In this document: positions 1-64,000 of the stretch, one piece after another | Layout: each line of letters opens with the position of its first letter | How positions within the stretch are numbered: position 1 is the first letter of the stretch | DNA from: Escherichia coli | GTDB taxonomy: Bacteria; Pseudomonadota; Gammaproteobacteria; Enterobacterales; Enterobacteriaceae | Reading direction: 5' to 3' (one strand) | Assembly (NCBI RefSeq): GCF_003334815.1 | Contig: NZ_QOWO01000013.1 | Length of the DNA stretch: 64,000 nucleotides | Program-made: the position numbers and the translations under genes | The notes under the pieces: generated by a model | What the model was told of the DNA's origin: nothing | Databases searched by the model: none | Seen by the model: the letters and a program-made list of their open reading frames with translations, nothing else

Positions 1-627
1 AATTAAGGCTAAGACCACGCCTGCCAGCAGCAGATTTTTCGGTGCGCCGAAGGTGTTATCGCTCATGGCTGCGTAACCGCCGCCAATGGACGTTAACCCA
101 ACCTGAATTAGCGACAGGCCGATAATCATCACCACAACGCCAGAAACCAGCGGCGTAATAATGCGGCGCGCCAGATGCAGAACGCGGGAGATCACCATCT
201 CGGTGCAACTTGCCAGCATCAACGTGCCGAACAAAGCCGCCATCATGGTAGGAACATCAGCACCACCGGTTTTCAGCGCGGTACCGCCCATAATCAGCGG
301 GGCAACAAAGTTGAAGCTGGTGCCCTGAATAGACAACAGCCCGGAGCCAACCGGACCCCAGGCCTTAATTTGAATAATCGATGCCACACCGGAGGCAAAC
401 AGCGACATACTAATAATGTGTTGCGTGTCTTGTGCCGGTAAACCCAGCGCCTGGCAGATTAATAGCGCTGGCGTGATCACCGCAACGAACATCGCCAGCA
501 GATGCTGACAGGCGGCAAACAGGGTTTGAGGAAGCGGCGGACGATCTTCAAGACGGTAAATCAGTTCGCTGTTTTGAGTCTGCGCAACCGGTTGCGCATT
601 TTCTGACTCGAGGGTGGAAACAGACAT
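1..627 (-). CDS. xanP: xanthine permease (NCS2 family), N-terminal part; 3' end of gene lies beyond window start
   Basis: Reverse-strand ATG at 627-625 followed by open frame to position 1 ([16 protein letters not shown]..., multi-TM permease); absent from ORF track because truncated by the window edge. Confidence 0.8.
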
Positions 628-906
628 CGAAAACAATCCCGTGGTAGCAAAGCGGGCATTTTAGCTGACCGAAAGAGAAAAGCAAACGTTTGCCACATCC
701 TCATCTAAATATTTAAATGAGATAAATGCACTTTTTTATATAACTTTTGGTATTTTTCTGCTTAAAATCCATGCCATTTGTTCATTAACAGCTGAGAATT
801 TGACCCAGGAAAGCATAACTCGATACCCGTCATAGTTCATGAAGTTGCCACTGCGCGATGAAGTATGACGAGTATGAAAGAGTGATGCGGATACAAAGGA
901 GTAACT

Positions 907-2112
907 ATGTTTCATCTCGATACTTTAGCAACGCTTGTTGCCGCAACGCTGACGTTGCTGCTCGGGCGTAAGTTGGTCCATTCCGTCTCCTTTTTGAAGA
1001 AATACACCATACCGGAACCTGTTGCGGGTGGTTTGTTGGTGGCGCTGGCGCTACTAGTACTGAAAAAAAGCATGGGCTGGGAAGTCAACTTTGATATGTC
1101 CCTGCGCGATCCGTTAATGCTGGCTTTCTTCGCCACCATTGGCCTGAACGCCAACATTGCCAGTTTGCGTGCCGGTGGGCGTGTGGTTGGCATCTTCTTG
1201 ATTGTGGTTGTTGGTCTGTTGGTGATGCAAAATGCCATTGGCATTGGTATGGCTAGCTTGTTAGGGCTTGATCCGCTGATGGGGCTGTTGGCCGGTTCTA
1301 TTACGCTTTCCGGCGGTCACGGTACGGGCGCTGCGTGGAGTAAATTGTTCATTGAACGTTATGGCTTCACCAATGCGACGGAAGTGGCGATGGCCTGTGC
1401 AACGTTCGGTCTGGTGCTGGGCGGCTTGATTGGCGGTCCGGTGGCGCGCTATCTGGTGAAACACTCCACCACGCCGAACGGTATTCCGGATGACCAGGAA
1501 GTCCCGACGGCGTTTGAAAAGCCGGATGTGGGACGCATGATCACCTCGTTGGTGCTGATTGAAACTATCGCGCTGATTGCTATCTGCCTGACGGTGGGGA
1601 AAATTGTTGCGCAACTTTTGGCTGGCACTGCTTTTGAACTGCCGACCTTCGTCTGTGTACTGTTTGTTGGCGTGATTCTGAGCAACGGTCTGTCAATAAT
1701 GGGCTTTTACCGCGTCTTTGAGCGTGCGGTATCCGTGCTGGGTAACGTAAGCTTGTCGTTGTTCCTGGCGATGGCGTTGATGGGGCTGAAACTGTGGGAG
1801 CTGGCTTCGCTGGCGCTGCCGATGCTGGCGATTCTGGTGGTACAGACCATCTTCATGGCGTTGTATGCCATCTTCGTTACCTGGCGCATGATGGGCAAAA
1901 ACTACGATGCGGCAGTGCTGGCTGCGGGTCACTGTGGTTTTGGCCTCGGTGCAACGCCAACGGCAATCGCCAACATGCAGGCGATCACTGAACGCTTTGG
2001 CCCGTCGCACATGGCGTTTTTGGTGGTGCCGATGGTCGGTGCGTTCTTTATCGATATCGTCAATGCGCTGGTAATTAAGTTGTATTTGATGTTGCCGATT
2101 TTTGCCGGTTAA
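907..2112 (+). CDS. gltS: sodium/glutamate symporter GltS
   Basis: ORF track 401 aa, ATG start; hydrophobic transporter sequence recognised as GltS. Confidence 0.93.
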   Translation: MFHLDTLATLVAATLTLLLGRKLVHSVSFLKKYTIPEPVAGGLLVALALLVLKKSMGWEVNFDMSLRDPLMLAFFATIGLNANIASLRAGGRVVGIFLIVVVGLLVMQNAIGIGMASLLGLDPLMGLLAGSITLSGGHGTGAAWSKLFIERYGFTNATEVAMACATFGLVLGGLIGGPVARYLVKHSTTPNGIPDDQEVPTAFEKPDVGRMITSLVLIETIALIAICLTVGKIVAQLLAGTAFELPTFVCVLFVGVILSNGLSIMGFYRVFERAVSVLGNVSLSLFLAMALMGLKLWELASLALPMLAILVVQTIFMALYAIFVTWRMMGKNYDAAVLAAGHCGFGLGATPTAIANMQAITERFGPSHMAFLVVPMVGAFFIDIVNALVIKLYLMLPIFAG

Positions 2113-2280
2113 CCGATGAAGCGGCGGTAGAAGTGCCGCCGCAACAAAGACAAATGCCTGATACGCTTCGCTTATCAAGCCTGCGTATTGATTCATAATT
2201 TATTGAATTTGTAGGGTGATGAATCGCATCCGGCAGGAAGGTAGGGTAACCTGAAATGGCGGTCTTCTCACTGCCGCCTT

Positions 2281-4362
2281 TTACGCATTCGAGTAACGTT
2301 CCGTCTCCGGCATCCAGCGTTCTATCAGGGCTTTTGCCTGTTGTGGGTAACGTTCGTGAATATGGCGTGCCAGGCGCTGAACTTCCGGGATCATCGCCTG
2401 ATCGCGCAGTAAATCCGCCACTTTAAATTCAGCATTACCCGTCTGACGCGTGCCTAACAATTCGCCAGGGCCGCGAATCTCCAGATCTTTTTGCGCAATC
2501 ACAAAACCGTCGTTACTGTCGCGCAGCACTTGCAGGCGAATTTGCGCCGTTTTAGAAAGCGGCGTTTTGTAGAGCAGCACGCAGTGAGAAGCCACCGCGC
2601 CACGACCTACGCGCCCGCGCAGCTGGTGTAACTGCGCCAGACCCAGACGCTCCGGGTTTTCGATAATCATCAGACTGGCGTTAGGCACATCAACGCCGAC
2701 TTCAATAACGGTTGTGGCAACCAGCAGGTGTAGCTCACCTTGTTTAAACGACGCCATCACCGCCTGTTTCTCGGCAGGTTTCATCCGCCCGTGTACCAGG
2801 CCAACGTTCAACTCTGGTAGCGCCAGTTTCAACTCTTCCCAGGTAGCTTCCGCCGCCTGCGCTTCCAGCAATTCCGACTCTTCAATCAACGTACAAACCC
2901 AGTATGCCTGACGACCTTCAGTTATGCAGGCGTGGTGCACGCGGTCAATGATGTCGGTACGGCGGGTATCAGGAATAGCGACCGTAGTCACTGGCGTGCG
3001 GCCTGGCGGCAGCTCATCTATCACCGAGGTATCGAGATCGGCATACGCAGTCATTGCCAGCGTGCGGGGGATCGGCGTGGCGGTCATGATCAACTGATGC
3101 GGATGGAAGCCCTGCTGCTGGCCTTTCTCCCACAATGCCAGACGCTGATGCACGCCAAAACGATGCTGTTCGTCGATAATCACCAGCGCCAGGCCGTTAA
3201 ACTGCACCTGTTCCTGGAAGATGGCGTGTGTACCGACAATCATCTGCACCTGACCGCTGGCGATGGCTTCCTGCTGTGCCAGCCGTGCTTTACCTTTCTG
3301 CTTACCGGCGAGCCAGCCCACTTCGATACCGAGCGGTGCAAACCAGTTGCGGAAGTTATTGGCGTGCTGCTCGGCGAGTAATTCGGTTGGTGCCATCAAT
3401 GCTACCTGTTTGCCGTGGGCAATCGCACGCAACGCGGCGAGGGCGGCGACCAGCGTTTTACCGGAACCTACATCGCCCTGCACCAGACGCATCATCGGCA
3501 CATCCAGCGCCATATCGCGCTCGATCTCCGCCACTACGCGTGCCTGTGCGCCCGTTGGCTTGAACGGTAAGGCGGCGAGGAGTTTATTTTTCAGCGTGTC
3601 ATTGGCGCTCAGCGGCTGGGCATGAAAACGCTGTGCTCCGGCACGTAAGGCTAACATGCTGAGGTTGTGCGCCAGCAGTTCTTCCAGAATCAGACGACGT
3701 TGCGCCGGATGCTGCCCGGTTTCCAGATCGCTAAGCTGTAGCGTCGGTGGCGGGCGGTGCAAAGTGCGCAACGCTTCCGGTAGCGTCATCATTCCTTGTG
3801 ACAGTTCCGGCGGCAGGAGTTCTTCAATGGCGCAGGTGTCGAGCAGATCCAGCGCCTGGTCGGTTAATTTACGCAGCGTGGCCTGCTTTACGCCTTCCGT
3901 TGTTGGATAAACCGGCGTGAGCGTTTCCTGTAATTCTGGCGTGCTGAGATCGCCCTGCACGCGGTATTCCGGGTGGATCATCTCCGCACCATATTTACCG
4001 CGCTTTGCTTCGCCATAAGCCAGTACACGGCGGCCCGCCGCCAGGCTATTTTTCATTGCCGCGCTGAAATTGAAAAAGCGCATGGTGAGGATGCCGGAAC
4101 CGTCGCTGATCTGGCAGGTCATCATCCGCCGACCGCCGAAGGAGATATTGCAGTTCAGCACTTCGCCTTCCACCGTGGCATAAACGCCCGGCAGTAGTTC
4201 TCCGATGGGGTAGAGATGGGTGCGATCTTCGTAGCGCAGGGGAAGGTGTAAGAGTAGATCCTGCACGGTATGCAGGTTGATTTTCGCCAGTTTGTTACTA
4301 AGTGCTGCGCCAACGCCCGTTAGGGAACTGAGTGGGACAGCATCTAACAGGCGACCTTTCAT
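2281..4362 (-). CDS. recG: ATP-dependent DNA helicase RecG
   Basis: ORF track 2281..4395; conserved N-terminus MKGRLLDAVPL begins at internal ATG 4362 (693 aa); Walker A GSGKT and DEQHRFG helicase motifs present. Confidence 0.93.
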   Translation of the reverse strand: MKGRLLDAVPLSSLTGVGAALSNKLAKINLHTVQDLLLHLPLRYEDRTHLYPIGELLPGVYATVEGEVLNCNISFGGRRMMTCQISDGSGILTMRFFNFSAAMKNSLAAGRRVLAYGEAKRGKYGAEMIHPEYRVQGDLSTPELQETLTPVYPTTEGVKQATLRKLTDQALDLLDTCAIEELLPPELSQGMMTLPEALRTLHRPPPTLQLSDLETGQHPAQRRLILEELLAHNLSMLALRAGAQRFHAQPLSANDTLKNKLLAALPFKPTGAQARVVAEIERDMALDVPMMRLVQGDVGSGKTLVAALAALRAIAHGKQVALMAPTELLAEQHANNFRNWFAPLGIEVGWLAGKQKGKARLAQQEAIASGQVQMIVGTHAIFQEQVQFNGLALVIIDEQHRFGVHQRLALWEKGQQQGFHPHQLIMTATPIPRTLAMTAYADLDTSVIDELPPGRTPVTTVAIPDTRRTDIIDRVHHACITEGRQAYWVCTLIEESELLEAQAAEATWEELKLALPELNVGLVHGRMKPAEKQAVMASFKQGELHLLVATTVIEVGVDVPNASLMIIENPERLGLAQLHQLRGRVGRGAVASHCVLLYKTPLSKTAQIRLQVLRDSNDGFVIAQKDLEIRGPGELLGTRQTGNAEFKVADLLRDQAMIPEVQRLARHIHERYPQQAKALIERWMPETERYSNA

Positions 4363-4367
4363 GGCAC

Positions 4368-5057
4368 TTACCCTGCAGCCTGCATAGTAGCCCACCAGTC
4401 GGCATCAGCTTCGATCTCGCCTTGCTGATTGACGTGGGGATAAGGCAGGCCTTTGCGTTTTGCGACTTTCGCCAGCACCGGATAGCCGCCTTCAAACAAC
4501 AGGCGTTGTTGCTCTGCTTCCGGCAACATGCTGTTTTCACGCAGGTACATGCCTGCATTTTGCCGCTGACGCTGGGCTTCGTAAAGAATGAGGGCTGAGG
4601 CAACGGAAACATTCAGCGACTGCACCATGCCGATCATCGGAATGATGATGTCCTGATCCGCCAGGGCCAATGCTTCCTGCGTGATGCCCGTTTTCTCCTG
4701 TCCCATCAAAATGCAGGTCGGGCGAGTGTAATCAATTTCGCGGAAATCGACAGCGTTATCAGAAAGATGGGTTGCCAGAATCTGCATGCCCTGGCCTTTG
4801 AGATGAGCGACGGCATCGCCAATGGTGCGGTGTGTTTTCACCTGTACCCAGCTGTTACTACCCGCCGCTGCCGAAGCCATGGTGCGCATGCGGCTACCAG
4901 GCCAGACGGCGTGAACTTCATGTACGCCAACGGCATCTGCGGTACGAATAATCGCAGAAACGTTATGAGGTTTGTGGACCTGCTCCATGCAGACGGTCAG
5001 ATCAGGCTGCCGCCTGGCGAGCATTTCGCAGATGCGTGCATAACGTGTTGGGTTCAT
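4368..5057 (-). CDS. trmH: tRNA (Gm18) 2'-O-methyltransferase TrmH (SpoU)
   Basis: ORF track 229 aa; SPOUT methyltransferase; sits between spoT and recG. Confidence 0.9.
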   Translation of the reverse strand: MNPTRYARICEMLARRQPDLTVCMEQVHKPHNVSAIIRTADAVGVHEVHAVWPGSRMRTMASAAAGSNSWVQVKTHRTIGDAVAHLKGQGMQILATHLSDNAVDFREIDYTRPTCILMGQEKTGITQEALALADQDIIIPMIGMVQSLNVSVASALILYEAQRQRQNAGMYLRENSMLPEAEQQRLLFEGGYPVLAKVAKRKGLPYPHVNQQGEIEADADWWATMQAAG

Positions 5058-5063
5058 AAAACA

Positions 5064-7172
5064 TTAATTTCGGTTTCGGGTGACTTTAATCACGTCTGGC
5101 ATCACGCGGATTTTGCGCATGATATTCGCCAGATGCACACGGTCACGAGCGGTCAGACGAATAAAGGCGCTGTAGACGCGACCATCTTTCTCTTCCGTAT
5201 TCAAACTTTGAATATTCGAAGTCGTGGTGTTAATTGCCGCCGTCAGGTTTGCCAGCGCACCCTGATGATTGAACATCTCCACCTTGATTTCGGTGATGAA
5301 CTCCTGCGCCGTCTCTTTATCCCATTCCACAGCCATAAACTTCTCTGGCTCTTTCTGGTAGCCACGGATATTACGGCAGGATTCATGGTGGATCACCAGA
5401 CCTTTACCGGGGCTGACGTGGGCGATAATCGGGTCGCCAGGAATAGGGCGGCAGCATTTCGCAAAGGTGATCAGCACGCCATCGGCACCTTTAATGGGCA
5501 GATGTCCGTGGCTTTGGGTTGCCGGTGGAATGGAGGCGTCCCCATGTTGCAGATTTTTCGCGACCACCACGCTCATTGCGTTACCAAGTCCGATTTCTGC
5601 CAGCAGATCGTCAAGCGTTGCCAGCTTCATGCGATCCAGCTCGCGCTGAATATTTTCCTGCGGGATTTCATTCAGCTTACGGCTACCACCCAAAGCATGG
5701 TTGAGCAGACGACGGCCCAGGCTTACAGAATCATCACGCTTGAGGTTTTTCAGCAACTGACGAATTTTGGCGCGCGCTTTCGAGCTAACGACAAAGTTCA
5801 GCCAAGCGGCATTCGGGCGAGCGCCCGGAGCGGTAATGATTTCAACGGTTTGACCGCTGGTAAGCGGCTGCGACAGCGGGTAAGGCTGGCGGTCAACGCG
5901 TGCGCCCACGCAGGCATGACCGATATCGGTATGCACTGCATAAGCGAAGTCGACGGGCGTTGCACCGGCAGGCAGCTCGACAATGCGCCCTTCCGGTGTG
6001 AAAACGTAAATCTCATCCGGGAAGAGATCGGATTTAACGCTCTCGATAAATTCAAACGAACTACCGGCGCTCTGTTGCAGCTCCAGCAGGCTTTGCATCC
6101 AGCGCTGGGCGCGGATTTGTGCGGTAGTACTGGTTTCGCCGTGCTCTTTATAAGCCCAGTGCGCGGCAACACCCATCTCCGCCATCTGGTCCATATCTTC
6201 GGTACGGATCTGGACCTCAACCGGCACACCGTGCGGGCCGATCATCGAGGTGTGCAAAGACTGATAGCCGTTCGCTTTTGGAATGGCGATATAGTCTTTC
6301 ACGCGGCCCGGACGCGGCTTGTACAGGCTGTGCATCTGGCCCAGCACGCGATAACAGGTGTCAGAATCATTGACGATCACGCGGAAAGCGTAGATGTCCA
6401 TGATCGAGTGAAAACGCTGCTCTTTGAGCACCATTTTGCAGTAAATCGAATAAAGATGCTTCTCGCGACCACTGACGCGGCACGGTATTCCCGCTTCCTG
6501 CAAACGCCCTTCGATTTCAGAAAGAATCTTCTGGATCATCTCTTTACGGTTGCCGCGCGCGGCTTTCACCACTTCTTTGATTACGCGATAACGGTTGGGA
6601 TACAGCGCCTCAAAACCCAGCTCTTCGAGTTCGGTTTTAATGTGGTGGATACCTAAACGGTGCGCCAGCGGGCTATAAATTTCGAGAGTTTCACGGGCGA
6701 TGCGGCGACGTTTGTCCGGGCGAAGTGAGCCCAGCGTGCGCATGTTGTGGGTACGGTCGGCAAGTTTGATGAGGATGACGCGGATATCCTGCACCATCGC
6801 CATAATCATCTTGCGAAAGTTTTCGGCCTGCGCCTCTTTCTTATCGCGGAACTTGAGTTTATCAAGTTTCGACACCCCCTCTACCAGCTCGGCGACGCTT
6901 TTACCAAAAAGCTGTTCCATATCCTGGTAGGTGGCGGGAGTATCTTCAATCACGTCATGCAGCAGCGCCGCCATCAGCGTTTCATAGTCGAGTTTCATCT
7001 CGGCCAGAATGCAGGCAACCGCTACCGGGTGCGTGATATAGGGTTCACCGCTTGAACGTGTTTGCCCCTCGTGAGCATCACGTGCAACGAGATACGCCTG
7101 CCGCAGACGCTTGATTTGGTCTTCCGGCAGGTAGGTTTGAATCAGTTGATTCAGGCTTTCAAACAGATACAA
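5064..7172 (-). CDS. spoT: bifunctional (p)ppGpp synthetase/hydrolase SpoT
   Basis: ORF track 702 aa; HD hydrolase motif (HDVIEDT) plus RelA/SpoT synthetase region; directly downstream of rpoZ. Confidence 0.95.
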   Translation of the reverse strand: MYLFESLNQLIQTYLPEDQIKRLRQAYLVARDAHEGQTRSSGEPYITHPVAVACILAEMKLDYETLMAALLHDVIEDTPATYQDMEQLFGKSVAELVEGVSKLDKLKFRDKKEAQAENFRKMIMAMVQDIRVILIKLADRTHNMRTLGSLRPDKRRRIARETLEIYSPLAHRLGIHHIKTELEELGFEALYPNRYRVIKEVVKAARGNRKEMIQKILSEIEGRLQEAGIPCRVSGREKHLYSIYCKMVLKEQRFHSIMDIYAFRVIVNDSDTCYRVLGQMHSLYKPRPGRVKDYIAIPKANGYQSLHTSMIGPHGVPVEVQIRTEDMDQMAEMGVAAHWAYKEHGETSTTAQIRAQRWMQSLLELQQSAGSSFEFIESVKSDLFPDEIYVFTPEGRIVELPAGATPVDFAYAVHTDIGHACVGARVDRQPYPLSQPLTSGQTVEIITAPGARPNAAWLNFVVSSKARAKIRQLLKNLKRDDSVSLGRRLLNHALGGSRKLNEIPQENIQRELDRMKLATLDDLLAEIGLGNAMSVVVAKNLQHGDASIPPATQSHGHLPIKGADGVLITFAKCCRPIPGDPIIAHVSPGKGLVIHHESCRNIRGYQKEPEKFMAVEWDKETAQEFITEIKVEMFNHQGALANLTAAINTTTSNIQSLNTEEKDGRVYSAFIRLTARDRVHLANIMRKIRVMPDVIKVTRNRN

Positions 7173-7190
7173 GGGCGACCCGCTTTGTGA

Positions 7191-7466
7191 TTAACGACGA
7201 CCTTCAGCAATAGCGGTAACGGCTTGTAATTCAGCGGCTTCCTGCTCTTGCTGTTCCTGGCGTTCGCGAACGTCGAGGATCTGGTTGTTGATCAGACCTT
7301 CTTCGATTTCGCGCAGCGCGATTACAGTGGTTTTATCGTTTTCTTCCGGTACCAGCGGATCCTTTCCGCCTACCTGCATCTGACGAGCGCGACGCGCGGC
7401 GACCAGTACCAGGTCAAAACGGTTACCAATTTTCTCTACAGCGTCCTGAACAGTTACGCGTGCCAT
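7191..7466 (-). CDS. rpoZ: RNA polymerase omega subunit
   Basis: ORF track 91 aa [31 protein letters not shown]... Confidence 0.95.
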
Positions 7467-7520
7467 ACTTAAAAAGCTCCACAGGTGAAGAAATGACTGG
7501 GCATGATACTGAAATCAGGT

Positions 7521-10698
<3,178 letters not shown>

Positions 10699-10988
10699 GG
10701 TTCTCTCCCTAAAAATCTGTCTGGCAGGGTAGCGATTTGTGCGCATTGTCACGATTGAGATTTTTTAAGGGGAGGGGAAATTGATAACTTGTAGTTATGT
10801 GAAATCGCTATTTTCTGTAGCAGAGATGCATTCTTCTGACTTCTTGTCTGAGAAAATGCATAAGAAAAAATAGGTTAAAACTGAGGGGGGAAAAGAAAGG
10901 TGCAATATTTAGCCATTGTGTTCACTGCACCTGGACCTTGGCTTACGCATCGGGTGTCTCAATCAACAAAAAGAGTTTTTAGTTTCTG

Positions 10989-11813
10989 CTATTTCTTCTC
11001 TGTAATTTTTACACTGTTTTCCAACTGCTTGATGCTGACCTGCGGGGTCGGCAACTCCTCAGGCATGGTTCCGCCAAGTTCCTGAATGGTTTGCCTCACC
11101 TTGCGACCCACGTCAAAGTGTGTGGTGTTTGCTTGCTGTTTTGAATTCACGCCATCCCGCTTGAGTTTTTCTTCTGTTTGGGTAGCTCGAAAGAGATTAG
11201 CCGCCAGTTCTGTTGAACCCATATGATCCAGGATCTTCTGATTCTTTTTCAGCCCCTTCCGCTGATGAATAGCTTTCTGATCTAATCCACCATACAGCCC
11301 CTGGTAACCATGATTCTGAAATATGGCGAAATCAGTAGCTGTCGCTACCCCAGCTTGCTGTGCTGCCTCAACCAATTGTTTGTTATGTTCTTTCAACTCA
11401 TTTCTCAGAAACAGACGCTTTTCGTCTTCACGAAGTTGCTTAAATGCTTCATCGTCAGCAAGCTCCTGCCGTCGGGTCTGGATAGCAAAATAAGTCTGCC
11501 CTGCCGCAATGACCGGTTTCGCAGGGTCGCCGTTTTGTACTACCAGGTAACAGGCATAGCGGGAGAGTACGATGTCTTTTAATGCTCTTTTGGCATTTGA
11601 GCCAATTTTGACCATATCGAGGATCTCCTCGAAATGGTCATCAATTGTGTGACCACTGTTCTCACAGGCTTCTTTGGCGCGCGTTAATACAGGTATAAAG
11701 TGACGATACTCTGAATAACCCAGTAGTTTCCCAAGTTGTCTTGCTGACCATTGTTCTGCTCCGTTTGCATTAATCAGTTTTATCTCTTCAAAAGGTTGAT
11801 GATGTTCGTTCAT
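10989..11813 (-). CDS. dinD: DNA damage-inducible protein DinD
   Basis: ORF track 10989..11825; start MNEHHQPFEEI at ATG 11813 (274 aa); LexA box about 45 bp upstream. Confidence 0.82.
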   Translation of the reverse strand: MNEHHQPFEEIKLINANGAEQWSARQLGKLLGYSEYRHFIPVLTRAKEACENSGHTIDDHFEEILDMVKIGSNAKRALKDIVLSRYACYLVVQNGDPAKPVIAAGQTYFAIQTRRQELADDEAFKQLREDEKRLFLRNELKEHNKQLVEAAQQAGVATATDFAIFQNHGYQGLYGGLDQKAIHQRKGLKKNQKILDHMGSTELAANLFRATQTEEKLKRDGVNSKQQANTTHFDVGRKVRQTIQELGGTMPEELPTPQVSIKQLENSVKITEKK

Positions 11814-11856
11814 TGCCCACTCCATGTGATATCAATTGCAAAGAAAGTAAATCTGT

Positions 11857-11876
11857 AACTGTATTTATATACAGTT
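11857..11876 (-). promoter_or_regulatory. LexA (SOS) box upstream of dinD
   Basis: aaCTGTatttatatACAGtt fits the CTGT-N8-ACAG SOS-box consensus. Confidence 0.65.
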
Positions 11877-12033
11877 GTGAGTATCTCACGTTCTCAGTGT
11901 GCTGGGCAAAAAAACATCGCAAAATCTGGAGCAGGCACGCAAAACAGAATTGAATGTTGCGGGGAAGAAAAATGCCGCTCTGTTTGAGTGGCGGCATTTG
12001 TGAAGGCGGAAAAGTAAGAATTGGCGTTACGAG

Positions 12034-12897
12034 TTATTCGATGTTCTGAATCTGCTCGCGCATCTGCTCAATCAACACTTTCAGCTCGATGGCGGAGTTT
12101 GTCACTTCGGCATTGATAGACTTCGACGCAAGAGTGTTCGACTCGCGGTTGAACTCCTGCATCATAAAATCCAGACGACGACCAACCGCTTCTTTTTTCT
12201 TCAGAATGTTGTAGGTCTCTTTGACATGCGCTTCGAGGCGATCCAGTTCTTCGGCAACGTCAATTCGTTGTGCCAGCAGAACCAGTTCCTGCTCCAGACG
12301 GTTGTTTTCCAGTTGCACCTGAGCATCTTCCAGCTTCGCGACCAGACGCTCACGCTGCCATTGCAGGATTTCCGGCATATGGGAGCGGACTTTGACCACT
12401 TCGGCGGTGACGCCTTCCAGACGCTGCTCGATCAATGCTTTCAGTGCCTGACCTTCGGTTTCGCGCGCGACAATAAAGTCGTCCAGCGTACCATCCAGCG
12501 CCGCGAGAATTTCAGCGGCAATGGCGTCAAGATCCTGCTCCTGGGCTGCCATCACGCCCGGCCAGCGTAGAATATCAACCGGGTTGATTTCCCCTTCGTC
12601 ACTCTGCATTTTTACCCAGTTCGCGGCAGTTACCAGCTGTTTAGCCAGTTTTTCGTTGAGGATCAGCTCACCTTGCGCGCTAACATCTGGCTCATAGCGC
12701 AGGGTACATTCCACTTTACCGCGCGTCAGGCGAGAACGAATACGCTCGCGAACGACAGGTTCAAGGCTACGGAACTGCTCCGGCAGACGAAAGTAAGTTT
12801 CCAGATAACGCTGGTTTACCGAGCGCATTTCCCAGGTTGCGCTCCCCCATTCACCCTTGATTTCACGCCGGGCGTAGGCGGTCATACTGCGGATCAT
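12034..12897 (-). CDS. yicC: YicC-family stress-induced protein
   Basis: ORF track 287 aa MIRSMTAYARREIK...; divergent from rph. Confidence 0.88.
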   Translation of the reverse strand: MIRSMTAYARREIKGEWGSATWEMRSVNQRYLETYFRLPEQFRSLEPVVRERIRSRLTRGKVECTLRYEPDVSAQGELILNEKLAKQLVTAANWVKMQSDEGEINPVDILRWPGVMAAQEQDLDAIAAEILAALDGTLDDFIVARETEGQALKALIEQRLEGVTAEVVKVRSHMPEILQWQRERLVAKLEDAQVQLENNRLEQELVLLAQRIDVAEELDRLEAHVKETYNILKKKEAVGRRLDFMMQEFNRESNTLASKSINAEVTNSAIELKVLIEQMREQIQNIE

Positions 12898-13023
12898 AGA
12901 CGTTCCTGTTTATAAAAGGAGAGGTGGAAGGATTATAGCCATCGATGCCTTGTCAGGATAGGAATAACCGCCGGAAGTCCGTATAATGCGCAGCCACATT
13001 TGTTTCAAGCCGGAGATTTCAAT

Positions 13024-13740
13024 ATGCGTCCAGCAGGCCGTAGCAATAATCAGGTGCGTCCCGTTACCCTGACTCGTAACTATACAAAACATGCAGAAGG
13101 CTCGGTGCTGGTCGAATTTGGCGATACCAAAGTGTTGTGTACCGCCTCTATTGAAGAAGGCGTGCCGCGCTTCCTGAAAGGTCAGGGCCAGGGCTGGATC
13201 ACCGCAGAGTACGGCATGCTGCCACGTTCTACCCACACCCGTAACGCTCGTGAAGCGGCGAAAGGTAAGCAGGGTGGACGCACAATGGAAATCCAGCGTC
13301 TGATCGCCCGTGCTCTTCGCGCGGCAGTAGATTTGAAAGCGCTGGGTGAGTTCACCATTACGCTGGACTGCGACGTGCTTCAGGCTGATGGTGGCACGCG
13401 TACCGCGTCGATTACGGGTGCCTGCGTGGCGCTGGTAGATGCGCTACAGAAGCTGGTGGAAAACGGCAAGCTGAAAACCAATCCGATGAAAGGGATGGTA
13501 GCCGCAGTTTCTGTCGGAATTGTGAACGGCGAAGCGGTTTGCGATCTGGAATACGTTGAAGACTCTGCCGCAGAGACCGACATGAACGTAGTGATGACCG
13601 AAGACGGGCGCATCATTGAAGTGCAGGGGACGGCAGAAGGCGAGCCGTTCACCCATGAAGAGCTACTCACCTTGTTGGCTCTGGCCCGAGGGGGAATCGA
13701 ATCCATTGTAGCGACGCAGAAGGCGGCGCTGGCAAACTGA
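13024..13740 (+). CDS. rph: ribonuclease PH, full-length 238-aa form
   Basis: ORF track 13000..13740 starts at TTG; conserved start [14 protein letters not shown] at ATG 13024; C-terminus ...[11 protein letters not shown] intact. Confidence 0.92.
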
Positions 13741-13747
13741 TTTTTAA

Positions 13748-13773
13748 GGCGACTGATGAGTCGCCTTTTTTTT
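13748..13773 (+). terminator. pyrE leader attenuator (intrinsic terminator hairpin + T8)
   Basis: GGCGACT-gatg-AGTCGCC stem followed by TTTTTTTT; starts 7 nt after rph stop, 33 nt before pyrE ATG. Confidence 0.8.
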
Positions 13774-13805
13774 GTCTGTAGAAAAGTAAGATGAGGAGCG
13801 AAGGC

Positions 13806-14447
13806 ATGAAACCATATCAGCGCCAGTTTATTGAATTTGCGCTTAGCAAGCAGGTGTTAAAGTTTGGCGAGTTTACGCTGAAATCCGGGCGCAAAAGCCC
13901 CTATTTCTTCAACGCCGGGCTGTTTAATACCGGGCGCGATCTGGCACTGTTAGGCCGTTTTTACGCTGAAGCGTTGGTGGATTCCGGCATTGAGTTCGAT
14001 CTGCTGTTTGGCCCTGCTTACAAAGGGATCCCGATTGCCACCACAACCGCTGTGGCACTGGCGGAGCATCACGACCTGGACCTGCCGTACTGCTTTAACC
14101 GCAAAGAAGCAAAAGACCACGGTGAAGGCGGCAATCTGGTTGGTAGCGCGTTACAAGGACGCGTAATGCTGGTAGATGATGTGATCACCGCCGGAACGGC
14201 GATTCGCGAGTCGATGGAGATTATTCAGGCCAATGGCGCGACGCTTGCTGGCGTGTTGATTTCGCTCGATCGTCAGGAACGCGGGCGCGGCGAGATTTCG
14301 GCGATTCAGGAAGTTGAGCGTGATTACAACTGCAAAGTGATCTCTATCATCACCCTGAAAGACCTGATTGCTTACCTGGAAGAGAAGCCGGAAATGGCGG
14401 AACATCTGGCGGCGGTTAAGGCCTATCGCGAAGAGTTTGGCGTTTAA
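13806..14447 (+). CDS. pyrE: orotate phosphoribosyltransferase
   Basis: ORF track 13791..14447; conserved start [13 protein letters not shown] at ATG 13806 (213 aa); PRPP-binding motif [13 protein letters not shown]. Confidence 0.95.
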
Positions 14448-14483
14448 AGAAACTCGCCGGATGAAAAGTCATCCGGCGTCATA

Positions 14484-15080
14484 TTACTGCAACTGTGCCG
14501 CAATTAGCGGCCAGCGGGCGTCAAAATCATCCGTCGGGCGGTATTTAAATTCGCTGCGGACAAAACGTGACAGCATACCTTCACAGAAGGCCAGGATCTG
14601 GCTTGCCAGCAGGGTTTCATCGGTGGTGTAACCTTCACCCTCACGCATTCTCTTTTCACGCAATACCTGGCGCAGCTGCGCTTCAATACGCTCGAACAGC
14701 TGGTTGATGCGCCCTTGCAGGCGATCCTGTTCAAACATTAGCGCATGACCAGTGAGGATGCGGGTCAGGCCAGGATTACGCTCACCAAAACCGAGAAGCA
14801 GCAACACAATCAGACGCAGGCGCGCTGTGGTGTCTTTCTCATCTTTCAGAATCAGGTTGATGCGAGTAATCAGGCTATCTTCGATAAACTCAATCAGGCT
14901 ATCGAACATGCGGGTCTTACTGGGGAAGTGGCGATACAGTGCCGCTTCGGAAACGCCGACAGAGGCGGCCAGTTTTGCCGTCGTGATACGTTGGCTTCCA
15001 TCGCTGGATTCCAGCATCAGCGCCAGAGACTGAAGTATTTCCTCGCGACGGTTCCTTTTCGCAGTTTGTTTTTCTGCCAT
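14484..15080 (-). CDS. slmA: nucleoid occlusion factor SlmA (TetR family)
   Basis: ORF track 14484..15122; start [16 protein letters not shown] at ATG 15080 (198 aa). Confidence 0.92.
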
Positions 15081-15186
15081 GTTACAAAATACCCCTGAAA
15101 ATAAGCACTTGCCAGGCGGCACCCACGCTATGACCGCAAACGAAATGTTTGCGGCTATGTTATGACGTTATTCGGATGCGTATGTG

Positions 15187-15645
15187 CTACTGACGACCAG
15201 AGTGACCAAAGCCGCCTTCACCGCGGTCGGTGGCGTCGAAATCTTCCACCAGATTAAATTCAGCCTGTACTACCGGAACAAAAATCATCTGGGCGATGCG
15301 TTCGCCAGGTTGAATGGTGAAGCTGTCCTGACCACGGTTCCACACGGAAATCATCAACTGGCCCTGATAGTCAGAATCGATCAATCCTACCAGGTTACCA
15401 AGCACGATACCGTGCTTATGTCCCAATCCGGAGCGCGGCAGCATCATTGCCGCCAGTGAAGGATCGGCAATATGAATCGCCAGCCCGGTCGGAACCAGCG
15501 TAGTGTCACCCGGAGCCAGTTCTACGGCGTCGTTGAGACAGGCACGCAGGTCAAGTCCGGCAGAGCCAGAGGTGGCATAAGTCGGGAGCGGAAATTCCTT
15601 CCCAACGCGCGGGTCCAGAATCTTAACGTCGATTTTTTTCATCAT
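15187..15645 (-). CDS. dut: dUTP diphosphatase
   Basis: ORF track 152 aa [11 protein letters not shown]...; second ATG at 15642 equally possible. Confidence 0.93.
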
Positions 15646-16843
15646 AACGGGTCACGATCTCGTCGAGTAATAATTGGCCAAGGAGCTCTTTGCGCTCAAG
15701 CGGTAAGACTTTATCTCCGTCCTGCCAGAAAAGGTGTAATGCGTTGTTGTCGCTGTTAAATCCTTGAGTTGGCTGGGAAACATCGTTCGCGCAGATCAGA
15801 TCAAGGTTTTTACGGATACGTTTTTGCCGGGCGTATTCTTCCACATTATTTGTTTCGGCGGCAAATCCAACGACGTAGGGTCGATGGTCTTTTAGTGCGG
15901 CAACGCCTGCGACGATATCGGGGTTTTTAACCATTTTTATTGTTAATTCATCACCCTGCGTGGCCTGCTTTTTGATTTTCTCTGGGGCCACGGTAGCTGC
16001 GCGATAATCCGCCACGGCGGCGCAGCCGATAAAAATATTTTGCTGCTGTACAGAAGCATTCACGGCGGCTTCCATTTCCAGCGCGGTCATCACATCAACA
16101 CGTTTAACAAACGGTGGCGTCGGTAGTGAAACCGGACCTGATACCAGCGTGACGTTCGCGCCACGACGGGCAGCGGCGGCGGCGATAGCAAAACCCATCT
16201 TGCCGGAGCTGTGATTAGAGATATAACGCACCGGATCGAGCGGTTCACGCGTCGGGCCGGCGGTAATCATAATGTTCAGATGTTTCAGGTCGTTGACGGG
16301 CGAAAAATGCGCTACCGCCATATCCACAATGGTTAACGGATCGAGCATTCGCCCAGGACCGATATCACCACAAGCCTGACTGCCACTGTCTGGCCCCCAG
16401 ATGAGCAAACCACGGGAAGCAAGCACCTCTAAATTATGCTGCGTGGCAGCGGCACGGTACATCTGCTGGTTCATGGCGGGGAGCACGGCTACAGGCGCAG
16501 GTGTAGCCAGACAAATCGTCGATACCAGGTCATTCGCCATTCCGGCAGCAACACGGGCAATCAAATCTGCCGTGGCAGGGGCGAGAATCACTAAATCAGC
16601 CCATTTACCCAGCTCAATATGGCCCATAGCGGCTTCGGCTGCCGGGTCCAGCAGACTGTCGGAAACGGGATAACCAGAAACCGCCTGCAAGCTAAGTGGG
16701 GTGATAAAGGCTTTTGCCGCTTCGGTCATGGCTACGCGGACGTCGGCCCCGCGATCGCGCAAACGACGCACCAGTTCAGGGGTTTTATAGGCAGCAATAC
16801 CGCCGCTAACGCCGAGAACGATTTTTTTACCGGCCAGGCTCAT
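15623..16843 (-). CDS. coaBC: bifunctional phosphopantothenoylcysteine decarboxylase/synthetase CoaBC (Dfp)
   Basis: ORF track 15623..16915; conserved start [20 protein letters not shown] at ATG 16843 (406 aa); 3' end overlaps dut start by 23 nt. Confidence 0.92.
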
Positions 16844-17014
16844 GATGATTTTTCCTGTAGGGTGACACCAGAAGTTGGCGATTTTATCACAATACTTTTG
16901 TTGTCGTGCCTTCACCTGAGATTCACTTTGCGAGGCGCTTTCCAGGATTGAAAACTGGCCGTCGATTTAACGAAACGGCTATGACAGGATGCGAGCACCA
17001 CAAAGGAGGTGAAG

Positions 17015-17683
17015 GTGAAAAACAATTCACAGCTGTTGATGTCGCGCGAAAAAATGCTGAAGTTTGGTATTAGCGCCTTAACGGATGTCGAGCTGCTGGC
17101 GCTATTTCTGCGTACCGGAACGCGCGGTAAAGATGTATTAACCCTGGCAAAAGAGATGCTGGAGAATTTCGGCTCTCTTTATGGCTTGTTAACCTCTGAA
17201 TATGAACAATTTAGTGGCGTTCATGGAATTGGCGTGGCGAAATTTGCCCAGTTAAAGGGGATTGCTGAACTGGCGCGGCGTTACTACAACGTGCGGATGC
17301 GTGAAGAAAGCCCTTTACTCAGCCCGGAGATGACGAGGGAATTTTTACAAAGCCAGCTCACGGGTGAGGAGCGGGAGATCTTTATGGTGATCTTTCTCGA
17401 CTCCCAACACCGGGTTATAACGCATAGGCGTCTTTTTTCCGGCACGCTAAACCATGTTGAAGTCCATCCTCGGGAAATTATCCGCGAAGCGATAAAAATA
17501 AACGCCTCGGCGCTGATCCTTGCACATAATCACCCTTCGGGTTGTGCTGAACCCAGTAAAGCGGATAAACTCATTACTGAACGGATAATAAAGAGTTGTC
17601 AGTTCATGGATTTACGCGTGCTCGACCATATCGTGATTGGGCGTGGAGAGTATGTTTCTTTTGCCGAACGCGGCTGGATTTAA
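17015..17683 (+). CDS. yicR: RadC-like JAB-domain protein YicR (UPF0758)
   Basis: ORF track 17009..17683 (GTG); second GTG 17015 lies 6 nt after AAGGAGG; JAMM-like HNHPSG motif. Confidence 0.85.
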
Positions 17684-17878
17684 CCCGCTATGCGCGATCC
17701 TTCGGGATCTTTGTCTGTTCGGGACTTGAGCACATCGCTGAGTCAGCGTATACTACGCCACCTTTGAGAATCTCGGGTTTGGCATTTGGGCCTGGCAATC
17801 GAGAGTTCACATAGAACTGCGATGACCGGGCTGTAAAGCCTGACGAGGCGCCAATACCCCATACGAAGCTCGAGCTAA

Positions 17879-18136
<258 letters not shown>

Positions 18137-18153
18137 GTACTTAGAGGAAATAA

Positions 18154-18324
<171 letters not shown>

Positions 18325-18346
18325 TTCTCGCTTTGATGTAACAAAA

Positions 18347-18372
18347 AACCTCGCTCCGGCGGGGTTTTTTGT
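18347..18372 (+). terminator. intrinsic terminator of rpmB-rpmG operon
   Basis: AACCTCGC-tccg-GCGGGGTT hairpin followed by TTTTTTGTT. Confidence 0.65.
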
Positions 18373-18421
18373 TATCTGCTTGCCCCCATATTGACTGCAT
18401 CTGTTCATTCCTGGAGATGCT

Positions 18422-19231
18422 ATGCCTGAATTACCCGAAGTTGAAACCAGCCGCCGCGGCATAGAACCGCATCTCGTTGGTGCAACCATTCTTCATGCAG
18501 TGGTGCGCAACGGACGCTTGCGCTGGCCGGTTTCAGAAGAGATCTACCGTTTAAGCGACCAACCAGTGCTTAGCGTGCAGCGGCGGGCTAAATATCTGCT
18601 GCTGGAGCTGCCTGAGGGCTGGATTATCATTCATTTAGGGATGTCTGGCAGCCTGCGCATCCTTCCAGAAGAACTTCCCCCTGAAAAGCATGACCATGTG
18701 GATTTGGTGATGAGCAACGGCAAAGTGCTGCGCTACACCGATCCGCGCCGCTTTGGTGCCTGGCTGTGGACCAAAGAGCTGGAAGGGCATAATGTGCTGA
18801 CCCATCTTGGACCGGAGCCGCTTAGCGACGATTTCAATGGTGAGTATCTGCATCAGAAGTGCGCGAAGAAAAAAACGGCGATTAAACCGTGGCTGATGGA
18901 TAACAAGCTGGTGGTAGGGGTAGGGAATATCTATGCCAGCGAATCACTGTTTGCGGCGGGGATCCATCCGGATCGGCTGGCGTCATCACTGTCGCTGGCA
19001 GAGTGTGAATTGTTAGCTCGGGTGATTAAAGCGGTGTTGCTGCGTTCGATTGAGCAGGGTGGTACAACGCTGAAAGATTTTCTGCAAAGTGATGGTAAAC
19101 CGGGCTATTTCGCTCAGGAATTGCAGGTTTACGGGCGAAAAGGTGAGCCGTGTCGGGTGTGCGGTACGCCGATTGTGGCGACTAAACATGCGCAGCGGGC
19201 AACGTTTTATTGTCGGCAGTGCCAGAAGTAA
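18422..19231 (+). CDS. mutM: formamidopyrimidine-DNA glycosylase (Fpg/MutM)
   Basis: ORF track 269 aa; N-terminal MPELPEVE and C-terminal zinc finger CRVCGTPI...CRQC. Confidence 0.95.
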
Positions 19232-19240
19232 TTCATGCGC

Positions 19241-19262
19241 GCCGGATGGCATACCATCCGGC
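19241..19262. terminator. perfect 9-bp hairpin between convergent mutM and coaD (possible bidirectional terminator)
   Basis: GCCGGATGG-cata-CCATCCGGC; no flanking T-run, so function uncertain. Confidence 0.4.
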
Positions 19263-19269
19263 ATAAACG

Positions 19270-21034
<1,765 letters not shown>

Positions 21035-21379
21035 AGTAAATAGCTGACTTATGGATGTGCTGGGGATTCTATGTATTTAGCTGTGGCTTTACCATTACTT
21101 TTCCCGTTTTTGACTTAAATAGCTTCAGTTTGGTCTGATCTGCCGCTACATCTTCTTTTTTTTGTATTTTTATGCGATTCATTGAAACTCGGCCCCATTT
21201 TCAAATCTACATAGGCCGTACTGACATTATCGAAATGCTATTTTTTATCTATTTGATTTTTATGATTAAAGTATATTTTGTGTATAAAAATCATTCGGGT
21301 CGGATTGCTGCGAAAGAAATGATACACTAGCACGTCAAAGTAAGTGCGTTATCAGTATTCAGGTAGCTGTTGAGCCTGG

Positions 21380-21391
21380 GGCGGTAGCGTG
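21380..21391 (+). promoter_or_regulatory. ops element (GGCGGTAGCGTG) in the JUMPstart-like leader of the waaQ operon
   Basis: Exact 12-nt ops consensus on the coding-sense strand, 48 nt upstream of the waaQ GTG. Confidence 0.8.
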
Positions 21392-21438
21392 CTTTATTCT
21401 GCTTAACTTAACCAGACAATCACACAAAAGAGTCGCTA

Positions 21439-22509
21439 GTGGAAAAGCCATTTCGAAAAATCCTGGTCATAAAGATGCGATATCATGGGGATATGTTATT
21501 AACTACTCCTGTCATCAGTACGCTCAAGCAGAATTATCCTGATGCAAAAATCGATATGCTGCTTTATCAGGACACCATCCCTATTTTGTCTGAAAACCCG
21601 GAAATTAATGCGCTCTATGGGATAAGCAATAAAGGTGCGGGAACTTTCGATAAAATTAAAAATGTGCTTTCGTTGATAAAAACTCTGCGTGCGAATAATT
21701 ATGACCTGGTCATTAATCTTACGGATCAGTGGATGGTGGCGCTGCTGGTACGTTGTTTACCTGCACGGATGAAAATATCGCAACTTTATGGTCATCGGCA
21801 GCATGGTATTTGGAAAAAAAGCTTCACACACTTAGCGCCAATACACGGTACACATATTGTTGAGCGTAATTTATCGGTCCTTGAGCCATTAGGTATTACC
21901 GATTTCTACACCGACACAACAATGAGTTACGCCGAAGATTGCTGGAAGAAGATGCGCCGGGAATTAGATGCCCTGGGCGTAAAAGATCATTATGTTGTCA
22001 TCCAACCGACAGCGCGTCAGATATTTAAGTGTTGGGATAACGATAAATTTTCTAAGGTTATCGATGCGCTGCAACAGCGAGGCTATCAGGTTGTGCTAAC
22101 CTGTGGGCCCTCGGCAGATGATCTCGCTTGTGTAGATGAGATTGCACGAGGTTGCGAAACAAAACCCATTACTGGCCTTGCAGGTAAAACACGTTTTCCT
22201 GAACTGGGTGCATTAATTGATCATGCAGTGCTTTTTATTGGTGTGGATTCTGCGCCGGGACATATTGCAGCGGCAGTGAAAACGCCAGTCATTAGTCTAT
22301 TTGGTGCAACGGATCACGTATTCTGGCGTCCCTGGACCGAGAATATTATTCAATTCTGGGCGGGGAATTATCAGAAAATGCCGACCCGGCATGAACTTGA
22401 CCGCAACAAAAAATATCTTTCTGTTATCCCAGCGGAGGATGTGATCGCCGCTACGGAAAAGCTGTTGCCAGAAGATGCCCCTTCAGCTGACAGGAATGCA
22501 CAATTATGA
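21439..22509 (+). CDS. waaQ: LPS heptosyltransferase III WaaQ (GT9)
   Basis: ORF track 356 aa from GTG 21439; first in-frame ATG is 21475 (344 aa), see findings. Confidence 0.88.
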   Translation: MEKPFRKILVIKMRYHGDMLLTTPVISTLKQNYPDAKIDMLLYQDTIPILSENPEINALYGISNKGAGTFDKIKNVLSLIKTLRANNYDLVINLTDQWMVALLVRCLPARMKISQLYGHRQHGIWKKSFTHLAPIHGTHIVERNLSVLEPLGITDFYTDTTMSYAEDCWKKMRRELDALGVKDHYVVIQPTARQIFKCWDNDKFSKVIDALQQRGYQVVLTCGPSADDLACVDEIARGCETKPITGLAGKTRFPELGALIDHAVLFIGVDSAPGHIAAAVKTPVISLFGATDHVFWRPWTENIIQFWAGNYQKMPTRHELDRNKKYLSVIPAEDVIAATEKLLPEDAPSADRNAQL

Positions 22510-23630
22510 TCGTGGCGTTTTGTTTATATAAATATTTTCCATTTGGTGGGCTTCAACGTGACTTTATGCGCATTGCATCAACAGTTGCCGCACGGGGCCA
22601 CCATGTTCGGGTATATACACAGTCGTGGGAAGGCGATTGCCCGAAAGCATTTGAGCTTATTCAGGTGCCAGTTAAGTCCCATACCAACCATGGACGCAAT
22701 GCAGAATATTATGCCTGGGTACAAAATCATCTCAAAGAGCATCCCGCAGATCGCGTTGTTGGGTTTAATAAGATGCCTGGCCTGGATGTTTATTTTGCCG
22801 CTGATGTTTGTTACGCCGAGAAAGTTGCGCAAGAAAAAGGTTTTTTATATCGTTTAACATCACGATATCGCCATTATGCCGCATTTGAGCGAGCGACTTT
22901 CGAGCAGGGTAAATCGACGAAACTTATGATGCTGACCGATAAGCAAATCGCCGATTTCCAGAAGCATTATCAAACTGAACCTGAACGTTTTCAAATTCTT
23001 CCTCCCGGTATTTATCCGGACAGAAAATACAGTGAGCAAATCCCAAACAGCCGTGAAATTTATCGCCAGAAAAATGGCATAAAAGAGCAACAAAACTTAT
23101 TACTGCAGGTTGGATCAGATTTTGGCCGTAAAGGTGTAGATCGCTCAATTGAAGCTTTGGCATCGTTACCGGAATCATTACGTCACAATACGCTTTTATT
23201 TGTTGTTGGTCAGGATAAGCCGCGAAAATTTGAAGCGCTGGCAGAAAAACTCGGCGTGCGGAGCAATGTGCATTTCTTCTCCGGTCGCAATGATGTGTCA
23301 GAATTAATGGCAGCCGCTGATTTATTACTGCATCCCGCTTATCAGGAAGCCGCGGGTATCGTTCTTCTAGAAGCGATCACTGCTGGGTTACCTGTTTTAA
23401 CAACAGCGGTATGTGGGTACGCGCATTATATTGCGGATGCCAATTGTGGAACGGTCATCGCTGAACCTTTCTCTCAGGAACAATTAAATGAAGTTTTACG
23501 TAAAGCGTTAACTCAGTCGCCATTGCGAATGGCCTGGGCGGAGAATGCTCGCCATTATGCCGATACTCAGGATTTGTATAGCTTGCCAGAAAAAGCCGCG
23601 GATATCATTACAGGTGGTTTAGATGGTTGA
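22506..23630 (+). CDS. waaG: LPS glucosyltransferase I WaaG (GT4)
   Basis: ORF track 374 aa; start overlaps waaQ stop (ATGA). Confidence 0.94.
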
Positions 23631-24420
23631 ATTAAAAGAGCCGCTTGCCACACTTTGGCGTGGTAAAGATGCTTTTGCAGAGGTCAAAAAACTGAACGGC
23701 GAGGTCTTTCGTGAACTGGAGACTCGTCGTACATTACGCTTTGAACTGTCCGGGAAAAGCTATTTTCTTAAATGGCACAAGGGGACGACATTAAAAGAGA
23801 TTATAAAAAATCTACTCTCATTGCGGATGCCCGTTTTGGGCGCAGACAGAGAGTGGCACGCTATTCATCGCCTGAGTGATGTTGGCGTTGATACAATGAA
23901 GGGCATTGGGTTTGGCGAAAAAGGGTTAAATCCATTAACTCGCGCATCATTTATTATTACCGAAGATCTCACTCCCACAATTAGCCTTGAAGATTATTGT
24001 GCCGATTGGGCAGTCAACCCGCCTGATATACGTGTTAAGCGTATGCTGATCGCACGTGTAGCAACTATGGTGCGTAAAATGCATACTGCAGGGATAAATC
24101 ACCGCGACTGTTACATTTGCCACTTTTTGCTTCATTTGCCATTTACTGGCCGGGAAGATGAATTAAAAATTTCAGTTATCGATCTGCATCGGGCACAGAT
24201 ACGTGCAAAAGTACCGCGCCGCTGGCGCGATAAAGACCTGATTGGTTTATATTTCTCATCAATGAATATTGGCCTGACGCAAAGAGATATCTGGCGATTT
24301 ATGAAGGTTTATTTTGGGATGCCTTTACGCAAAATATTGTCTCTTGAACAGAATTTATTGAACATGGCAAGCGTTAAGGCCGAGCGTATTAAAGAGCGAA
24401 CACAACGCAAAGGATTATAA
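23623..24420 (+). CDS. waaP: LPS core heptose(I) kinase WaaP
   Basis: ORF track 265 aa; kinase-like motif [13 protein letters not shown]; overlaps waaG by 8 nt. Confidence 0.93.
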
Positions 24421-24456
24421 AAATATTTATTAGTATGTACTGGAACTAACTTTATT

Positions 24457-25392
24457 ATGACTATTTATTTTATAAATTGGGTTGCAGATTATGAATTAAA
24501 AATGATTCAGTACCTGAAAAAAAAGTACAAGATAAAAAATATAACAACACCAAAAAAATATAACTGGATTAATAAAAAAATATCAAAAATAGGGATGGAT
24601 AATGCATGGCTGGGGCGATTATTCATCAAGCATTACCTCAATGATATTAAAAAAGATGACATAATTATCATTAATGACAGTGTTGTTAATAAAGGTATCA
24701 ATAAACAAATATTAAAAAATATTAACTGTCATAAAGTTTTGCTTCTAAGAAATACTGTTGGCGAAGATTTTATTCTTGATAACGCGAATTATTTCGATAT
24801 TATATATGATTTTGAGCATAGATTTATAGGGAATGAAAAGATCAAGGCAATAGAACAATTTTTTCCTATAGGAATGGATGAAATTAGAAATTATAGTTTA
24901 TCTGACAAAAATAACAGCCAGCCAATATGTTTTTTCCTTGGTCGTGATAAAGGGCGTCTTCAAATAATTAATGAGTTAGCCGAGAGATTAACAACACTAG
25001 GATGTAAGCTAGATTTTAATGTTGTCAAAGATAAGACATCATCTACGACTTCAAAGTATTTGATTGAAAAACAAATATCTTATGAAGAGAATATTAGAAG
25101 AACATTAAATGCTAATATAATTGTTGATATAACCAAAGAAAACCAATCTGGCTGGACTCTTCGTATACTTGAGGCACTATTTTTCAATAAAAAATTAATT
25201 ACTAATAATATAAATGTATTTGGTTCAGAAATCTATAGTGAATCTCGCTTTTTTATAATAGGTCATGATGATTGGGATAAGTTAGAGTATTTTATTAACT
25301 CATCTGTTAAACCAATGGATTATGATAGTTTATATAAATTCAGTCCAGATAAAATGATGTCAACGATTGTTTCTGATTTTATAGACAAATAA
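24457..25392 (+). CDS. waaS: K-12-type LPS core biosynthesis protein WaaS (RfaS)
   Basis: ORF track 311 aa; very AT-rich, Lys/Asn/Ile-rich; position after waaP typical of the K-12 core type. Confidence 0.8.
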
Positions 25393-25435
25393 AACCGTTA
25401 AAACAGTGAGTTTTACTCAATTAATGAGAGTTTCT

Positions 25436-26515
25436 ATGAAAATAGCGTTTATCGGCGAAGCTGTTTCTGGATTTGGCGGCATGGAAACTGTCATCCGTGA
25501 TGTTATTACTACCTTCAGGCAACAACATATCCAAAGTGAAATGTTTTTCTTTTGTCGTAATGACAAAATGGATAAGGGATGGCTGGAAGGTATTAAATAC
25601 TCATGTTCATTTTCCAATATTCGTTTAGGTTTTTTGCGTCGGGCGAAACATATTCATGCTCTAAGTAAATGGCTTCAGGAGTACCAACCAGATATCGTTA
25701 TTTGTATTGATGTGATCTCCTGCCTGTTTGCCGCAAAAGCACGTAAAAAATCAGGAATTGATATGCCAGTATTTTCATGGCCACATTTTTCTTTAGATCA
25801 CAAAAAACATGCTGAATATATCACCTGTGCCGACTATCATTTAGCAATCAGCTCTGGCATTAAACAGCAAATGATTAATCGAGGTGTAGCAGAATCGACG
25901 ATAAATGTTATTTTTAATCCCGTCGAAACTAAAGACTCAGTCATTCCCGCGCCCGAGGAAGGTGAAACGGCAACGTTTATTTATGTTGGGCGTATGAAAT
26001 TTGAAGGCCAGAAAAGAGTTAAAGACCTGCTTGATGGCTTATCACAAGCGAAAGGTAACTGGAAACTCCATGTATTGGGTGATGGCTCCGATTTCGAAAA
26101 ATGCCAGGCTTATGGTAGAGAATTAAATATTGATGATCGAATTGTCTGGTATGGTTGGCAACAATATCCCTGGGAATTGGTCCAGCAAGATATTGAAAAA
26201 GTGAGTGCGTTATTGCTCACGTCATCTTTTGAAGGTTTCCCAATGACCCTACTTGAAGCCTTGTCGTGGGGGATTCCTTGTATCAGTGCCGATTGTGTCT
26301 CCGGGCCTGCTGACATTATTCAACCTGATGTCAATGGCCATCTGTATCAACCGGGAGATATTGCTGGTTTTGTAACTCTTCTAAATAAATATATAGCAGG
26401 TGAAATTCATATCGAACATGAAAAAATTCCTGCGTCGATCGATGAATTTTACCAATCGAAGTATTACGATAGATTACATAAGGTAATTATTTCTGCTATT
26501 TCCCGGAGGAAATAA
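25436..26515 (+). CDS. waaB: LPS alpha-1,6-galactosyltransferase WaaB (GT4)
   Basis: ORF track 25406..26515 (GTG); conserved start MKIAFIGEAVSGFGGMETV at ATG 25436 (359 aa). Confidence 0.88.
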   Translation: MKIAFIGEAVSGFGGMETVIRDVITTFRQQHIQSEMFFFCRNDKMDKGWLEGIKYSCSFSNIRLGFLRRAKHIHALSKWLQEYQPDIVICIDVISCLFAAKARKKSGIDMPVFSWPHFSLDHKKHAEYITCADYHLAISSGIKQQMINRGVAESTINVIFNPVETKDSVIPAPEEGETATFIYVGRMKFEGQKRVKDLLDGLSQAKGNWKLHVLGDGSDFEKCQAYGRELNIDDRIVWYGWQQYPWELVQQDIEKVSALLLTSSFEGFPMTLLEALSWGIPCISADCVSGPADIIQPDVNGHLYQPGDIAGFVTLLNKYIAGEIHIEHEKIPASIDEFYQSKYYDRLHKVIISAISRRK

Positions 26516-27534
26516 TGCAGCAGGTGTTTTTCCAGGAAACTGAGTTTCTTAATTCAGTTATTGATTATGATCATAAAGTAGAAACAGAAAATCTTTGTCT
26601 GGACATCGCTTATGGAACTGACAAAAACTTTCTATTTGGTTGCGGAATTTCGATTGCTTCAATATTAAAATATAATGAAGGAAGTCGATTGTGTTTCCAT
26701 ATTTTTACTGATTATTTTGGTGATGATGATCGTAAGTATTTTGATGCCCTGGCGTTGCAGTATAAAACCAGAATTAAAATATATCTGATTAATGGTGATC
26801 GACTGCGCTCATTGCCTAGCACTAAGAATTGGACTCATGCAATATATTTTCGTTTTGTTATTGCAGATTACTTTATTAATAAGGCGCCTAAAGTCCTTTA
26901 TCTGGATGCAGATATCATTTGTCAGGGGACTATTGAGCCACTAATTAATTTCTCATTTCCTGACGATAAAGTCGCAATGGTTGTTACAGAAGGGCAAGCT
27001 GACTGGTGGGAAAAACGCGCCCATTCGTTAGGTGTTGCGGGAATTGCTAAAGGTTACTTTAACTCCGGTTTTTTATTGATTAATACTGCCCAATGGGCGG
27101 CTCAGCAGGTTTCTGCACGAGCTATTGCAATGCTAAATGAGCCAGAAATAATCAAAAAAATAACACATCCTGATCAGGATGTGTTAAATATGTTGCTGGC
27201 GGATAAACTTATTTTCGCTGATATTAAATATAACACCCAGTTCAGCTTAAATTATCAACTCAAAGAAAGCTTTATAAACCCAGTAACCAACGATACTATT
27301 TTTATCCATTATATCGGGCCAACCAAGCCCTGGCATGATTGGGCCTGGGATTATCCTGTATCACAAGCCTTTATGGAGGCAAAAAATGCTTCGCCATGGA
27401 AGAATACGGCGTTGCTGAAACCGAACAATAGCAATCAATTAAGATATAGCGCAAAACATATGCTTAAAAAGCATAGATATCTAAAAGGATTTAGCAACTA
27501 TCTTTTTTATTTTATTGAAAAGATAAAGCATTAA
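26515..27534 (+). CDS. waaO: LPS alpha-1,3-glucosyltransferase WaaO (RfaI; GT8)
   Basis: ORF track 339 aa; GT8 DxD region LYLDADIIC; start overlaps waaB stop (TAATG). Confidence 0.88.
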   Translation: MQQVFFQETEFLNSVIDYDHKVETENLCLDIAYGTDKNFLFGCGISIASILKYNEGSRLCFHIFTDYFGDDDRKYFDALALQYKTRIKIYLINGDRLRSLPSTKNWTHAIYFRFVIADYFINKAPKVLYLDADIICQGTIEPLINFSFPDDKVAMVVTEGQADWWEKRAHSLGVAGIAKGYFNSGFLLINTAQWAAQQVSARAIAMLNEPEIIKKITHPDQDVLNMLLADKLIFADIKYNTQFSLNYQLKESFINPVTNDTIFIHYIGPTKPWHDWAWDYPVSQAFMEAKNASPWKNTALLKPNNSNQLRYSAKHMLKKHRYLKGFSNYLFYFIEKIKH

Positions 27535-27573
27535 AACTGGGAAACTATAAAGTAATGATATAAGGGTAGCATT

Positions 27574-28590
27574 GTGGACTCATTTCCTGCCATAGAGATA
27601 GATAAAGTTAAAGCCTGGGATTTTCGGCTAGCTAATATAAATACTTCTGAATGTTTAAATGTTGCCTATGGTGTCGATGCTAATTATCTTGATGGTGTAG
27701 GTGTTTCCATCACATCAATTGTCCTAAATAATCGATATATTAATCTTGATTTTTATATTATTGCTGATGTTTATAATGATGGTTTTTTTCAAAAAATTGC
27801 AAAGCTTGCAGAGCAAAACCAATTAAGAATCACGTTATATAGAATTAACACTGATAAGCTCCAGTGCTTGCCTTGTACACAGGTCTGGTCAAGAGCAATG
27901 TACTTCCGTTTATTTGCATTTCAATTATTGGGTTTAACGCTTGATCGTTTGCTTTATCTTGATGCAGATGTTGTTTGTAAAGGCGATATTAGCCAACTAT
28001 TACATCTGGGTTTAAATGGAGCGGTTGCTGCTGTTGTTAAAGATGTTGAGCCAATGCAAGAAAAGGCGGTATCCAGGTTGTCTGATCCTGAATTACTTGG
28101 GCAGTACTTTAATTCCGGTGTCGTTTATTTAGACTTAAAAAAATGGGCTGACGCAAAACTAACAGAAAAAGCGTTGTCTATTCTTATGAGTAAAGATAAT
28201 GTTTATAAATACCCTGATCAGGATGTTATGAATGTCTTACTGAAAGGGATGACATTATTTTTGCCTCGTGAGTACAATACAATTTATACAATTAAAAGTG
28301 AATTAAAAGACAAAACACATCAAAACTATAAAAAGCTGATTACAGAAAGTACTCTTCTTATTCATTATACAGGTGCAACTAAACCGTGGCACAAATGGGC
28401 AATTTATCCATCGGTAAAATACTATAAAATAGCTTTAGAAAATTCCCCCTGGAAAGATGACTCTCCACGAGATGCGAAATCAATTATTGAATTTAAAAAA
28501 AGATATAAACATCTTTTAGTGCAACATCATTATATCTCAGGAATTATAGCAGGAGTCTGTTATCTTTGCCGAAAATATTACCGTAAATAA
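27574..28590 (+). CDS. waaJ: LPS alpha-1,2-glucosyltransferase WaaJ (RfaJ, also called WaaR; GT8)
   Basis: ORF track 338 aa from GTG 27574; paralogue of preceding GT8 (LYLDADVVC). Confidence 0.86.
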   Translation: MDSFPAIEIDKVKAWDFRLANINTSECLNVAYGVDANYLDGVGVSITSIVLNNRYINLDFYIIADVYNDGFFQKIAKLAEQNQLRITLYRINTDKLQCLPCTQVWSRAMYFRLFAFQLLGLTLDRLLYLDADVVCKGDISQLLHLGLNGAVAAVVKDVEPMQEKAVSRLSDPELLGQYFNSGVVYLDLKKWADAKLTEKALSILMSKDNVYKYPDQDVMNVLLKGMTLFLPREYNTIYTIKSELKDKTHQNYKKLITESTLLIHYTGATKPWHKWAIYPSVKYYKIALENSPWKDDSPRDAKSIIEFKKRYKHLLVQHHYISGIIAGVCYLCRKYYRK

Positions 28591-28607
28591 CATTTAACTG
28601 GTTTATT

Positions 28608-29306
28608 ATGATTCAGAAGAGCAAGATCAAAGACTTGGTTGTTTTTACCGATGAAAACAATTCAAAGTACCTCAATGTATTAAATGACTTCTTGTCTTAT
28701 AATATAAATATCATCAAGGTTTTTCGTTCTATTGATGATACAAAAGTTATGCTTATTGATACCGATTACGGTAAATTGATTCTTAAGGTTTTTTCTCCGA
28801 AAGTTAAGCGTAACGAACGTTTCTTTAAGTCTCTGTTAAAAGGTGATTATTACGAACGCCTTTTTGAGCAAACCCAAAAAGTACGAAATGAAGGGTTAAA
28901 TACACTCAATGACTTTTATTTATTGGCTGAACGGAAAACCTTACGTTTTGTCCATACTTATATCATGATCATCGAGTATATTGATGGCATAGAGTTGTGT
29001 GATATGCCCGATATTGATGATGCGCTAAAAAATAAAATTCAGCAATCAATTAATGCCTTACATCAACATGGCATGGTTTCTGGCGACCCCCATCGTGGTA
29101 ACTTCATTATAAAAAATGGTGAGGTTCGAATTATCGATCTCTCCGGAAAGCGTGCTTCAGCGCAGCGTAAAGCGAAAGATCGTATTGACTTAGAGCGTCA
29201 TTACGGTATTAAAAATGAGATTAGAGATCTAGGCTATTATCTTTTAGTATATCGTAAAAAAATGCGCAATTTTATTCGGCGTTTGAAAGGGAAACCAGCG
29301 CGCTAA
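28608..29306 (+). CDS. waaY: LPS core heptose(II) kinase WaaY
   Basis: ORF track 232 aa; small kinase-like protein (HGMVSGDPHRGNFII). Confidence 0.88.
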   Translation: MIQKSKIKDLVVFTDENNSKYLNVLNDFLSYNINIIKVFRSIDDTKVMLIDTDYGKLILKVFSPKVKRNERFFKSLLKGDYYERLFEQTQKVRNEGLNTLNDFYLLAERKTLRFVHTYIMIIEYIDGIELCDMPDIDDALKNKIQQSINALHQHGMVSGDPHRGNFIIKNGEVRIIDLSGKRASAQRKAKDRIDLERHYGIKNEIRDLGYYLLVYRKKMRNFIRRLKGKPAR

Positions 29307-29376
29307 AAAAAATCCCACAATTACATGTCTTCACCAGGACAGTTTTAAGCGGAGTTATTTATTTCACAGGTTTATC

Positions 29377-30228
29377 ATGAAGAATATTAGATACATTGAC
29401 AAAAAAGATGTTGAAAACCTGATTGAAAATAAAACATCTGATGATGTTATTATTTTTCTTTCGGGCCCTACATCGCAAAAAACACCTTTGTCAGTATTAC
29501 GAACAAAGGATATTATTGCTGTCAATGGTTCTGCGCAATATCTGTTAAGTAATAATATCGTTCCTTTTATATATGTACTTACAGATGTCCGATTTTTACA
29601 TCAGCGTCGTGATGATTTTTATAAATTTAGCCAGAGAAGTCGTTATACCATAGTAAACGTTGACGTTTATGAACACGCTTCCAAAGAAGATAAACTTTAT
29701 ATCCTCCAGAACTGCCTCGTATTACGGTCCTTTTACCGTCGGGAAAAAGGTGGTTTTATAAAGAAGATTAAATTTAATATTTTGAGACAGATTCACAAAG
29801 AACTGCTGATCTCTGTACCGTTGTCTAAAAAAGGTCGTCTGGTTGGATTTTGCAAGGACATTAGTCTTGGTTATTGCTCATGCCATACTATTGCCTTTGC
29901 TGCAATTCAAATCGCATATTCACTTAAGTATGCGCGGATTATTTGTTCTGGTCTTGATTTAACGGGTAGCTGTTCTCGTTTCTATGATGAGAATAAAAAT
30001 CCCATGCCCTCGGAATTAAGTAGGGATTTATTCAAAATATTGCCATTTTTTCGTTTTATGCATGATAATGTAAAAGATATTAATATTTATAATTTATCAG
30101 ATGATACAGCTATTTCTTACGATGTAATTCCATTTATTAAACTTCAAGACATCAGTGCAGAAGAATCAAAAGATATGACAAGAAAAAAAATGCAATATAG
30201 AACTTCAACCGATTCTTATGCTAATTAA
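29377..30228 (+). CDS. waaZ: LPS core biosynthesis protein WaaZ
   Basis: ORF track 283 aa; AT-rich; K-12-type core gene order. Confidence 0.85.
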   Translation: MKNIRYIDKKDVENLIENKTSDDVIIFLSGPTSQKTPLSVLRTKDIIAVNGSAQYLLSNNIVPFIYVLTDVRFLHQRRDDFYKFSQRSRYTIVNVDVYEHASKEDKLYILQNCLVLRSFYRREKGGFIKKIKFNILRQIHKELLISVPLSKKGRLVGFCKDISLGYCSCHTIAFAAIQIAYSLKYARIICSGLDLTGSCSRFYDENKNPMPSELSRDLFKILPFFRFMHDNVKDINIYNLSDDTAISYDVIPFIKLQDISAEESKDMTRKKMQYRTSTDSYAN

Positions 30229-30260
30229 TCATCCTGAAACTAAAATAATATGGTATAAAA

Positions 30261-31334
30261 ATGCGCTTAGGAACTTTTCACAAAAAGAAAAGATTTTATA
30301 TAAACAAAATCAAGATTAATTTCCTTTCTTTTTTATTTCGTAATAAAATAAATAATCAAATTACAGATCCAGCACAAGTTAAATCATGCCTTATTATTCA
30401 TGATAATAATAAACTTGGTGATCTAATTGTATTAAGTTCGATTTATCGTGAACTTTATAGTAAAGGGGTTAAAATAACTCTTCTCACAAATAGAAAGGGT
30501 GGGGAATTTCTCTCTAATAATAAAAATATATTTGAGTTCTGTATTAAAGAATCAACCGGTTTTCTTGAAATGCTTACTCTATGTAAGCATCTGCGGGATT
30601 TACAGTTCGATATTGTATTAGACCCCTTTGAAACTATGCCCTCATTTAAGCATAGCTTAATATTATCAAGTTTAAAAGATTCTTACATTCTGGGTTTTGA
30701 TCATTGGTATAAGCGTTACTATTCATTTTACCATCCCCACGATGAATGTTTAAAAGAACATATGAGTACACGAGCAATAGAAATACTGAAGCATATTTAT
30801 GGTGAGGGTAAATTTTCCACCAACTACGACTTGCATTTACCAGTAGATGTTGAAGATAAAATAAAAGAATTTATTGGAGATACAAGAATAGTCATTATTA
30901 ATCCATTAGGTGCAAAAAAAATATGCCGTCTTACGTTTGAGCAAATAAAAGTTATATATCAAGAAGTGAAAACACACTTTGAAAATTATCGGATTATATT
31001 TACCGGGTTACCGCAAGATTTATTGACAATACCAATACTTGAAATCGAAACACTACCATTTGATGAGTTTATTTATACCGTTGCGTTGACCAAGTATAGT
31101 GATTTTGTCATTTCTGTTGATACAGCTCTTGTTCATATCGCTGCGGCTTATCATAAACCAACGCTTGCATTTTACCCTAATTCACGTACTCCGGAATATC
31201 CCTCGCATTTAATTTGGTCCCCGAATCATCATAAATCTATACAAATAGTATCCCCAACATATACGGTAAAAGATATCGATACTGAAACTTTAACTAATTC
31301 AGTAAAGAGATTAAGTTGTATAGATAAGAAGTGA
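30261..31334 (+). CDS. waaU: LPS heptosyltransferase IV WaaU (RfaK; GT9)
   Basis: ORF track 357 aa; last gene of the plus-strand waaQ operon. Confidence 0.85.
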   Translation: MRLGTFHKKKRFYINKIKINFLSFLFRNKINNQITDPAQVKSCLIIHDNNKLGDLIVLSSIYRELYSKGVKITLLTNRKGGEFLSNNKNIFEFCIKESTGFLEMLTLCKHLRDLQFDIVLDPFETMPSFKHSLILSSLKDSYILGFDHWYKRYYSFYHPHDECLKEHMSTRAIEILKHIYGEGKFSTNYDLHLPVDVEDKIKEFIGDTRIVIINPLGAKKICRLTFEQIKVIYQEVKTHFENYRIIFTGLPQDLLTIPILEIETLPFDEFIYTVALTKYSDFVISVDTALVHIAAAYHKPTLAFYPNSRTPEYPSHLIWSPNHHKSIQIVSPTYTVKDIDTETLTNSVKRLSCIDKK

Positions 31335-31351
31335 GTTTTAACTCACTTCTT
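31326..31351. terminator. perfect 11-bp inverted repeat at the convergent waaU/waaL junction (bidirectional terminator-like hairpin)
   Basis: AAGAAGTGAGT-ttta-ACTCACTTCTT; includes the waaU stop codon and ends 15 nt from the waaL stop. Confidence 0.5.
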
Positions 31352-31365
31352 AAACTTGTTTATTC

Positions 31366-32625
31366 TTAATTAATTGTATTGTTACGATTATTAATGACGA
31401 GTAAGAGGACTATAGCGGATATAATGATAATTGGAATGCTGCGTGCCCATATGATCACATCACTGAGTCCAATCCCCACAATGCCAAGCGTTAATATCAA
31501 CAAACCCAAAGCTCGTTTTTTATATGCTATATAAAATAGTGAAAAATAGAGGAAAAGTGTGGAAAAAATTCCCATCAGACCTTTCAGTGACCCTGCTTCA
31601 ATTATCTCATTATGTAGATGTACGTTAGAAAACTCCAATGCCCCTCTTAGCCTATTGTGTTCTGCAACTAACAAATTCATACTTTCAGCGCGTGACTCTG
31701 CTGATCTAAATGAAAAAGGTGACTTTATGAATATATTTAAACCAATTTCGTACATTGCCAGTCTTGCACCTAGGGAAGTAACACTATTAGCATTGGTATA
31801 ACTGTTTAAGTCATTTAATGCTTCATTATAGCGATTCTGTATTGGTTTATTAAATATAATAACAATGCTAGCTAATATAGCAATTAGTAGAACAATAGAG
31901 GAAGTGAATTTCTTGGGTGATTTATTATAATAAGCTATTAATGCAGCAACACAAATTATAGGGAACAGGAGTAGGGTTGCTCTGGTTTGTGTTAGCGCCA
32001 GAACATAAAGTACCGCGCAACTATTTAATAAAAATAAAAAAGGATGATTTTTCTTAGTATAAAGAATCGCAACGCCACTAACTATCCCTATTAGCATTGT
32101 TGAATATGCTGCTCCTGTTGCCGTTCCTACACCAAAAGAAATGCGGTCATTTTCATGAATGCTATTAATATACATTGCATATCCAGCAATTAGAAATGAC
32201 AGAGAATACAAAGTGTATAATACACTCTCTTTTTTTGATTTTAGCTGGCTAGTTAGTGTCAAGAAAACAATAAAAGAACCAAATATAAATATTTTGGCAG
32301 TATTTAAATAACTATGGTAAGTAGCACGAAATGGCGAATTATCTACTTTAAACGCAGAATACCAAATTAAATCAAGCAAGCCTATTAAAAATATAGAAAG
32401 GGGAAGAATAAGGTTTTTTATATTATAATTTTCTTGTCTGCCACGTAAAATTAGTGACAATAAGCAAACTATAGCAGTGATATTATATATTTTTATGCTG
32501 AAAGTATTATCGACGAATGCAATTATCATTGAAAAAAAACATAATATATAAGTTATTATCTCTAAAATCATTGATGATTTCAGAGTGTAAGGTTTCAATG
32601 AATGAAGTTTAAAGGATGTTAGCAT
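31366..32625 (-). CDS. waaL: O-antigen ligase WaaL
   Basis: ORF track 419 aa; polytopic membrane protein, AT-rich. Confidence 0.88.
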   Translation of the reverse strand: MLTSFKLHSLKPYTLKSSMILEIITYILCFFSMIIAFVDNTFSIKIYNITAIVCLLSLILRGRQENYNIKNLILPLSIFLIGLLDLIWYSAFKVDNSPFRATYHSYLNTAKIFIFGSFIVFLTLTSQLKSKKESVLYTLYSLSFLIAGYAMYINSIHENDRISFGVGTATGAAYSTMLIGIVSGVAILYTKKNHPFLFLLNSCAVLYVLALTQTRATLLLFPIICVAALIAYYNKSPKKFTSSIVLLIAILASIVIIFNKPIQNRYNEALNDLNSYTNANSVTSLGARLAMYEIGLNIFIKSPFSFRSAESRAESMNLLVAEHNRLRGALEFSNVHLHNEIIEAGSLKGLMGIFSTLFLYFSLFYIAYKKRALGLLILTLGIVGIGLSDVIIWARSIPIIIISAIVLLLVINNRNNTIN

Positions 32626-32634
32626 GTTTTACCT

Positions 32635-33594
32635 TTATAATGATGATAACTTTTCCAAAACTGCTTGACTGTTGAGGTTAATTAAATTTTCTCTTGGAGC
32701 CCTACATACCATCTGATTCTTCCCATACCCACCAATTAATCCCGGATCGGTTGGTCCATAAACCGTGATATTGGGTCTATCCAGTGCCGCCGTTAAATGG
32801 CTTAACCCCGTATCCACCGACACTACAAATTTAGCCCCGGCCAGCACGCGGGCAACGCCTTCCAGACTCATCTTCGGCAATACTTCAACATAAGCAAATC
32901 CTTCCGCCAGTCGTTTCGCCCGTTCTTCCTCATGCGGCGCGCCCCACGGAAGTTTAATCCGTATTCCTGAATCAGCCAGTAAACCAATCAATTCTCGCCA
33001 GTGTTCTTCCGGCCAGTGTTTATCATCACGGGTCGTCGCATGAAGAAATACGGCATATTCGCCAGCATCTGTAGGCAGGTTCGTCAGAAAATGCTGTGCG
33101 ATAGCATAATCGCCCTGGGTTTGCGGTTTGCTATAGCCCAAACTTTTGGCAAACAGTTCGCGGGTGCGTTCTACGGCGTGCTGCTGTTTTGCAATATGAT
33201 GCTTACGATTGTAAAACAGGCTGGCTAAAGGTTCGCGAGCGGTTTGCCAGTCCATGCCATGCTTTACGCCATGCGCCAGACGCGTCACCAGCGCCGCGCT
33301 TTTTACCAGCCCCTGAGCGTCGATAACTGCGTCATAGTTCTCTGCTTGTAGCGCTTCACGAAACGCTTTGCGTTCCGCTTTTATGGGGGCCGAGAACCAG
33401 GCTTTACGCCAGCGACGTATTGCCACAGGAATAACTCGCTCAACGGCAGCGTGCCAGGAAGGAATCTGTGCGAACCCTTCTTCCACCACCCAGTCAAACT
33501 TAATCCCTGGGATTGCCTGCTGGGCATCAGTGAGTGCGGGCAACGTATGGAGAACATCGCCCATCGACGATGTTTTAACGATCAAAACCCGCAT
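32635..33594 (-). CDS. waaC: LPS heptosyltransferase I WaaC (GT9)
   Basis: ORF track 319 aa MRVLIVKTSSMGDVLHTLPA... Confidence 0.94.
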   Translation of the reverse strand: MRVLIVKTSSMGDVLHTLPALTDAQQAIPGIKFDWVVEEGFAQIPSWHAAVERVIPVAIRRWRKAWFSAPIKAERKAFREALQAENYDAVIDAQGLVKSAALVTRLAHGVKHGMDWQTAREPLASLFYNRKHHIAKQQHAVERTRELFAKSLGYSKPQTQGDYAIAQHFLTNLPTDAGEYAVFLHATTRDDKHWPEEHWRELIGLLADSGIRIKLPWGAPHEEERAKRLAEGFAYVEVLPKMSLEGVARVLAGAKFVVSVDTGLSHLTAALDRPNITVYGPTDPGLIGGYGKNQMVCRAPRENLINLNSQAVLEKLSSL

Positions 33595-33597
33595 CCG

Positions 33598-34644
33598 TCA
33601 GGCTTCCTCTTGTAACAATAGCGCGTTGAGTTCTTCCAGTACGCGCTGGGGAGTAATGTCGATTAAGCTCTGGTGATAACCCTCCGCAGCGTCACCTTTA
33701 CGCACTTTGTGATAGCCGGTAATCAAACGGATCACGCGCGCTTTATGGGATAGCGGCGGTGTGAAGTCCGGGCTACTCGGACCATACAGGGCAACCAGCG
33801 GACGATTGAGCGCCGCCGCAACATGCATCAGGCCAGAATCGTTAGTGACAATGGCTTTACAGGCTGCAATCAGGATAACCGCTTGATCAAGCTGTGTTTC
33901 CCCCGCCAGGTTCCGACACCATGCCTGCTGCTCGGTATTCAAAGCGGCAAGAATCTCATTGCCCGCTTCATGATCTTTCGCCGAGCCAAACAGAACCACC
34001 TGATAACCTTCATCAATCAGCTGCTTTGCCAGCTCCGCATAGTGGTAGTGTGGCCAGCGTTTTGCCGGACCAAACTCCGCACCCGGGCAAAAACCAATCA
34101 TCGGACGTTCTGATGAAAGCGAAAATTGATTACAGGTATATGATTTTTCACCTTCGCTCACCTGCAACTGCGGCCATAACAATGGCTGCGGCAGATCTTG
34201 TGCTGTGCGCATAATGCCTTTGTCATAGGCCAGCGCTATATAGCGTTCCACCATTAGCGGCCAGGCTTCTTTATCGAGCACGCGTACATCGTTGAGTAAA
34301 CCGTAGCGCATCTCGCCGCGCCAGCCGGTGCGATGAGGAATACCCGCGAAGAAAGGCACTAATGCAGATTTGAAGGAGTTGGGTAAGACGTAGGCGCGGT
34401 CGTAGCGCTTTTCACGCAGGCTATGACCCAGTTTGCGGCGTTCGCCGATTTCCAGCGCTCCGTGACCGAGAGGCATAGGAATAGCTTCGTTAACTTCCGG
34501 CATCCGCGATAATAATGGACGGCACCATGCCGGTGCCATCACATCGATTATCGCCTGGGGATAGCGCGCCTGGAGCGTGCGATAGAGACTTTGCGACATC
34601 ATCATGTCGCCAACCCAAGACGGGCCGATCACCAGTATTTTCAT
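33598..34644 (-). CDS. waaF: LPS heptosyltransferase II WaaF (GT9)
   Basis: ORF track 348 aa MKILVIGPSWVGDMMMSQSL... Confidence 0.94.
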   Translation of the reverse strand: MKILVIGPSWVGDMMMSQSLYRTLQARYPQAIIDVMAPAWCRPLLSRMPEVNEAIPMPLGHGALEIGERRKLGHSLREKRYDRAYVLPNSFKSALVPFFAGIPHRTGWRGEMRYGLLNDVRVLDKEAWPLMVERYIALAYDKGIMRTAQDLPQPLLWPQLQVSEGEKSYTCNQFSLSSERPMIGFCPGAEFGPAKRWPHYHYAELAKQLIDEGYQVVLFGSAKDHEAGNEILAALNTEQQAWCRNLAGETQLDQAVILIAACKAIVTNDSGLMHVAAALNRPLVALYGPSSPDFTPPLSHKARVIRLITGYHKVRKGDAAEGYHQSLIDITPQRVLEELNALLLQEEA

Positions 34645-34653
34645 GCAGAGCTC

Positions 34654-35586
34654 TTATGCGTCGCGATTCAGCCAGGCCATGTATTCCGTTACACCTTCAG
34701 CAACGGTTTTGAACGGTTTGTCGTAACCCGCCGCGCGCAGATTTGTCAGATCTGCCTGAGTGAACGCCTGATAGCGGCCTTTCAGTTTATCCGGGAACGG
34801 AATGTATTCGATCTGGCCTTTCTTGTGATAAGCCAGCGTAGCATCAGCTACCGCCTGGAAGGATTCCGCACGACCAGTACCGAGATTGAAGATGCCGGAA
34901 ACGCCATTTTCCAGGAACCACAGATTCACATCAGCCACGTCGCCCACATAGACGAAGTCGCGTTTGAAGTTCTCGCTACCTTCAAACAGCTTCGGTGATT
35001 CACCGTTGTTAAGCTGGGTGTTGAGATGGAAAGCGACGCTCGCCATGCTGCCTTTATGGCCTTCACGCGGTCCATAAACGTTGAAATAACGGAAGCCAAC
35101 AATCTGCGAGTTCGCTTCAGGCAGGATTTGACGAACATATTCATCAAACAGGAATTTTGAGTAACCGTAGACGTTCAACGGTTTTTCGTACTCGCGGGAT
35201 TCAATAAAGTCGGAGGTGCGTCCGCCGTAGGTGGCTGCGGAAGAAGCGTACAGGAACGGGATTTCACGCTCCAGGCAGTAGTGCAGCAGCTCCTTGGAGT
35301 ATTGATAGTTGTTATCCATCATATACTTGCCGTCCCACTCGGTGGTGGAAGAGCACGCGCCTTCGTGGAAAATCGCTTCGACATCGCCGAACTCTTCGCC
35401 AGCCATAATCTGGATCAGGAAGTCTTCCTTATCCATATAGTCTGCGATATTCAGATCCACCAGGTTCACAAACTTGGTGCCGTCTTTCAGGTTGTCCACC
35501 ACCAGAATATCGGTGATGCCTTTATCATTCAGGGCTTTAACGATGTTGCTGCCGATAAAGCCCGCGCCGCCGGTAACGATGATCAT
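34654..35586 (-). CDS. hldD: ADP-L-glycero-D-manno-heptose 6-epimerase HldD (RfaD)
   Basis: ORF track 310 aa; Rossmann start [16 protein letters not shown]. Confidence 0.95.
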
Positions 35587-35889
35587 AACTGTAACCTTCG
35601 AATTATGGAGTCAGAGACAATCTCAGACACGAATGTCTGTAATCATACCATCACATCCGAATCCCTTCAGCCCTTTACATAGAGGTGCAAGGATGCTAAT
35701 TGCAACAAACTAGTTTGGGTTTTAGCTAGTCCTTCATGGCGGATGTTGGTTTTGCATGTGAATAGTGCTTTAGTATCAATATTCCGATGTATGATAAATA
35801 ACGGAAGCATTTGAATGGATAATATACAGTATACATTCTATTAATATTTATGATATAATTCTTTTTTTATATTAATGGTCTTATTAGTA

Positions 35890-36747
35890 ATGAAATCATC
35901 CACCACAATTATCACTGCATATTTTGACATTGGTAGAGGGGATTGGACTGCTAATAAAGGGTTCCGTGAAAAACTAGCTCGTTCAGTTGATGTTTATTTT
36001 AGTTACTTTGAGCGTCTGGCCGCACTTGAAAATGAGATGATTATTTTCACTTCTCCCGATTTGAAACCAAGGGTTGAAGCGATTCGCAACGGAAAACCAA
36101 CAACGGTTATCGTTATCGATATAAAAAAGAAATTTAGATATATCAGAAGTCGTATCGAAAAAATTCAAAAAGATGAGTCGTTTACAAATAGACTTGAGCC
36201 TCGACAATTAAAAAACCCAGAGTACTGGTCACCAGAGTATGTTTTGGTATGTAACCTTAAGGCCTATTTTGTAAATAAAGCTATCAACATGGGCTTAGTG
36301 AAAACGCCTCTTGTTGCGTGGATAGATTTTGGCTATTGCCGTAAGCCAAATGTAACTCGAGGATTGAAAATTTGGGATTTCCCATTTGATGAAAGTAAGA
36401 TGCATCTTTTCACTATAAAAAAAGGGCTTACTGTCACATCTCAACAACAGGTTTTTGATTTCATGATTGGCAATCATGTATATATTATTGGGGGCGCAAT
36501 TGTTGGTTCACAGCATAAATGGAAAGAATTCTATAAATTAGTTCTGGAAAGTCAAAAAATAACACTAAATAATAACATTGTGGACGATGACCAGGGCATT
36601 TTTGTCATGTGCTATTACAAACGCCCCGATCTCTTCAACCTAAACTATCTGGGGAGAGGAAAATGGTTCGATTTGTTTCGCTGCTTCAGGAGTAACACTT
36701 TAGGGGCAAAAATGCAGGCGCTGAGAATTTTCCTTTCAAGAAAATAG
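35890..36747 (+). CDS. htrL: HtrL/YibB-family protein (function unknown, LPS-cluster associated)
   Basis: ORF track 35875..36747; ATG 35890 gives 285 aa (MKSSTTIITAYFDIGRGDW...); upstream ATG 35875 also possible. Confidence 0.8.
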   Translation: MKSSTTIITAYFDIGRGDWTANKGFREKLARSVDVYFSYFERLAALENEMIIFTSPDLKPRVEAIRNGKPTTVIVIDIKKKFRYIRSRIEKIQKDESFTNRLEPRQLKNPEYWSPEYVLVCNLKAYFVNKAINMGLVKTPLVAWIDFGYCRKPNVTRGLKIWDFPFDESKMHLFTIKKGLTVTSQQQVFDFMIGNHVYIIGGAIVGSQHKWKEFYKLVLESQKITLNNNIVDDDQGIFVMCYYKRPDLFNLNYLGRGKWFDLFRCFRSNTLGAKMQALRIFLSRK

Positions 36748-36793
36748 GTTTCCCTCCATTAGTGGGTAGCGTTTTGATACCAACTGAGATAGG

Positions 36794-36826
36794 AAAAATG
36801 ATGCTTTGGCATCATTTTTTCTTTTT
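36794..36826 (+). terminator. intrinsic terminator downstream of htrL
   Basis: AAAAATGATGC-tttg-GCATCATTTTT hairpin running into a T-rich tract. Confidence 0.55.
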
Positions 36827-37021
36827 ATATCAATGCAGTAAAATCAATCATCATTATGCCCAGCCAAAACTGTACAGTTTTTCTACTATCTGTAGGTGTT
36901 GAGAGACATCAAGTTACACGTTATTTATCCTGAATTTTGCAGAAGTGTTAACGCGTTATCTCGTCGCGACCTATAAGTTTGGGTAATATGTGCTGGAATT
37001 TGCCCTGTCTGGAGAATCGCA

Positions 37022-38218
37022 ATGCGTGGAGAATTTTATCAGCAGTTAACCAACGATCTGGAAACCGCACGGGCGGAAGGGTTGTTTAAAGAAGAGCGCA
37101 TTATTACGTCTGCGCAGCAAGCAGATATCACTGTGGCTGATGGAAGCCACGTCATTAACTTTTGTGCCAACAACTATCTCGGGCTGGCGAATCATCCTGA
37201 TCTGATTGCGGCGGCAAAGGCGGGAATGGATTCTCACGGTTTCGGCATGGCTTCGGTGCGTTTTATTTGCGGCACTCAGGACAGCCATAAAGAGCTTGAA
37301 CAAAAACTGGCGGCCTTCCTGGGGATGGAAGATGCGATTCTCTACTCTTCCTGCTTTGATGCTAACGGTGGCCTGTTTGAAACGCTTCTGGGTGCGGAAG
37401 ACGCCATTATCTCCGACGCACTGAACCACGCGTCTATTATTGATGGTGTGCGTCTGTGCAAAGCTAAACGCTATCGCTATGCCAACAACGATATGCAGGA
37501 GCTGGAAGCACGTCTGAAAGAAGCGCGTGAAGCCGGTGCGCGTCATGTGCTGATCGCCACCGATGGTGTGTTCTCAATGGACGGCGTGATTGCCAACCTG
37601 AAGGGCGTTTGCGATCTGGCAGATAAATATGATGCCCTGGTGATGGTAGACGACTCCCACGCGGTCGGTTTTGTCGGTGAAAATGGTCGTGGTTCCCATG
37701 AATACTGCGATGTGATGGGCCGGGTCGATATTATCACCGGTACGCTTGGTAAAGCGCTGGGCGGGGCTTCTGGTGGTTATACCGCGGCGCGCAAAGAAGT
37801 GGTTGAGTGGCTGCGCCAGCGTTCTCGTCCGTACCTGTTCTCCAACTCGCTGGCACCGGCCATTGTTGCCGCGTCCATCAAAGTACTGGAGATGGTCGAA
37901 GCGGGCAGCGAACTGCGTGACCGTCTGTGGGCGAACGCGCGTCAGTTCCGTGAGCAAATGTCGGCGGCGGGCTTTACCCTGGCGGGAGCCGATCACGCCA
38001 TTATTCCGGTCATGCTTGGTGATGCGGTAGTGGCGCAGAAATTTGCCCGTGAGCTGCAAAAAGAGGGCATTTACGTTACCGGTTTCTTCTATCCGGTCGT
38101 TCCGAAAGGTCAGGCGCGTATTCGTACCCAGATGTCTGCGGCGCATACCCCTGAGCAAATTACGCGTGCAGTAGAAGCATTTACGCGTATTGGTAAACAA
38201 CTGGGCGTTATCGCCTGA
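37022..38218 (+). CDS. kbl: 2-amino-3-ketobutyrate CoA ligase (glycine C-acetyltransferase)
   Basis: ORF track 398 aa; PLP-dependent class II aminotransferase-like. Confidence 0.95.
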
Positions 38219-38227
38219 GGATGTGAG

Positions 38228-39253
38228 ATGAAAGCGTTATCCAAACTGAAAGCGGAAGAGGGCATCTGGATGACCGACGTTCCTGTACCGGAACTCGGGC
38301 ATAACGATCTGCTGATTAAAATCCGTAAAACAGCCATCTGCGGGACTGACGTTCACATCTATAACTGGGATGAGTGGTCGCAAAAAACCATCCCGGTGCC
38401 GATGGTCGTGGGCCATGAATATGTCGGTGAAGTGGTAGGTATTGGTCAGGAAGTGAAAGGCTTCAAGATCGGCGATCGCGTTTCTGGCGAAGGCCATATC
38501 ACCTGTGGTCATTGCCGCAACTGTCGTGGTGGTCGTACCCATTTGTGCCGCAACACGATAGGCGTTGGTGTTAATCGCCCGGGCTGCTTTGCCGAATATC
38601 TGGTGATCCCGGCATTCAACGCCTTCAAAATCCCCGACAATATTTCCGATGACTTAGCCGCAATTTTTGATCCCTTCGGTAACGCCGTGCATACCGCGCT
38701 GTCGTTTGATCTGGTGGGCGAAGATGTGCTGGTTTCTGGTGCAGGCCCGATTGGTATTATGGCAGCGGCGGTGGCGAAACACGTTGGTGCACGCAATGTG
38801 GTGATCACTGATGTTAACGAATACCGCCTTGAGCTGGCGCGTAAAATGGGTATCACCCGTGCGGTTAACGTCGCCAAAGAAAATCTCAATGACGTGATGG
38901 CGGAGTTAGGCATGACCGAAGGTTTTGATGTCGGTCTGGAAATGTCCGGTGCGCCGCCAGCGTTTCGTACCATGCTTGACACCATGAACCACGGCGGCCG
39001 TATTGCGATGCTGGGTATTCCGCCGTCTGATATGTCTATCGACTGGACCAAAGTGATCTTTAAAGGCTTGTTCATTAAAGGTATTTACGGTCGTGAGATG
39101 TTTGAAACCTGGTACAAGATGGCGGCGCTGATTCAGTCTGGCCTCGATCTTTCGCCGATCATTACCCATCGTTTCTCTATCGATGATTTCCAGAAGGGCT
39201 TTGACGCTATGCGTTCGGGCCAGTCCGGGAAAGTTATTCTGAGCTGGGATTAA
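38228..39253 (+). CDS. tdh: L-threonine 3-dehydrogenase
   Basis: ORF track 341 aa; zinc-ADH motifs GHEYVGEV and CGHCRNC. Confidence 0.95.
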
Positions 39254-39262
39254 CACGAACAA

Positions 39263-39286
39263 GGGCTGGTATTCCAGCCCTTTTAT
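39263..39286 (+). terminator. intrinsic terminator of kbl-tdh operon
   Basis: GGGCTGG-tatt-CCAGCCC followed by TTTTAT, 10 nt after tdh stop. Confidence 0.7.
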
Positions 39287-39491
39287 CTGAGGATAATCTG
39301 TTAAATATGTAAAATCCTGTCAGTGTAATAAAGAGTTCGTAATTGTGCTGATCTCTTATATAGCTGCTCTCATTATCTCTCTACCCTGAAGTGACTCTCT
39401 CACCTGTAAAAATAATATCTCACAGGCTTAATAGTTTCTTAATACAAAGCCTGTAAAACGTCAGGATAACTTCAGAGGTCGTCGGTAATTT

Positions 39492-40526
39492 ATGATGAAC
39501 AGCACCAATAAACTTAGTGTTATTATTCCGTTATATAATGCGGGCGATGATTTCCGCACTTGTATGGAATCTTTAATTACGCAAACCTGGACTGCTCTGG
39601 AAATCATTATTATTAACGATGGTTCAACGGATAATTCTGTTGAAATAGCAAAGTATTACGCAGAAAACTATCCGCACGTTCGTTTGTTGCATCAGGCGAA
39701 TGCTGGCGCATCGGTGGCGCGTAATCGTGGGATTGAAGTGGCAACGGGCAAATATGTCGCTTTTGTCGATGCTGACGATGAAGTCTATCCCACCATGTAC
39801 GAAACGCTGATGACCATGGCGTTAGAGGACGACCTCGACGTGGCGCAGTGCAACGCTGACTGGTGTTTTCGTGAAACGGGAGAAACCTGGCAATCCATCC
39901 CCACCGATCGCCTTCGCTCAACCGGCGTATTAACCGGCCCGGACTGGCTGCGGATGGGGCTTTCTTCGCGCCGTTGGACTCACGTTGTCTGGATGGGGGT
40001 TTATCGCCGTGATGTTATTGTTAAAAATAACATTAAATTTATTGCCGGATTACATCATCAGGATATTGTCTGGACAACAGAATTCATGTTTAACGCGCTG
40101 CGTGCGCGATATACCGAGCAATCATTATATAAATATTATCTGCATAATACGTCAGTGAGTCGGTTGCATAGACAAGGGAATAAAAACCTTAATTATCAAC
40201 GTCACTATATTAAGATTACCCGCCTGCTGGAGAAATTAAATCGAAATTATGCCGACAAAATTATGATTTATCCGGAATTTCATCAGCAAATAACTTACGA
40301 GGCATTGCGTGTTTGCCATGCGGTGCGCAAAGAGCCGGATATTCTTACCCGCCAACGGATGATTGCCGAGATATTTACTTCCGGTATGTATAAGCGCCTG
40401 ATTACCAATGTGCGCAGCGTGAAGGTCGGTTACCAGGCGTTACTGTGGTCTTTCCGCTTATGGCAATGGCGCGACAAAACGCGGTCGCACCATCGCATTA
40501 CGCGTAGCGCCTTTAATTTGCGCTAG
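39492..40526 (+). CDS. waaH: family 2 glycosyltransferase WaaH (YibD)
   Basis: ORF track 344 aa; GT2 N-terminus LSVIIPLYNAG...IIIINDGSTDNS and DxD (FVDADDE). Confidence 0.88.
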   Translation: MMNSTNKLSVIIPLYNAGDDFRTCMESLITQTWTALEIIIINDGSTDNSVEIAKYYAENYPHVRLLHQANAGASVARNRGIEVATGKYVAFVDADDEVYPTMYETLMTMALEDDLDVAQCNADWCFRETGETWQSIPTDRLRSTGVLTGPDWLRMGLSSRRWTHVVWMGVYRRDVIVKNNIKFIAGLHHQDIVWTTEFMFNALRARYTEQSLYKYYLHNTSVSRLHRQGNKNLNYQRHYIKITRLLEKLNRNYADKIMIYPEFHQQITYEALRVCHAVRKEPDILTRQRMIAEIFTSGMYKRLITNVRSVKVGYQALLWSFRLWQWRDKTRSHHRITRSAFNLR

Positions 40527-41472
40527 CGTTAAACTTCGCCGCTTCGGGCTGTTTGCCCCAGCCTTGCCACTGATGCTGGAAGTAAACGATCAGCGTGCTC
40601 TGGCTGATGCTTTCGCTTAATACTTCAAAGAAGCGATTAGCATAAACAGGTTCTATCGGTTTCTTCGGTTTGCACAGCTTCACGCCACGGAACGGATTAC
40701 GCGGTGCATCAGGCACAGCGTTTTTCGGCGGTGTAGAAGTATCAACCTGCGGTTCATTCAGCAAGCTGCTGGCTTTCACCAGCGTAATGTCTGGCGGCAG
40801 GTTATAAACCATCTGTTGCAACACGCGTACCGTTGCAGGGTGAGGATGCCCAATGGCAATGGTCGAACCGTTGCGACGCGCCAGGTCAATTGCGCGATTA
40901 AATTGCACACGGATGTCCGCTTCATTTTGCGAATCGTCGAGGAATACCTTCCGTTTGATCACCTTCACGCCAGTGCCTTGCGCGGCGCGCATCGCCTGGG
41001 TATTACCGATGGTTACGCTGTCGAGGAAGTAAAGATTGTAACGCTCCAGCGCCTGCATCACTTTCTGCATACCAAACAGGTTAGAGGTCATCTTGCTGCC
41101 CATGTGGTTGTTGATCCCCACGGCATAGGGCACGTTATTGACCGCACTACGAATAATGCGCTCAATTTCGTCGCTGCTCATCTCCGGGCGTAGCGTATTT
41201 TTCTCCAGCGGCTGTTTACTCAACGGTGCCATCGGGAGATGAATCAACACTTCGTGCCCGCTGTTATGCGCTTTGGTCGCCATCTCTCTGGCGTGCGGTG
41301 AATCGGGTAATACAGCGACGGAGATAGCGGAAGGCATCGCCAGCACCTGGTTTTCGTTGTGCGGGCGATACCCAAAATCATCAATGACGATGGCAAGTTT
41401 GCCAGCAAGTACGGGGGAGGAGAGCGCCAACAGAGCGGCAAATGCAAGAACGTTACGACGAAATGGAAACAA
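40513..41472 (-). CDS. yibQ: divergent polysaccharide deacetylase family protein YibQ
   Basis: ORF track 319 aa with N-terminal signal-like hydrophobic segment; 3' end overlaps waaH 3' end by 14 nt. Confidence 0.82.
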   Translation of the reverse strand: MFPFRRNVLAFAALLALSSPVLAGKLAIVIDDFGYRPHNENQVLAMPSAISVAVLPDSPHAREMATKAHNSGHEVLIHLPMAPLSKQPLEKNTLRPEMSSDEIERIIRSAVNNVPYAVGINNHMGSKMTSNLFGMQKVMQALERYNLYFLDSVTIGNTQAMRAAQGTGVKVIKRKVFLDDSQNEADIRVQFNRAIDLARRNGSTIAIGHPHPATVRVLQQMVYNLPPDITLVKASSLLNEPQVDTSTPPKNAVPDAPRNPFRGVKLCKPKKPIEPVYANRFFEVLSESISQSTLIVYFQHQWQGWGKQPEAAKFNASAN

Positions 41473-41475
41473 AAC

Positions 41476-42735
41476 TTATCTTCCCAACCACGGCTGTGGA
41501 TTGACCGCCTGACCCTGGCGGCGAATTTCGAAATAGAGTGAAGGCCGACCCTGACCGCCACTGCTGCCCACCAGTGCAATCGGCTGGCCCGCGCGAACCT
41601 GCGAACCAACGCTCACCAGTGCGCTCTGATTATAGCCGTAAAGACTCATGTCGCCTTTACCATGCTCAACCACCACCACCAGACCGTAGCCTTGCAGCCA
41701 GTCAGCCAGAATCACCCGACCGTCGGCAATCGCTTTAACTTCAGTACCTTCAGAAGCACCGATAACCATACCTTTCCAGCGTAATTCACCCTGTAGCTGT
41801 TCGCCATAGCGATGCAGCGTCGGCCCGCGAACCGGCCAGAATGCCTGACCACGCGGCGCGCCCAGACCACCGGTACGGGACATCAGCGATTTTTCGCTTT
41901 CGGTCGGTTTGTAGGTGGTGCCTTTGCGCGTCGCTTCTTTCTGGCGGTCGCGAACCGCCTGGGCCTCACGTGCTTCTCGTTCTGCACGCGCTTTCGCCGC
42001 GGCTTCCGCACGGGCAATGCTGTTACGCAGACGGGATTCGTTGGCGCGCAGCTCGCTCAACTGTTGCTGACCTTGCTGGATGGAAGACTCCAGCCCTGCC
42101 AGCGTCTTTTTACGCTCGTTCAGCGCCTGAGTCAGTTTCGCCTGTTGGGCGCGCTGCTCATATAACAGCGTTTGTTGCTCGCTCTGTTTCTCTTCCAGTT
42201 CAGCACGCTGCATGGCGACTTCTTCACGCGTTTGCTTCAACTGGGCAATGGTTTCTTGTCGCGCCTGGTTGAGATAGCCGAAATAAGCCTGTAAACGCTG
42301 TCCACGCTGGCTTTCTTCACCGCTGAGAATCAGCTGAATACCGGTATGCTCGCCCTGACGGAATGCGGCATCCAGTTGTGCGGCGAGGCTGCGCTCCTGG
42401 GCGGCTTTTTGCTGCTCCAGTTTGGCAATCGACGCGTTCATCTCATCAATCTGTTTATTGAGTTGATTGAGCGTGTTTTGCGTTTCGCGCAGCTTACGGG
42501 TGGCTTCAGAGATCGCTTCTTCCTGCTTTTTCAATTGTGCGAGCAGGCTTGCGCGTTGTTGTTGCTTTTGGCGTACCGCGCGCTCTTTTGCGGCGATGTC
42601 AGCCTGAATAGATTTGAGTTGGTCACGCTCATCCGCGTGGGCGGAAAAGGCGCACAACAATACGCCAGCGCTAAGAACGCTGGCGTAGATGATGGGCCTG
42701 ATTGCAAACCTGCGCGGTTTCACGGCCCGTGTCAT
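41476..42735 (-). CDS. envC: murein hydrolase activator EnvC (coiled coil + LytM/M23-like domain)
   Basis: ORF track 41476..42759; start MTRAVKPRR at ATG 42735 (419 aa); Gln/Ala-rich coiled coil. Confidence 0.9.
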   Translation of the reverse strand: MTRAVKPRRFAIRPIIYASVLSAGVLLCAFSAHADERDQLKSIQADIAAKERAVRQKQQQRASLLAQLKKQEEAISEATRKLRETQNTLNQLNKQIDEMNASIAKLEQQKAAQERSLAAQLDAAFRQGEHTGIQLILSGEESQRGQRLQAYFGYLNQARQETIAQLKQTREEVAMQRAELEEKQSEQQTLLYEQRAQQAKLTQALNERKKTLAGLESSIQQGQQQLSELRANESRLRNSIARAEAAAKARAEREAREAQAVRDRQKEATRKGTTYKPTESEKSLMSRTGGLGAPRGQAFWPVRGPTLHRYGEQLQGELRWKGMVIGASEGTEVKAIADGRVILADWLQGYGLVVVVEHGKGDMSLYGYNQSALVSVGSQVRAGQPIALVGSSGGQGRPSLYFEIRRQGQAVNPQPWLGR

Positions 42736-42768
42736 GGTATTAATCGCCTTTCCCCTCATGGGGAGGGA

Positions 42769-44313
42769 TTATTCCACGATGAACAGCGGCTTACCAGTCA
42801 TCTCTTGCGGGATTTCCATACCCATCAGCGACAACATGGTCGGCGCGATGTCAGAAAGTTTGCCGCCTTCAACCGCTTTCACGTTCTTATCACCAACGTA
42901 AATCAGCGGAACTGGCAGGTTGGTGTGTGCCGTGTGTGCCTGACCCGTTGCCGGATCGCGCATCTGCTCAGCGTTACCGTGGTCAGCGGTGATCAGCAGT
43001 TGTCCACCCACGGACTCAACCGCTTTCGCGACTTCTTCCACGCAGTGATCCAGCGCTTCAACCGCTTTAACCGCCGCTTCCATCACCCCGGTGTGACCTA
43101 CCATGTCGCCGTTCGGATAGTTACAGATGATGGTGTCGTATTTGCCGCTCTTGATGGCCGCAACCAGTTTTTCGGTCAGCTCTGCGGAGCTCATTTCCGG
43201 TTGCAGATCGTAGGTAGCCACTTTCGGTGAGTTGATCAGAATGCGATCTTCGCCTTTGAACGACTCTTCTACGCCACCGTTGAAGAAGAAAGTAACGTGG
43301 GCATATTTTTCGGTTTCGGAAATACGCAACTGAGTTTTGTCGTTTTTCGCCATCCACTCGCCGAAGGTGTTAACCAGGGAAGCGGGTGGGTAAGCAACCG
43401 CAGTTTTGATGTCAGCGGCGTATTCGGTCAGCATCACGAAATCGACGTTAACCACTTTCTTACGCGCGAAGCCATCGAAATCAGCGTTCACGAAAGCACG
43501 AGTGATTTCACGCGCGCGGTCAGCACGGAAGTTCATGAAAATCAGTGCATCGCCGTCTTCCATTGCCGCGTCTGGCTGACCTTCAGCACGGATAACGGTC
43601 GCTTTCACGAATTCATCATTTTCGTCGCGAGCATAAGCAGCCTGCAAACCAGCAACGGCGGTATCGGCCTGGAACTCGCCCTGCGCCAGAGTCAGCAGGT
43701 CATAAGCTTTTTCTACGCGATCCCAACGGTTATCGCGGTCCATCGCGTAGTAACGACCAATGATGGACGCTACGCGGCCTTTGCCCAGCGCGGCAAATTT
43801 TTCTTCGAATTTTTTCAGCGAGGATTCAGCACTGCGCGGCGGAGTGTCGCGACCGTCAAGGAATGCGTGCAGGTAGATTTTTTCTGCGCCGCGTTCAGCT
43901 GCCAGTTCTACCATCGCCATGATGTGATCTTCGTGGCTGTGTACGCCGCCTGCGGAGAGCAGACCCATAATGTGTACCGCTTTGCCTGCGTTTTTCGCTT
44001 TATCTACCGCGCCAGTCAGCACCGGATTAGCAAAGAAAGCGCGATCTTTGATTTCAACGTCCAGACGAGTCAGGTCCTGATACACGATGCGGCCGGCACC
44101 CAGGTTAACGTGGCCTACTTCGGAGTTACCCATCTGACGGTCAGGCAGACCGACTTCCAGACCGGAAGCGTCGATTAGGGTATGCGGACGATTGGCCCAC
44201 AGTGCATCCATTACCGGGGTTTTAGCACTAAAAATGGCGTTATCCTGCTGTTCTTCGCGATAGCCATAGCCATCCAGAATCACCAGTACCATAGGTTTTT
44301 TAGAAACCAACAT
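42769..44313 (-). CDS. gpmM: 2,3-bisphosphoglycerate-independent phosphoglycerate mutase
   Basis: ORF track 42769..44457; conserved start [19 protein letters not shown] at ATG 44313 (514 aa). Confidence 0.94.
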
Positions 44314-44557
44314 TGCGACAACCTCATACTCAAGAGTCAAAATTTGCGTAATTTTACTACAGCTGAATCGATAAAATAGCCTCTGAAGATCAAAATATAC
44401 GACCGCTCGCGGCAAGCCGATGCCAGATTTACGCTTTTTTTTCGTCGCGCCCCGCAAAATTGCATTCCAGTTAACGCGCTGGCTGTATTTGCCGCACCGC
44501 GCAGGTATACTCCTTTCCTGGTTTTTTTAATCACTACGTCGGGAGTTGTTACCCCCC

Positions 44558-44989
44558 ATGCAAGAAATTATGCAATTTGTTGGCCGTCATCCCATACTGA
44601 GTATCGCCTGGATCGCGTTACTGGTGGCGGTTCTTGTGACTACGTTTAAGAGCCTGACCTCGAAAGTGAAGGTGATTACTCGTGGTGAAGCTACGCGTCT
44701 GATCAACAAAGAAGACGCTGTGGTTGTGGATTTACGTCAGCGTGATGACTTCCGTAAAGGCCATATCGCAGGTTCTATTAATCTGTTGCCGAGCGAAATC
44801 AAAGCCAACAATGTTGGTGAGCTTGAGAAGCACAAAGACAAACCGGTTATCGTGGTAGACGGTTCTGGCATGCAGTGCCAGGAGCCTGCAAACGCACTGA
44901 CGAAAGCTGGTTTTGCGCAAGTATTCGTGCTGAAAGAAGGCGTCGCTGGCTGGGCTGGCGAAAACTTGCCTTTGGTGCGCGGCAAATAA
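44558..44989 (+). CDS. yibN: rhodanese-domain membrane protein YibN
   Basis: ORF track 44546..44989 (TTG); ATG 44558 gives 143 aa; N-terminal TM then rhodanese fold. Confidence 0.85.
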
Positions 44990-45130
44990 TTTACCTGTCG
45001 TCTTTCATGATGCAGGCCGTTAGCTGCAATTAGGCCCCCAGCGACTTATTGTTATAAGCTTCTGGGGACACTCCATTTTGCTGCCGCCCTGCAACATGAA
45101 ATTTCAGGGTAAAAAAACAGGAGCTAATTT

Positions 45131-45382
45131 ATGGCCAATGTTGAAATCTATACCAAAGAAACCTGCCCGTATTGCCATCGTGCAAAAGCACTGCTGAGCA
45201 GCAAGGGCGTGAGTTTCCAGGAGCTGCCGATCGATGGCAACGCCGCCAAGCGTGAAGAGATGATCAAACGCAGCGGTCGCACCACGGTTCCCCAGATTTT
45301 TATTGACGCACAGCACATTGGCGGCTGTGATGACTTGTATGCATTGGATGCACGTGGTGGACTGGATCCCCTGCTGAAATAA
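45131..45382 (+). CDS. grxC: glutaredoxin 3
   Basis: ORF track 83 aa; CPYC active site. Confidence 0.95.
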
Positions 45383-45444
45383 CGTGTGAACGTTGGCATT
45401 ACATTGCGCAGTATTTAAGGACAACACTTAAGGGTTTTCTACAC

Positions 45445-45912
45445 ATGTCAGAACAAAACAACACTGAAATGACTTTCCAGATCCAACGTATTTATACCAA
45501 GGATATCTCTTTCGAAGCGCCGAACGCGCCGCACGTTTTCCAGAAAGATTGGCAACCAGAAGTTAAACTTGATCTGGATACGGCATCTTCCCAACTGGCA
45601 GATGACGTATACGAAGTGGTACTGCGTGTTACCGTAACGGCCTCTTTGGGCGAAGAAACCGCGTTCCTGTGTGAAGTTCAGCAGGGCGGTATTTTCTCCA
45701 TCGCGGGTATCGAAGGCACCCAGATGGCGCATTGCCTGGGAGCATACTGCCCGAACATTCTGTTCCCGTATGCTCGTGAGTGCATCACCAGCATGGTATC
45801 CCGCGGTACATTCCCGCAACTGAACCTTGCGCCGGTTAACTTCGATGCGCTGTTCATGAACTATTTGCAGCAGCAGGCTGGCGAAGGTACTGAAGAACAT
45901 CAGGATGCCTGA
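45445..45912 (+). CDS. secB: protein-export chaperone SecB
   Basis: ORF track 155 aa [20 protein letters not shown]... Confidence 0.96.
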
Positions 45913-46931
45913 TGAACCAACGTAATGCTTCAATGACTGTGATCGGTGCCGGCTCGTACGGCACCGCTCTTGCCATCACCCTGGCAAGAAATGGCCACGA
46001 GGTTGTCCTCTGGGGCCATGACCCTGAACATATCGCAACGCTTGAACGCGACCGCTGTAACGCCGCGTTTCTCCCCGATGTGCCTTTTCCCGATACGCTC
46101 CATCTTGAAAGCGATCTCGCCACTGCGCTGGCAGCCAGCCGTAATATTCTCGTCGTCGTACCCAGCCATGTCTTTGGTGAAGTGCTGCGCCAGATTAAAC
46201 CACTGATGCGTCCTGATGCGCGTCTGGTGTGGGCGACCAAAGGGCTGGAAGCGGAAACCGGACGTCTGTTACAGGACGTGGCGCGTGAGGCCTTAGGCGA
46301 TCAAATTCCGCTGGCGGTTATCTCTGGCCCAACGTTTGCGAAAGAACTGGCGGCAGGTTTACCGACAGCTATTTCGCTGGCCTCGACCGATCAGACCTTT
46401 GCCGATGATCTCCAGCAGCTGCTGCACTGCGGCAAAAGTTTCCGCGTTTACAGCAATCCGGATTTCATTGGCGTGCAGCTTGGCGGCGCGGTGAAAAACG
46501 TTATTGCCATTGGTGCGGGGATGTCCGACGGTATCGGTTTTGGTGCGAATGCGCGTACGGCGCTGATCACCCGTGGGCTGGCTGAAATGTCGCGTCTTGG
46601 TGCGGCGCTGGGTGCCGACCCTGCCACCTTTATGGGCATGGCGGGGCTTGGCGATCTGGTGCTTACCTGTACCGACAACCAGTCGCGTAACCGCCGTTTT
46701 GGCATGATGCTCGGTCAGGGCATGGATGTACAAAGCGCGCAGGAGAAGATTGGTCAGGTGGTGGAAGGCTACCGCAATACGAAAGAAGTCCGCGAACTGG
46801 CGCATCGCTTCGGCGTTGAAATGCCAATAACCGAGGAAATTTATCAAGTATTATATTGCGGAAAAAACGCGCGCGAGGCAGCATTGACTTTACTAGGTCG
46901 TGCACGCAAGGACGAGCGCAGCAGCCACTAA
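45912..46931 (+). CDS. gpsA: NAD(P)H-dependent glycerol-3-phosphate dehydrogenase
   Basis: ORF track 339 aa; NAD-binding [10 protein letters not shown]; start overlaps secB stop. Confidence 0.95.
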
Positions 46932-47010
46932 CCCCAGGGAACCTTTGTTACCGCTATGACCCGGCCCGCGCAGAACGGGCCGGTCATTATCTCATCGTGT
47001 GGAGTAAGCA

Positions 47011-47832
47011 ATGTCGTGTGAAGAACTGGAAATTGTCTGGAACAATATTAAAGCCGAAGCCAGAACGCTGGCGGACTGTGAGCCAATGCTGGCCAGTTTT
47101 TACCACGCGACGCTACTCAAGCACGAAAACCTTGGCAGTGCACTGAGCTACATGCTGGCGAACAAGCTGTCATCGCCAATTATGCCTGCTATTGCTATCC
47201 GTGAAGTGGTGGAAGAAGCCTACGCCGCTGACCCGGAAATGATCGCCTCTGCGGCCTGTGATATTCAGGCGGTGCGTACCCGCGACCCGGCAGTCGATAA
47301 ATACTCAACCCCGTTGTTATACCTGAAGGGTTTTCATGCCTTGCAGGCCTATCGCATCGGTCACTGGTTGTGGAATCAGGGGCGTCGCGCACTGGCAATC
47401 TTTCTGCAAAACCAGGTTTCTGTGACGTTCCAGGTCGATATTCACCCGGCAGCAAAAATTGGTCGCGGTATCATGCTTGACCACGCGACAGGCATCGTCG
47501 TTGGTGAAACGGCGGTGATTGAAAACGACGTATCGATTCTGCAATCTGTGACGCTTGGCGGTACGGGTAAATCTGGTGGTGACCGTCACCCGAAAATTCG
47601 TGAAGGTGTGATGATTGGCGCGGGCGCGAAAATCCTCGGCAATATTGAAGTTGGGCGCGGCGCGAAGATTGGCGCAGGTTCCGTGGTGCTGCAACCGGTG
47701 CCGCCGCATACCACCGCCGCTGGCGTTCCGGCTCGTATTGTCGGTAAACCAGACAGCGATAAGCCATCAATGGATATGGACCAGCATTTCAACGGTATTA
47801 ACCATACATTTGAGTATGGGGATGGGATCTAA
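47011..47832 (+). CDS. cysE: serine O-acetyltransferase
   Basis: ORF track 273 aa; hexapeptide-repeat acyltransferase. Confidence 0.95.
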   Translation: MSCEELEIVWNNIKAEARTLADCEPMLASFYHATLLKHENLGSALSYMLANKLSSPIMPAIAIREVVEEAYAADPEMIASAACDIQAVRTRDPAVDKYSTPLLYLKGFHALQAYRIGHWLWNQGRRALAIFLQNQVSVTFQVDIHPAAKIGRGIMLDHATGIVVGETAVIENDVSILQSVTLGGTGKSGGDRHPKIREGVMIGAGAKILGNIEVGRGAKIGAGSVVLQPVPPHTTAAGVPARIVGKPDSDKPSMDMDQHFNGINHTFEYGDGI

Positions 47833-47846
47833 TGTCCTGTGATCGT

Positions 47847-47879
47847 GCCGGATGCGATGTAATCATCTATCCGGCCTAC
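47847..47879. repeat. REP-like palindromic element between convergent cysE and trmL
   Basis: GCCGGATGCG...ATCCGGCCTAC resembles the REP consensus. Confidence 0.5.
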
Positions 47880-47884
47880 AGTAA

Positions 47885-48358
47885 CTAATCTCTCAATACC
47901 GCTCCCGGATACCCCAACTGCCGCCAGGCTTCATACACCACTACCGACACCGCATTGGACAGATTCATGCTGCGGCTGTCCGGCACCATCGGAATGCGAA
48001 TTTTTTGTTCAGCGGGCAGGGCATCAAGAATGCTCGCTGGCAGGCCGCGTGTTTCCGGGCCGAACATCAGATAATCGCCATCCTGATAGCTTACGGCGCT
48101 GTGAGCAGGTGTACCTTTCGTGGTGAGGGCGAACAGGCGCTGGGGATTTTCTGCTTCGAGGAACGCGCGATAGTCATGATGACGCGTAACGGCGGTAAAC
48201 TCGTGATAGTCCAGCCCCGCGCGGCGCAGGCGCTTATCGTCCCAGGCAAATCCCATCGGTTCGATGATATGCAGACGAAAGCCGGTATTAGCGCAAAGAC
48301 GGATGATGTTGCCAGTATTTGGCGGAATTTCTGGTTCGTAAAGTACGATGTTTAGCAT
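47885..48358 (-). CDS. trmL: tRNA (cytidine/uridine-2'-O)-methyltransferase TrmL (SPOUT)
   Basis: ORF track 157 aa. Confidence 0.9.
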
Positions 48359-48416
48359 ACTGCCCCCTTAGTGCGGGGGCAGGATAGCAGAAAATTGGTG
48401 AGCAGTGCGGCCTTTT

Positions 48417-48547
48417 CCCCTCACCCCGGCCCTCTCCCCGGAGGGGCGAGGGAGAAAAAAAGAGTGCGGTGTCGTTTCAGAGTGAGGGAGTACATACAGC
48501 GCCGAACGGTCCCCTCTCCCTGAGGGAGAGGGTTAGGGTGAGGGGGC
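48417..48547. repeat. pair of inverted GC-rich hairpin repeats (CCCTCACCC-N3-CCCTCTCC-N4-GGAGAGGG type)
   Basis: copy at 48417-48453 and reverse-complement copy at 48509-48547, between lldD stop and trmL start. Confidence 0.6.
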
Positions 48548-48555
48548 GCAAACGA

Positions 48556-49746
48556 CTATGCCGCATTCCCTTTCGCCATGGGAGCCAGTGCCGCAGGCAA
48601 CTCTTTACCCAGCCCCTGCACCAGCGAATCTTGCGTAATTTCGCTGATCGATTTCGCGCCAGTCAGCGTCATCGCCACTTTCATCTCTTTTTCGATCAGA
48701 TTTAGCAGGTTAGCTACACCCGCCTGGCCCGCTGTTGCCAGCGCATACAAGAAAGCACGACCCAGCAGTACGGTGTCGGCACCGAGCGCAATCATACGCA
48801 CGACATCAAGCCCGTTACGAATTCCGCTATCCGCCAGAATGGCTATATCACCTTTCACCGCATCTGCAATAGCAGGCAGTGCACGGGCGGAAGAGAGTAC
48901 ACCGTCCAGCTGGCGGCCACCGTGGTTAGAAACCACAATTCCATCAGCACCAAAACGTACTGCATCGCGCGCATCTTCCGGATCGAGGATCCCTTTGATC
49001 ACCATCGGGCCATCCCAGAAATCGCGGATCCATTCAAGGTCTTTCCATGAGATGGACGGATCGAAGTTATTCCCCAGCCAGCCGATGTAATCTTCCAGTC
49101 CGGTCGGTTTGCCGAGATAAGCTGAGATATTACCTAAATCATGTGGACGACCGTTCAGGCCCACATCCCACGCCCATTGCGGATGTGTCACCGCTTGCAA
49201 GTAGCGGCGCATTGCCGCGTTCGGGCCGCTCATACCTGAATGCGCATCACGGTAGCGTGCGCCCGGTGTCGGCATATCCACGGTGAAAACCAGCGTCGAA
49301 CAACCCGCTGCTTTTGCTCGCTCCAGCGCGTTACGCATAAAGCCGCGATCGCGCAGTACATAAAGCTGGAACCACATTGGGCGCTTGATGGCTGGCGCGA
49401 CTTCTTCAATCGGGCAAACGGAAACCGTCGAGAGAGTAAACGGAATACCATGCGCGTCCGCCGCTTTGGCTGCCTGAACTTCGCCACGACGCGCATACAT
49501 GCCACACAAACCCACCGGAGCCAGTGCCACCGGCATCGACAATTTCTCATTAAACAGCGTCGTTTCCAGGCTTAAGTCGGACATGTTTTTCAGAATACGC
49601 TGGCGCAGCGCCACTTCTGACAAATCTTCCACGTTGCGGCGCAGCGTGTATTCAGAATATGCACCACCATCCATATAGTGGAACAGGAACGGCGGCAGAA
49701 TGCGTTGCGCTGCGGCGCGATAATCGCTGGCTGCGGAAATAATCAT
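48556..49746 (-). CDS. lldD: L-lactate dehydrogenase (FMN-dependent)
   Basis: ORF track 396 aa; start overlaps lldR stop. Confidence 0.95.
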
Positions 49747-50519
49747 GCGTTTTTCTCCCTCGAATGCTCATTATGCTCACCGGGCAGGCGGGTAATCCGT
49801 GCGTGGCGAGCCTGATCTTCATCGAATCGTTTCATGGTGGTGTGAACAAAACTAAGGTGCGCCATCATTGCTTTACGCGCCCCGTCAGCATCACCGGCAA
49901 AAATGGCGTCAATGACAGCCTGATGTTGTTCGGTCAGTTGTGAAAAAACCGGTGGCACCAGATACATCCGCTGACGGCTATGCTTCACTGAGGATTGCAG
50001 GACATCGAAGAAACCGCGCATGGTTTGCAGCAGCACGATGTTATGTGAGGCTTCGGCAATCGCCAGATGAAAACGAACGTCCGCTTGTGAGGCGATATCC
50101 GGGTCTTCACTTAGCGTTGCTTCAAAGCAAAGCTGAATCTTTTCTTTGTCGCCAGGTGTGGCGCGCATTGCCGCATGCCATGCGGTGCTGGCTTCAATGG
50201 CGTAGCGGGCTTCCAGAATATCGAAACTGTAATCCGGATCATCGGCCATCAGTGTTTTTAGCGGCTGGACGATGTTTTGCTCCGACCATGTGTCATGACG
50301 CCAGCGAATAAACGTCCCGCCGCCGCGTCGACTGAGCAGCACGCCTTCACTCACCAGTTTTGCCAGCGCCTCGCGCAGTGAATTACGTGATACGCCGAGT
50401 TGCATCGCCAGTTGGCGCTCAGCGGGCAACTTCATGCCCGCTTCCAGGTTTTTTTCATCAATCAGCGCCCGCACACGATCGGCAACCTCGTCTGACAGGC
50501 GTCTGGGTAAAACAATCAT
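49743..50519 (-). CDS. lldR: GntR-family lactate operon regulator LldR
   Basis: ORF track 49743..50534; ATG 50519 gives 258 aa and overlaps the lldP stop. Confidence 0.9.
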
Positions 50520-52174
50520 TAAGGAATCATCCACGTTAAGACATAAGCCTGAAGCGTGGTGATCACGCCCACTATACAGGTGAAGATCAGGCTGTGTTTG
50601 ACAGTAAAGCGGAACAAATCAGACTCTTTGCCCACCAGGCCTACCGCCGCACAGGCGATAGCGATAGATTGCGGGGAGATCATCTTACCGGTGACGCCAC
50701 CGGTGGTATTGGCGGCAACCAGCAACAGATCAGAGACGCCAATTTGTTGTGCTGCGGTGGCTTGCAGCGCGGCGAACAGGGCGTTAGATGAGGTATCCGA
50801 CCCGGTCAGGAATACCCCCAGCCAGCCGAGGAACGGCGAGAAGAAGGTGAATGCATGACCGGTGTGCGCCAGTGCCAGCGCCAGTGTTGATGACAGTCCG
50901 GAATAGTTCGAAATAAAGGCGAATGCCAGCACCATACCGATGGAGTAGATGGGCAGAGCCAGTTCTTTCAGCGTGCTGCCGAAGGTGCTGATAGCGTCAG
51001 ACGGTTTCATCTTCAGCCAGACAATCGAGAGCAGTGCAGCAAACAGAATGGCGGTGCCGGTGGCAGAGAACCAGTCAAACTTAAACACGGCGGCATAGGC
51101 TGTAGCCTCGCTGACCACTGGCGGCATACGGGCAACCAGTTTATCGAGGTACGGCACCGGAATATTGATCACCCACTCATACAGCGCGCCACCCGATGCG
51201 AACAGGGCTTTAAACGGCGGGATACTCCACAGTGTTACGGTAGCTGTCAGGAACAGGAACGGTGTCCAGGCACGTAACACCTGACCCGCAGTGTAACCGG
51301 TGTGGGCCAGCGTCATATCAACCTGTGACGCCCCCAAATCACCAAAACGGAATACACGCACTGGCTGCCAGCGTTTGAGGAACAGCGTCAGGCAGAGCAG
51401 TGATACCAGCGAAGAGATAATGTCCGGCAGCTCCGGCCCAATGAAGTTAGAGCTAAGGTACTGAGCGATGGCAAACGAGCCGCCCGCAACCACGACCGCA
51501 GGCCACGTCTCTTTGATACCGCGCCAGCCGTCCATAATCGCCATGATCCAGAACAGCACGATAATGGTCATAAACGGTAGCTGCCGCCCCACCATCTGAC
51601 CAATCTCAAAGCTGTCGATACCTGTTACCTGTCCGGCAACCAGGATTGGAATGCCCATCGCACCAAATGCCACTGGCGCGGTGTTAACAATCAGGCACAG
51701 CCCGGCGGCGTACAGCGGTTTAAAACCCAGGCCGACCAGCAATGCGGCGGTAATTGCTACCGGTGCGCCAAAGCCTGCGGCTCCTTCAAGGAACGCGCCG
51801 AAACAGAAACCGACGATCAGCATTTGCAGACGCTGGTCAGGGGTTATCGAAAGAATAGACGAGCGAATGATGTCAAACTGCCCGGTTTTCACCGAGATCT
51901 TATAGACGAACACCGCTGCAATAATGATCCACGCGATGGGCCACAACCCGTAGAAGAAACCATAAACCACCGAGGCCAGCGCGTTAGCGACCGGCATTTT
52001 ATAGAACAGCAAAGCCACGGCAAGGGCGATTGCCACCGTCCACGAGGCGGCGACGTATCCTTTCAGTTTGAGCTTAATCAGCGCAAAGAAGAAAAACAGG
52101 ATGGGAAGCGATGCTATCAGACTGGAAAGCCAGATATTCCCGGCGGGATCGTAGTTTTGTTGCCAGAGATTCAT
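50519..52174 (-). CDS. lldP: L-lactate permease
   Basis: ORF track 50519..52201; conserved start [13 protein letters not shown] at ATG 52174 (551 aa). Confidence 0.92.
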
Positions 52175-52475
52175 TGCAGGTCTCCTGGAGTCCACGCACA
52201 TCGTGTAATGAGTCTGTTGCTCATCTCCTTGTCACACGTTGTGTAAAAGTGGCACTGCCAATTGTGTTGTGTAGGGATAATGACAATGAATGGTTAACTA
52301 AATGTTATGTATTGGCAACATTGATGTGAGTTTTAATTGGGAAATTGTGAACCAGAGGTCAGATAAGCGAAGAATTGGTAGGGCCAATTCTTGTGGGGGG
52401 AGATGTCTGGTAAAGAAAAGGGCAATCCTCATCAGAGAATTGCCCTTAGGTTGTTGATCCAGAGCGCCTTATCTT

Positions 52476-52509
52476 GCCGGATGCGGCGTGAACACCTTAC
52501 TCGGCCTAT
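52476..52509. repeat. REP element
   Basis: GCCGGATGCGGCGTGAACACCTTACTCGGCCTAT close to the REP consensus; downstream of yibL. Confidence 0.6.
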
Positions 52510-52545
52510 AGGAATGTGCAGAATCACCCTGTAGATACTGTGTTC

Positions 52546-52908
52546 TTAAAACGCGGTCTTTGAAAACCCAGTCATCTCCTGCAGGCCCATTTCGCGGCCC
52601 AGTGCGGTCATTGGGTGCACAACGACCAGTCCGCGAACACTTTTCTTCAGCTTGCCCATATCAGCCTGCTCTTTTTTGGTAATTGCGCGCTGGAATGGCA
52701 TCTTCATCAGCTTCTGTGCTTCTTTACTCAGTTTTTGGCTATGAACTTCACGCAGGCGAGCAATTTCTGCTTCCAGCGTGGCTTTCTCTTTTTCCAGCTC
52801 GGCATATTTGTCTGCGGCTTCAACCAGCGAAAGATCGGCCTGCTGGTGGCGGATGGCGTCCAGGCGATCGCTGAGACGTTTGATTTCGTTTTTTTCGACT
52901 TCTTTCAT
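52546..52908 (-). CDS. yibL: uncharacterised protein YibL
   Basis: ORF track 120 aa. Confidence 0.82.
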
Positions 52909-53192
52909 GTGATGGCTTCTGATAAAGATAAATTTATAGCCCCTAGTATGCGCGACCAGGTGCTTTGTTCACAACTAATGACATTGTAATAGTTCTGTAA
53001 CGTAATCATTAACATGCTCAAAAACTACGCAATTCGTTGATTAATTAAGAAATCTATAGAAAAAAGATAATAAACAGCAGCGGATGATTATTGAGGATTC
53101 AGCACGTTTTCCTTAATGTCATCTTTACCGGGAACCTAAACTAAAATTGGCGGCCGCGCATTCCCGGCGCGGGGTAATACGGAGATATCATC

Positions 53193-53402
53193 ATGGGCAA
53201 ATTAGGTGAAAACGTTCCGCTTCTTATCGATAAAGCCGTAGATTTCATGGCATCAAGCCAGGCGTTCCGGGAGTATCTGAAAAAACTTCCTCCCCGTAAC
53301 GCGATTCCGTCCGGAATACCCGATGAAAGCGTGCCGTTATATCTACAACGTCTGGAGTATTATCGTCGGCTTTATCGGCCGAAGCAGGTAGAGGGGCAGT
53401 AA
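53193..53402 (+). CDS. yibT: small protein YibT
   Basis: ORF track 69 aa; GGAG 9 nt upstream of ATG. Confidence 0.7.
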
Positions 53403-53413
53403 GCAGACGTTGC

Positions 53414-54001
53414 TTACTTTTGAAAGGCTTTTTTTAAGCTGATTTTGGAAATCAGCTCAGTCAGTGAAAGGACCATTGTTGATCGCACAGCCTGTTGATA
53501 GCGCTGAATTTGCATTGCATACAAACTGGAGTCTGCTGGTTCAAACTGTGGCGGCGGTGGTAACGCCGCCACGCAGTGCAGTTCACCAAAGGGTCCAAGG
53601 ATTTCGTCGTCGGTAAAGGCGTACTCGTTGCCGTCGTGATTTAGCTCTTCACGCAATGCCATCAGCAGTTCCGCATCTTCGTATTCCTGGCGGTTAATGA
53701 CGCCCAACCCGTAAATGAGTTTTAAACGCACAGAAAGATCGCCCAGCGGACCATCGCCGTCGAGTAACGGTTCTACAGCATACTTCACCGCGTAATCGTC
53801 TTTGCGGAATACCTGAAGCACCAGAAGATTTACCGCCTCGGTCAGGAGCTCGACGGCGGTGATCAGAAAGCTTCGCACGGTTTTGCCAGCATTCAGACGC
53901 TCAAGCACACGGTTTTCAAAGGCCTGGGTTTGTTCCATTGTTGCCTGCATATCTGACAATCTGTTATTCGGGCGCAGGGTGTCCTGCGCCTGGTCCACCA
54001 T
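53414..54001 (-). CDS. mtlR: mannitol operon repressor MtlR
   Basis: ORF track 195 aa; start overlaps mtlD stop (TAATG). Confidence 0.9.
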   Translation of the reverse strand: MVDQAQDTLRPNNRLSDMQATMEQTQAFENRVLERLNAGKTVRSFLITAVELLTEAVNLLVLQVFRKDDYAVKYAVEPLLDGDGPLGDLSVRLKLIYGLGVINRQEYEDAELLMALREELNHDGNEYAFTDDEILGPFGELHCVAALPPPPQFEPADSSLYAMQIQRYQQAVRSTMVLSLTELISKISLKKAFQK

Positions 54002-55149
54002 TATTGCATTGCTTTATAAGCGGTTACCGCCTCGGATACAACCTCGCTGTTGGCATCAAGACCGGAAATCTGTGCCAGCGCCGCCTGCGGACCTTTGTCA
54101 GCGATCAGTGCTGCCAGTTCCTGAGCCTGCGGATCATCTTCACTGCGGAAGTGCATTGCAGCGGCAATACCTTCAATCAGGTTTTTATGTGGCAGACCAT
54201 ATTCCAGCGTACCGAGCAGTGGCTTGATCAGACGGTCGCCAGCACTCAGTTTACGCAGTGGCTGACGGCCTACGCGCTCTACATCATCTTTCAGATACGG
54301 GTTCTCAAAACGGCCGAGAATTTTCTGGATGTACGCCGCATGCTTGTCAGCGTCAAAGCCGTAGCGCTTGATCAATACTGCACCACTTTCTTCCATCGCA
54401 CCTTTTACCACCGCGCGGATTTTCTCGTCGAGAATCGCGTCACGAATGGTCTGATGACCGGCCAGTTTTCCGAGGTACGCGGTTATAGCATGACCCGTGT
54501 TCAGGGTGAAGAGTTTACGTTCGACAAATGCCATCAGGTTGTCGGTTAACTCCATGCCTGGGATGTTCGGCAGTGCGCCTTTGAACTGCGTTTTATCGAC
54601 AATCCATTCGCTGAAGGTTTCTACCGTCACTTCCAGCGGATCGTTAGTTGCCGAAGCCGAAGGCGGTACGATGCGGTCAACGGCGGAATCGACAAAGCCA
54701 ACGTGTTCTTCTACCCACGCTTTGGCGTCTTCCGGCAGGGCGTTCATCACATGGCCTTTCAGCTGCGTGGTACCGCGTACCATGTTTTCACAGGCGATGA
54801 TGTTCAGCGGGGATTCATTACCTTGTTCTTTACGTTTCACCAGCCCTTTGGCGATTGCCGGAGCAATACGTTCCAGCACAACCGGGCCAACGGCGGTAGT
54901 GACTAAATCAACCTGAGCAATCAGATCAACGACATCATCACCAATGCTGCTGACAGCATTGACGCCGGAAACGGTATCTACCTGCTCGGTTTCACCAACC
55001 ACATGTACCTGATAGCTATGACGGGCATTCAGGGCATCAAGTACCACCTGATTGACATCGGCAAACGTCAGTTGGATACCCGCGTCTGCCAGCAGTTTAC
55101 CGATAAAGCCACGACCGATATTACCTGCGCCAAAATGTAATGCTTTCAT
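54001..55149 (-). CDS. mtlD: mannitol-1-phosphate 5-dehydrogenase
   Basis: ORF track 54001..55467; conserved Rossmann start [17 protein letters not shown] at ATG 55149 (382 aa); the upstream extension in the track runs through REP repeats. Confidence 0.94.
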
Positions 55150-55180
55150 AGTATTAACCTTCATCAATGTTTTTACCCGA

Positions 55181-55375
55181 GAGGGCTGGGGTGAGGCTTT
55201 TCCCTCACCCAAACCCTCTCCGTGAGGAGAGGGGCAGCGCCGGATGCGGCGTAAGCGCCTTATCCGGCCTACAAGAACGTGCAAATTCAACAAATTGTGA
55301 TGCATCCTGTAGGCCTGATAAGCGTAGCGCATCAGGCAATTAACCCCACCTTCTCCATGTGGAGAGGGTGGGATT
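55181..55375. repeat. BIME-like cluster: CCCTC/GAGGG hairpins flanking two inverted REP elements
   Basis: hairpin about 55201-55234, REP 55241-55273, inverted REP 55305-55337, hairpin about 55346-55372; between mtlA stop and mtlD start. Confidence 0.7.
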
Positions 55376-55378
55376 GGA

Positions 55379-57292
55379 TTACTTACGACCTGCCAGCAGT
55401 TCCAGCACTTCATCCACGCTGGTGGTGTGTGCCAGACGCTCGATGACGGACTCATCATCCAGTGCATTGGTCAGGCTGGTGATAACCTGAATGTGCTCGT
55501 TGTTACGGGCAGCAATACCAATCACCAGACGGGCAATGTCATCTTCTTCTTCACCGAAGCGCACGCCTTCCGGGTACTGGCAGAACACGACGCCCGTTTT
55601 CAGTACGCGATCTTTCGCTTCAACCGTACCGTGTGGCACCGCGATAGACTCACCCAGATAAGTCGGGGTCAGTTTTTCACGATCCAGCATCGCCTGAACG
55701 TATTCCGGCTCAACGTAACCGCCTTTCACCAGCTGCTCGCCAGCAAAACGAATCGCTTCTTCTTTGGTTGCCGCTTTGCGACCGAGGAAGATGTTCTCCG
55801 CGCCTAGCTTGAACAGGTTAGCACTGGAATCGTCAAAGCTGTCTTTCAGGCTGTCTTTTACTTTCTCTTCGTTTGCCGTGTGGCGTTGGGCAGCAACCAG
55901 ACGTTCGGTCAGGCTGGTGTACAGGCCGCTGTCGAGGAAGTTGGTCAGCGAAATATGCTGTGCCTGCGGAACCTGGCGCATAGCGCGTTCGGTCAGGTCA
56001 CGGTGAGTGATGACGAGGTCCACATCTGGCGGCAGGTTGTTGATCGCGCTGTTAGTAACAGAAATCTGCGACAGACCTGCATCCTGAATTTTCTTACGCA
56101 GAACGCCTGCGCCCATCGCACTGGAACCCATACCGGCGTCACAGGCAACGATGATTTTACGTACGTGGCTCAGGTCGTTAGTCACATCGCCAGCAGACAG
56201 CGGAGATGCGCCTTTAGACTCAGCTTTCATGTCCTGCATACGACGAGTTGCTGCTTCAATATCATCTTCTTCTTTCACTTTGCTGGTTTTCAGCAAAATA
56301 GCAGAGACAACGAAGGAGACAGCCATCGCCGCACACACACCCGCGATGTTAGCGAAGTAAGCACCTTTTGGTGTCATCGCCAGTACAGCAAGGATAGAAC
56401 CCGGAGATGCCGGAGAAACCAGACCACCGCCCAGGATAGTCAGCGTGAACACGCCAGTCATACCGCCGAGGATGACTGCGAGGATCAGACGCGGATTCAT
56501 CAGCACATACGGGAAGTAGATTTCGTGGATACCCCCCAGGAAGTGGATGATTGCCGCACCGCCCGCAGACTGTTTAGCGCTACCACGACCAAAGAACATG
56601 TACGCCAGCAGCACGCCCATACCTGGACCTGGGTTAGCTTCAATCAGGAAGAAGATTGATTTACCCAGTTCATGGGACTGCTGAATACCCAGCGGCGAGA
56701 AGATACCGTGGTTAATGGCGTTGTTGAGGAACAGGATTTTCGCCGGTTCAACAAAGATAGACGCCAGCGGCAGCATGTCATGGACAACCATGAAGTTAAC
56801 GCCCGCAGCCAGCATTTTGGACAGGGCTTCAACAATCGGGCCAATGCCGAGGAATGCCAGAATAGCGAGGATCATCCCGATGATGCCTGCGGAGAAGTTA
56901 TTCACCAGCATCTCAAAACCGGATTTGATCTTACCGTCTACCCAGCGGTCGAAGTGCTTAATGCACCAGCCGCCCAGCGGACCTGCAATCATAGAACCGA
57001 GGAACATCGGCATGTCTGCGCCGACGATAACGCCCATGGTGGTGATGGCACCGACTACGCCGCCACGTTCGCCGCCTACCAGCTTACCACCGGTATAACC
57101 GATCAGCAGCGGCAGGAGATAAGTGATCATCGGCCCGACCAGCTTCGCCAGCGTCTCGTTCGGTAACCACCCTGTTGGAATAAATAACGCGGTGATGATA
57201 CCCCACGCGATAAACGCGCCGATATTTGGCATCACCATGTTGCTGAGGAAACGACCAAAGCTTTGCACTTTGATCTTAATATCGGATGACAT
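55379..57292 (-). CDS. mtlA: PTS mannitol-specific EIICBA
   Basis: ORF track 637 aa [27 protein letters not shown]... Confidence 0.95.
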
Positions 57293-57435
57293 AAAAACAC
57301 CCCTTCTTATGTTTGCTGTCGCGCAGGCTGGAAGCCCGAGGTTTTTTGTTAATGTGGCGGCAGAGGTAGCCGGACCTTGTAGATACTGCGAAATCTGGCA
57401 CTGAATCGGTTAACTGTCCAGTCGACGGCCTTTTG

Positions 57436-57612
57436 TGTGATATCAATCACATAAATATAGGGGGTAGAGAGGTAATTGACGTGACGTTCATCACAAAACG
57501 CTTGTGTAAAAAAGCAACAAGGCGGCGATTTTCGCTAAAAATGGCATTTAAATGTGAGTAGTGTCACATTTTTGTTTTGATGGTTTGTTGAATCTTTGTG
57601 ATCTGAATCACA
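57436..57612. promoter_or_regulatory. mtl operon control region with four CRP-type sites
   Basis: TGTGA-N6-TCACA at 57436-57451, 57553-57568 and 57597-57612 (perfect half-sites) and cGTGA-N6-TCACA at 57480-57495; 144-320 bp upstream of mtlA start. Confidence 0.65.
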
Positions 57613-57828
57613 AGATATTTTCTTACGGCGTTCACCTGATGTGATCTACAGCATGTTATGCCTTCGTCATACAATCGTTATGTAACTAAGCAACTCATCA
57701 CCTCTAAAAATTATTCTTTGGTGTTATGGCGAGAATCGCGAACCCGGATTATTGTCAAAATATCAGCCTGACTCCCTTCTGGCTGCCAGCCCAAAAACAA
57801 CACTGATAAACGTGAATCCGAGGCAGAT

Positions 57829-58191
57829 ATGTTTCTAAACTATTTCGCGTTGGGAGTGCTGATCTTCGTCTTTCTGGTGATTTTTTATGGAATCATCGCG
57901 ATACATGACATCCCTTATCTGATTGCCAAAAAGCGCAACCATCCCCATGCCGACGCTATTCATACGGCGGGCTGGGTGAGCCTGTTTACTCTGCATGTTA
58001 TCTGGCCGTTTCTGTGGATCTGGGCGACGCTCTATCAACCGGAGCGTGGCTGGGGTATGCAGTCACATGTTGCGTCGCAGGAGAAAGCGACTGACCCGGA
58101 AATCGCCGCACTTTCTGACCGAATTTCCCGGCTGGAGCATCAACTCGCCGCCGAGAAAAAGACTGACTATTCCACGTTCCCGGAGATCTAA
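57829..58191 (+). CDS. yibI: small inner-membrane protein YibI
   Basis: ORF track 120 aa; two hydrophobic segments then a charged C-terminal tail. Confidence 0.82.
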
Positions 58192-58193
58192 TT

Positions 58194-59330
58194 ATGGATC
58201 TATTGATTGTTTTAACTTACGTGGCGCTGGCGTGGGCGGTCTTTAAAATCTTCCGCATTCCGGTAAATCAGTGGACGCTGGCGACGGCGGCGCTGGGAGG
58301 CGTGTTTCTGGTGAGTGGTTTGATTTTGTTGATGAACTACAACCACCCTTACACTTTTACCGCGCAAAAGGCAGTGATAGCGATCCCTATCACGCCACAG
58401 GTGACGGGAATTGTTACTGAAGTCACTGACAAGAATAATCAGCTTATTCAAAAGGGCGAGGTGCTTTTTAAGCTCGACCCGGTTCGTTACCAGGCGCGAG
58501 TTGACAGACTTCAGGCTGACCTGATGACGGCGACGCATAATATAAAGACGCTGCGTGCGCAGCTCACTGAAGCGCAGGCCAACACCACCCAGGTTTCAGC
58601 GGAGCGCGACCGTCTGTTTAAAAATTATCAACGTTACTTGAAAGGCAGCCAGGCGGCGGTGAATCCGTTCTCGGAACGTGACATCGACGATGCGCGGCAA
58701 AATTTCCTCGCGCAGGATGCGCTGGTGAAAGGCTCGGTGGCGGAGCAGGCGCAGATCCAGAGCCAGCTCGACAGTATGGTTAACGGCGAGCAATCGCAGA
58801 TTGTGAGCTTAAGAGCGCAACTTACTGAAGCAAAATATAACCTTGAGCAGACTGTCATTCGCGCGCCGAGCAATGGCTACGTTACTCAGGTACTGATCCG
58901 CCCAGGTACATACGCAGCTGCCTTGCCGCTGCGTCCGGTGATGGTCTTCATCCCCGAGCAAAAACGGCAAATTGTCGCCCAATTTCGGCAAAACTCGCTG
59001 TTACGTCTGAAACCCGGCGATGATGCGGAAGTGGTGTTTAACGCGCTACCTGGGCAGGTGTTTCACGGCAAACTGACTAGTATTTTACCTGTCGTGCCAG
59101 GCGGTTCTTATCAGGCGCAGGGGGTATTGCAATCATTAACGGTCGTGCCCGGCACGGACGGTGTGCTGGGAACCATTGAACTGGACCCTAACGATGATAT
59201 CGATGCCTTACCCGACGGCATCTACGCCCAGGTGGCGGTTTACTCCGACCATTTCAGCCATGTTTCGGTGATGCGGAAAGTGCTGCTAAGAATGACCAGC
59301 TGGATGCATTATCTTTATTTGGATCATTGA
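58194..59330 (+). CDS. yibH: HlyD-family membrane fusion protein YibH
   Basis: ORF track 378 aa; N-terminal TM, long coiled coil, beta-rich C-terminus; 2 nt after yibI. Confidence 0.85.
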
Positions 59331-59892
59331 GGGGGAGGGGGGAGATTATGGAACTTTGCTCCTTGTAAGGACTAATTATTTTTGCATATTACTTCATTAG
59401 CTGCGATGATTTTTCTTTAATATTCATTATGTTAATAAGTTCTGGATGAGTGTGCTCTCATTGGATTTTTTATCCGTCTTGTTCTGCCGCAGGATGAGAC
59501 TATACATCGTCGAGATCGCAATGATGATATGAGTTGTTCCTCCTGCGACGGCTCTAATCAAAAAAGAGCAGGAGTGCTTTTCCATCTATTGCGATGATGG
59601 CTTTATTATCTGAAGGATGACAGTCACATTTAAAAAATATTTAATCTATAGATCACAATGTAGGGTCATGGAATATATGTATACAACTATTTTCTTCTTC
59701 ACTTTTAATTATCGTATTCATTATAAAACTAAGTTAAAAAAACTCCTGGAGAGTGAGTTATTAATATATTTTTAAATAAAATTAAGTTATCATTCATCGA
59801 TGCACTTTATAGAATCATCAATGGCCATAATAGTACTATTAACTCTCAATTTTATATTTTTATCATCACTACAAATATTAACTGAATTTATA

Positions 59893-60228
59893 TCAATGAT
59901 TTTTTTTATTCTTATCTTTTATTTTATTTACTGTTTCAATGCAATCAGCGGCAAGTTGGAGTGGATTTAGATTTTTCAGATATGGTCTTATGATCTTTCC
60001 CTTACTTAATAAATAGCATGTATAGGATTCGGAAAGTCCAGCATCTATTTTGTACCTCATTATATTAGATAAGGATGTGAGAAATTCCTTGTTATCATTC
60101 GCAGCCATATATGCCAGTCCGAGTTCAGCCTCTGCGGCCTTACAGGCAAAATAGCTTAGTGAACACGCTTTTCGTCCCTCTTTAGTACTGGCTGATATTA
60201 GTGCCCATAATATTGCTTTGTCTGCCAA
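59893..60228 (-). CDS. hypothetical 111-aa ORF at the distal end of the rhs accessory array (possible orphan immunity gene)
   Basis: ORF track only; track start is a TTG and the first ATG is internal; AT-rich; no recognisable motif. Confidence 0.35.
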   Translation of the reverse strand: MADKAILWALISASTKEGRKACSLSYFACKAAEAELGLAYMAANDNKEFLTSLSNIMRYKIDAGLSESYTCYLLSKGKIIRPYLKNLNPLQLAADCIETVNKIKDKNKKNH

Positions 60229-60316
60229 ATCTAACTCTCTCTGAAATTGTCTTGCAGTAACTGCACTCGCAGAAATAGAGAAAAAAATACAATTGTTAAT
60301 AACCTTGCCATATTTT

Positions 60317-60610
60317 TTAGTCCGTAACTGTTAATGTGCTATCTGGCTCTGAAAATATTAACTCATTTAATTTTTGCATGTCATTAGATAAACCAGTTAT
60401 ACAACCCTCGGAACAGAATCGAGGTCCTAAAGACGGACCAAAAGCGTTTAAACAACTATGTATTGAAAATCCATTGCGATTATAAGTTCCTGTATTAACT
60501 GACGGTACTAATCGTATGCCGTCAGGTTTTCTATTGCTTGCTCCCGGGTCATTAACATTCCAACTCCATAGGCCTTGAGGTATTGGCCATCTATTTATAA
60601 ATGTGTACAA
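60317..60610 (-). pseudogene. probable remnant of an orphan Rhs C-terminal toxin tip
   Basis: ORF track 97 aa starting at TTG; lies directly downstream of the degenerate rhs core-end fragment but in a different frame. Confidence 0.35.
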
Positions 60611-60744
60611 CGGGGATTATTTTTACATTGCATATTATTACCAGAAGCGACTGGAATACTAAGCACATCATAAAAATTATCATCACATGGTATATCTGAA
60701 ACACACGAAAGCATACCTAAAGTTATGCTGTATAAACAGGTGGC

Positions 60745-60925
60745 TAATCCCAAGGGGATCGATTCCAGAAATCGGGTTCAACGGATACTGATAAAAATTC
60801 CACCTACCTTCCAGCCCAATCGGAGCCTGAGTGTTATACCGCCCCTGCTGCGGTTAATGTTACCGATAATAGTTATAGTACAGCCCTGATTCATCATCAT
60901 ACTACTGCTGCGGCAGTCTGATGAA
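60745..60925 (-). pseudogene. degenerate Rhs core C-terminal fragment with in-frame stops
   Basis: Reverse translation gives [54 protein letters not shown], a decayed copy of the rhs core end ([20 protein letters not shown]...[24 protein letters not shown]). Confidence 0.6.
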
Positions 60926-60934
60926 CTATTGCTT

Positions 60935-61396
60935 TTACGGATTCTCCTTATTCTTCCTTCTATCCATTCGCTTTAGCTTTTTGAGCTCTTGAAGTTTGCT
61001 CTTTGCATCAATATTACCGTTATTTACAGCGAATTCCATCCAATAAATAGCTCTATTCAAATTATAATATTCTGATAATGTTGGATTTGTATCTGATAAA
61101 AAGACCCCATAATTAAACTGCGCTGTAACATTCCCCTGAGATGCTGATCTTTCCAAGAATCGCAATTGTTTGTAAATGTTATTTTTAGTAAAGCAGTAAT
61201 ATTGATATAGTCGAAATGATGCCTCTGAATCACCATGTTGTGATTTATACTTCAGTTTCATCAACTTTTCTTCACTTAAATCATAGGTCATTGCTGTAGA
61301 CCCCATCATACTTTCGTTTTGTTTTATTTTCACATCAGCACCATGCAATTGACAAATAAAAGAGAAATAAAAAAATAGTAACAAGCATGCTTTCAT
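60935..61396 (-). CDS. yibG: Sel1-repeat protein YibG with N-terminal signal-peptide-like segment (putative immunity protein for the yibJ toxin tip)
   Basis: ORF track 153 aa; 12 nt downstream of yibJ stop. Confidence 0.82.
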   Translation of the reverse strand: MKACLLLFFYFSFICQLHGADVKIKQNESMMGSTAMTYDLSEEKLMKLKYKSQHGDSEASFRLYQYYCFTKNNIYKQLRFLERSASQGNVTAQFNYGVFLSDTNPTLSEYYNLNRAIYWMEFAVNNGNIDAKSKLQELKKLKRMDRRKNKENP

Positions 61397-61407
61397 ACAT
61401 CTACAAC

Positions 61408-62352
61408 CTATCTTATATCACTGGGTTTTTCTGGCGTACCTTGCATATTAGAAATGGGGTGCCCAGATGGCCCATATGTTATCCAATTACCAAGGTCTTT
61501 TGTTGTTATAGCCATTAGATCCTTATTTGAATTAAGGTTCGTTGGTGCTGTTAGCACTGTATCCATTTTTAACTTACCATTAGTTCCTCGCCCCCACCAC
61601 GTCCATAGCGTGTCAGGTCCTATTACATTTGTATGTAACTCTTTAGCTAATTGGCTAGCAAATGAATTTTGTCCTTTACCTGTATTACAAGAAAATAACC
61701 AAACTGTCATCCCATCTTTATAATTCCCATCAAATTTAATTAGATATGCTAGATCTTTAGCTGTCATGATACTGCGCGTTGCGGATTCAATAGATGTGGG
61801 GGTACCATGCCCCCCGATTGTGAAAACGCCTGGGATATTAATCTCATCAGCTACAGAATGGATAAGATCACTTTCGGGGTATAAATTTATATCAACCAAA
61901 CCTTGCGGATCTACATTTATGACCGGATTCAACGGATACTGATAAAAATTCCATCCCCCCTTCAGTCCAATCGGATCCTGAGTGATATACCGCCCCAGCA
62001 GCGGGTCATAATAGCGGTGGCGGTTGTAATACAGGCCGGACTCCTCATCATACTGCTGACCCGGCAGGCGAATGAGCTGCTGCAGATGATGCGGGTTCTC
62101 ATCACTCAGCAGGTTGCCCCATTCATCATATTCTGCGCACCACGCTGTTGCCCCTTCCGTGCTGATGAGCGCCAGCGGCAGGCCGCGATGGTCGCAGTGG
62201 TACAGGTGGATTTTTCGCGCCGGCGTGTACACCGGGTCCATCTGGTTTTGCATCTGCTCCACCGTCAGGCCGCACGATGCCAGCCAGCGGCGGCTTTCCT
62301 CACTCACCCGGTCAGCCAGGATTTCACTTTCCAGCCGGTCGAGCATCTGCAC
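61408..62352 (-). CDS. yibJ: orphan Rhs C-terminal module YibJ: rhs core 3' fragment fused to an alternative C-terminal tip
   Basis: ORF track 314 aa (GTG 62352 or ATG 62346); first ~150 aa nearly identical to the rhsA core end, diverging after DPQGL. Confidence 0.8.
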
Positions 62353-62388
62353 CGTGCCGGCGGGAATCCCCCACTGTGCATAGGCAAC
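61921..62388 (-). repeat. direct repeat of the rhsA core 3' end (second copy at 63678-64000 and beyond)
   Basis: long near-identical stretches, e.g. TTTTTCGCGCCGGCGTGTACACCGGGTCCATCTGGTT at 62211-62247 and 63964-64000. Confidence 0.85.
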
Positions 62389-62393
62389 TCACG

Positions 62394-63236
62394 CTATGAA
62401 CGCTTCAGCTTATCAATAGCGGAAGTTATAATTTCATTGTCATCAAACTTGTACAACATAGTATCTAAAACAGGAAGTAGCGTTTTATCACCTAATTCAC
62501 CCGCAGCTTCAATGATATCATCATAAACAGTATTTTTTTTTAACTCATCGCATAAAACAGATAAAACCCTTTTATCTTTTCTGTAGGAAAGTCCGATTAT
62601 TGCTTCAATACGGACTTCCTCATTTTTATCCTGAAGCATCTCCACAAAACAATCCCTAATATCACTATTATCATATTTATTGATATTTATTGCAAATGCG
62701 GCCCAGTTTCTGACATCTCCATTTGGATCTTTTAACAGATTAATCAATAGTGGAATTGTTGCTTTATCATTGATAACAGAAATAGCAAATGCTGTAGCAC
62801 GTCTGACATTAGTCGATTTATCAAAAGCAGTAATTTGAGATTGTTCTACTATTTTAGGTGAATAAATTGGGTTTTTCTTGCATCGCTGAGCCGTTGACTC
62901 GATTGCCGTAGCTCGAACGCAAGCGCTCTTATCATTCAATGCCATATTGTTCAAAATATTAAAAACATTATCTTCGCATTTTTTGCAAATTTTTATTTGC
63001 CCGAGTATAAATGCTCCGATATCTCTACGGATATAATTTTTATCAGAGCAGAACTCAATTGCCAATCTAACAGCGTCTTGCCCACCTCTTAACTGTAATA
63101 CTCTGGCAGATGAAATCCTTTTCAAGGAATTGTGATCATCAAGTAAGCGAAATAATTCATCATCATTTAGTTTCTTACATTGATTATATAAACCATACTC
63201 TTTACTTGCCTTTCTTTTCTGGTATGTATTTGACAT
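62394..63236 (-). CDS. yibA: HEAT-repeat protein YibA (RhsA-associated immunity protein)
   Basis: ORF track 62394..63251 (GTG); ATG 63236 preceded by GGAGG gives 280 aa; 20 nt downstream of rhsA stop. Confidence 0.82.
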   Translation of the reverse strand: MSNTYQKRKASKEYGLYNQCKKLNDDELFRLLDDHNSLKRISSARVLQLRGGQDAVRLAIEFCSDKNYIRRDIGAFILGQIKICKKCEDNVFNILNNMALNDKSACVRATAIESTAQRCKKNPIYSPKIVEQSQITAFDKSTNVRRATAFAISVINDKATIPLLINLLKDPNGDVRNWAAFAININKYDNSDIRDCFVEMLQDKNEEVRIEAIIGLSYRKDKRVLSVLCDELKKNTVYDDIIEAAGELGDKTLLPVLDTMLYKFDDNEIITSAIDKLKRS

Positions 63237-63256
63237 TGCAGGAACCTCCACAAGGG

Positions 63257-64000
63257 CTATCTTTTTTTATCGTTTGACTGTCTGGAGTGACGACAATTCC
63301 AGGCTTTCTGTGTGCTTTTTGCATCTTTAGCACTAATATCACCACAATCAATTAGTTCCTGAAGTACGTCACATCTGTCGGGTTTTTTCCCATCACTCCA
63401 GAATCTGTCATTTATTATGTCATTGACACGATCAGTTATCCCTGTGTCTGCAACATTTCCACGAGAAGCTATCATTGTTATATCTAATGCTAGTCCCGGA
63501 TTATTCAATATTAGAGAGTCAAATATTCTTTGTGATGCTGTATCGTTCCACCATTTTGTCAATGCTTTTGCAGCATTATCATCTGCTTGCTGCTGTGCAG
63601 GGCTTTTGGGCCATGGAATTGGCAAGGGGAATGGTCTAGGAAAAACTTCTAACCCCAGAGGATCTGTATTCGTAACTGGATTCAACGGATACTGATAAAA
63701 ATTCCATCCCCCCTTCAGCCCAATCGGATCCTGAGTGATATACCGCCCCTGCAGCGGGTCATAATAGCGGTGGCGGTTGTAATACAGGCCGGACTCCTCA
63801 TCATACTGCTGCCCCGGCAGGCGGATAAGCTGCTGCAGCTGATGCGGGTTCTCTTCATTCAGCAGGTTGCCCCATTCATCGTATTCTGCGCACCATTCTG
63901 TTGTCCCTTCCTTGCTGATAAGGGCCAGCGGCAGGCCGCGATGGTCGCAGTGGTACAGGTGGATTTTTCGCGCCGGCGTGTACACCGGGTCCATCTGGTT
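63257..64000 (-). CDS. rhsA: RhsA, 3' end only (core C-terminus, DPLGL junction and C-terminal tip); gene continues beyond window end
   Basis: Open reverse-strand frame from the window end to TAG at 63257-63259; ...[44 protein letters not shown]... Confidence 0.88.

Follow-up and report, generated by a model that had tools for sequence, protein, structure and literature searches.

The dinD locus and its LexA operator

The feature described here is the Escherichia coli gene dinD together with its LexA operator, and the gene is already known. Within the window, by which we mean the whole 64,000-nucleotide stretch of DNA analysed, dinD lies between yicG and yicC, a placement proposed in an earlier note made from the letters alone and shared by the open reading frame (ORF) list and the RefSeq annotation. 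The genes and expression signals are as follows:

10081-10698/10752, minus strand: yicG, neighbour of dinD
10989-11813, minus strand: dinD coding sequence, 274 amino acids plus stop (ORF list, full-length match to NCBIfam NF008573, RefSeq annotation of a 100% identical locus)
11820-11823, minus strand: Shine-Dalgarno sequence GGAG, 6 nt before ATG 11813 (read from the minus-strand sequence)
11857-11876, unstranded: LexA operator (SOS box), reading AACTGTATATAAATACAGTT on the gene strand (20-mer consensus match and shuffles)
12034-12897, minus strand: yicC, neighbour of dinD
11022-11037, unstranded: 16-nt stretch CAACTGCTTGATGCTG, reported to be identical to a tisAB sequence antisense to the dinD 3′ end (sequence from PMC2577331, located in the window)

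The earlier description was silent on the strand of dinD, which is the minus strand. Its gene assignment is confirmed by the NCBIfam DinD equivalog NF008573, which scores 488.1 bits against a cut-off of 242 and aligns residues 1-274 with profile positions 6-279 of 288; RefSeq likewise annotates a 100% identical locus as dinD, with a product of 274 amino acids. The mechanical ORF is longer, running from 10989 to 11825 on the minus strand (278 amino acids). ATG 11813 is the likely start, giving 274 amino acids, because GGAG lies 6 nt upstream of it, ATG 11825 has no Shine-Dalgarno sequence and the RefSeq protein has the shorter length; the in-frame ATG 11825 is probably not used. The ribosome-binding site and start region, ACATGGAGTGRGCAATGAACGA, is kept in Salmonella, Pectobacterium and Yersinia.

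The LexA box, CTGTATTTATATACAG at 11859-11874, is the sole CTGT-N8-ACAG within the 64 kb, and this core by itself is not significant, with at least one occurrence in 43 of 100 shuffles. The full 20-mer at 11857-11876 agrees with the consensus TACTGTATATATATACAGTA at 17 of 20 positions (3 mismatches), a match seen in 0 of 100 shuffles, and 43 nt separate the box from the dinD ATG, in good agreement with the near-consensus box that had been placed about 45 bp upstream. dinD, one of the original din genes, is among the genes with a known SOS box (PMC6590174), and dinD::lacZ is in use as a standard SOS reporter. Among the loci examined, the box is found in E. coli only; neither an intact Salmonella element nor any copy outside E. 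coli in this set carries it. We infer that LexA control of dinD is a rewiring of an imported gene, found here in the E. coli copies only.

Searches for other signals added little. A strict sigma-70 consensus scan of 10700-12100 called no promoter, and the accompanying terminator scan was uninformative, its only terminator-like match lying inside dinD on the wrong strand. An Rfam scan of 10000-13000 at E ≤ 1 returned no match, so the intergenic regions contain no known RNA element. For the stretch shared with tisAB, no tisAB-dependent cleavage of dinD mRNA was found in the published work (PMC2577331).

A variably present island at the 3′ end of yicC

When the window is aligned with E. coli loci that lack dinD, the gene falls on a short island, whose parts are as follows:

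10873-12033, unstranded: dinD island, 1161 bp (1.16 kb) (alignment of the window to dinD-less loci L001 and L002)
12034-12054, minus strand: att core at the yicC 3′ end, CAGATTCAGAACATCGAATAA, right island edge (about 21 bp, duplicated at element ends in E. coli L004 and L090)
10860-10883, minus strand: possible degenerate second att copy, CAGTTTTAACCTATTTTTTCTTAT, left island edge, uncertain (weak sequence match; aligns with the att-like copies of other genera)
11967-11999, minus strand: hairpin and T-run just 3′ of yicC, inside the island, probably the yicC terminator (read from the sequence; missed by the simple terminator scan)

The edges of the island are sharp, at 10873 and 12033, with an indel boundary at 10872/10873. 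dinD is its only gene, and the island in the window carries no integrase. In dinD-less E. coli, about 77 unrelated bp stand in place of the 1161 bp, which makes the difference a replacement and not a clean insertion, and the sequence in the region of the yicC hairpin differs at the same place. This dinD-less allele of the yicG-yicC site occurs in 705 of 5426 complete E. coli genomes, and 87% of E. coli genomes have dinD. The moderately AT-rich character that had been noted for the DNA is evident from a GC content of 0.458 in dinD and 0.450 in the island, against 0.534-0.538 in yicG and yicC.

The same end of yicC receives integrative elements in other genomes, and integrases are found at this site in both E. 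coli L004 and Salmonella L094. The elements of E. coli L004 and L090, integrase-bearing or decayed, are flanked at both ends by the roughly 21-bp end of yicC. We rejected dinD as cargo of the L004 satellite, as an att copy separates that element from dinD; the same holds for L090. In Salmonella L094, dinD is the last gene inside the att repeats of a 9.9-kb element, which encodes an integrase, an AlpA-like protein, an anti-repressor, a primase and an excisionase, with no capsid genes. The 12-mer GAGCAAATCCAA occurs there exactly twice, once at the end of yicC and once 109 bp beyond the stop codon of dinD; this exact pair is the strong argument for the repeat, the att match being unexceptional by a lenient local-alignment control score. 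Clear att-like copies lie about 100 bp past dinD in Pectobacterium, Yersinia, Morganella, Photorhabdus and Salmonella, and in Pectobacterium and Yersinia dinD stands alone between two of them. The copies differ by deletions of 2-4 nt and were therefore missed by an ungapped repeat finder; fuzzy search and alignment recovered them.

The placement of dinD inside an att-bounded element has one Salmonella genome and the att-like copies of other genera as its basis. In E. coli, the left-edge candidate coincides with the indel boundary at 10872/10873, with a sequence match that is itself weak, and E. coli may retain dinD with a degraded far att end.

Domain architecture and a swapped Bro-N core

The protein divides into a phage-like N-terminal domain and a helical C-terminal domain, encoded as follows:

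11529-11786, minus strand: Bro-N domain region, residues 10-105 (Pfam PF02498, tblastn, AlphaFold model)
11571-11794, minus strand: dimorphic cassette, residues about 12-82, 220 bp (block-wise alignment of the window to E. coli L005)
10989-11455, minus strand: C-terminal domain, all helical, residues about 120-274, where the family is most conserved (alignment A1, model)

The suggestion that the N-terminal third resembles phage anti-repressor or Bro-N domains proved correct. Pfam PF02498 (Bro-N) matches residues 10-105 at E 4.6e-7, covering model positions 1-88 of 96, and a tblastn search matched residues ~6-120 to more than 200 actinophage genes labelled 'antirepressor', the N-termini being 33-49% identical. 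These phage matches end at about residue 120-160. The AlphaFold model has an alpha/beta N-domain from residue 1 to about 95, followed by helices spanning 129-273. Residues 120-255 show a mean pairwise identity of 0.76 across phyla, and Pfam detects neither a KilAC nor an ANT domain in the C-terminal part.

The invariant motifs of the C-domain include HMGSTELAANLFRATQ. No catalytic motif, enzyme-like fold, nuclease or other effector domain was found by Pfam or fold matches, and an enzymatic role for conserved His and Asp residues, which we had considered, was rejected for want of support from either source. A Pfam RNA_pol_N match (E 0.006) is an artefact of the same kind as the chance-level matches to the RNA polymerase subunit Rpo10, which were all that searches of PDB sequences returned for DinD alone and for a 40-sequence profile.

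Two dinD alleles circulate in E. coli, about 55% identical in the cassette and 98-100% identical in all other parts of the island; allele A is carried by 1899 of 5426 genomes and allele B by 2814. As judged from these alignments, the Bro-N core (residues 12-82) is swapped between alleles as a cassette.

A mobile family associated with Type I restriction operons

Outside E. coli, the family is large, comprising 1,890 clusters at 50% identity (E ≤ 1e-30), and widely distributed: homologues are 62-83% identical in Chlamydiae, Bacillota, Campylobacterota and others, and 74-78% identical in Pseudomonas, Limnobacter and Chlorobiaceae. Phage satellites, prophage-like plasmids and PHROG 8036 contain full-length homologues, and the family is also present in plasmids and prophage-like elements. 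In satellites and plasmids, dinD takes up accessory positions beside toxin-antitoxin and Abi genes, and in streptococcal satellites it lies between a cI-like repressor gene and int. These contexts, with the island, the att site and the Salmonella element, lend support to the idea that dinD is a domesticated phage gene, with one correction: its source looks like a capsid-less, integrative, satellite-like element and not a phage proper.

A further association is with restriction-modification. In 29 of 80 species loci, dinD lies on the same strand within a Type I restriction-modification operon, often with its frame overlapping or nearly abutting hsdM or hsdS, and about 60% of sampled homologues have no linkage to restriction genes. 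Type I operons that contain dinD include Neisseria NgoAV and one of Limnobacter. Three profiles of the PADLOC candidate-defence set PDC-S13 match dinD, among them PDLC04919 over its full length (E 2.4e-121) and PDLC03083, a profile of a DinD-HsdS fusion (E 3e-114); AFDB holds a 717-amino-acid fusion of this kind. On the evidence of its gene neighbourhoods, then, the DinD family is mobile and, in about a third of the sampled species, nested in Type I restriction-modification operons. In the window, dinD is flanked by yicG and yicC, and no hsdM, hsdS or hsdR gene adjoins it. The restriction linkage is touched on in two papers; our literature searches found no report of PDC-S13 or of DinD as a validated defence gene. 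Removal of a dinD-like gene from a pneumococcal island is reported to have had little effect on transformation.

A predicted DdrC-like fold and a proposed action on RecA

The function of dinD had been described as unknown, a statement that is dated. DinD is cited as a RecA inhibitor, reported to inhibit RecA strand exchange in vitro by acting on postsynaptic RecA filaments (Uranga 2011), and the pcsA68 phenotype is likewise reported to be recA-dependent. Deletion of dinD has no reported phenotype (PMC2577331).

Among solved structures, the only significant match of the DinD model is to the Deinococcus radiodurans protein DdrC (PDB 7qvb, 7udi and 8u0g), a DNA-break-binding protein that binds breaks as a dimer. 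The predicted DinD fold has the two domains of DdrC, an N-domain consisting of a hairpin and a winged helix and a C-domain forming a helical bundle, with identity of 15-17% to the crystal structures and a high global rmsd. The likeness is one of fold: the 40-sequence DinD profile found no DdrC match among PDB sequences even at E ≤ 10, and the top 50 results of an AFDB50 fold search were all members of the DinD family, with no bridge to DdrC. The DdrC papers describe that protein as lacking homologues outside Deinococcus.

We consider it somewhat probable, and the best explanation of the data, that dinD is an imported mobile gene, LexA-controlled in E. coli, whose product is a DdrC-like displacer of RecA. 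LexA cleavage would lead to synthesis of DinD, which would bind duplex DNA, perhaps as a DdrC-like dimer, and displace RecA from the products of strand exchange, limiting or ending recombination. Where the gene resides in a mobile element or restriction operon, this activity would keep broken invader DNA from being rescued by recombination. The dinD island itself would be the remnant of an integrase-bearing, capsid-less, satellite-like element at the yicC 3′ end.

Alternative readings of dinD

Three other accounts draw on parts of the same evidence. In one, Enterobacterales have long inherited dinD vertically at yicC and lost it repeatedly, with its att-like repeats and low GC content incidental; this would fit its adjacency to yicC in Pectobacterium, Photorhabdus, Morganella, Yersinia, Rahnella, Providencia and E. 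coli, as well as its presence in most E. coli genomes. We regard this as very improbable, however, as the adjacency comes with att-like copies past dinD, and the identity of DinD does not track that of YicC: relative to E. coli, YicC is 96% and DinD 76% identical in Salmonella, and the values are 86% and 83% in Pectobacterium. Further, Citrobacter carries dinD at ibpB-yidE instead, the dinD-yicC spacing ranges from 146 bp to 5 kb, the island is markedly poorer in GC than its neighbours, and homologues as distant as those of Pseudomonas, Limnobacter and Chlorobiaceae are as similar as 74-78%. Broad conservation at yicC without phage similarity, which would have told against a phage-related origin, is thus not the pattern found. 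The phage similarity raises the possibility that DinD is instead a relic LexA-controlled antirepressor, made in the SOS response and inducing a resident prophage or satellite by binding its repressor, in the manner of coliphage 186 Tum or the Gifsy antirepressors, with a Bro-N core matched to the cognate repressor. LexA-controlled antirepressors are an established paradigm, which speaks for this account. So do the homology of the N-terminal 120 residues to many phage proteins annotated as antirepressors, the swapping of the N-domain core as a cassette, as expected of a specificity determinant, the second Bro-N anti-repressor and repressor-like gene of the Salmonella element, and the position of the streptococcal satellite gene beside a cI-like repressor gene. 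Yet the LexA box is missing from the intact Salmonella element and every non-E. coli copy, and the C-terminal two-thirds lack KilAC and ANT and are 76% identical across phyla, unlike fast-evolving antirepressors. In addition, a third of the homologues belong to restriction operons where no repressor is close by, and the label 'antirepressor' on phage Bro-N proteins is mostly a putative annotation. We judge the antirepressor account improbable.

Somewhat less improbable, though still unlikely in our view, is that DinD is mainly a Type I restriction partner or second-line defence module, placed as PrrC is, which would be tethered to the HsdS/HsdM complex, act on the DNA ends or recombination intermediates of invaders, or sense anti-restriction; the E. 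coli copy would then be an orphan that contributes little to chromosomal repair. The 29 operon loci with their overlapping frames, the DinD-HsdS fusions and PDC-S13 profiles, the accessory positions beside toxin-antitoxin and Abi genes, the presence or absence of dinD within E. coli and the modelled resemblance to a break-binding protein all point this way. They are offset by the lack of flanking hsd genes in the window, the majority of sampled homologues outside restriction loci, the absence of an experimental defence phenotype from the literature searched, and the failure to find a catalytic motif or enzyme-like fold. Elements of these accounts can also be joined with the RecA displacer that we favour. 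The DinD family might be a mobile, DdrC-like module that binds breaks or duplex DNA and strips RecA from it, serving as an accessory subunit of Type I systems and satellites that makes invader breaks irreparable or blocks recombination-dependent phage replication; the swappable Bro-N core would set the specificity for partner or target, and E. coli dinD would be an orphan captured by LexA. This combination is a tentative possibility, with the balance against it. If it is true, DdrC, regarded as 'Deinococcus-specific', would belong to a Bro-N/DinD superfamily as one of its divergent members.

Significance and comparison with known systems

The role of DinD has been a loose end in the SOS regulon for 40 years. 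The analysis recasts dinD as an imported gene, variably present in E. coli, with LexA control seen in the E. coli copies only, and as part of a family with strong links to mobile elements and to Type I restriction operons. Across phyla, that family is conserved to about the degree seen in core DNA-repair proteins, and this points to a universal target, RecA or DNA ends for example. In predicted fold it is similar to DdrC, a break sensor believed to have no relatives. A possible outcome is that a recombination-blocking layer would be added to restriction-based immunity.

Measured against known systems, the gene in the window is the DinD (PcsA) of E. coli K-12 (NF008573, PRK11525), at the same yicG-yicC locus and with the same listed LexA box. 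Relative to E. coli DinD generally, this copy carries allele A of the N-domain cassette, allele B being the form in about half of E. coli genomes. DinD shares its N-domain with phage Bro-N proteins (PF02498, Ant/KilAC) but has a different, helical domain in its C-terminal 150 residues. The island has several traits in common with decayed integrative elements at conserved-gene att sites, such as PICI- or P4-like satellites and their remnants: its att core lies where a housekeeping gene ends, elements with integrase, AlpA and primase genes take up this site in other strains, its presence varies between genomes and its GC content is low; it differs in having no integrase and no clear second att copy, with one gene surviving. 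Like the accessory genes of Type I operons (PrrC, RloC, RhuM-type, PDC-S13), DinD homologues are found between hsdM, hsdS and hsdR genes of the same orientation; compared with PrrC, RloC and RhuM-type genes, the window copy has no hsd neighbours, and no nuclease or effector domain was found in it. DdrC, to which the DinD model is similar, dimerises asymmetrically by domain swapping and binds nicks or ends in pairs. Finally, RecX, DinI, PsiB and RdgC are listed with DinD as negative regulators of RecA filaments, and DinI and RecX are LexA-controlled like E. coli DinD. DinD is unrelated to these four in fold and family and by report acts on postsynaptic, duplex-bound filaments, and in contrast to recX, its gene is variably present and mobile.

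The dinD gene and its upstream region

The gene lies in the E. coli chromosomal order gmk-ligB-yicG-dinD-yicC-rph-pyrE-slmA. Its identification as dinD in the earlier note is confirmed by an NCBIfam DinD equivalog match (488 bits against a cut-off of 242) and by the RefSeq annotation of a 274-aa product. The ORF list gives:

10989–11825, minus strand: dinD, mechanical ORF

The likely start codon is ATG 11813, which has GGAG 6 nt upstream; ATG 11825 lacks a Shine–Dalgarno sequence. The GC content of dinD is 0.458, versus 0.534–0.538 for yicG and yicC. The 64-kb window overall, at 0.482, is lower than the genes surrounding dinD, so further AT-rich segments must exist elsewhere in it. The convergent genes ligB and yicG share their last 4 bp (10081–10084), ligB ending at 10084 and yicG at 10081.

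The finding is therefore real and was correctly interpreted, but the gene is already known: dinD (alias pcsA) is dispensable, dinD::lacZ is in standard use as a DNA damage reporter, and a review lists dinD among genes with a known SOS box (PMC6590174). The 16 nt at 11022–11037 also occur in tisAB, in a sequence that one paper describes as antisense to the dinD 3′ end; that paper showed no effect on dinD mRNA (PMC2577331).

A LexA box is present upstream. The sequence CTGTATTTATATACAG at 11859–11874 is the sole CTGT-N8-ACAG in the window, where 0.6 occurrences of this core are expected by chance; the 20-mer at 11857–11876 agrees with the LexA consensus in 17 of its 20 positions, which no shuffle reproduced, and lies 43 nt before the ATG. 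In the 300 bp preceding dinD, inspected in 80 species loci and some extra ones, E. coli alone has a canonical box; Citrobacter has a one-mismatch candidate. A GAATGTGAGATAYT motif and an RBS/start block are common to the upstream regions from E. coli, Salmonella, Pectobacterium, Yersinia and Pantoea, and of these five only E. coli has the palindrome between the two. In the window this motif, also seen in the alignment of upstream regions (A3), lies some 70 nt ahead of the dinD start codon:

11883–11896, minus strand: GAATGTGAGATAYT-like motif, reading GAACGTGAGATACT

It could serve as part of a promoter or as a further operator. Because the LexA box is found in E. coli copies only, 'DNA damage-inducible' is, for most family members, probably a label carried over from E. 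coli. Separately, in E. coli strain 167 (NZ_CM132939.1), ISKox3 (ISL3 family) has inserted inside the box with an 8-bp target duplication, ATTTATAT, at the equivalent of window position about 11863–11870, splitting the operator and cutting dinD off from upstream DNA.

An attachment site at the yicC 3′ end

The yicG–yicC interval is polymorphic among 5426 complete E. coli genomes. In 705 of them dinD is missing, and about 77 unrelated bp stand in place of window 10873–12033 (1161 bp), the island bearing dinD, whose right edge coincides exactly with the yicC stop codon. The adjoining sequence is:

12034–12054: last 21 bp of yicC, att core, CAGATTCAGAACATCGAATAA, duplicated at element ends

Two E. 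coli loci carry these 21 bp at both ends of an element, one a 6-kb element with integrase, AlpA and primase genes (L004) and the other a decayed DUF927 element (L090); because of this duplication we identify the yicC 3′ end as an attachment site. In neither locus does the newer element include dinD, which sits immediately beyond it. The site has served several distinct satellite-like elements in E. coli and Salmonella, integrase-bearing or decayed, and each of them restores the C-terminus of YicC (QIQNIE*) with synonymous substitutions.

One Salmonella enterica genome (L094) has a 9.9-kb element that extends from an integrase beside yicC through to dinD, its final gene. This element lacks capsid genes; its other products include AlpA, a Bro-N anti-repressor, a repressor-like protein, primase and excisionase. 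Within 20.8 kb of this locus there are exactly two copies of the Salmonella-specific 12-mer GAGCAAATCCAA, at the yicC end and 109 bp past the dinD stop. In Pectobacterium fontis and Yersinia massiliensis, the segment bounded by yicC and an att-like copy contains dinD alone, the copy lying about 100 bp beyond the dinD stop; Morganella and Photorhabdus have such a copy too. The corresponding E. coli position (10860–10883) holds only a degenerate match, coinciding with the indel boundary. Identity to E. coli is out of step between DinD and YicC (76% versus 96% in Salmonella, 83% versus 86% in Pectobacterium), and dinD is found elsewhere in other genomes, at ibpB–yidE in Citrobacter and beside smpB in Sulfurimonas. 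We conclude with moderate confidence that dinD came on an integrative satellite-like element of which the E. coli island is a remnant; confidence goes no higher because the far-end att match in E. coli is weak and the dinD-less allele differs by replacement rather than clean insertion.

Domain architecture and two E. coli alleles

The suggestion that the N-terminal third resembles Bro-N holds: Pfam Bro-N matches DinD residues 10–105 (E = 4.6e-7), and in tblastn searches of phage genomes more than 200 actinophage genes annotated as antirepressors match residues about 6–120 at 33–49% identity. The C-terminal two-thirds, which has no Pfam match, is a separate domain. PHROG 8036 matches DinD over its full length, and 42 phage-collection records match over at least 80% of it, including Streptococcus satellite phages (52–55% identity), Riemerella and Akkermansia phages and a Zymomonas phage-like plasmid. 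Some relatives of about 400 aa (P0011, P0016, P0066 and P0118) have two tandem Bro-N domains followed by a single C-terminal domain. The unannotated record MG065686.1 ('Campylobacter phage A18a') is 100% identical to E. coli dinD at 50367–51188; it is probably an assembly containing E. coli DNA, not a true phage gene.

Compared with another E. coli locus (L005), the window is 98–100% identical in the promoter, codons 1–11 and codons 83–274, and only about 55% identical at 11571–11794 (residues 12–82, the Bro-N core). Allele A, the window type, occurs in 1899 genomes and allele B, the O157:H7 type, in 2814; with the dinD-less genomes they account for 5418 of the 5426. The allele B core is similar to Salmonella and Rahnella proteins. 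Mean pairwise identity among 38 family members is 0.51 for residues 12–82, 0.85 for 83–119 and 0.76 for 120–255. The N-domain core acts like a specificity cassette that can be exchanged while the rest of the protein stays constant.

Family distribution and Type I restriction linkage

The DinD family comprises 1,890 50%-identity clusters at E ≤ 1e-30, with homologues 62–83% identical to the E. coli protein in Chlamydiae, Bacillota, Campylobacterota, Spirochaetes, Planctomycetes, Verrucomicrobia and others. This conservation, together with the patchy distribution, suggests that the gene has often been transferred and that its target is highly conserved.

A Type I restriction–modification operon encloses dinD, on the same strand, in 29 of the 80 species loci. 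The gene often overlaps hsdM or hsdS, and two arrangements are typical: short-HsdS/DinD/HsdM/HsdS/HsdR and short-HsdS/HsdM/DinD/HsdS/HsdR. Three PADLOC candidate-defence profiles named PDC-S13 match DinD (E = 2e-121), the first 267 positions of the 717-residue PADLOC 'Specificity_I' profile are DinD, and AFDB holds one 717-aa fusion protein. Type I loci containing dinD genes receive a brief mention in two papers; the literature searched held no test of a defence role.

Besides full-length hsdS, these operons usually start with a short HsdS-like ORF of about 190–200 aa, similar in L022, L026, L041, L076 and other loci, for example:

L008, 7411–8001: short HsdS-like ORF

L008 also has a SMODS/SLATT gene pair between hsdS and hsdR. 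Two loci encode two DinD paralogues each, a Pasteurellaceae Type I operon (L035, 10001–10828 and 12434–13288) and a Campylobacterales locus (L079, 9974–10789 and 10816–11676); in each pair one copy shares only about 34% identity with E. coli DinD, which suggests a second, divergent subfamily paired with the conserved one.

A modelled DdrC-like fold and a possible mechanism

An AlphaFold model of DinD (40 input sequences, pLDDT 85.8) has an alpha/beta N-domain (residues 1 to about 95), a long helix (100–119) and an all-helical C-domain. The top five Foldseek matches to this model are all DdrC chains (E = 3.7e-4, probability 1.00, about 240 aligned columns); the first match after them has E = 0.16. 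We found neither sequence-level support for the link nor, in the literature searched, a paper connecting the two proteins.

Alongside the observed gene, operator, domain architecture, island, att site, alleles, family distribution and restriction-operon linkage, we take from the literature the LexA control of dinD and the inhibition of RecA at the postsynaptic stage, through postsynaptic filaments, which several papers credit to Uranga et al. (2011). DinD might form a DdrC-like dimer on duplex or broken DNA and strip RecA off strand-exchange products. When encoded by a mobile element or restriction operon, it would prevent cut invader DNA from being rescued by recombination; the gene imported into E. 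coli would have been brought under LexA as a late brake on RecA.

The Bro-N domain and antirepressor matches recall a relic LexA-controlled antirepressor, a reading that must also accommodate an operator seen only in E. coli copies, and that we judge improbable. The operon linkage would suit a dedicated restriction-enzyme partner with little or no repair role; this too seems unlikely. That dinD is an old, vertically inherited gene would fit its place beside yicC in several genera, and is very improbable in view of the uneven identities and the different locus in Citrobacter. We favour an imported gene acting on RecA.

The analysis adds five modestly novel, testable results on dinD: its mobile origin, LexA control observed in E. 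coli copies alone, the N-domain dimorphism, Type I linkage and the resemblance to DdrC. DdrC is induced by damage and forms a domain-swapped dimer, which engages nicks or ends in pairs and compacts or circularises DNA; both structural papers on it describe it as having no homologues outside Deinococcus. The modelled resemblance is a fold-level lead, not proof of membership.

Follow-up and report, generated by a model that had tools for sequence, protein, structure and literature searches.

We consider it very probable that the 64,000-nt stretch of Escherichia coli DNA studied here (the window; contig NZ_QOWO01000013.1) carries an ordinary wild-type rph-pyrE operon from a natural, very close relative of strain K-12, and that it is not K-12 derivative DNA. 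The feature itself is the ordinary state of a well-described locus: the operon, its attenuator and the rph-1 allele are all already known.

The rph gene occupies positions 13024-13740 on the plus strand. Its translation runs without interruption from the ATG at 13024 to the TGA at 13738-13740 and gives a protein of 238 aa. An intact frame of this length had been claimed in the sequence-only reading, whose coordinates and C-terminal sequence were right. The protein scored 380.3 bits to the NCBIfam equivalog TIGR01966 (RNase PH; cut-off 141.5) and covered model positions 1-235 of 236, so that the C-terminal helix is included. It also aligned end to end with the solved RNase PH 1r6l (352 bits), and its alignment to RNase PH structures extends to their residue 237. 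By family membership the window Rph is RNase PH, and phosphorolytic 3'-5' exoribonuclease activity is predicted for it.

Three sites near the 3' end of the gene (all plus strand) matter for the comparison with K-12. The C at 13670 occupies the middle position of codon 216 (ACC, Thr), as placed by the alignment with MG1655, the codon position and the allele counts given below; residue 216 shows no conservation in the two solved homologues aligned and is Ala in 1r6l. The GGGGG run at 13690-13694, in codons 223-224, is intact, and this is where one G is lost in rph-1 according to the MG1655 alignment. At 13709-13711 there is an out-of-frame TAG, which is unread in the window and which is the stop codon of rph-1 strains by the MG1655 translation.

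Consensus scanning found no sigma-70 promoter upstream of rph. A TTGTCA...TATAAT pair near 12950-12988 was considered as the rph promoter and dropped, because its two elements are too far apart. A k-mer scan detected a 10-bp direct repeat, GCAGAAGGCG, on the plus strand at 13633-13642 and 13716-13725, with the copies spaced 83 nt in the window and 82 nt in MG1655. Between this pair of repeats a compensatory 82-bp rph-pyrE deletion is reported to arise recurrently in laboratory-evolved MG1655 (PMC2784333).

Window positions 13600-13830 were aligned to the rph-pyrE region of MG1655 (NC_000913.3), which was taken as the K-12 reference and in which rph (3815863-3816549) is annotated as truncated RNase PH. 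The sequence-only reading had described rph-1 as the loss of 1 bp close to the 3' end, truncating RNase PH in reference K-12 strains, and it had proposed this alignment, holding that an identical interval would speak against an rph+ background. The interval was not identical. There were two differences: the GGGGG of 13690-13694 is GGGG in MG1655, and the C at 13670 is T. The described deletion is thus present in MG1655, and the window, with its five G, lacks the lost G-C pair and the premature TAG of rph-1 and is of an rph+ background as had been proposed. From 13695 to at least 13830, a stretch that takes in the hairpin, the spacer and the beginning of pyrE, the window equals MG1655. It means that the attenuator, the spacer and the pyrE start are the same in both, and that only the incoming reading frame differs. 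A lowering of pyrE expression by rph-1, also named in that reading, agrees with published work (PMC9997739, PMC2784333 and PMC5933015, all of which cite Jensen 1993).

EMG2 is nominally wild-type K-12, and it was considered as an rph+ ancestral K-12 reference. It was rejected because rph is annotated as frameshifted, that is as rph-1, in its assembly (NZ_CP099588.1, 67181-67896), and DH1 (NC_017625.1) was taken instead as the rph+ K-12 comparator for the first 50 kb of the window. It is reported that EMG2 carries rph-1 and that WG1 is without it (PMC9997739).

The pyrE attenuator, an intrinsic terminator hairpin followed by a T-run, lies between the two genes at 13746-13773 (plus strand), and was recognized by terminator scan, folding and identity to MG1655. 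The hairpin at 13746-13767 reads AAGGCGAC-TGATGA-GTCGCCTT, with the stem formed by 13746-13753 and 13760-13767 and TGATGA as the loop. Its last two bases are also the first two of a run of eight T (13766-13773). The terminator scan detected the hairpin independently, there with a stem of nine pairs. Folding of the RNA of 13730-13790 (61 nt) gave -17.3 kcal/mol (z = -2.84). The element is therefore a G+C-rich hairpin with a U-run between rph and pyrE, and its interval 13695-13830 is identical to the experimentally studied attenuator of K-12 (MG1655).

The rph stop codon TGA is 5 nt (TTTTT) upstream of the hairpin when two A-U pairs are included in the stem, which should be near enough for a terminating ribosome to cover the 5' arm. 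A distance of 7 nt had been given before; it is correct when counted to the G+C core (GGCGAC) and not to the first possible pair of the stem. The 251-nt rph-pyrE junction was found at 95% identity or more in 5,407 of 5,426 genomes, and many field isolates are 100% identical to it. The search for a curated RNA family of the attenuator, with Rfam at the gathering score over 12000-22000, gave JUMPstart alone. Downstream, pyrE (13806-14447, plus strand; ORF list and TIGR00336) encodes an orotate phosphoribosyltransferase of 213 aa, which scored 240.6 bits to TIGR00336 (cut-off 106.8) and matches MG1655 pyrE in length and position.

In the summary that PMC2784333 gives of Bonekamp et al. 1984 and Jensen 1993, the promoter of rph also drives pyrE, an intrinsic terminator separates the two genes, and readthrough requires that the ribosome translating the last part of rph follow RNA polymerase closely, as it does when low UTP slows the polymerase. 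The mechanism and the rph-1 phenotype are also given in PMC9997739 and PMC5933015, again with reference to this earlier work. Applied to the window, the 3' end of rph would double as the leader of pyrE. Translation would run up to the TGA at 13738-13740, which leaves 5 nt between the stop and the terminator hairpin. At low UTP, RNA polymerase would be slowed, and the leading ribosome would stay near and cover the 5' arm of the hairpin. With the 5' arm covered the terminator would not form, and transcription would run on through pyrE; ample UTP would let the polymerase outpace the ribosome and terminate. In rph-1 strains ribosomes would stop at the TAG of 13709-13711, 29 nt farther from the hairpin than in the window (34 nt against 5 nt from the stem), so that the hairpin would form whatever the UTP level and pyrE would be under-expressed.

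The reach of a ribosome extends about 12-15 nt beyond the A-site codon. A ribosome of this usual reach that terminates 5 nt before the stem should cover the 5' arm, while one at the rph-1 stop, at 34 nt, should be unable to do so. The window has the anatomy required by the attenuation model; the UTP-dependent coupling itself rests on published work and on inference.

The alleles at the two variable sites were counted in 5,426 complete genomes, using queries of 79-80 nt that cover both sites, for which the band of 99% or more corresponds to an exact match. The window allele, C with GGGGG, was exact in 1,025 of the 5,426 genomes, including O157:H7. T with GGGGG was exact in 180, and the matches listed for it (60) included C600, DH1, DH5alpha, DH10B, MC4100, NCM3722, RR1, NEB and O16:H48 strains. 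T with GGGG, which is rph-1, was exact in 167, and among the matches listed were MG1655, W3110, BW25113, J53, HMS174 and derivatives. The fourth combination, Thr216 (C) with the deletion, was exact in none of the 5,426, so this collection offers no case of the rph-1 deletion on the common wild allele. The T allele at 13670 was exact in 347 genomes, and among the matches listed all were K-12 or O16:H48. The window has C at this K-12 lineage marker (T, Ile216).

From these counts, the window carries the common wild rph allele. Ile216 seems to mark K-12 as a whole, as checked for the K-12 strains among the matches listed, and in the census collection the deletion occurs on the K-12 haplotype alone. 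The rph-1 allele marks the MG1655/W3110/EMG2 lineage only, and K-12 does not imply rph-1. The statement that reference K-12 strains carry rph-1 holds for MG1655 and not for K-12 in general, since the rph+ allele of K-12 was found in 180 complete genomes and rph-1, which is restricted to one branch of the K-12 pedigree, in 167. As about half of complete K-12 genomes are rph+, an intact rph is unremarkable even in K-12.

The whole window aligned with MG1655 3765573-3829571 on the reverse strand as one block with 99.966% identity, and at this identity the waa and rhsA regions, which had been described as of K-12 type, are as in K-12. The differences were 19 substitutions and three one-base indels, that is 22 sites scattered from 1305 to 62263 over 64 kb, and DH1 differs from MG1655 at two sites in 50 kb. 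DH1 has 13 of the 14 differences between MG1655 and the window in the first 50 kb; the exception is the deleted G. At window position 2546, in recG, DH1 has a private A where the window, MG1655 and 160-11H1 have G, which fits its separate RecG accession (WP_000678420.1 vs WP_000678419.1).

Over window 39001-64000 every listed K-12 strain scored 46,123 bits, no matter whether it was rph-1 (MG1655, W3110, J53) or rph+ (DH1, C600, WG1), and this score corresponds to the eight mismatches counted for MG1655 in 39001-64000. About a dozen field isolates outscored K-12 on the same interval. The best 25-kb matches among those listed were field isolates from humans, livestock and water, and they differ from the window by roughly 2-5 substitutions per 25 kb, as judged from bit scores. 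A perfect match to either 25-kb end of the window was found in none of the 5,426 complete genomes.

Of the 22 sites, the chicken-meat isolate 160-11H1 (NZ_AP031375.1) agrees with the window at 15 and with K-12 at seven. Hence about two thirds of the differences are changes of the K-12 branch, and the remaining third belong to the window lineage alone. At the 15 sites, which include the rph G-run, MG1655 differs from both the window and 160-11H1. The other 14 are 1305, 10885-10890, 13670, 19531, 21396, 29435, 36341, 38989, 52876, 53027, 54842, 59015, 59403 and 61653. Nine of the 15 are covered by DH1; it has the MG1655 allele at eight, which are all of the 14 that it covers (up to 38989), and not at the G-run. 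By this distribution the 14 sites seem to have changed on the K-12 branch before the rph-1 split.

The seven sites private to the window lineage, against K-12 and 160-11H1, are 15187, 17042, 21149-21156, 27736, 29276, 62250 and 62263. At 15187 the dut stop is changed from TAA to TAG in the window. At 21149-21156 a T-run in the divergent waaA/waaQ promoter region is one base shorter, which could be a homopolymer sequencing error. Positions 62250 and 62263 fall in the yibJ Rhs fragment. Upstream of waaQ, a JUMPstart RNA element (RF01707, 55 bits) was located at 21353-21391 on the plus strand. The K-12-specific site 21396, A in the window and T in K-12, is 5 nt downstream of it and inside the MG1655 interval annotated as the small RNA RirA (3808166-3808238). 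The end of the window, 63257-64000 on the minus strand, is the 3' part of rhsA and is identical to K-12 there; the rhsA counterpart of 160-11H1 is annotated as a frameshifted polymorphic toxin.

The intact rph had been assigned either to a repaired K-12 derivative or to a close relative, and only the close relative stands. A K-12 laboratory strain in which rph-1 was repaired, through site-directed reversion or with the gene brought in by transduction from an rph+ K-12 donor, would have the observed gene order, a waa core cluster of K-12 type, the K-12-like rhsA tip and the 99.966% identity seen here, and true rph-1 reversions have been made in the laboratory (PMC5933015). Such a strain, however, is expected to have Ile216 (T at 13670), as in the rph+ K-12 strains among the 180 matches listed, and would read T with GGGGG. 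It should also nearly equal MG1655, as DH1 does with its two sites in 50 kb, but the window has 14 in the same stretch, and its differences extend to both window ends. The C at 13670 and 20 other differences, scattered as they are and showing the pattern described for DH1, exclude this option for practical purposes. The extra G could alternatively be an assembly or homopolymer error in a true rph-1 genome. The site is a homopolymer of five bases, and two more of the MG1655 differences are changes of homopolymer length (10885-10890 and 21149-21156). But GGGGG is present in all non-K-12 genomes examined and in the 180 genomes that carry the rph+ allele of K-12, the deletion combined with C at 13670 occurs in 0 of 5,426 genomes, and the surrounding haplotype is non-K-12. 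We give such an error hardly any credence.

It is also very unlikely, though somewhat less so than these two, that the window comes from a K-12 recipient which received at least 64 kb of non-K-12 donor DNA by P1 transduction or conjugation, with the whole window being donor DNA. P1 carries fragments of about 90-100 kb, and one fragment could cover the whole window, so the scattered differences are compatible with this origin. The donor would need to be an unusually K-12-like wild strain, however, and we know of no such K-12 construct made with a K-12-like wild donor. The window allele was in no K-12 genome among the matches listed. Hybrid laboratory strains do exist, for example RR1/HB101 (PMC5379014). 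The simplest source is found among field isolates, many of which match the window better than K-12 does.

A natural relative of K-12 thus remains by far the preferred source of the window, and no observation speaks against it. By its sequence, the strain of origin is a natural relative of K-12, phylogroup-A-like, in which RNase PH and the pyrimidine control of pyrE are predicted to be normal. With such an origin and an intact rph, the K-12 annotations (rph as pseudogene, pyrimidine limitation) should not be transferred to this strain. More doubtful, and in our opinion improbable, is the further idea that the window stands for a sister lineage of K-12 that was never domesticated and would be ancestral at about 14 sites in 64 kb, where the compared K-12 strains would be derived, including Thr216 to Ile in Rph and the substitution in the RirA/waaQ leader, and that a change such as Ile216 might have a functional effect. 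The effect might have escaped notice, since K-12 serves as the wild type. If such a sister lineage is real, it would be usable to separate changes that preceded the isolation of K-12 from those acquired in the laboratory.

Compared with the known forms of this locus, the rph-1 operon of MG1655, W3110, BW25113, J53 and EMG2 is the same operon as in the window with one G of the 13690-13694 run missing. In MG1655 this changes residues 224-228 to ESNPL, and the product ends ...ARGESNPL* at 228 aa and matches TIGR01966 positions 1-221 of 236, whereas the window Rph has 238 aa and matches 1-235. The rph+ allele of K-12 (DH1, C600, DH5alpha, DH10B, MC4100 and NCM3722; WP_001247096.1) has the same 238 aa length, stop, attenuator and spacing as the window, and its protein differs by one substitution, Ile216 (ATC) in place of Thr216 (ACC). 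The wild-type operon of 160-11H1, with an Rph annotated as ribonuclease PH (WP_001247097.1), is identical to the window over 13024-14447, and over the whole 64 kb this isolate is unlike the window at 10 sites.

Follow-up and report, generated by a model that had tools for sequence, protein, structure and literature searches.

The leader of the waaQ (rfaQ) operon and its ops site have been characterised for about thirty years, and the waaQ ops serves as a standard model for NusG-family anti-termination. RfaH loads onto RNA polymerase paused at ops by contacting the non-template strand, which is exposed there, and does not leave the enzyme along the operon, where it excludes NusG, counters Rho and, at poor ribosome-binding signals, recruits the ribosome via S10 (PMC3905879, PMC9765446). 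Recruitment of RfaH at ops sites in leaders has been described, ChIP-seq in CFT073 gave an RfaH signal on rfa, two K-12 operons are targeted through ops, and filaments of H-NS-StpA cover every RfaH target (PMC9765446). The waa locus is regulated by RfaH, the detergent sensitivity of rfaH mutants has been attributed to lost waa expression, and alleles of rho, nusG and hns act as suppressors of rfaH phenotypes (PMC5449661). Passages in reviews from the discovering laboratory, drawing on Klein et al. 2016, further describe a 73-nt RNA, RirA, that lies in the waaQ 5′ UTR, contains both ops and JUMPstart and has a start site in common with the waaQ mRNA; according to the same passages, overproduced RirA binds and inactivates RfaH (PMC5736990, PMC6358824, PMC8745692). 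The waaQ JUMPstart/ops leader with rirA is, in short, already known and well characterised, and its ops switch lets E. coli express the LPS core operon despite Rho and H-NS silencing.

Here we compare with this background a 64-kb stretch of E. coli DNA (the window) that carries a K-12-type waa locus, the core type being that of K-12 (waaQ, then waaG, waaP, waaS and waaB). Open reading frames and family matches agree with the earlier note both on the gene identities and on the divergent arrangement, in which a 404-bp spacer (21035-21438, G+C 0.371) separates waaA-coaD from waaQ. On the − strand, waaA (kdtA), encoding the Kdo transferase, is a 425-amino-acid frame at 19757-21034 that matches NF004385 over its full length (905.7 bits) and is named waaA in all E. 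coli matches; coaD, the second gene of that operon, follows at 19270-19749 (TIGR01510 match, with the K-12 annotation carried over). On the + strand, waaQ (21439-22509), encoding heptosyltransferase III (356 amino acids, GTG start; NF007742, 682.1 bits), heads the long waaQGPSB... operon. Over 701 bases spanning the spacer, identity is 99.7% with E. coli K-12 MG1655 and 99.9% with several natural isolates. Alignment of the spacer with that of K-12 shows only two differences: one A is absent at the start of a T run, between 21155 and 21156, and a T is changed to A at 21396 (+62 of the waaQ transcript), in a U-rich tract 5 nt past ops. On the K-12 map rfaH lies well outside the 64 kb around waa that the window covers; K-12, to which the DNA is 99.7% identical, encodes the gene. 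We are highly confident that the region is a divergent LPS-core control region whose waaQ leader carries the ops/JUMPstart element that loads RfaH. In this reading the elements, their positions, their conservation and the Rfam match come from our own analysis, whereas the literature supplies the start site, the pause, the occupancy by RfaH and dependence on it, the activity of RirA and the coating by H-NS; which sequence is the −10 element and where the waaA promoter lies are points that we infer.

The ops element reported by the earlier note is present as an exact 12-mer, GGCGGTAGCGTG, in the orientation of waaQ (+ strand) at 21380-21391, and is the sole match in the window when up to one mismatch is allowed. 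The same search, with one mismatch allowed, gave at least one match in 27 of 100 shuffles, so that counting the bare motif gives weak evidence. What decides the matter is the covariance-model match to JUMPstart (Rfam RF01707) at 21353-21391 on the + strand, which scores 55.2 bits against a gathering score of 35, covers model positions 1-38 of 38 (E = 6.4 × 10−10 for the whole window) and is the only Rfam match within the 64 kb. This match includes a 5-bp hairpin at 21360-21378. Across 119 JUMPstart copies, the stem pair that our search pattern did not constrain is T-A in 86, A-T in 17, G-T in 8 and G-C in 3; it is pairable in 96% of these copies, compared with 61.5% expected if the two positions were independent, although the copies are phylogenetically related. 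These frequencies support the view that compensatory change maintains the hairpin, the relatedness of the copies making them supportive rather than a formal test.

Could the 12-mer have arisen by chance, or as a coding-type copy, and lack any regulatory function? The 27 shuffles with a one-mismatch match speak for such an origin, as does the octamer GGCGGTAG, the 8-nt core of ops, which occurs 7 times in the window compared with about 1.5 times expected from shuffles. However, the copy at 21380-21391 is the only exact 12-mer and the only non-coding copy in the window; it sits within the JUMPstart match; it does not vary among 5,413 E. coli genomes or between genera, and its spacing from a conserved −10 element is fixed; and RfaH occupancy of the waaQ operon has been published (PMC9765446). 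A chance origin is effectively refuted, and we give it next to no probability. ChIP and genetics in the literature, together with the JUMPstart match, likewise uphold the proposal that ops acts here as the RfaH loading site of a long LPS operon.

The six further copies of GGCGGTAG, at 2123, 10486, 16312, 34848, 50641 and 54892, were considered as ops sites and rejected: all are intragenic, differ from the 12-mer by 2-4 mismatches and stand outside any JUMPstart. Ops-like sites inside coding regions are reported to be free of RfaH (PMC9765446), and the extra copies are probably a coding-sequence effect rather than RfaH sites.

The start of waaQ transcription is placed at 21335 by transfer from several sources, namely the RefSeq annotation, reviews, a supplementary table and the name of a pause. 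The rirA gene of NC_000913.3 (b4760; 3808166-3808238, − strand) corresponds to window positions 21335-21407 on the + strand, where 72 of its 73 nt are identical to K-12, so the RfaH-interacting RNA constitutes the first 73 nt of the waaQ leader. A genome-wide table of start sites gives the rfaQ start as 3806261(−), numbered on an older K-12 record, and puts a predicted MarA box, TGTATCATTTCTTTC, 16 nt away (PMC12052159 Table S2). In the window this box is found as the complement of 21312-21326 (centre 21319), which places the tabled start at 21335 as well. The offset between the two versions of the K-12 record, 1,977 bp by their lengths, is cross-checked only by the position of this box. Position 11 of ops is the known pause position of the element. 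With +1 at 21335, the T at ops position 11 is 21390, or +56, and coincides with an in vivo NET-seq pause named rfaQ56U (PMC11077087). The earlier note had raised the case of a start downstream of ops, which would leave the site untranscribed; with the start at 21335, ops occupies +46 to +57 of the leader and is therefore transcribed. The untranslated leader measures 104 nt, with the GTG at +105, and no open reading frame runs over ops.

A generic scan for sigma-70 promoters and terminators over 20900-21600 returned nothing, and no canonical −35/−10 pair was found there. Our own, more permissive promoter scan yielded an extended −10 element, TGATACACT (TG-A-TACACT), at 21320-21328 on the + strand, with a predicted start at 21335. 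Judged by sequence only, this element has the features of a sigma-70 extended −10, with a TGn motif directly 5′ of the −10 hexamer and about 7 nt between it and the start. From this position and from conservation, we infer that TGATACACT is the −10 of the waaQ/rirA promoter. A further motif, TCGGAT(T/C)G at 21300-21307 (−36 to −29 relative to the waaQ start), is conserved across genera of Enterobacteriaceae and is unlike a −35 hexamer.

Scanning species-representative genomes with a plain pattern for the JUMPstart/ops core identified at least 120 loci across Enterobacterales, and among the loci listed 23 lie directly upstream of a waaQ homologue. In 18 of these 23 listed loci, from other species and genera, a TGnTAYAMT motif ends 50-57 nt before ops (51 nt in the window), with TACACT, TATAAT and TACAAT as variants of the hexamer, a spread that a −10 element would be predicted to tolerate. 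The distance from ops to the GTG in the listed waaQ loci is 35-49 nt (47 nt in the window), leaving out as spurious the values for L034 (2 nt) and L077 (22 nt), which were produced by the automatic start finder. A divergent waaA is found in 13 listed cross-genus loci, with spacers of 372-411 bp and a G+C content of 0.365-0.437, and the divergent waaA/waaQ layout, as read from these genomes, recurs in other Enterobacteriaceae. Cross-genus majority fractions are 0.84-0.98 over 21035-21115, 0.42-0.65 over the centre of the spacer, and 0.75-0.98 over 21295-21395; a value of 0.76 at the T-tract island discussed below derives mainly from Escherichia and Citrobacter. In five loci that are Pectobacterium-like or Symbiopectobacterium-like, JUMPstart/ops and the GTG start are retained, the promoter region is different and waaA is not adjacent.

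Within E. coli, alignment of five spacer alleles shows a mosaic of conserved and variable blocks. The approximately 90 bp next to waaA (to about 21123) are nearly invariant, 21124-21155 varies among the alleles, the sequence at 21187-21283 in the K-12-type allele is essentially unrelated to that of the other alleles, and 21284-21397 is again nearly invariant. The latter block, on the + strand, comprises the upstream motif, the extended −10, the start site, JUMPstart and ops, and constitutes a conserved waaQ control block of 114 nt that is present at ≥90% identity in 5,413 of 5,426 complete E. coli genomes; at least one natural isolate (H46; NZ_CP025903.1) has a copy identical to that of the window. 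The WaaA protein is identical in K-12, O157, the commensals AREA_R505 and SCU-101, and JMF1. Because WaaA is thus identical across core types, the left edge of the core-type-specific divergence, and with it that of the hypervariable waa cassette, falls within the spacer at about 21124, some 90 bp away from waaA.

The start codon of waaQ is annotated differently in different records: the curated K-12 record NC_000913.3 uses an ATG at 21475 (344 amino acids), whereas PGAP uses the GTG at 21439 (356 amino acids). The GTG is conserved in all listed cross-genus loci, the position of the ATG is occupied by CTC or CTG in the Pectobacterium-like loci, and the NF007742 model aligns with the protein from residue 1 of the longer form. 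A weak Shine-Dalgarno-like AAGAG (21428-21432, + strand) stands 6 nt before the GTG and recurs in 17 of the 21 listed cross-genus waaQ loci with a placeable start (18 of 22 when the window is included), with GGAAA in the Pectobacterium-like group. Among E. coli alleles, changes in the 12 codons between GTG and ATG are synonymous or conservative, a pattern typical of coding DNA, and the sequence just upstream of the GTG contains a 2-nt indel. These comparisons favour the GTG and suggest that the curated K-12 start is probably placed 36 nt too far downstream. The distance of 48 nt from ops to waaQ given by the earlier note is correct if waaQ begins with the GTG at 21439, from which ops is separated by 47 nt, and, since the GTG is favoured, uses the better-supported start.

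The series of events that we propose on this basis would begin at a sigma-70 promoter with the extended −10 TGATACACT, from which waaQ transcription would start at 21335. The 104-nt leader carries the JUMPstart hairpin (21360-21378), with the ops 12-mer (21380-21391) next in line, and RNA polymerase would pause at T11 of ops (21390, +56), where ops bases on the exposed non-template DNA strand would recruit RfaH. Remaining on the polymerase, RfaH would exclude NusG, suppress pausing and Rho-dependent polarity, and help to recruit ribosomes to the poorly signalled GTG start of waaQ; transcription would thereby run through the long, AT-rich waaQ operon with its expected coat of H-NS/StpA. The first 73 nt of the leader would also exist as RirA, which would inactivate RfaH when overproduced. 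The other half of the spacer would drive waaA-coaD from a promoter in the conserved stretch of about 90 bp beside waaA.

The leader may have a further function, as the ops RNA is predicted to pair with an upstream arm in an extended hairpin (21342-21394, + strand) that is followed by a U-rich tract at 21395-21400, the tract that contains the T to A change at 21396. This hairpin looks terminator-like and might relate to the production of RirA. Under such a scheme, polymerase that has not been modified by RfaH would stop early at an attenuator and release RirA, RfaH-modified polymerase would read through, and the change at 21396 would weaken the stop. This idea is an addition to RfaH loading, not an alternative to it, and we think it unlikely. 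In its favour, RNAalifold on 18 distinct waaQ leaders recovers the extended stem, with 96.9% of cells paired compared with 29-53% for slid partners, and changes in the 5′ arm (U to C, G to A and A to G) do not break the pairing with ops, which itself is invariant. In 16 of the 18 waaQ leaders ops is followed by a T-rich tract, though the 119 JUMPstart copies differ in sequence at that place, and a discrete 73-nt RNA with the 5′ end of waaQ exists. Against it, the simple terminator scan of 20900-21600 was negative, and the fold, with a minimum free energy of −22.5 kcal/mol, is only modestly more stable than shuffles (z = −1.95). Covariation in the stem is weak; only 4 of 500 shuffles reached its score, but related sequences can attain such a level without constraint. 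The stem is closed by A-U and G-U pairs, and between the base of the stem (+60, 21394) and the annotated 3′ end of RirA (+73) there are 12 nt, a longer distance than intrinsic termination usually shows. Moreover, the conserved 5′ arm could have been selected as DNA instead. If the attenuator were real, failed RfaH loading would make an RNA that inactivates RfaH, and the T to A at +62 would shift the balance. A fuller proposal, in which the waaQ leader is an RfaH-sensitive attenuator with RirA as its terminated product and thus a self-limiting loop whose balance is altered at +62, and in which, separately, the T-tract island and TCGGAT(T/C)G may bind a regulator, we regard as distinctly unlikely.

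Loading of RfaH at a transcribed ops remains our account of the waaQ side. On the waaA side, the conserved block at 21035-21123 (− strand) contains a candidate waaA promoter and three predicted MarA boxes. In our own scan the candidate consists of TGGTAA (complement of 21089-21094), a 17-nt spacer and TAGAAT (complement of 21066-21071), with a predicted start near 21059, and it is there that the waaA transcript would begin. A waaA::lacZ fusion whose fragment corresponds to 21032-21195 gave about 114 Miller units, compared with about 5 for the empty vector, and MarA binds the waaA-side region in vitro without a regulatory effect (PMC12052159). Genomic SELEX reported sigma-70 holoenzyme binding in the spacer and flagged the spacer for H-NS (PMC3946193).

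The same table of start sites that gives the rfaQ start also lists a second start near 21102 on the + strand, in the waaQ direction (PMC12052159 Table S2). It lies about 67 bp from the waaA start codon, within the waaA-proximal block, and suggests either overlapping divergent promoters or an upstream waaQ-directed transcript.

Two hexamer pairs printed in the SELEX table were treated as pattern matches only. CTGACA-16-TTTTAT, though listed for waaA, points in the waaQ direction and falls within the non-conserved centre (21221-21248), and TCTACA-17-TTTATT had no exact match.

The suggestion in the earlier note of multiple promoters and nucleoid-protein binding is consequently documented in part. 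Holoenzyme binding, the H-NS flag, the second + strand start and the active waaA::lacZ fusion all bear it out, and multiple promoters in the spacer are plausible; however, the large H-NS/StpA-dependent occupancy domain has been reported over the body of the waaQ operon, with waaQp outside it.

The AT-richness and T-tracts described for the spacer are evident in its base composition. The G+C content is 0.371 in the spacer, compared with 0.482 in the window and 0.539 in waaA, and reaches its minimum in 100-nt windows across 21150-21349 (0.26-0.32; 0.278 for 21150-21300); a run of 8 Ts occupies 21156-21163. The AT-rich centre at 21187-21283 (G+C about 0.26-0.30) is allele-specific, with unrelated sequence at this place in alleles of other core types, and a sensitive blastn search found it in 467 of 5,426 complete E. 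coli genomes. To its left, an island of 31 bp with a T-tract, TTTTTTTGTATTTTTATGCGATTCATTGA (21156-21186), shows no difference among the five E. coli alleles even though both of its flanks are unalignable, and is kept in Citrobacter and in part in Kosakonia. Our promoter scan found no convincing promoter hexamers in the island, and inspection by eye for IHF-like and promoter-like motifs gave nothing convincing. In E. coli JMF1 (NZ_CM139231.1; L007, 1757-2454), an IS1 element lies within the variable centre of the spacer, and the waaQ promoter/JUMPstart block is intact.

One might suppose that the centre and the island are not spacer DNA but a dedicated switch, operated by a nucleoid protein or a transcription factor, that co-regulates both operons. 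The low G+C content (0.26-0.32), the H-NS flag for the spacer in the genomic SELEX table (PMC3946193), preservation of the island between unalignable flanks, conservation of TCGGAT(T/C)G at −36 to −29 and the in vitro binding of MarA on the waaA side (PMC12052159) are all consistent with this possibility. Yet most of the centre is unconserved even within E. coli (467 of 5,426 genomes), an IS1 insertion in it is tolerated, MarA binding is without regulatory effect (PMC12052159), the large occupancy domain is reported over the operon body with waaQp outside, and a literature search for binding data on the island gave none. We therefore consider a dedicated switch possible but doubtful, and regard the AT-rich centre as poorly conserved, allele-specific spacer DNA. 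The TCGGAT(T/C)G motif and the 31-bp island, considered by themselves, may be binding sites for some regulator.

Taken together, these results indicate that a true regulatory signal was recognised from raw sequence alone and that existing data answer the start-site test attached to it; by-products of the analysis are the evidence on the waaQ start codon and a block-by-block map of conservation in the spacer. The closest known system is the K-12 waaQ (rfaQ) leader with rirA (b4760), which has the same promoter, start site, JUMPstart, ops, start codon and flanking genes as the window, and from which the window differs by the absent A (21155/21156) and by the T to A at 21396. The JUMPstart/ops leaders of other RfaH-dependent operons (rfb/O-antigen, kps, hly and tra; RF01707) resemble that of the window in having the 39-nt element, with a 5-bp hairpin followed by GGGCGGTAGCGTG, in the 5′ untranslated leader ahead of a long operon for a surface structure. 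They differ in that the second stem pair of the window is the minority A-U form (17 of 119 copies), compared with U-A in 86 of the 119, and in that waaQ leaders usually have two additions that are generally missing from other JUMPstart operons, a T-rich tract directly behind ops and, upstream, an arm that is complementary to ops. NusG-family, DNA-signal anti-termination, with lambda Q at its pause site as an example, is a general parallel: a factor contacts non-template-strand DNA to load onto promoter-proximal paused polymerase and from then on accompanies the enzyme (PMC3905879). RfaH is distinct in being a fold-switching NusG paralogue that needs ops rather than a sigma-dependent pause and that also couples translation via S10.

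Follow-up and report, generated by a model that had tools for sequence, protein, structure and literature searches.

The window analyzed here is a stretch of 64,000 nucleotides of Escherichia coli DNA (contig NZ_QOWO01000013.1, assembly GCF_003334815.1) that carries the waa (rfa) LPS-core region of a K-12-type E. coli. Its plus strand corresponds to the minus strand of MG1655, and MG1655 coordinates (MG) were converted into window coordinates with x = 3829573 - MG. Over 20 kb (MG1655 3795000-3815000), the two sequences are 99.96% identical and differ by seven SNPs and one 1-bp gap, none of which falls inside 21412-21477, the interval holding the candidate starts of waaQ. Two differences lie nearby, a 1-bp deletion relative to MG1655 at 21156 in the waaA-waaQ intergenic region and an A at 21396 (T in MG1655), inside the annotated RirA and just after the JUMPstart element; the T is also found in the other E. 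coli core types that we aligned. The features described below are on the plus strand unless stated otherwise.

The 5' part of the waaQ leader corresponds to the small RNA rirA (21335..21407), annotated in NC_000913.3 as ncRNA b4760 at 3808166..3808238. Within it, positions 21353 to 21391 match the JUMPstart element (Rfam RF01707; 55.2 bits for a gathering score of 35, E = 6.4e-10), which contains the ops site GGCGGTAGCGTG, the loading site of RfaH, and JUMPstart/ops does not vary among the four E. coli core types that were aligned. A scan of 20900-21700 for promoters and terminators found none. Downstream of the JUMPstart element, the waaQ frame is closed by an in-frame TAA (21409..21411), as read directly from the sequence, and is open from 21412. 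The codons from 21412 to 21438 (CCA GAC AAT CAC ACA AAA GAG TCG CTA) include no ATG, GTG, or TTG, and the only canonical in-frame start before the ATG at 21475..21477 is a GTG at 21439..21441. This GTG is separated by 6 nt from AAAGAG (21427..21432), a weak Shine-Dalgarno (SD)-like motif with an invariant core, AAGAG, at 21428-21432.

From the GTG, the mechanical open reading frame runs from 21439 to 22509 and encodes 356 aa with the N terminus MEKPFRKILVIKMRYHGD. We assign it as the full waaQ (rfaQ) coding sequence for LPS core heptosyltransferase III, on the basis of the open reading frame, of its match to NCBIfam NF007742, and of an extent identical to that of WP_001350560.1. The ATG at 21475 is the start annotated in NC_000913.3, and the 12 codons that separate the two candidates (21439..21474, encoding MEKPFRKILVIK) are not included in the 344-aa annotation. 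At its 3' end, waaQ shares an ATGA (22506..22509) with waaG (22506..23630), the stop of the first overlapping the start of the second, and waaG in turn overlaps waaP by 8 nt (23623-23630); these overlaps suggest translational coupling along the operon.

The first-pass annotation, made from the sequence alone, had described the region 21412-21477 exactly as we find it, with the TAA, the AAAGAG motif, the GTG, and the ATG all correctly placed, and had proposed that waaQ starts at the GTG and not at the first ATG. We estimated that ∼63% of random 21-codon stretches would hold an ATG, GTG, or TTG and that ∼37% would be free of stops. Finding an NTG upstream of the ATG in a frame free of stops is thus within chance and, taken alone, not significant. 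What supports the GTG start is therefore its conservation, the homology of the encoded residues, and the published mapping of initiation, rather than the occurrence of the codon as such.

Translation starts of E. coli have been mapped genome-wide by tetracycline-arrested ribosome profiling (TetRP) (Nakahigashi et al. 2016, DNA Res 23:193, PMC4909307). In Table S2 of that study (row 85), rfaQ is given a new GTG start with a shift of -36 and is assigned to the class "1. new site." The TetRP depth in the three samples was 65.4, 79.8, and 75.8 at the GTG versus 0, 5.1, and 0 at the annotated ATG, with a mean ratio of about 103. The new start is located at 3806157 (U00096.2), 36 nt upstream of the old ATG, which is position 21439 of the window, and the listed protein begins with MEKPFRKILVIK. 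The first-pass annotation had named initiation mapped at ATG 21475 as an observation that would speak against it; TetRP, which belongs to the ribosome-profiling data that it had suggested as a check, instead puts the rfaQ signal at the GTG at -36. The section of the same paper on reporter assays describes rfaQ-lacZ fusions that contained both candidate codons, each mutated in turn, and reports, as a qualitative result, that β-galactosidase activity fell more upon loss of the new start than upon loss of the ATG. These fusions were driven by the lacUV5 promoter and did not carry the ops element.

Our analysis makes a claim identical to the reannotation of rfaQ by Nakahigashi et al. 2016, with the same gene, the same GTG codon, and the same predicted N terminus, and adds only comparative, profile, and structural arguments to it. 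No N-terminal peptide of rfaQ is recorded in PMC4909307 (the N'-peptide column is blank), and the supplements of TRAINSPOTTER 2026, Fijalkowski 2024, and Giess 2017 (PMC13245402, PMC11005335, and PMC5576327, respectively) contain no waaQ/rfaQ rows; waaQ is also absent from the main text of the Ribo-RET study (Meydan 2019). In INRI-seq, the sole waaQ site listed is an in vitro ATT at +129. The synthetic RNAs used there had a 5' UTR of 30 nt and hence lacked the GTG at -36, so this data set is uninformative on the GTG. Elsewhere in the operon, rfaB/waaB (window about 25436-26515) shows TetRP signals at two candidate starts, in partial disagreement with a 2014 reannotation (PMC4909307).

We then compared waaQ across species. 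A scan with one genome per species yielded 43 orthologous loci, to which we added the window and four E. coli records; 46 loci were suitable for analysis. A canonical in-frame start was present 14 to 18 codons before the His/Gln of the (H/Q)GD motif in all 46 of them, and in 31 it was a GTG at exactly the position equivalent to 21439 (-15). These 31 loci, in which the GTG is invariant, include members of Escherichia, Citrobacter, Salmonella, Kosakonia, Cedecea, Siccibacter, and Shimwellia. Over the 36 nt that precede the GTG, no block other than AAGAG at -11 to -7 was invariant in these loci (30 distinct sequences compared).

The fate of the annotated start codon differed between closer and more distant relatives. 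Met13, the residue encoded by the ATG at 21475, was kept in all 31 of the closer Enterobacteriaceae loci and was replaced by Leu in 14 more distant orthologues (from Pectobacterium, Brenneria, Serratia, Symbiopectobacterium, Superficieibacter, and UBA5654). In 12 of the 14, the Leu codon is CTC or CTG, which are not start codons, and these orthologues therefore cannot start at the Met13 position. The Leu13 orthologues start instead at a GTG or ATG located 14 to 18 codons upstream of the motif and in most cases preceded by a strong AAGGA. The Pectobacteriaceae and Serratia orthologues (loci L030, L036-L042, L046, and L047 of the comparison, at about 1480-1485) have a GTG start three codons further upstream, and the AAGGA preceding it has a pairing energy of about -5.6 to -6.3 kcal/mol, versus the weak AAGAG of Enterobacteriaceae. 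Judging from these sequences, waaQ seems to have had a non-ATG start for a long time.

Substitution patterns in the 30 distinct sequences were evaluated by codon position. The mean minor-allele fractions at positions 1, 2, and 3 were 0.11, 0.10, and 0.24 for codons 2 to 12 and 0.06, 0.02, and 0.36 for codons 13 to 24, versus a flat 0.34, 0.36, and 0.33 for the 36 nt upstream of the GTG. In addition, 18 of the 30 sequences contained an in-frame stop at most 12 codons upstream of the GTG. The 12-codon extension shows a coding-type pattern of substitution and the sequence upstream of the GTG does not; together with the in-frame stops, this indicates that the coding region starts with the GTG and does not extend further upstream. 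Compared with K-12, the 73% identity class of E. coli has three synonymous changes in the extension as well as three conservative ones (E2D, K7R, and V10L) and carries a 2-nt indel just upstream of AAGAG. The extension is thus conserved as protein, whereas Met13 lacks conservation as a start, which is the pattern of a misannotated start.

The full-length protein was matched to family profiles. The long form of WaaQ scored 682.1 bits against NF007742 (the NCBIfam RfaQ profile; cutoff, 467) and 503.3 bits against TIGR02201 (cutoff, 170.2), and positions 1 to 350 of the 352 positions of NF007742 match residues 1 to 350 of the long form. In contrast, the 344-aa form has an incomplete N terminus and enters NF007742 at position 13 and TIGR02201 at position 7. 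For the HepIII, HepII, and HepI profiles (TIGR02201, TIGR02195, and TIGR02193, respectively), position 1 corresponds to WaaQ residue 7. Residues 7 to 12 of WaaQ (KILVIK) align with residues 2 to 7 of WaaF (KILVIG), residues 2 to 7 of WaaC (RVLIVK), and residues 10 to 15 of 3TOV (RIVVTF). The first-pass annotation had matched KILVIK to the conserved N-terminal strand of WaaC and WaaF, whose N termini it quoted exactly (MRVLIVKTSSMGD and MKILVIGPSWVGD, respectively); the alignment of GT9 N termini bears this out and places KILVIK on β1.

To locate these residues in the fold, an AlphaFold2 model of WaaQ was built on an alignment of 43 sequences that included WaaC and WaaF (mean pLDDT, 93.7; pTM, 0.91). 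The first strand of the model spans residues 7 to 11 (21457-21471), which would be strand β1 of the N-terminal Rossmann-like domain, and is followed by the HGD loop and a helix at residues 16 to 20. The top PDB matches in Foldseek were 3TOV (TM score, 0.83), 1PSW, which is WaaF (0.74), and 2GT1, which is WaaC (0.74), and WaaQ is accordingly predicted to have a GT-B two-domain fold. His16, Gly17, and Asp18 are encoded at 21484..21492 and form the GD motif after β1. In the 43-sequence alignment, G17, D18, K197, D270, and H275 are invariant. WaaQ has β1, the GD loop that bears the catalytic Asp, the conserved Lys, and the D(T/S)(G/A)xxH signature. The key catalytic residue of WaaC is D13, and our assignment of residue roles is taken from the same study (PMC3559599). 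By alignment, Asp18 of WaaQ corresponds to catalytic Asp13 of WaaC.

The solved GT9 structures, namely, WaaC (2GT1, 2H1H, and 6DFE), WaaF (1PSW), and a Veillonella GT9 protein (3TOV), are only 19 to 25% identical to WaaQ but share the GT-B fold with it. WaaC, WaaF, and 3TOV also have in common with WaaQ a short N-terminal β1, an xxxGD loop, the catalytic Asp, the Lys, and D(T/S)(G/A)xxH. WaaQ differs from the solved GT9 structures by six extra residues, MEKPFR, before β1, and also in its reaction, as it adds the branching third heptose, whereas WaaC and WaaF add the first or second. Reviews state that WaaQ transfers L,D-heptose to heptose II of the LPS inner core.

The first strand of GT-B enzymes occupies a central place in the N-terminal Rossmann-like sheet. 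Initiation at Met13 would therefore remove a core strand from the protein and leave the catalytic Asp six residues away from a free N terminus. The 344-aa form of NC_000913.3 lacks β1, and we infer that it would be misfolded, unstable, or inactive. WaaU, the putative heptosyltransferase IV, has an annotated N terminus (window 30261-30350; MRLGTFHKKKRFYINKIKINFLSF) that lacks the early β-strand and GD motif of WaaC, WaaF, and WaaQ; a similar check of where WaaU starts, or of how its N terminus is built, may be worthwhile.

Signals predicted from the mRNA sequence were less helpful. The duplexes formed with the 3' end of 16S rRNA have nearly equal energies, -2.4 kcal/mol for the GTG versus -2.2 kcal/mol for the ATG. 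SD strength was therefore rejected as a discriminator between the two starts, and only the conservation of AAGAG was retained. The first-pass annotation had pointed to AAAGAG as a signal preceding the GTG; the motif is indeed present and its AAGAG core is invariant, but its pairing is weak and no better than that before the ATG. In folding predictions, the GTG is mostly paired (unpaired probability, 0.06 to 0.10) and the ATG is more open. This runs against the experimental result, and accessibility was dropped as an uninformative predictor. Sequence-based predictors do not explain the choice of start in waaQ.

TetRP, the lacZ mutants, conservation, family profiles, and the structure model nevertheless agree with the start proposed by the first-pass annotation. 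We consider it very likely that waaQ is translated mainly from GTG 21439 to give a 356-residue heptosyltransferase III and that MEKPFRKILVIK holds β1 (KILVI). Published profiling and reporter mutants show where initiation takes place, and the conservation of the extension and its homology to β1 are shown as well. In the 356-aa enzyme, β1 leads straight into the His-Gly-Asp loop with the catalytic aspartate. The ATG at 21475 is an internal codon, Met13, picked historically as the first ATG, and RfaH may contribute to initiation at the weak waaQ start site.

The opposite reading, according to which the reference annotation is right and the upstream GTG and its open frame are a coincidental part of the 5' UTR, has on its side the 344 aa of the curated NC_000913.3 record and derived entries (AAC76656.1 and others), as well as the ∼63% frequency with which an in-frame NTG occurs by chance in such a short open stretch. 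It is contradicted by the TetRP data and lacZ mutants (PMC4909307), by the coding-type conservation of the 12 extension codons, by orthologues lacking any start codon at the Met13 position, and by profile and structure alignments that need residues 7 to 12, and we give it almost no credence. A less extreme alternative is dual initiation, in which GTG 21439 would give the full enzyme and low or condition-dependent initiation at ATG 21475 would add a 344-aa proteoform without β1, maybe unstable, inactive, or regulatory. The small TetRP signal that one of the three samples shows at the ATG (5.1 versus 79.8 at the GTG; PMC4909307), the retention of Met13 in 31 enterobacterial loci, the greater predicted accessibility of the ATG, and the many genes with two start sites described by Nakahigashi et al. 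(PMC4909307) are all compatible with it. However, the ATG signal was zero in the two other samples, rfaQ was classed as a new site and not in the class with both sites (PMC4909307), and the replacement of Met13 by Leu with a nonstart codon in 12 orthologues means that an internal start is not conserved. The Met/Leu alternation also fits a hydrophobic structural position. On balance, we find dual initiation very improbable and retain the GTG as the principal start of waaQ.

The GTG start of waaQ is already known, as it was published in 2016 and is used by PGAP and NCBIfam. PGAP takes the upstream GTG in four of four E. coli genomes sampled, which cover three sequence classes (one K-12-like genome, one that is 92% identical, and two of the 73% identity class), with proteins of 356 or 352 aa. 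Among representatives of homologue clusters in which the HGD motif was found (118 out of 120, all at least 64% identical), 98 start at the GTG-equivalent position, 19 start further upstream, and 1 starts at the Met13 position. Both lengths of WaaQ are present in protein databases, the 344-aa form as AAC76656.1 and its copies and the 356-aa form as, for example, the PGAP protein WP_001350560.1. The waaQ of the window has the same 356-aa form as PGAP/RefSeq WP_001350560.1 and NCBIfam NF007742, whereas the curated MG1655 record keeps 344 aa (waaQ b3632; NP_418089.1; 3807064..3808098, equivalent to window 21475..22509). The first-pass annotation had anticipated that a 344-aa annotation would be N-terminally truncated, and b3632 is indeed of that length and without β1. 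The curated K-12 reference and the entries derived from it are still truncated.

The value of the correction is practical and not conceptual; it is an ordinary annotation fix that implies no new biology. The truncated K-12 reference carries over into ORF clone sets, expression constructs, and 344-aa structural models, and proteins expressed from the ATG may be inactive or poorly folded. Residue numbering shifts as well, the catalytic Asp of WaaQ being residue 18 and not residue 6. The 5' UTR of waaQ becomes 36 nt shorter than usually drawn, which bears on work on RirA, ops, and RfaH and on the analysis of variants described as "upstream of the start codon." In the same region, coaD (minus strand, window 19270-19917) has a mechanical open reading frame of 215 aa from the first ATG, which overlaps the end of waaA; the annotated CoaD has 159 aa and starts with MQKRAIYPG, and the 215-aa frame is not a finding but an artifact of applying the first-start rule.

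With the GTG start, the JUMPstart/ops element precedes the start codon by 48 nt, and the distance from the 3' end of RirA to the start codon is 31 nt, versus 67 nt with the ATG start. The RirA small RNA and the role of RfaH at ops have been described, and RfaH is reported to couple transcription to translation via ribosomal protein S10 (PMC6358824). An upstream JUMPstart/ops element and a weak non-ATG start fit an RfaH-dependent operon, and one may speculate that RfaH-aided ribosome recruitment could offset the weak SD at the waaQ GTG. A stronger version would see a functional design in the GTG and weak AAGAG, which are kept across Enterobacteriaceae close to ops, with waaQ initiation dependent on RfaH, translation of waaQ and, via the stop/start overlaps, of the operon gated by RfaH and titrated by RirA, and Met13 perhaps serving as a fallback start for an inactive proteoform. 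We hold this to be improbable, and strict RfaH dependence of waaQ initiation is disfavored because the lacZ fusions worked from lacUV5 without ops.

A T>C SNP at MG1655 3808241, described as "upstream of waaQ," has been linked to tobramycin MIC and to expression of the waa operon (2025 preprint 10.1101/2025.06.10.658842). This position corresponds to 21332 in the window, 3 nt before the 5' end of RirA, and the variant base is carried by all three non-K-12 sequences that we aligned. The SNP may simply be a lineage marker of the core type.

Follow-up and report, generated by a model that had tools for sequence, protein, structure and literature searches.

The AT-rich stretch from waaS to waaL in our window (the whole 64,000 nt of Escherichia coli DNA analysed here) is the strain-variable middle of a chromosomal waa (LPS core) cluster of the E. 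coli K-12 type. It is probably the K-12 version of a region made up of old alleles, whose low G+C reflects a stable equilibrium specific to the locus.

Gene content, composition and edges of the block

Gene names were transferred from a RefSeq record 99.98% identical to the window (rfaS, waaB, waaO, rfaJ, rfaY, waaZ, waaU and waaL in the block), and NCBIfam models support WaaS, WaaB, WaaO, WaaY and WaaZ, with equivalog matches for the last four. According to open reading frames and the RefSeq annotation, waaQ-G-P-S-B-O-J-Y-Z-U lie on one strand and waaL-C-F-hldD run convergently on the other. The features of the cluster are as follows.

21353..21391, + strand: JUMPstart in the waaQ leader (Rfam RF01707, 55.2 bits against a gathering score of 35, E=1.6e-10)
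21380-21390, + strand: ops site GGCGGTAGCGT, within JUMPstart, 49 nt upstream of the waaQ start
21439-22509, + strand: waaQ (annotation transfer)
22506-23630, + strand: waaG (annotation transfer)
23623-24420, + strand: waaP (annotation transfer)
24230..32695, no strand: low-GC core-type-specific block (segmentation and loss of homology; G+C 0.332)
24457..25392, + strand: waaS, WaaS/CpsH-family glycosyltransferase (NCBIfam NF053598, 179 bits)
25436-26515, + strand: waaB (equivalog match)
26515-27534, + strand: waaO (equivalog match)
27574-28590, + strand: waaJ (annotation)
28608-29306, + strand: waaY (equivalog match)
29377-30228, + strand: waaZ (equivalog match)
30261..31334, + strand: waaU, GT9-family glycosyltransferase (annotation, weak GT9 matches)
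31325..31352, + strand: terminator-like hairpin with a 12-bp stem, between convergent waaU and waaL (consensus scan only)
31366..32625, - strand: waaL, O-antigen ligase, K-12-specific allele (annotation)
32635..32695, - strand: last ~20 codons of waaC, type-specific and AT-rich, the right-hand junction of the variable block

An earlier note had recognized waaS-B-O-J-Y-Z-U as the K-12 core-type set, and this is borne out by the RefSeq annotation, the NCBIfam models and identity to K-12 strains. Indeed, the type-specific waaS and waaU and the K-12 waaL allele are all present, judging from the WaaS model match and the waaU-waaL stretch (30261-32600), which is 100% identical to the K-12 laboratory strains ER1709 and CJ236; the waaQ segment 21500-22400 likewise matches TG1 and an O16:H48 strain at 100% identity. 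Given this identity to laboratory strains, the cluster would be expected to yield the K-12 core oligosaccharide structure. The K-12-specific waaU is the final gene of the waaQ operon, and waaL is cotranscribed with waaC, waaF and hldD from the opposite side. The NCBIfam search gave no model match for waaL; the syntenic waaL gene of locus L028 carries Pfam Wzy_C. WaaO and WaaJ are GT8 paralogues with 34% identity.

The AT-richness that the note had claimed from waaS to waaL was confirmed: G+C is 33.2% across 24421-32630, compared with 50.9% in the window outside 21035-32630 (waaQ-waaL) and 48.2% in the whole window. In a 500-nt profile the block stays between 0.26 and 0.40 all along, and a value of at least 0.51 is reached within ~300 nt past 32630. 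By gene, G+C is 0.268 for waaS, the lowest of the block, 0.396 for waaB, 0.362 for waaO, 0.337 for waaJ, 0.352 for waaY, 0.326 for waaZ, 0.310 for waaU and 0.319 for waaL. All three codon positions take part in the shift, and mean GC3 is 0.278 in block genes versus 0.550 for the window's 46 other genes (Mann-Whitney p=5.8e-8). The codon-usage calculation likewise confirmed the preference for codons ending in A or T (72.4% in the block, 42.3% in other genes) and the abundance of Lys, Asn and Ile (together 24.9% versus 14.3% of residues). AUA makes up 0.31 of Ile codons in the block and 0.05 in other genes, AGA plus AGG 0.32 and 0.03 of Arg codons, and CUG 0.12 and 0.54 of Leu codons.

Flanking inner-core genes had been described as ordinary in composition, which holds for waaA (0.539), waaC (0.510), waaF (0.537) and hldD (0.509), but not for waaQ, waaG and waaP. 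These three are intermediate, at ~44% G+C and GC3 ~0.40 (ranges 0.434-0.448 and 0.37-0.41), and differ from the remaining genes (p=0.006) as well as from those of the block (p=0.012). The term outer-core module also proved loose when set against the RefSeq and NCBIfam product names: the block excludes waaG, the glucosyltransferase I that adds the first sugar of the outer core, and takes in the HepII kinase waaY, the KdoIII transferase waaZ, the glycosyltransferase waaS and the ligase waaL.

Jensen-Shannon segmentation, run blind to genes on the entire window, placed breakpoints at 21017, 24229 and 32695, giving segments with G+C of 0.525, 0.438, 0.332 and 0.483. Homology to the R1, R3 and R4 clusters stops at 24316 and restarts at 32678-32714; identity to these types is 36-50% at 32600-32699 and 92-99% from 32700 on, and the annotated length of waaC varies among core types from 957 to 993 nt. 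Since the edges cut into waaP and waaC near their 3' ends, taking in the last ~63 and ~20 codons, respectively, the block is real and slightly wider than first described. Comparison of its boundaries with R1-R4 showed that it matches the part that differs between core types, in agreement with its description as strain-variable. The locus thus has three tiers: flanks (coaD-waaA and waaC-waaF-hldD) that are conserved, of normal G+C and virtually identical in all E. coli; waaQGP, of intermediate G+C and with two deep allele classes in E. coli; and the AT-rich glycosyltransferase, kinase and ligase genes, which cannot be aligned between core types.

Exchange of cassettes among core types

Five E. 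coli core types, K-12 and R1-R4, were reportedly distinguished by Heinrichs, Whitfield and colleagues in 1998. Divergence among them begins directly after waaA, so that waaQGP falls within the diverged region, with DNA identities of 62-84% to the alleles of R1, R3, R4 and ST131, compared with 86-98% to R2. A waaQ of the K-12/R2 class is found in 956 of 5426 complete E. coli genomes, but a closely matching one (at least 95% identity) in only ~459; the other 497 matches, at 90-95%, represent the R2 allele. The K-12 waaU-waaL pair, in turn, is present in 1033 of the 5426 genomes, and in ~570 of these (ST131-like) the K-12 block is joined to waaQGP of the other allele class. In an ST131 representative, identity to the window is 94-99% from ~24200 to 35600 but only 62-84% over waaQGP.

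Mosaicism extends into the block. R2 corresponds to K-12 with two sub-cassettes exchanged, in agreement with published work (PMC13293308). The waaS sub-cassette is swapped for a GT8 gene in R2, which cannot be aligned to the window over 24330-25435, and the waaU-waaL stretch is unalignable in the R1-R4 representatives. Between them, the waaB-waaZ sub-cassette (25436..30228) is common to R2 (81-95% DNA identity) and, more distantly, to Salmonella, with 56-71% protein identity to Salmonella arizonae.

The individual proteins tell different histories. WaaA and WaaF are 99-100% identical among all E. coli core types, whereas K-12 WaaY is only 52-53% identical to its R1, R3 and R4 counterparts and 63-68% identical to those of Salmonella, Kosakonia and Intestinirhabdus; R1 WaaY reaches 87% to Pluralibacter and 81% to C. 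amalonaticus. WaaQ divides among E. coli core types and genera as WaaY does (gene trees by neighbour-joining on raw identity, without support values). The mosaics and the disagreement of gene trees with the species tree support horizontal exchange: whole or partial cassettes pass between lineages, with breakpoints in waaP, at the waaC end and, within the block, around waaS and waaU-waaL. The conserved flanks would serve in this as sites of homologous recombination. The earlier suggestion that the module was acquired or exchanged horizontally is thus upheld as to exchange, but the compositional break does not serve as evidence of acquisition by the lineage.

By RefSeq annotation there is no integrase, transposase, IS or tRNA in the cluster, and a search for direct or inverted repeats at the flanks that would betray an insertion gave only short 66-95% matches, at chance level and usual in AT-rich DNA. 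The block is not a mobile genomic island by these marks.

Age of the dip and possible causes of the low G+C

With a G+C about 20 points under that of the host and enriched AUA, AGA/AGG and UUA codons, the block might be taken for a recent import from a low-GC donor, by the K-12 lineage or by E. coli as a whole, that has not yet become host-like. This is the classical reading, adopted by Leclercq et al., 2021 (PMC8715443), and RfaH targets are often described as horizontally acquired (PMC5449661). We consider it improbable, however, as the dip is not confined to this cluster. Block G+C lies 0.12-0.21 below that of the flanks in 16 of 16 syntenic loci (from seven genera and one unclassified Enterobacteriaceae MAG). 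All five E. coli types share this position of the dip with Salmonella, Citrobacter, Kosakonia, Intestinirhabdus and Pluralibacter, and the depth follows host G+C (block versus flank G+C, r=0.87 for n=11 related taxa, phylogenetically uncorrected). One Citrobacter contig has the full order waaQGPSBOJYZU/waaL-C-F, that is, the K-12 order, with block proteins 51-69% and flank proteins 86-96% identical and with waaS again the most AT-rich gene; Kosakonia and Intestinirhabdus carry waaB-O-J-Y-Z-U/waaL. Complete K-12 gene order at such low protein identity points to great age, and since all the related genera examined show the dip, it seems to be a long-standing feature of the locus rather than a recent import.

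Recent substitutions also argue against import. Polarised changes in the block are balanced, 78 GC-to-AT versus 76 AT-to-GC, with an equilibrium G+C of 0.348 that equals the current value (0.354) and no bias towards host G+C. A longer comparison of K-12, R2 and E. albertii gave an equilibrium of 0.42 versus a current 0.35, and a slow upward drift is therefore possible. Few substitutions underlie the flank estimates, every one of which is lower than current G+C, as is usual for within-species differences, so that the contrast between block and flank equilibria is weak. The missing integrase, tRNA, IS and flanking repeat point the same way as the balance in the block.

A low-GC Gram-positive origin of waaS, prompted by the WaaS/CpsH name, was considered and rejected: a search of 5.8 billion proteins, which works by word matching and may overlook remote relatives, gave no closer low-GC donor, the nearest relatives being enterobacterial (49-55% identity, in Citrobacter spp.) and the next Pseudomonas-like (31-33%). 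Short AT-rich waa contigs from E. coli were seen binned into MAGs labelled Firmicutes. The cassette classes of E. coli recur in other Enterobacteriaceae genera, and this sharing may reflect old polymorphism or old transfers. One apparent case of K-12-like and R1-like cassettes segregating in a single Citrobacter species (L028 and L025) was dismissed, because flanks only ~79-83% identical mark these as different species; L028 and L029 are called Citrobacter amalonaticus from the NCBI protein label only.

A second possibility is a by-product effect, in which protein function would bring the G+C down, as it might in Ile/Phe/Leu-rich membrane proteins. WaaL, an integral membrane ligase in which FYMINK residues form 0.39 of the protein, would fit, but the products of the other seven genes are soluble or peripheral glycosyltransferases and a kinase, and relatives outside the block (the GT9 proteins WaaQ, WaaC and WaaF, the GT4 protein WaaG and the WaaP kinase) have far higher G+C. 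GC3, which is largely free of protein constraint, falls most (0.28 versus 0.55), and this rules out amino-acid function as the cause; we give the by-product explanation almost no credence.

AT-richness might instead be selected in itself, for control by H-NS, Rho and RfaH or for rare codons that limit the enzymes, coupling core synthesis to envelope regulation. In the window, the ops consensus GGCGGTAGnnT has one exact match, on the non-template strand of the waaQ leader, and Rfam detected JUMPstart alone over 20500-37000, with no further family. The waaQ operon thus carries the ops/JUMPstart signature and would be RfaH-dependent: RfaH recruited at this element would accompany transcription through the long AT-rich block, which may be read through only with RfaH loaded. 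RfaH is needed for expression of the distal waa genes in MG1655, with Rho involved (PMC5449661), and H-NS occupies waa (PMC5449661, PMC9765446); H-NS binding and Rho-dependent polarity of our block would follow from its AT-rich DNA. In a consensus scan, promoter-like sites (48 versus 47.6 expected) and terminator-like sites (10 versus 8.7) were not enriched over shuffles. The sole scan site worth noting was the hairpin between waaU and waaL.

Selection on base composition would agree with this H-NS and RfaH dependence, with the conserved upstream ops/JUMPstart, with the strong enrichment of rare codons and with the retention of the dip in every genus examined despite 30-50% protein divergence. 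Yet all three codon positions and the amino-acid content are shifted alike, which indicates a general mutational or compositional pressure rather than tuning of codons or binding sites. Moreover, the most type-specific sub-cassettes are the most AT-rich (waaS 0.268; waaU and waaL 0.31-0.32), which fits fewer recombination partners and faster evolution at least as well. We regard selected AT-richness as unlikely, albeit less so than recent import.

Old alleles at a locus-specific equilibrium remain our preferred explanation. The cassette classes would be old alleles, long resident at the locus and kept by diversifying selection on surface structure by phages and immunity, and their G+C would then settle stably ~12-21 points below that of the host and be no fingerprint of a recent foreign donor. 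We infer that the low G+C results from mutation bias, weak selection and little GC-favouring recombination; AT-biased mutation would dominate because the genes are weakly expressed, fast-evolving and without homologous partners for GC-favouring recombination or repair. H-NS binding, Rho-dependent polarity and RfaH-assisted read-through of the AT-rich operon, as set out above, would belong to this explanation too. A wider claim, which may well be right although we stop short of calling it probable, is that AT-rich cassettes are ancient allelic classes across Enterobacteriaceae genera, with a low G+C that maintains itself rather than marking foreign DNA. The K-12-like, R1/R4-like and R3-like lineages would then be closer to Citrobacter, Salmonella, Kosakonia or Pluralibacter than to other E. 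coli, and non-homologous cassettes would escape GC-favouring recombination and decay to mutational equilibrium.

Relation to published work and to known systems

Leclercq et al., 2021 (PMC8715443) described core-genome G+C at waaDFC and waaA, a slight drop at waaQGP and a marked drop in the central genes, found no phage, IS or Tn remnants and inferred gene transfer by homologous recombination. Both the low-GC pattern and the inference of transfer were thus already known. Their further statement that no homologue of the central region is found outside Escherichia and Shigella (PMC8715443) does not hold at the level of protein and synteny, given the Citrobacter, Kosakonia and Intestinirhabdus clusters. 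What we add is the base-level edges (24229, 32695), the counts of waaQGP/outer-block mosaics and the colinear K-12-like clusters in three genera.

LPS core type sets phage receptors, sensitivity to serum and antimicrobial peptides, and which O-antigens can be ligated. Exact limits of the exchangeable unit (inside waaP and waaC, with sub-junctions at waaS and waaU-waaL) aid in silico core typing and strain engineering. There is a general caution as well: low G+C is routinely taken for recent foreign DNA, yet here, at a polymorphic surface-polysaccharide locus, it appears to be long-standing and stable.

In gene content and order, the cluster is identical to the E. coli K-12 waa cluster and does not differ from it as an object. 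O-antigen (rfb/wb*) and group 2 capsule (kps) clusters are AT-rich cassettes at a fixed site with conserved flanks that are exchanged through homologous recombination; H-NS binds them, and their expression relies on ops/JUMPstart and RfaH. The waa locus is likewise an AT-rich polysaccharide cassette at a fixed site with an ops/JUMPstart leader, but it mixes essential inner-core genes with variable ones and has only about five types in E. coli, compared with >180 O-antigen types. Like genomic and pathogenicity islands, the waa block deviates in G+C and codon usage, is strain-variable and, according to the literature, bound by H-NS. Unlike them, it lacks an integrase, any tRNA attachment site, direct repeats and mobility genes (annotation and repeat search), and its composition is at equilibrium without drift towards the host. 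Some version occupies the same site in every strain, so that variation here is by allelic replacement and not by presence or absence.

Gene content and base composition of the waa cluster

The window is 99.98% identical to E. coli NZ_CM129847, and each cluster gene annotated by RefSeq in that record has an intact ORF in the window:

waaA, minus strand
rfaQ-rfaG-rfaP-rfaS-waaB-waaO-rfaJ-rfaY-waaZ-waaU, plus strand
waaL-rfaC-rfaF-rfaD, minus strand

NCBIfam models matched the WaaS/CpsH-family glycosyltransferase, WaaB, WaaO, WaaY and WaaZ above cutoff. WaaJ, a GT8 paralogue of WaaO (34% identity), matched the WaaO model below cutoff, WaaU gave weak GT9 matches only, and WaaL had no NCBIfam match. 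Identity is 100% to TG1 and an O16:H48 strain over the waaQ segment, and to ER1709 and CJ236 over the waaU-waaL segment, which identifies the core type of the window, as judged from its sequence, as K-12. Annotation, protein families and strain identity thus all bear out the K-12 gene set proposed in the earlier note. A JUMPstart/ops element lies at 21353–21391. Where waaU and waaL converge, with 31 nt between them, we also observed a perfect hairpin with a 12-bp stem (31325–31352), which may act as a bidirectional terminator. Outside the cluster, the 717-nt rph ORF (13024–13740) is unbroken. As MG1655 and W3110 have the frameshifted rph-1 allele, a different strain with a K-12 core may be the source of the window. 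The IS600 insertion found in NZ_CM129847 is missing from the dinD region of the window (10699–12033).

In a 500-nt profile, G+C falls from about 0.53 in waaA to 0.38–0.48 (21000–24250) and then 0.26–0.40 (24250–32750), and has recovered to 0.51 or more by 32750. When the whole window was segmented by entropy, without annotation, breakpoints fell at 21017, 24229 and 32695. The AT-rich block from waaS to waaL is thus real and had been located correctly, with 33.2% G+C in 24421–32630 as compared with 50.9% in the window outside 21035–32630. Among block genes, G+C ranges from 0.268 (waaS) to 0.396 (waaB), and it is lowered at codon positions 1, 2 and 3 alike. The sliding G+C and codon-usage calculation proposed earlier gave a significant contrast: the eight block genes have an average GC3 of 0.278, as compared with 0.396 for waaQGP and 0.550 for the 46 other window genes (Mann-Whitney; block versus others, p = 5.8e-8; waaQGP versus others, p = 0.006; block versus waaQGP, p = 0.012). 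The claimed A/T-ending codons (72.4% in the block, 42.3% in other genes) and richness in Lys, Asn and Ile (24.9% versus 14.3% of residues) were confirmed as well, and synonymous choice is shifted between block and other genes for AUA among Ile codons (0.31 versus 0.05), AGA plus AGG among Arg codons (0.32 versus 0.03) and CUG among Leu codons (0.12 versus 0.54). Amino-acid constraint as the cause of the low G+C is disfavoured by these GC3 values.

The locus is built in three tiers. The earlier note had called all flanking genes ordinary in composition; this holds for waaA, waaC, waaF and hldD (0.51–0.54), but waaQ, waaG and waaP form an intermediate tier. Elsewhere in the window, G+C is moderately lowered (0.460) in waaH (39492–40526), which encodes an LPS glucuronic acid transferase and lies apart from the cluster, and a further low-GC segment (59345–63703; 0.382) spans yibA, yibG and Rhs-element remnants.

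Block boundaries and mosaics among E. coli core types

We compared the window with one representative per type, namely ST131 (a K-12-type variant, L004), R2 (L005), R3 (L006), R1 (L007) and R4 (L008). Homology to R1, R3 and R4 covers 19500–24316 and resumes at 32678–32714; between 24316 and 32678 only waaO and waaY are alignable to these types, at 64–68% identity. The right edge is sharp, with 36–50% identity at 32600–32699 and 92–99% from 32700 on. It lies within waaC, some 20 codons before the 3' end of the gene, and the annotated waaC length differs among types accordingly (957–993 nt). Composition breakpoints (24229, 32695) and homology breakpoints coincide, and the low-GC block is the type-specific module, in line with the strain-variable module proposed in the earlier note. 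R2 differs from K-12 in just two sub-cassettes, with 81–95% identity to the window from waaB to waaZ:

24330–25435, sub-cassette 1: R2 has a GT8 gene in place of waaS
30141–32695, sub-cassette 2: R2 has waaK and R2 waaL in place of waaU-waaL

This agrees with the published hybrid view of R2, K-12/R2 hybrids having been described in a 2025 typing paper (PMC13293308).

The waaQGP genes are themselves split. While waaA is 96–100% identical between the window and R1, R3 and R4, DNA identity is 62–84% from just past waaA (~21035–21100) to 24100. E. coli waaQGP (21035–24229) falls into two deep allele classes, with 71% protein identity in WaaQ between them; Salmonella and Intestinirhabdus sit closer to the K-12/R2 class, Citrobacter and Pluralibacter to the R1/R3/R4 class. 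The ST131 representative has the other waaQGP allele, yet is 85–99% (mostly at least 94%) identical to the window over ~24200–35600, with a recombination breakpoint inside waaP. K-12 waaU-waaL was found in 1033 of 5426 complete genomes, and K-12/R2-class waaQ in 956 of the 5426, 497 of these being the R2 allele at 90–95%. By these counts, about 570 genomes with a K-12 outer core are mosaics. Mosaic recombinants thus exist, and are direct evidence of within-species exchange of parts of the locus.

Cassettes in other genera and the origin of low G+C

A WaaY-alignment scan of one genome per species returned 19 loci, and the long ones are all syntenic (coaD-waaA, waaQGP, variable genes, waaC-waaF-hldD-kbl). 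Kosakonia cowanii and Intestinirhabdus alba have the order waaB-O-J-Y-Z-U/waaL, and Citrobacter species have WaaS homologues (49–55% identity). One Citrobacter contig (L028, 6969–20297; also L029) carries the entire K-12 order waaQGPSBOJYZU/waaL-C-F, with proteins 51–69% identical to the window in the block and 86–96% in the flanks; in L028, waaS again has the lowest G+C (0.33). L029 also has an IS1 transposase fragment after waaY, at the contig end. For WaaA and WaaF, which show 99–100% identity among E. coli core types, the tree resembles that of the species. The WaaY of K-12 shares 52–53% identity with R1/R3/R4, as compared with 63–68% with Salmonella, Kosakonia and Intestinirhabdus; that of R1 shares 87% with Pluralibacter and 81% with C. 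amalonaticus. In gene trees, R3 groups with Citrobacter sp. R56, and the WaaQ split parallels that of WaaY. The cassette classes therefore either predate genus boundaries or have crossed them.

Between hldD and kbl, the window carries a second AT-rich islet, yibB/htrL (35635–36917; CDS 35890–36747; yibB G+C 0.372), which the R3 representative and two Citrobacter loci also have (YibB 81–82% identical). The ST131, R1, R2 and R4 representatives lack it, and YibB had no match in the Salmonella, Kosakonia and Pluralibacter loci. Separately, four contigs of 1.5–4.8 kb (L010, L011, L023, L027; G+C 0.32–0.34) from MAGs labelled Bacilli, Streptococcus, Candidatus Coprosoma and Planococcaceae are 97–100% identical to E. 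coli outer-core blocks of K-12, K-12-like, R3 and R4 type, and are almost certainly E. coli DNA mis-binned by composition.

The dip in G+C is kept across genera: the block lies 0.12–0.21 below its flanks in 16 of 16 loci (Pluralibacter gergoviae, 0.413 versus 0.625; Intestinirhabdus, 0.483 versus 0.606), and block and flank G+C correlate (r = 0.87, n = 11, without phylogenetic correction). Differences between the window and ST131 over waaB-waaZ, polarised with R2 as outgroup, comprise 78 GC-to-AT and 76 AT-to-GC changes, implying an equilibrium G+C of 0.348 as against the current 0.354; for the flanks, small counts give 0.33–0.43 versus 0.53. On this recent time scale, the block is not drifting towards host G+C. 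With E. albertii as outgroup to K-12 and R2, taken as sisters, block equilibrium is 0.42, and a slow long-term upward trend is possible.

Recent import of the block from a low-GC donor is disfavoured by the dip in all loci across genera, the balanced substitutions and the diverged Citrobacter K-12 order. Of the horizontal acquisition or exchange proposed earlier, exchange stands, given the waaQGP/outer-core mosaics, while low G+C would not be a donor signature. The cluster shows no mobility signature, with no integrase or IS annotated and repeats only at chance level. Cassettes would instead be exchanged through homologous recombination within the conserved flanking genes, and their diversity maintained by cell-surface selection. 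AT-richness would then be a stable equilibrium of genes that evolve fast, are weakly expressed and have few recombination partners; its selection as a regulatory property is a possible alternative.

Relation to published work

The earlier interpretation of the block was broadly right, at textbook level, and the pattern of a low-GC variable waa core is already known. Leclercq et al. (2021; PMC8715443) described common conserved ends of the five waa regions (waaDFC and waaA-waaQGP), lower G+C in the variable regions, with a slight drop at waaQGP and a marked one centrally, and K-12 core in STc131; they did not find phage, IS or Tn remnants in the waa regions, and considered transfer by homologous recombination the likely origin. 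To this, our analysis adds block boundaries at base level, a view of how far the waaQGP allele split and its mosaics extend, and a test of substitution direction that speaks against continuing drift to host G+C. It also adds colinear K-12-like cassettes outside Escherichia/Shigella, contradicting a statement in PMC8715443. The sole moderately novel thread is that low G+C may be an ancient equilibrium of allelic classes common to several genera.

Follow-up and report, generated by a model that had tools for sequence, protein, structure and literature searches.

A stem-loop between the convergent LPS-core operons of Escherichia coli K-12 as a probable, asymmetrically working site of transcript 3'-end formation

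Intrinsic termination typically places the 3' end of a transcript 7-9 nt past the stem of the terminator hairpin, and Rho-dependent transcripts are said to end at protective stem-loops. Dar & Sorek 2018 (PMC6061677) deal with the mapping of 3' ends in Rho-dependent transcripts, whose termination is considered diffuse. For convergent genes of E. coli, a report on bidirectional terminators (Wang et al. 2022, bioRxiv 10.1101/2022.10.23.513370), which draws on the SEnd-seq data of Ju, Li & Liu 2019, describes such elements as prevalent. They are presented there as unlike intrinsic terminators and as independent of Rho, and pausing at a hairpin together with head-on and trailing polymerase collisions is proposed as their mode of action. 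The model element ynaJ-uspE releases, according to the same report, 9% and 39% of the polymerases in its two directions when transcription is one-sided. Two influences on hairpin-dependent termination have been described in other systems. The tR2 terminator is almost fully repressed by a stop codon located a few bp upstream; its efficiency drops from about 90% to under 10% with the stop at 5 bp, and uncoupling of translation relieves the repression (Li et al., PMC4824070). The elongation factor RfaH lowers pausing at hairpins and, in vitro, cuts termination at the intrinsic terminator Thly to about half (PMC2871177). A literature search on waaL/waaU and terminators revealed nothing relevant.

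The window, that is, the whole 64-kb stretch of E. coli DNA that was analysed, includes the junction at which two LPS-core operons converge. With a 901-nt query spanning the junction, 100% identity to E. coli K-12 strains was obtained, including MG1655, W3110, and DH5alpha; the gene names waaU and waaL are those of RefSeq NC_000913.3. Published MG1655 coordinates were converted by the relation MG1655 = 3829573 minus window position, the + strand of the window being the - strand of MG1655. The features of the junction and of the operon that ends there are the following:

21380..21391, + strand: ops element GGCGGTAGCGTG in the waaQ leader, the RfaH loading site of the operon that ends at the hairpin
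30261..31334, + strand: waaU, last gene of the waaQGPSBOJYZU operon, with its TGA stop at 31332-31334
31325..31352, no strand: hairpin with a 12-bp stem (31325-31336 / 31341-31352) and a 4-nt loop (31337-31340)
31366..32625, - strand: waaL, last gene of the hldD-waaFCL operon, with its stop at 31366-31368

The presence of the ops element in the waaQ leader identifies the + strand genes as the RfaH-dependent waaQ...waaU operon, and the - strand genes as hldD-waaFCL. In the Term-seq data of Adams 2021 (PMC7815308), abundant 3' ends were mapped to 3808184/3808183(-), corresponding to window positions 21389/21390. They fall within the ops element and are consistent with the ops pause.

A perfect 11-bp palindrome had been described at this junction in the initial annotation, and it is found letter for letter as AAGAAGTGAGT (31326-31336), ttta (31337-31340), and ACTCACTTCTT (31341-31351). 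The additional pair T31325-A31352 extends the stem to 12 perfect bp, four of which are G-C pairs. The TGA of waaU falls within the left (5') arm, and the gap between the two ORFs amounts to 31 nt (31335-31365). The right arm is separated from the waaL stop by 13 nt, with the stop being upstream of the stem in the direction of waaL transcription. RNA transcribed from either strand folds into the same hairpin with -15.6 kcal/mol (z about -4.8; none of 200 shuffles was as stable), and the TRS tables (PMC10687069) list a hairpin of -15.7 kcal/mol ahead of the waaL terminus. Within the 64-kb window, this is the sole perfect inverted repeat of at least 12 bp with a loop of 3-8 nt. Repeats of at least 12 bp were found in none of 60 dinucleotide-preserving shuffles of the window; at a limit of at least 11 bp, three inverted repeats were observed in the window, versus a mean of 0.017 per shuffle (n = 60). 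The hairpin is real and no chance match.

On the RNA level, published 3'-end maps of both strands provide a clear end for waaL and a weak one in the direction of waaU:

31321..31323, - strand: 3' end of the waaL transcript, MG1655 3798252(+) and 3798250(+) (Adams 2021, supplementary file 1; TRS, supplementary data 2-4)
31350..31360, + strand: weak terminus in the waaU direction, MG1655 3798213-3798223(-) with its peak at 3798215, corresponding to window position 31358 (TRS, supplementary data 2)

The waaL 3' end at 3798252(+) is classed as "primary" in the Term-seq tables of Adams 2021 (PMC7815308, supplementary file 1), with 3798250(+) appearing in the list for a second condition. It is located 2-4 nt beyond the 12-bp stem, which is 8-10 nt beyond the 6-bp GUGAGU/ACUCAC core. 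The TRS compilation (PMC10687069) contains the terminus 3798252 in several datasets with R = 0.91-0.94, where R is 1 minus the local read-through across the next 67 nt; such values imply little local read-through, with few read starts in the 67 nt downstream. In the opposite direction, the terminus has an R of 0.56 and stems from a single RNAtag-seq dataset (sheet "E. coli - Barsheshet"). Its adjusted p values in the three libraries are 1.5e-4, 1, and 1.6e-3, respectively, so that it is significant in two of three libraries and narrowly satisfies the TRS acceptance rule, which asks for two libraries and an R of 0.5 or more. For the waaU strand between MG1655 3797500 and 3798299, the Term-seq tables of Adams 2021 list no 3' end. 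If both ends, 3798252(+) and 3798215(-), are genuine, the hairpin lies in the middle of a 38-nt stretch shared by the two transcripts. The proposal of the initial annotation that one hairpin ends the transcripts of both operons is thus borne out in the waaL direction by Term-seq and the TRS values, and weakly, by one dataset, in the waaU direction. As a two-way terminator the hairpin had been read rightly for waaL and partly rightly for waaU, where it is leaky. A Rho termination region was called neither at the hairpin nor just beyond it on either strand in the data of Adams 2021 obtained with and without bicyclomycin (supplementary file 2); the closest such regions lie inside waaL, at 3797836(+), and antisense to waaZ, at 3799398(+).

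Two other hairpins lie within the converging operons. At 27161-27186 on the - strand, a perfect 11-bp hairpin, TAACACATCCTGATCAGGATGTGTTA, is followed by seven T residues (TTTTTTT) and is located antisense within a + strand ORF (26515..27534, waaO by position). Its appearance is that of a terminator of antisense RNA; the Adams 2021 tables include no 3' end at this hairpin. About 100 nt inside waaF, a G+C-rich hairpin at 34540-34518 on the - strand coincides with a published 3' end, MG1655 3795067(+), which is classed as "internal" in Adams 2021 and as "alternative primary in TU" for rfaD in TRS. From this coincidence, a part of hldD-waaFCL transcription appears to end just after hldD.

Judged by its sequence, the junction hairpin makes a poor intrinsic terminator of the canonical type, whichever the direction. 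The stem is stable, with 12 bp and -15.6 kcal/mol, yet it contains only the four G-C pairs, and a U-tract is missing on either side: the tails AACUUGUU in the waaU direction and UCUAUACA in the waaL direction have 3-4 U in the 8 nt past the stem, or 4-5 U in 8 if the tail is taken to include the UUCUUA of the stem. A d'Aubenton-Carafa-type score gave -23 to -52 across both directions, compared with about 0 for the htrL terminator (36791-36822, + strand) and +16 to +51 for the junction hairpins of O157:H7 and of waaK-type loci; this score was computed with modern folding energies, its zero point is uncalibrated, and it serves only for ranking against neighbouring terminators. With only four G-C pairs and nothing like a proper U-tract, strong intrinsic termination of the classical kind is probably not how the ends are formed. 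A consensus scan classified the + strand, i.e., the waaU direction, as terminator-like and the - strand as not. Since this preference is opposite to the experimental maps, the U content offers no explanation of the asymmetry.

Among the described systems, the waa hairpin fits best with the overlapping bidirectional terminators between convergent genes; a dependence on collisions, as proposed for these, may apply to it too. As in these, one stem-loop is located in a very short convergent gap (31 nt) and forms in both transcripts; the 3' ends of both strands flank the stem with a 38-nt overlap, the end of the waaU transcript being the weak one; and by sequence a poor intrinsic terminator is combined with a strength that depends on direction. 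Unlike these, the waa hairpin has an unusually leaky side and a stop codon inside the stem, and one of its two operons is modified by RfaH. With intrinsic terminators, such as that of htrL or those at the junctions of the presumed R3 and R2 core types, it has in common that a transcript ends a few nt beyond a hairpin. In the stem, the A-rich 5' flank (UAAGAA) and the U-rich 3' part (UUCUUA) recall the symmetry of A-tract and U-tract in two-way terminators. It departs from intrinsic terminators in having 4 of 12 G-C pairs, 3-5 U in 8 nt, a far lower score, and a 3' end at 2-4 instead of 7-9 nt from the full stem. Stem-loops that block exonucleases at 3' ends are likewise stable, without a U-tract, and placed directly upstream of the mapped 3' end; unlike what would go with Rho-terminated transcripts, a bicyclomycin-sensitive region was not called at the waa hairpin in the data of Adams 2021.

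A search against Rfam aligned 31374-31323 (- strand) with STnc290 (RF01403) at 25 bits, compared with a gathering score of 60, and with E values from 0.015 (in a search of 201 nt) to 0.08. STnc290 is an Hfq-bound RNA which ends in the terminator hairpin of the IS200 left end and adjoins the IS200 tnpA in Salmonella. The stems are alike, GAAGUGAGU/ACUCACUUC at the junction versus GAAGGGAGU/ACUCCCUUC in the consensus, with one pair being different (G-C versus U-A), and both are barriers to read-through at a 3' end. The match is below threshold and without IS200 context; an IS200 end hairpin was rejected, and the resemblance is likely due to chance. Otherwise, the Rfam search of the region returned only microRNA precursors below threshold. 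A repeat of the REP/BIME type was rejected as well, because the hairpin occupies one place per genome (median 1) and a second perfect 12-bp inverted repeat does not occur in the window. When 100,044 species genomes (one per species) were searched for exact copies of the arm GAAGTGAGTNNNNACTCACTTC, 17 matches came up. Escherichia sp. E1V33 contributes one of them, at the homologous site; the other 16 belong to unrelated taxa and are about as many as chance would give. This search lends no support to a mobile or repeated element.

The hairpin is present in all 1033 E. coli records with a K-12-type junction. A 56-nt query matched over its full length in 1023 of them, with 1029 being at least 99% identical, and the 28-nt hairpin itself is identical in 1023, while the remaining 10 match in inverted orientation only. 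In these roughly 10 records, the loop is TAAA instead of TTTA with unchanged arms, as was confirmed in strains MEW and 06-00048. Such a loop inversion is as expected of strand switching within the palindrome or of two coupled substitutions. The allele of Escherichia sp. E1V33, with 94% identity, carries one substitution in an arm; on the waaL-sense strand it replaces A by G, which leaves a G.U pair in the waaL-sense RNA and creates an A.C mismatch in the waaU-sense RNA. The E1V33 and ST131-type alleles additionally have the waaL stop 6 nt closer to the hairpin, with a WaaL of 421 amino acids and a gap of 25 nt. Over six alleles compared, 3 of 28 columns of the hairpin are variable, against about 0.115 per column in the flanking coding sequence; all three changes preserve the waaL-sense hairpin, and a double compensatory change was not encountered among the K-12-type alleles (at least 92.6% identical). 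As far as these alignments go, conservation adds little, the hairpin not being conserved above the flanking coding sequence.

At the same convergent junction, unrelated hairpins are found in three other arrangements of the LPS-core locus. In the Nissle-type (EcN) locus, in which waaL is on the strand of the long operon and converges with rfaC, a perfect 15-bp stem with A/T flanks is located where waaL(+) meets rfaC(-). The junction hairpin of O157:H7 consists of a G+C core with A5 and T6 flanks, and that of the waaZ-waaK-type locus of a G+C core followed by T8. All three are better canonical terminators than the K-12 hairpin. By their gene content, the Nissle-type, O157:H7, and waaK-type loci are presumably the R1, R3, and R2 core types, respectively. 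A hairpin at this junction is a recurrent, independently acquired feature, and the recurrence of unrelated hairpins supports a role in ending transcripts.

RNA beyond the hairpin is indicated on both strands. Downstream of waaU, two small ORFs are annotated antisense to waaL:

31424..31534, + strand: yibY, 90 nt past the waaU stop (NC_000913.3; Weaver et al. 2019)
31559..31801, + strand: yibX, 80 amino acids, 225 nt past the waaU stop, with the isoform YibX-S starting at 31727

Both were discovered through ribosome profiling of initiation complexes, and chromosomally SPA-tagged YibX and YibX-S were detected under the same conditions as WaaL; a transcript start was not given (Weaver et al. 2019). 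With yibY and yibX lying just downstream on the waaU strand, RNA of that strand exists past the hairpin. The consensus scan detected no + strand promoter-like site from the hairpin to yibY, the closest one (31072-31100) being upstream of the hairpin. We infer from this that yibY, and probably also yibX, is translated from RNA that crosses the hairpin. An own transcription start at 31353-31423 or separate promoters may serve the two ORFs instead. The initial annotation had regarded read-through from either operon as the observation that would speak against its interpretation; such read-through is indicated in part, in one direction, by yibY/yibX RNA on the waaU strand. Their location right behind a leaky hairpin suggests an origin of yibY and yibX by read-through from the RfaH-controlled waaQ operon.

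For the waaL strand, a Rho-dependent region was called from the Adams 2021 bicyclomycin data at 3799398(+) (window about 30175-30975, - strand); it is antisense to waaZ and has a Rho score of 3.4. It is situated about 1.1 kb beyond the hairpin. Upstream of this region, reads amount to 206 per 800 nt, a coverage similar to that within waaL, which indicates waaL-strand RNA past the hairpin, antisense over waaU/waaZ. This RNA may arise by read-through of the hairpin or, equally, from antisense promoters within waaU, where the consensus scan shows several - strand promoter-like sites (31120-30045).

Taking these data together, the hairpin is probably a 3'-end-forming stem-loop common to both convergent K-12 LPS-core operons, working asymmetrically. 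For hldD-waaFCL transcripts, it would define an end that is sharp and fairly complete, 2-4 nt beyond the stem. For those of waaQ...waaU, it would be leaky, and part of the transcription would run on antisense into waaL, where yibY and yibX would be translated. The asymmetry would plausibly be caused by the waaU stop inside the stem and by polymerases carrying RfaH, in analogy to the effects described for tR2 and Thly. A ribosome finishing waaU would cover the ascending arm (about 10 nt past the A site), keep it single-stranded, and impede hairpin formation in the wake of the polymerase; at waaL, 13 nt separate the stop codon from the stem. Polymerases of the waaQ operon, with RfaH loaded at the ops element (21380-21391), would be less prone to hairpin-dependent pausing and intrinsic termination. 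Both effects predict a leak in the waaU direction only, which fits R values of 0.56 versus 0.91-0.94 and the translation of yibY and yibX. End formation itself would more likely be weak hairpin-dependent termination or pausing, as in overlapping bidirectional terminators; head-on polymerase collisions may contribute to it, and the stable stem may also shield the 3' end from exonucleases. Against this explanation stand the poor terminator scores in both directions (-23 to -52) and the borderline statistics of a waaU-direction terminus that comes from one dataset. The variation of the hairpin, moreover, is no lower than that of the flanking coding sequence and includes no compensatory double change, and the waaL 3' end at 2-4 nt past the stem is nearer than the usual 7-9 nt, to which exonuclease trimming fits equally well.

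Such trimming is at the centre of another explanation, possible though on the whole doubtful, according to which the hairpin is a processing stop. Transcription would end downstream, by Rho or by collision, 3'-to-5' exonucleases would trim the RNA back to the stem, and the role of the stem would be mRNA stabilisation. The waaL end next to a stem without a U-tract would be accounted for in this way, as would the waaL-strand RNA past the hairpin with the Rho-dependent region 3799398(+) about 1.1 kb on. The comparison with and without bicyclomycin, however, places no Rho region at or just past the hairpin on either strand, antisense promoters inside waaU could be the source of the RNA upstream of 3799398, and R values of 0.91-0.94 leave few read starts in the 67 nt downstream. 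The processing stop and the asymmetric stem-loop are compatible and not mutually exclusive. Quite unlikely, in contrast, is the version of the initial annotation in which an efficient symmetric bidirectional terminator insulates the operons fully from each other. Equal stability on both strands, 3' termini of both strands that flank the stem with a 38-nt overlap, and the terminator-like rating of the + strand in the consensus scan would agree with it, but neither side has a U-tract, the waaU signal is weak (R 0.56 in one dataset, with two of three libraries significant) and missing from the Adams tables, translation of yibY and yibX takes place a short way past the hairpin on the waaU strand, and the waaU stop is inside the stem, a position shown to repress terminators (PMC4824070).

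It is very improbable that the palindrome acts at the DNA level, be it as a protein-binding site, as a cruciform or recombination site bordering the core-type cassette, or as the remnant of an IS200-type end. The sub-threshold match to STnc290 (25 versus 60 bits) points in this direction, and so does the loop-inverted allele in about 1% of the records, which suggests occasional switching within the palindrome. Nevertheless, the element is present in a single copy per genome, with exact-arm matches elsewhere at about chance level; its flank is waaU coding sequence and not IS200 sequence, the breakpoints between core types are in the 3' end of waaC and not at the hairpin, and RNA 3' ends map to it. 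A functionless chance palindrome would be favoured by the A+T-rich local DNA, by a 5' arm that is partly constrained by the last waaU codons, and by the lack of excess conservation over the flanking coding sequence. The absence of perfect repeats of at least 12 bp from all 60 window shuffles, the fold z of -4.8, the 3' ends mapped beside the hairpin, and the non-homologous hairpins that three other locus types have at this junction make this reading hardly credible.

Summarizing, the asymmetric stem-loop is an ordinary, previously uncharacterised instance of a known terminator class, the waaL-side 3' end of which is already contained in published genome-wide tables. Its significance is mostly one of annotation: a 3' end can be assigned to the hldD-waaFCL transcript, and the waaQ operon turns out to be not tightly closed at its end. 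A mildly new idea is that yibY and yibX would be read-through extensions of the RfaH-dependent waaQ operon, allowed by the stop codon in the stem. If they are read-through products, the junction would be a natural test case for the modulation of a weak two-way terminator by stop-codon placement and RfaH. Rather unlikely, though conceivable, is a further step, in which the hairpin would be a deliberately leaky one-sided gate that RfaH-modified, ribosome-coupled polymerases pass owing to the waaU stop inside the stem, with yibY and yibX as unrecognised distal genes of the RfaH-dependent core operon and with antisense transcription into waaL. Should this be true, head-on polymerases in waaL would tie the expression of the O-antigen ligase inversely to the activity of the outer-core operon.
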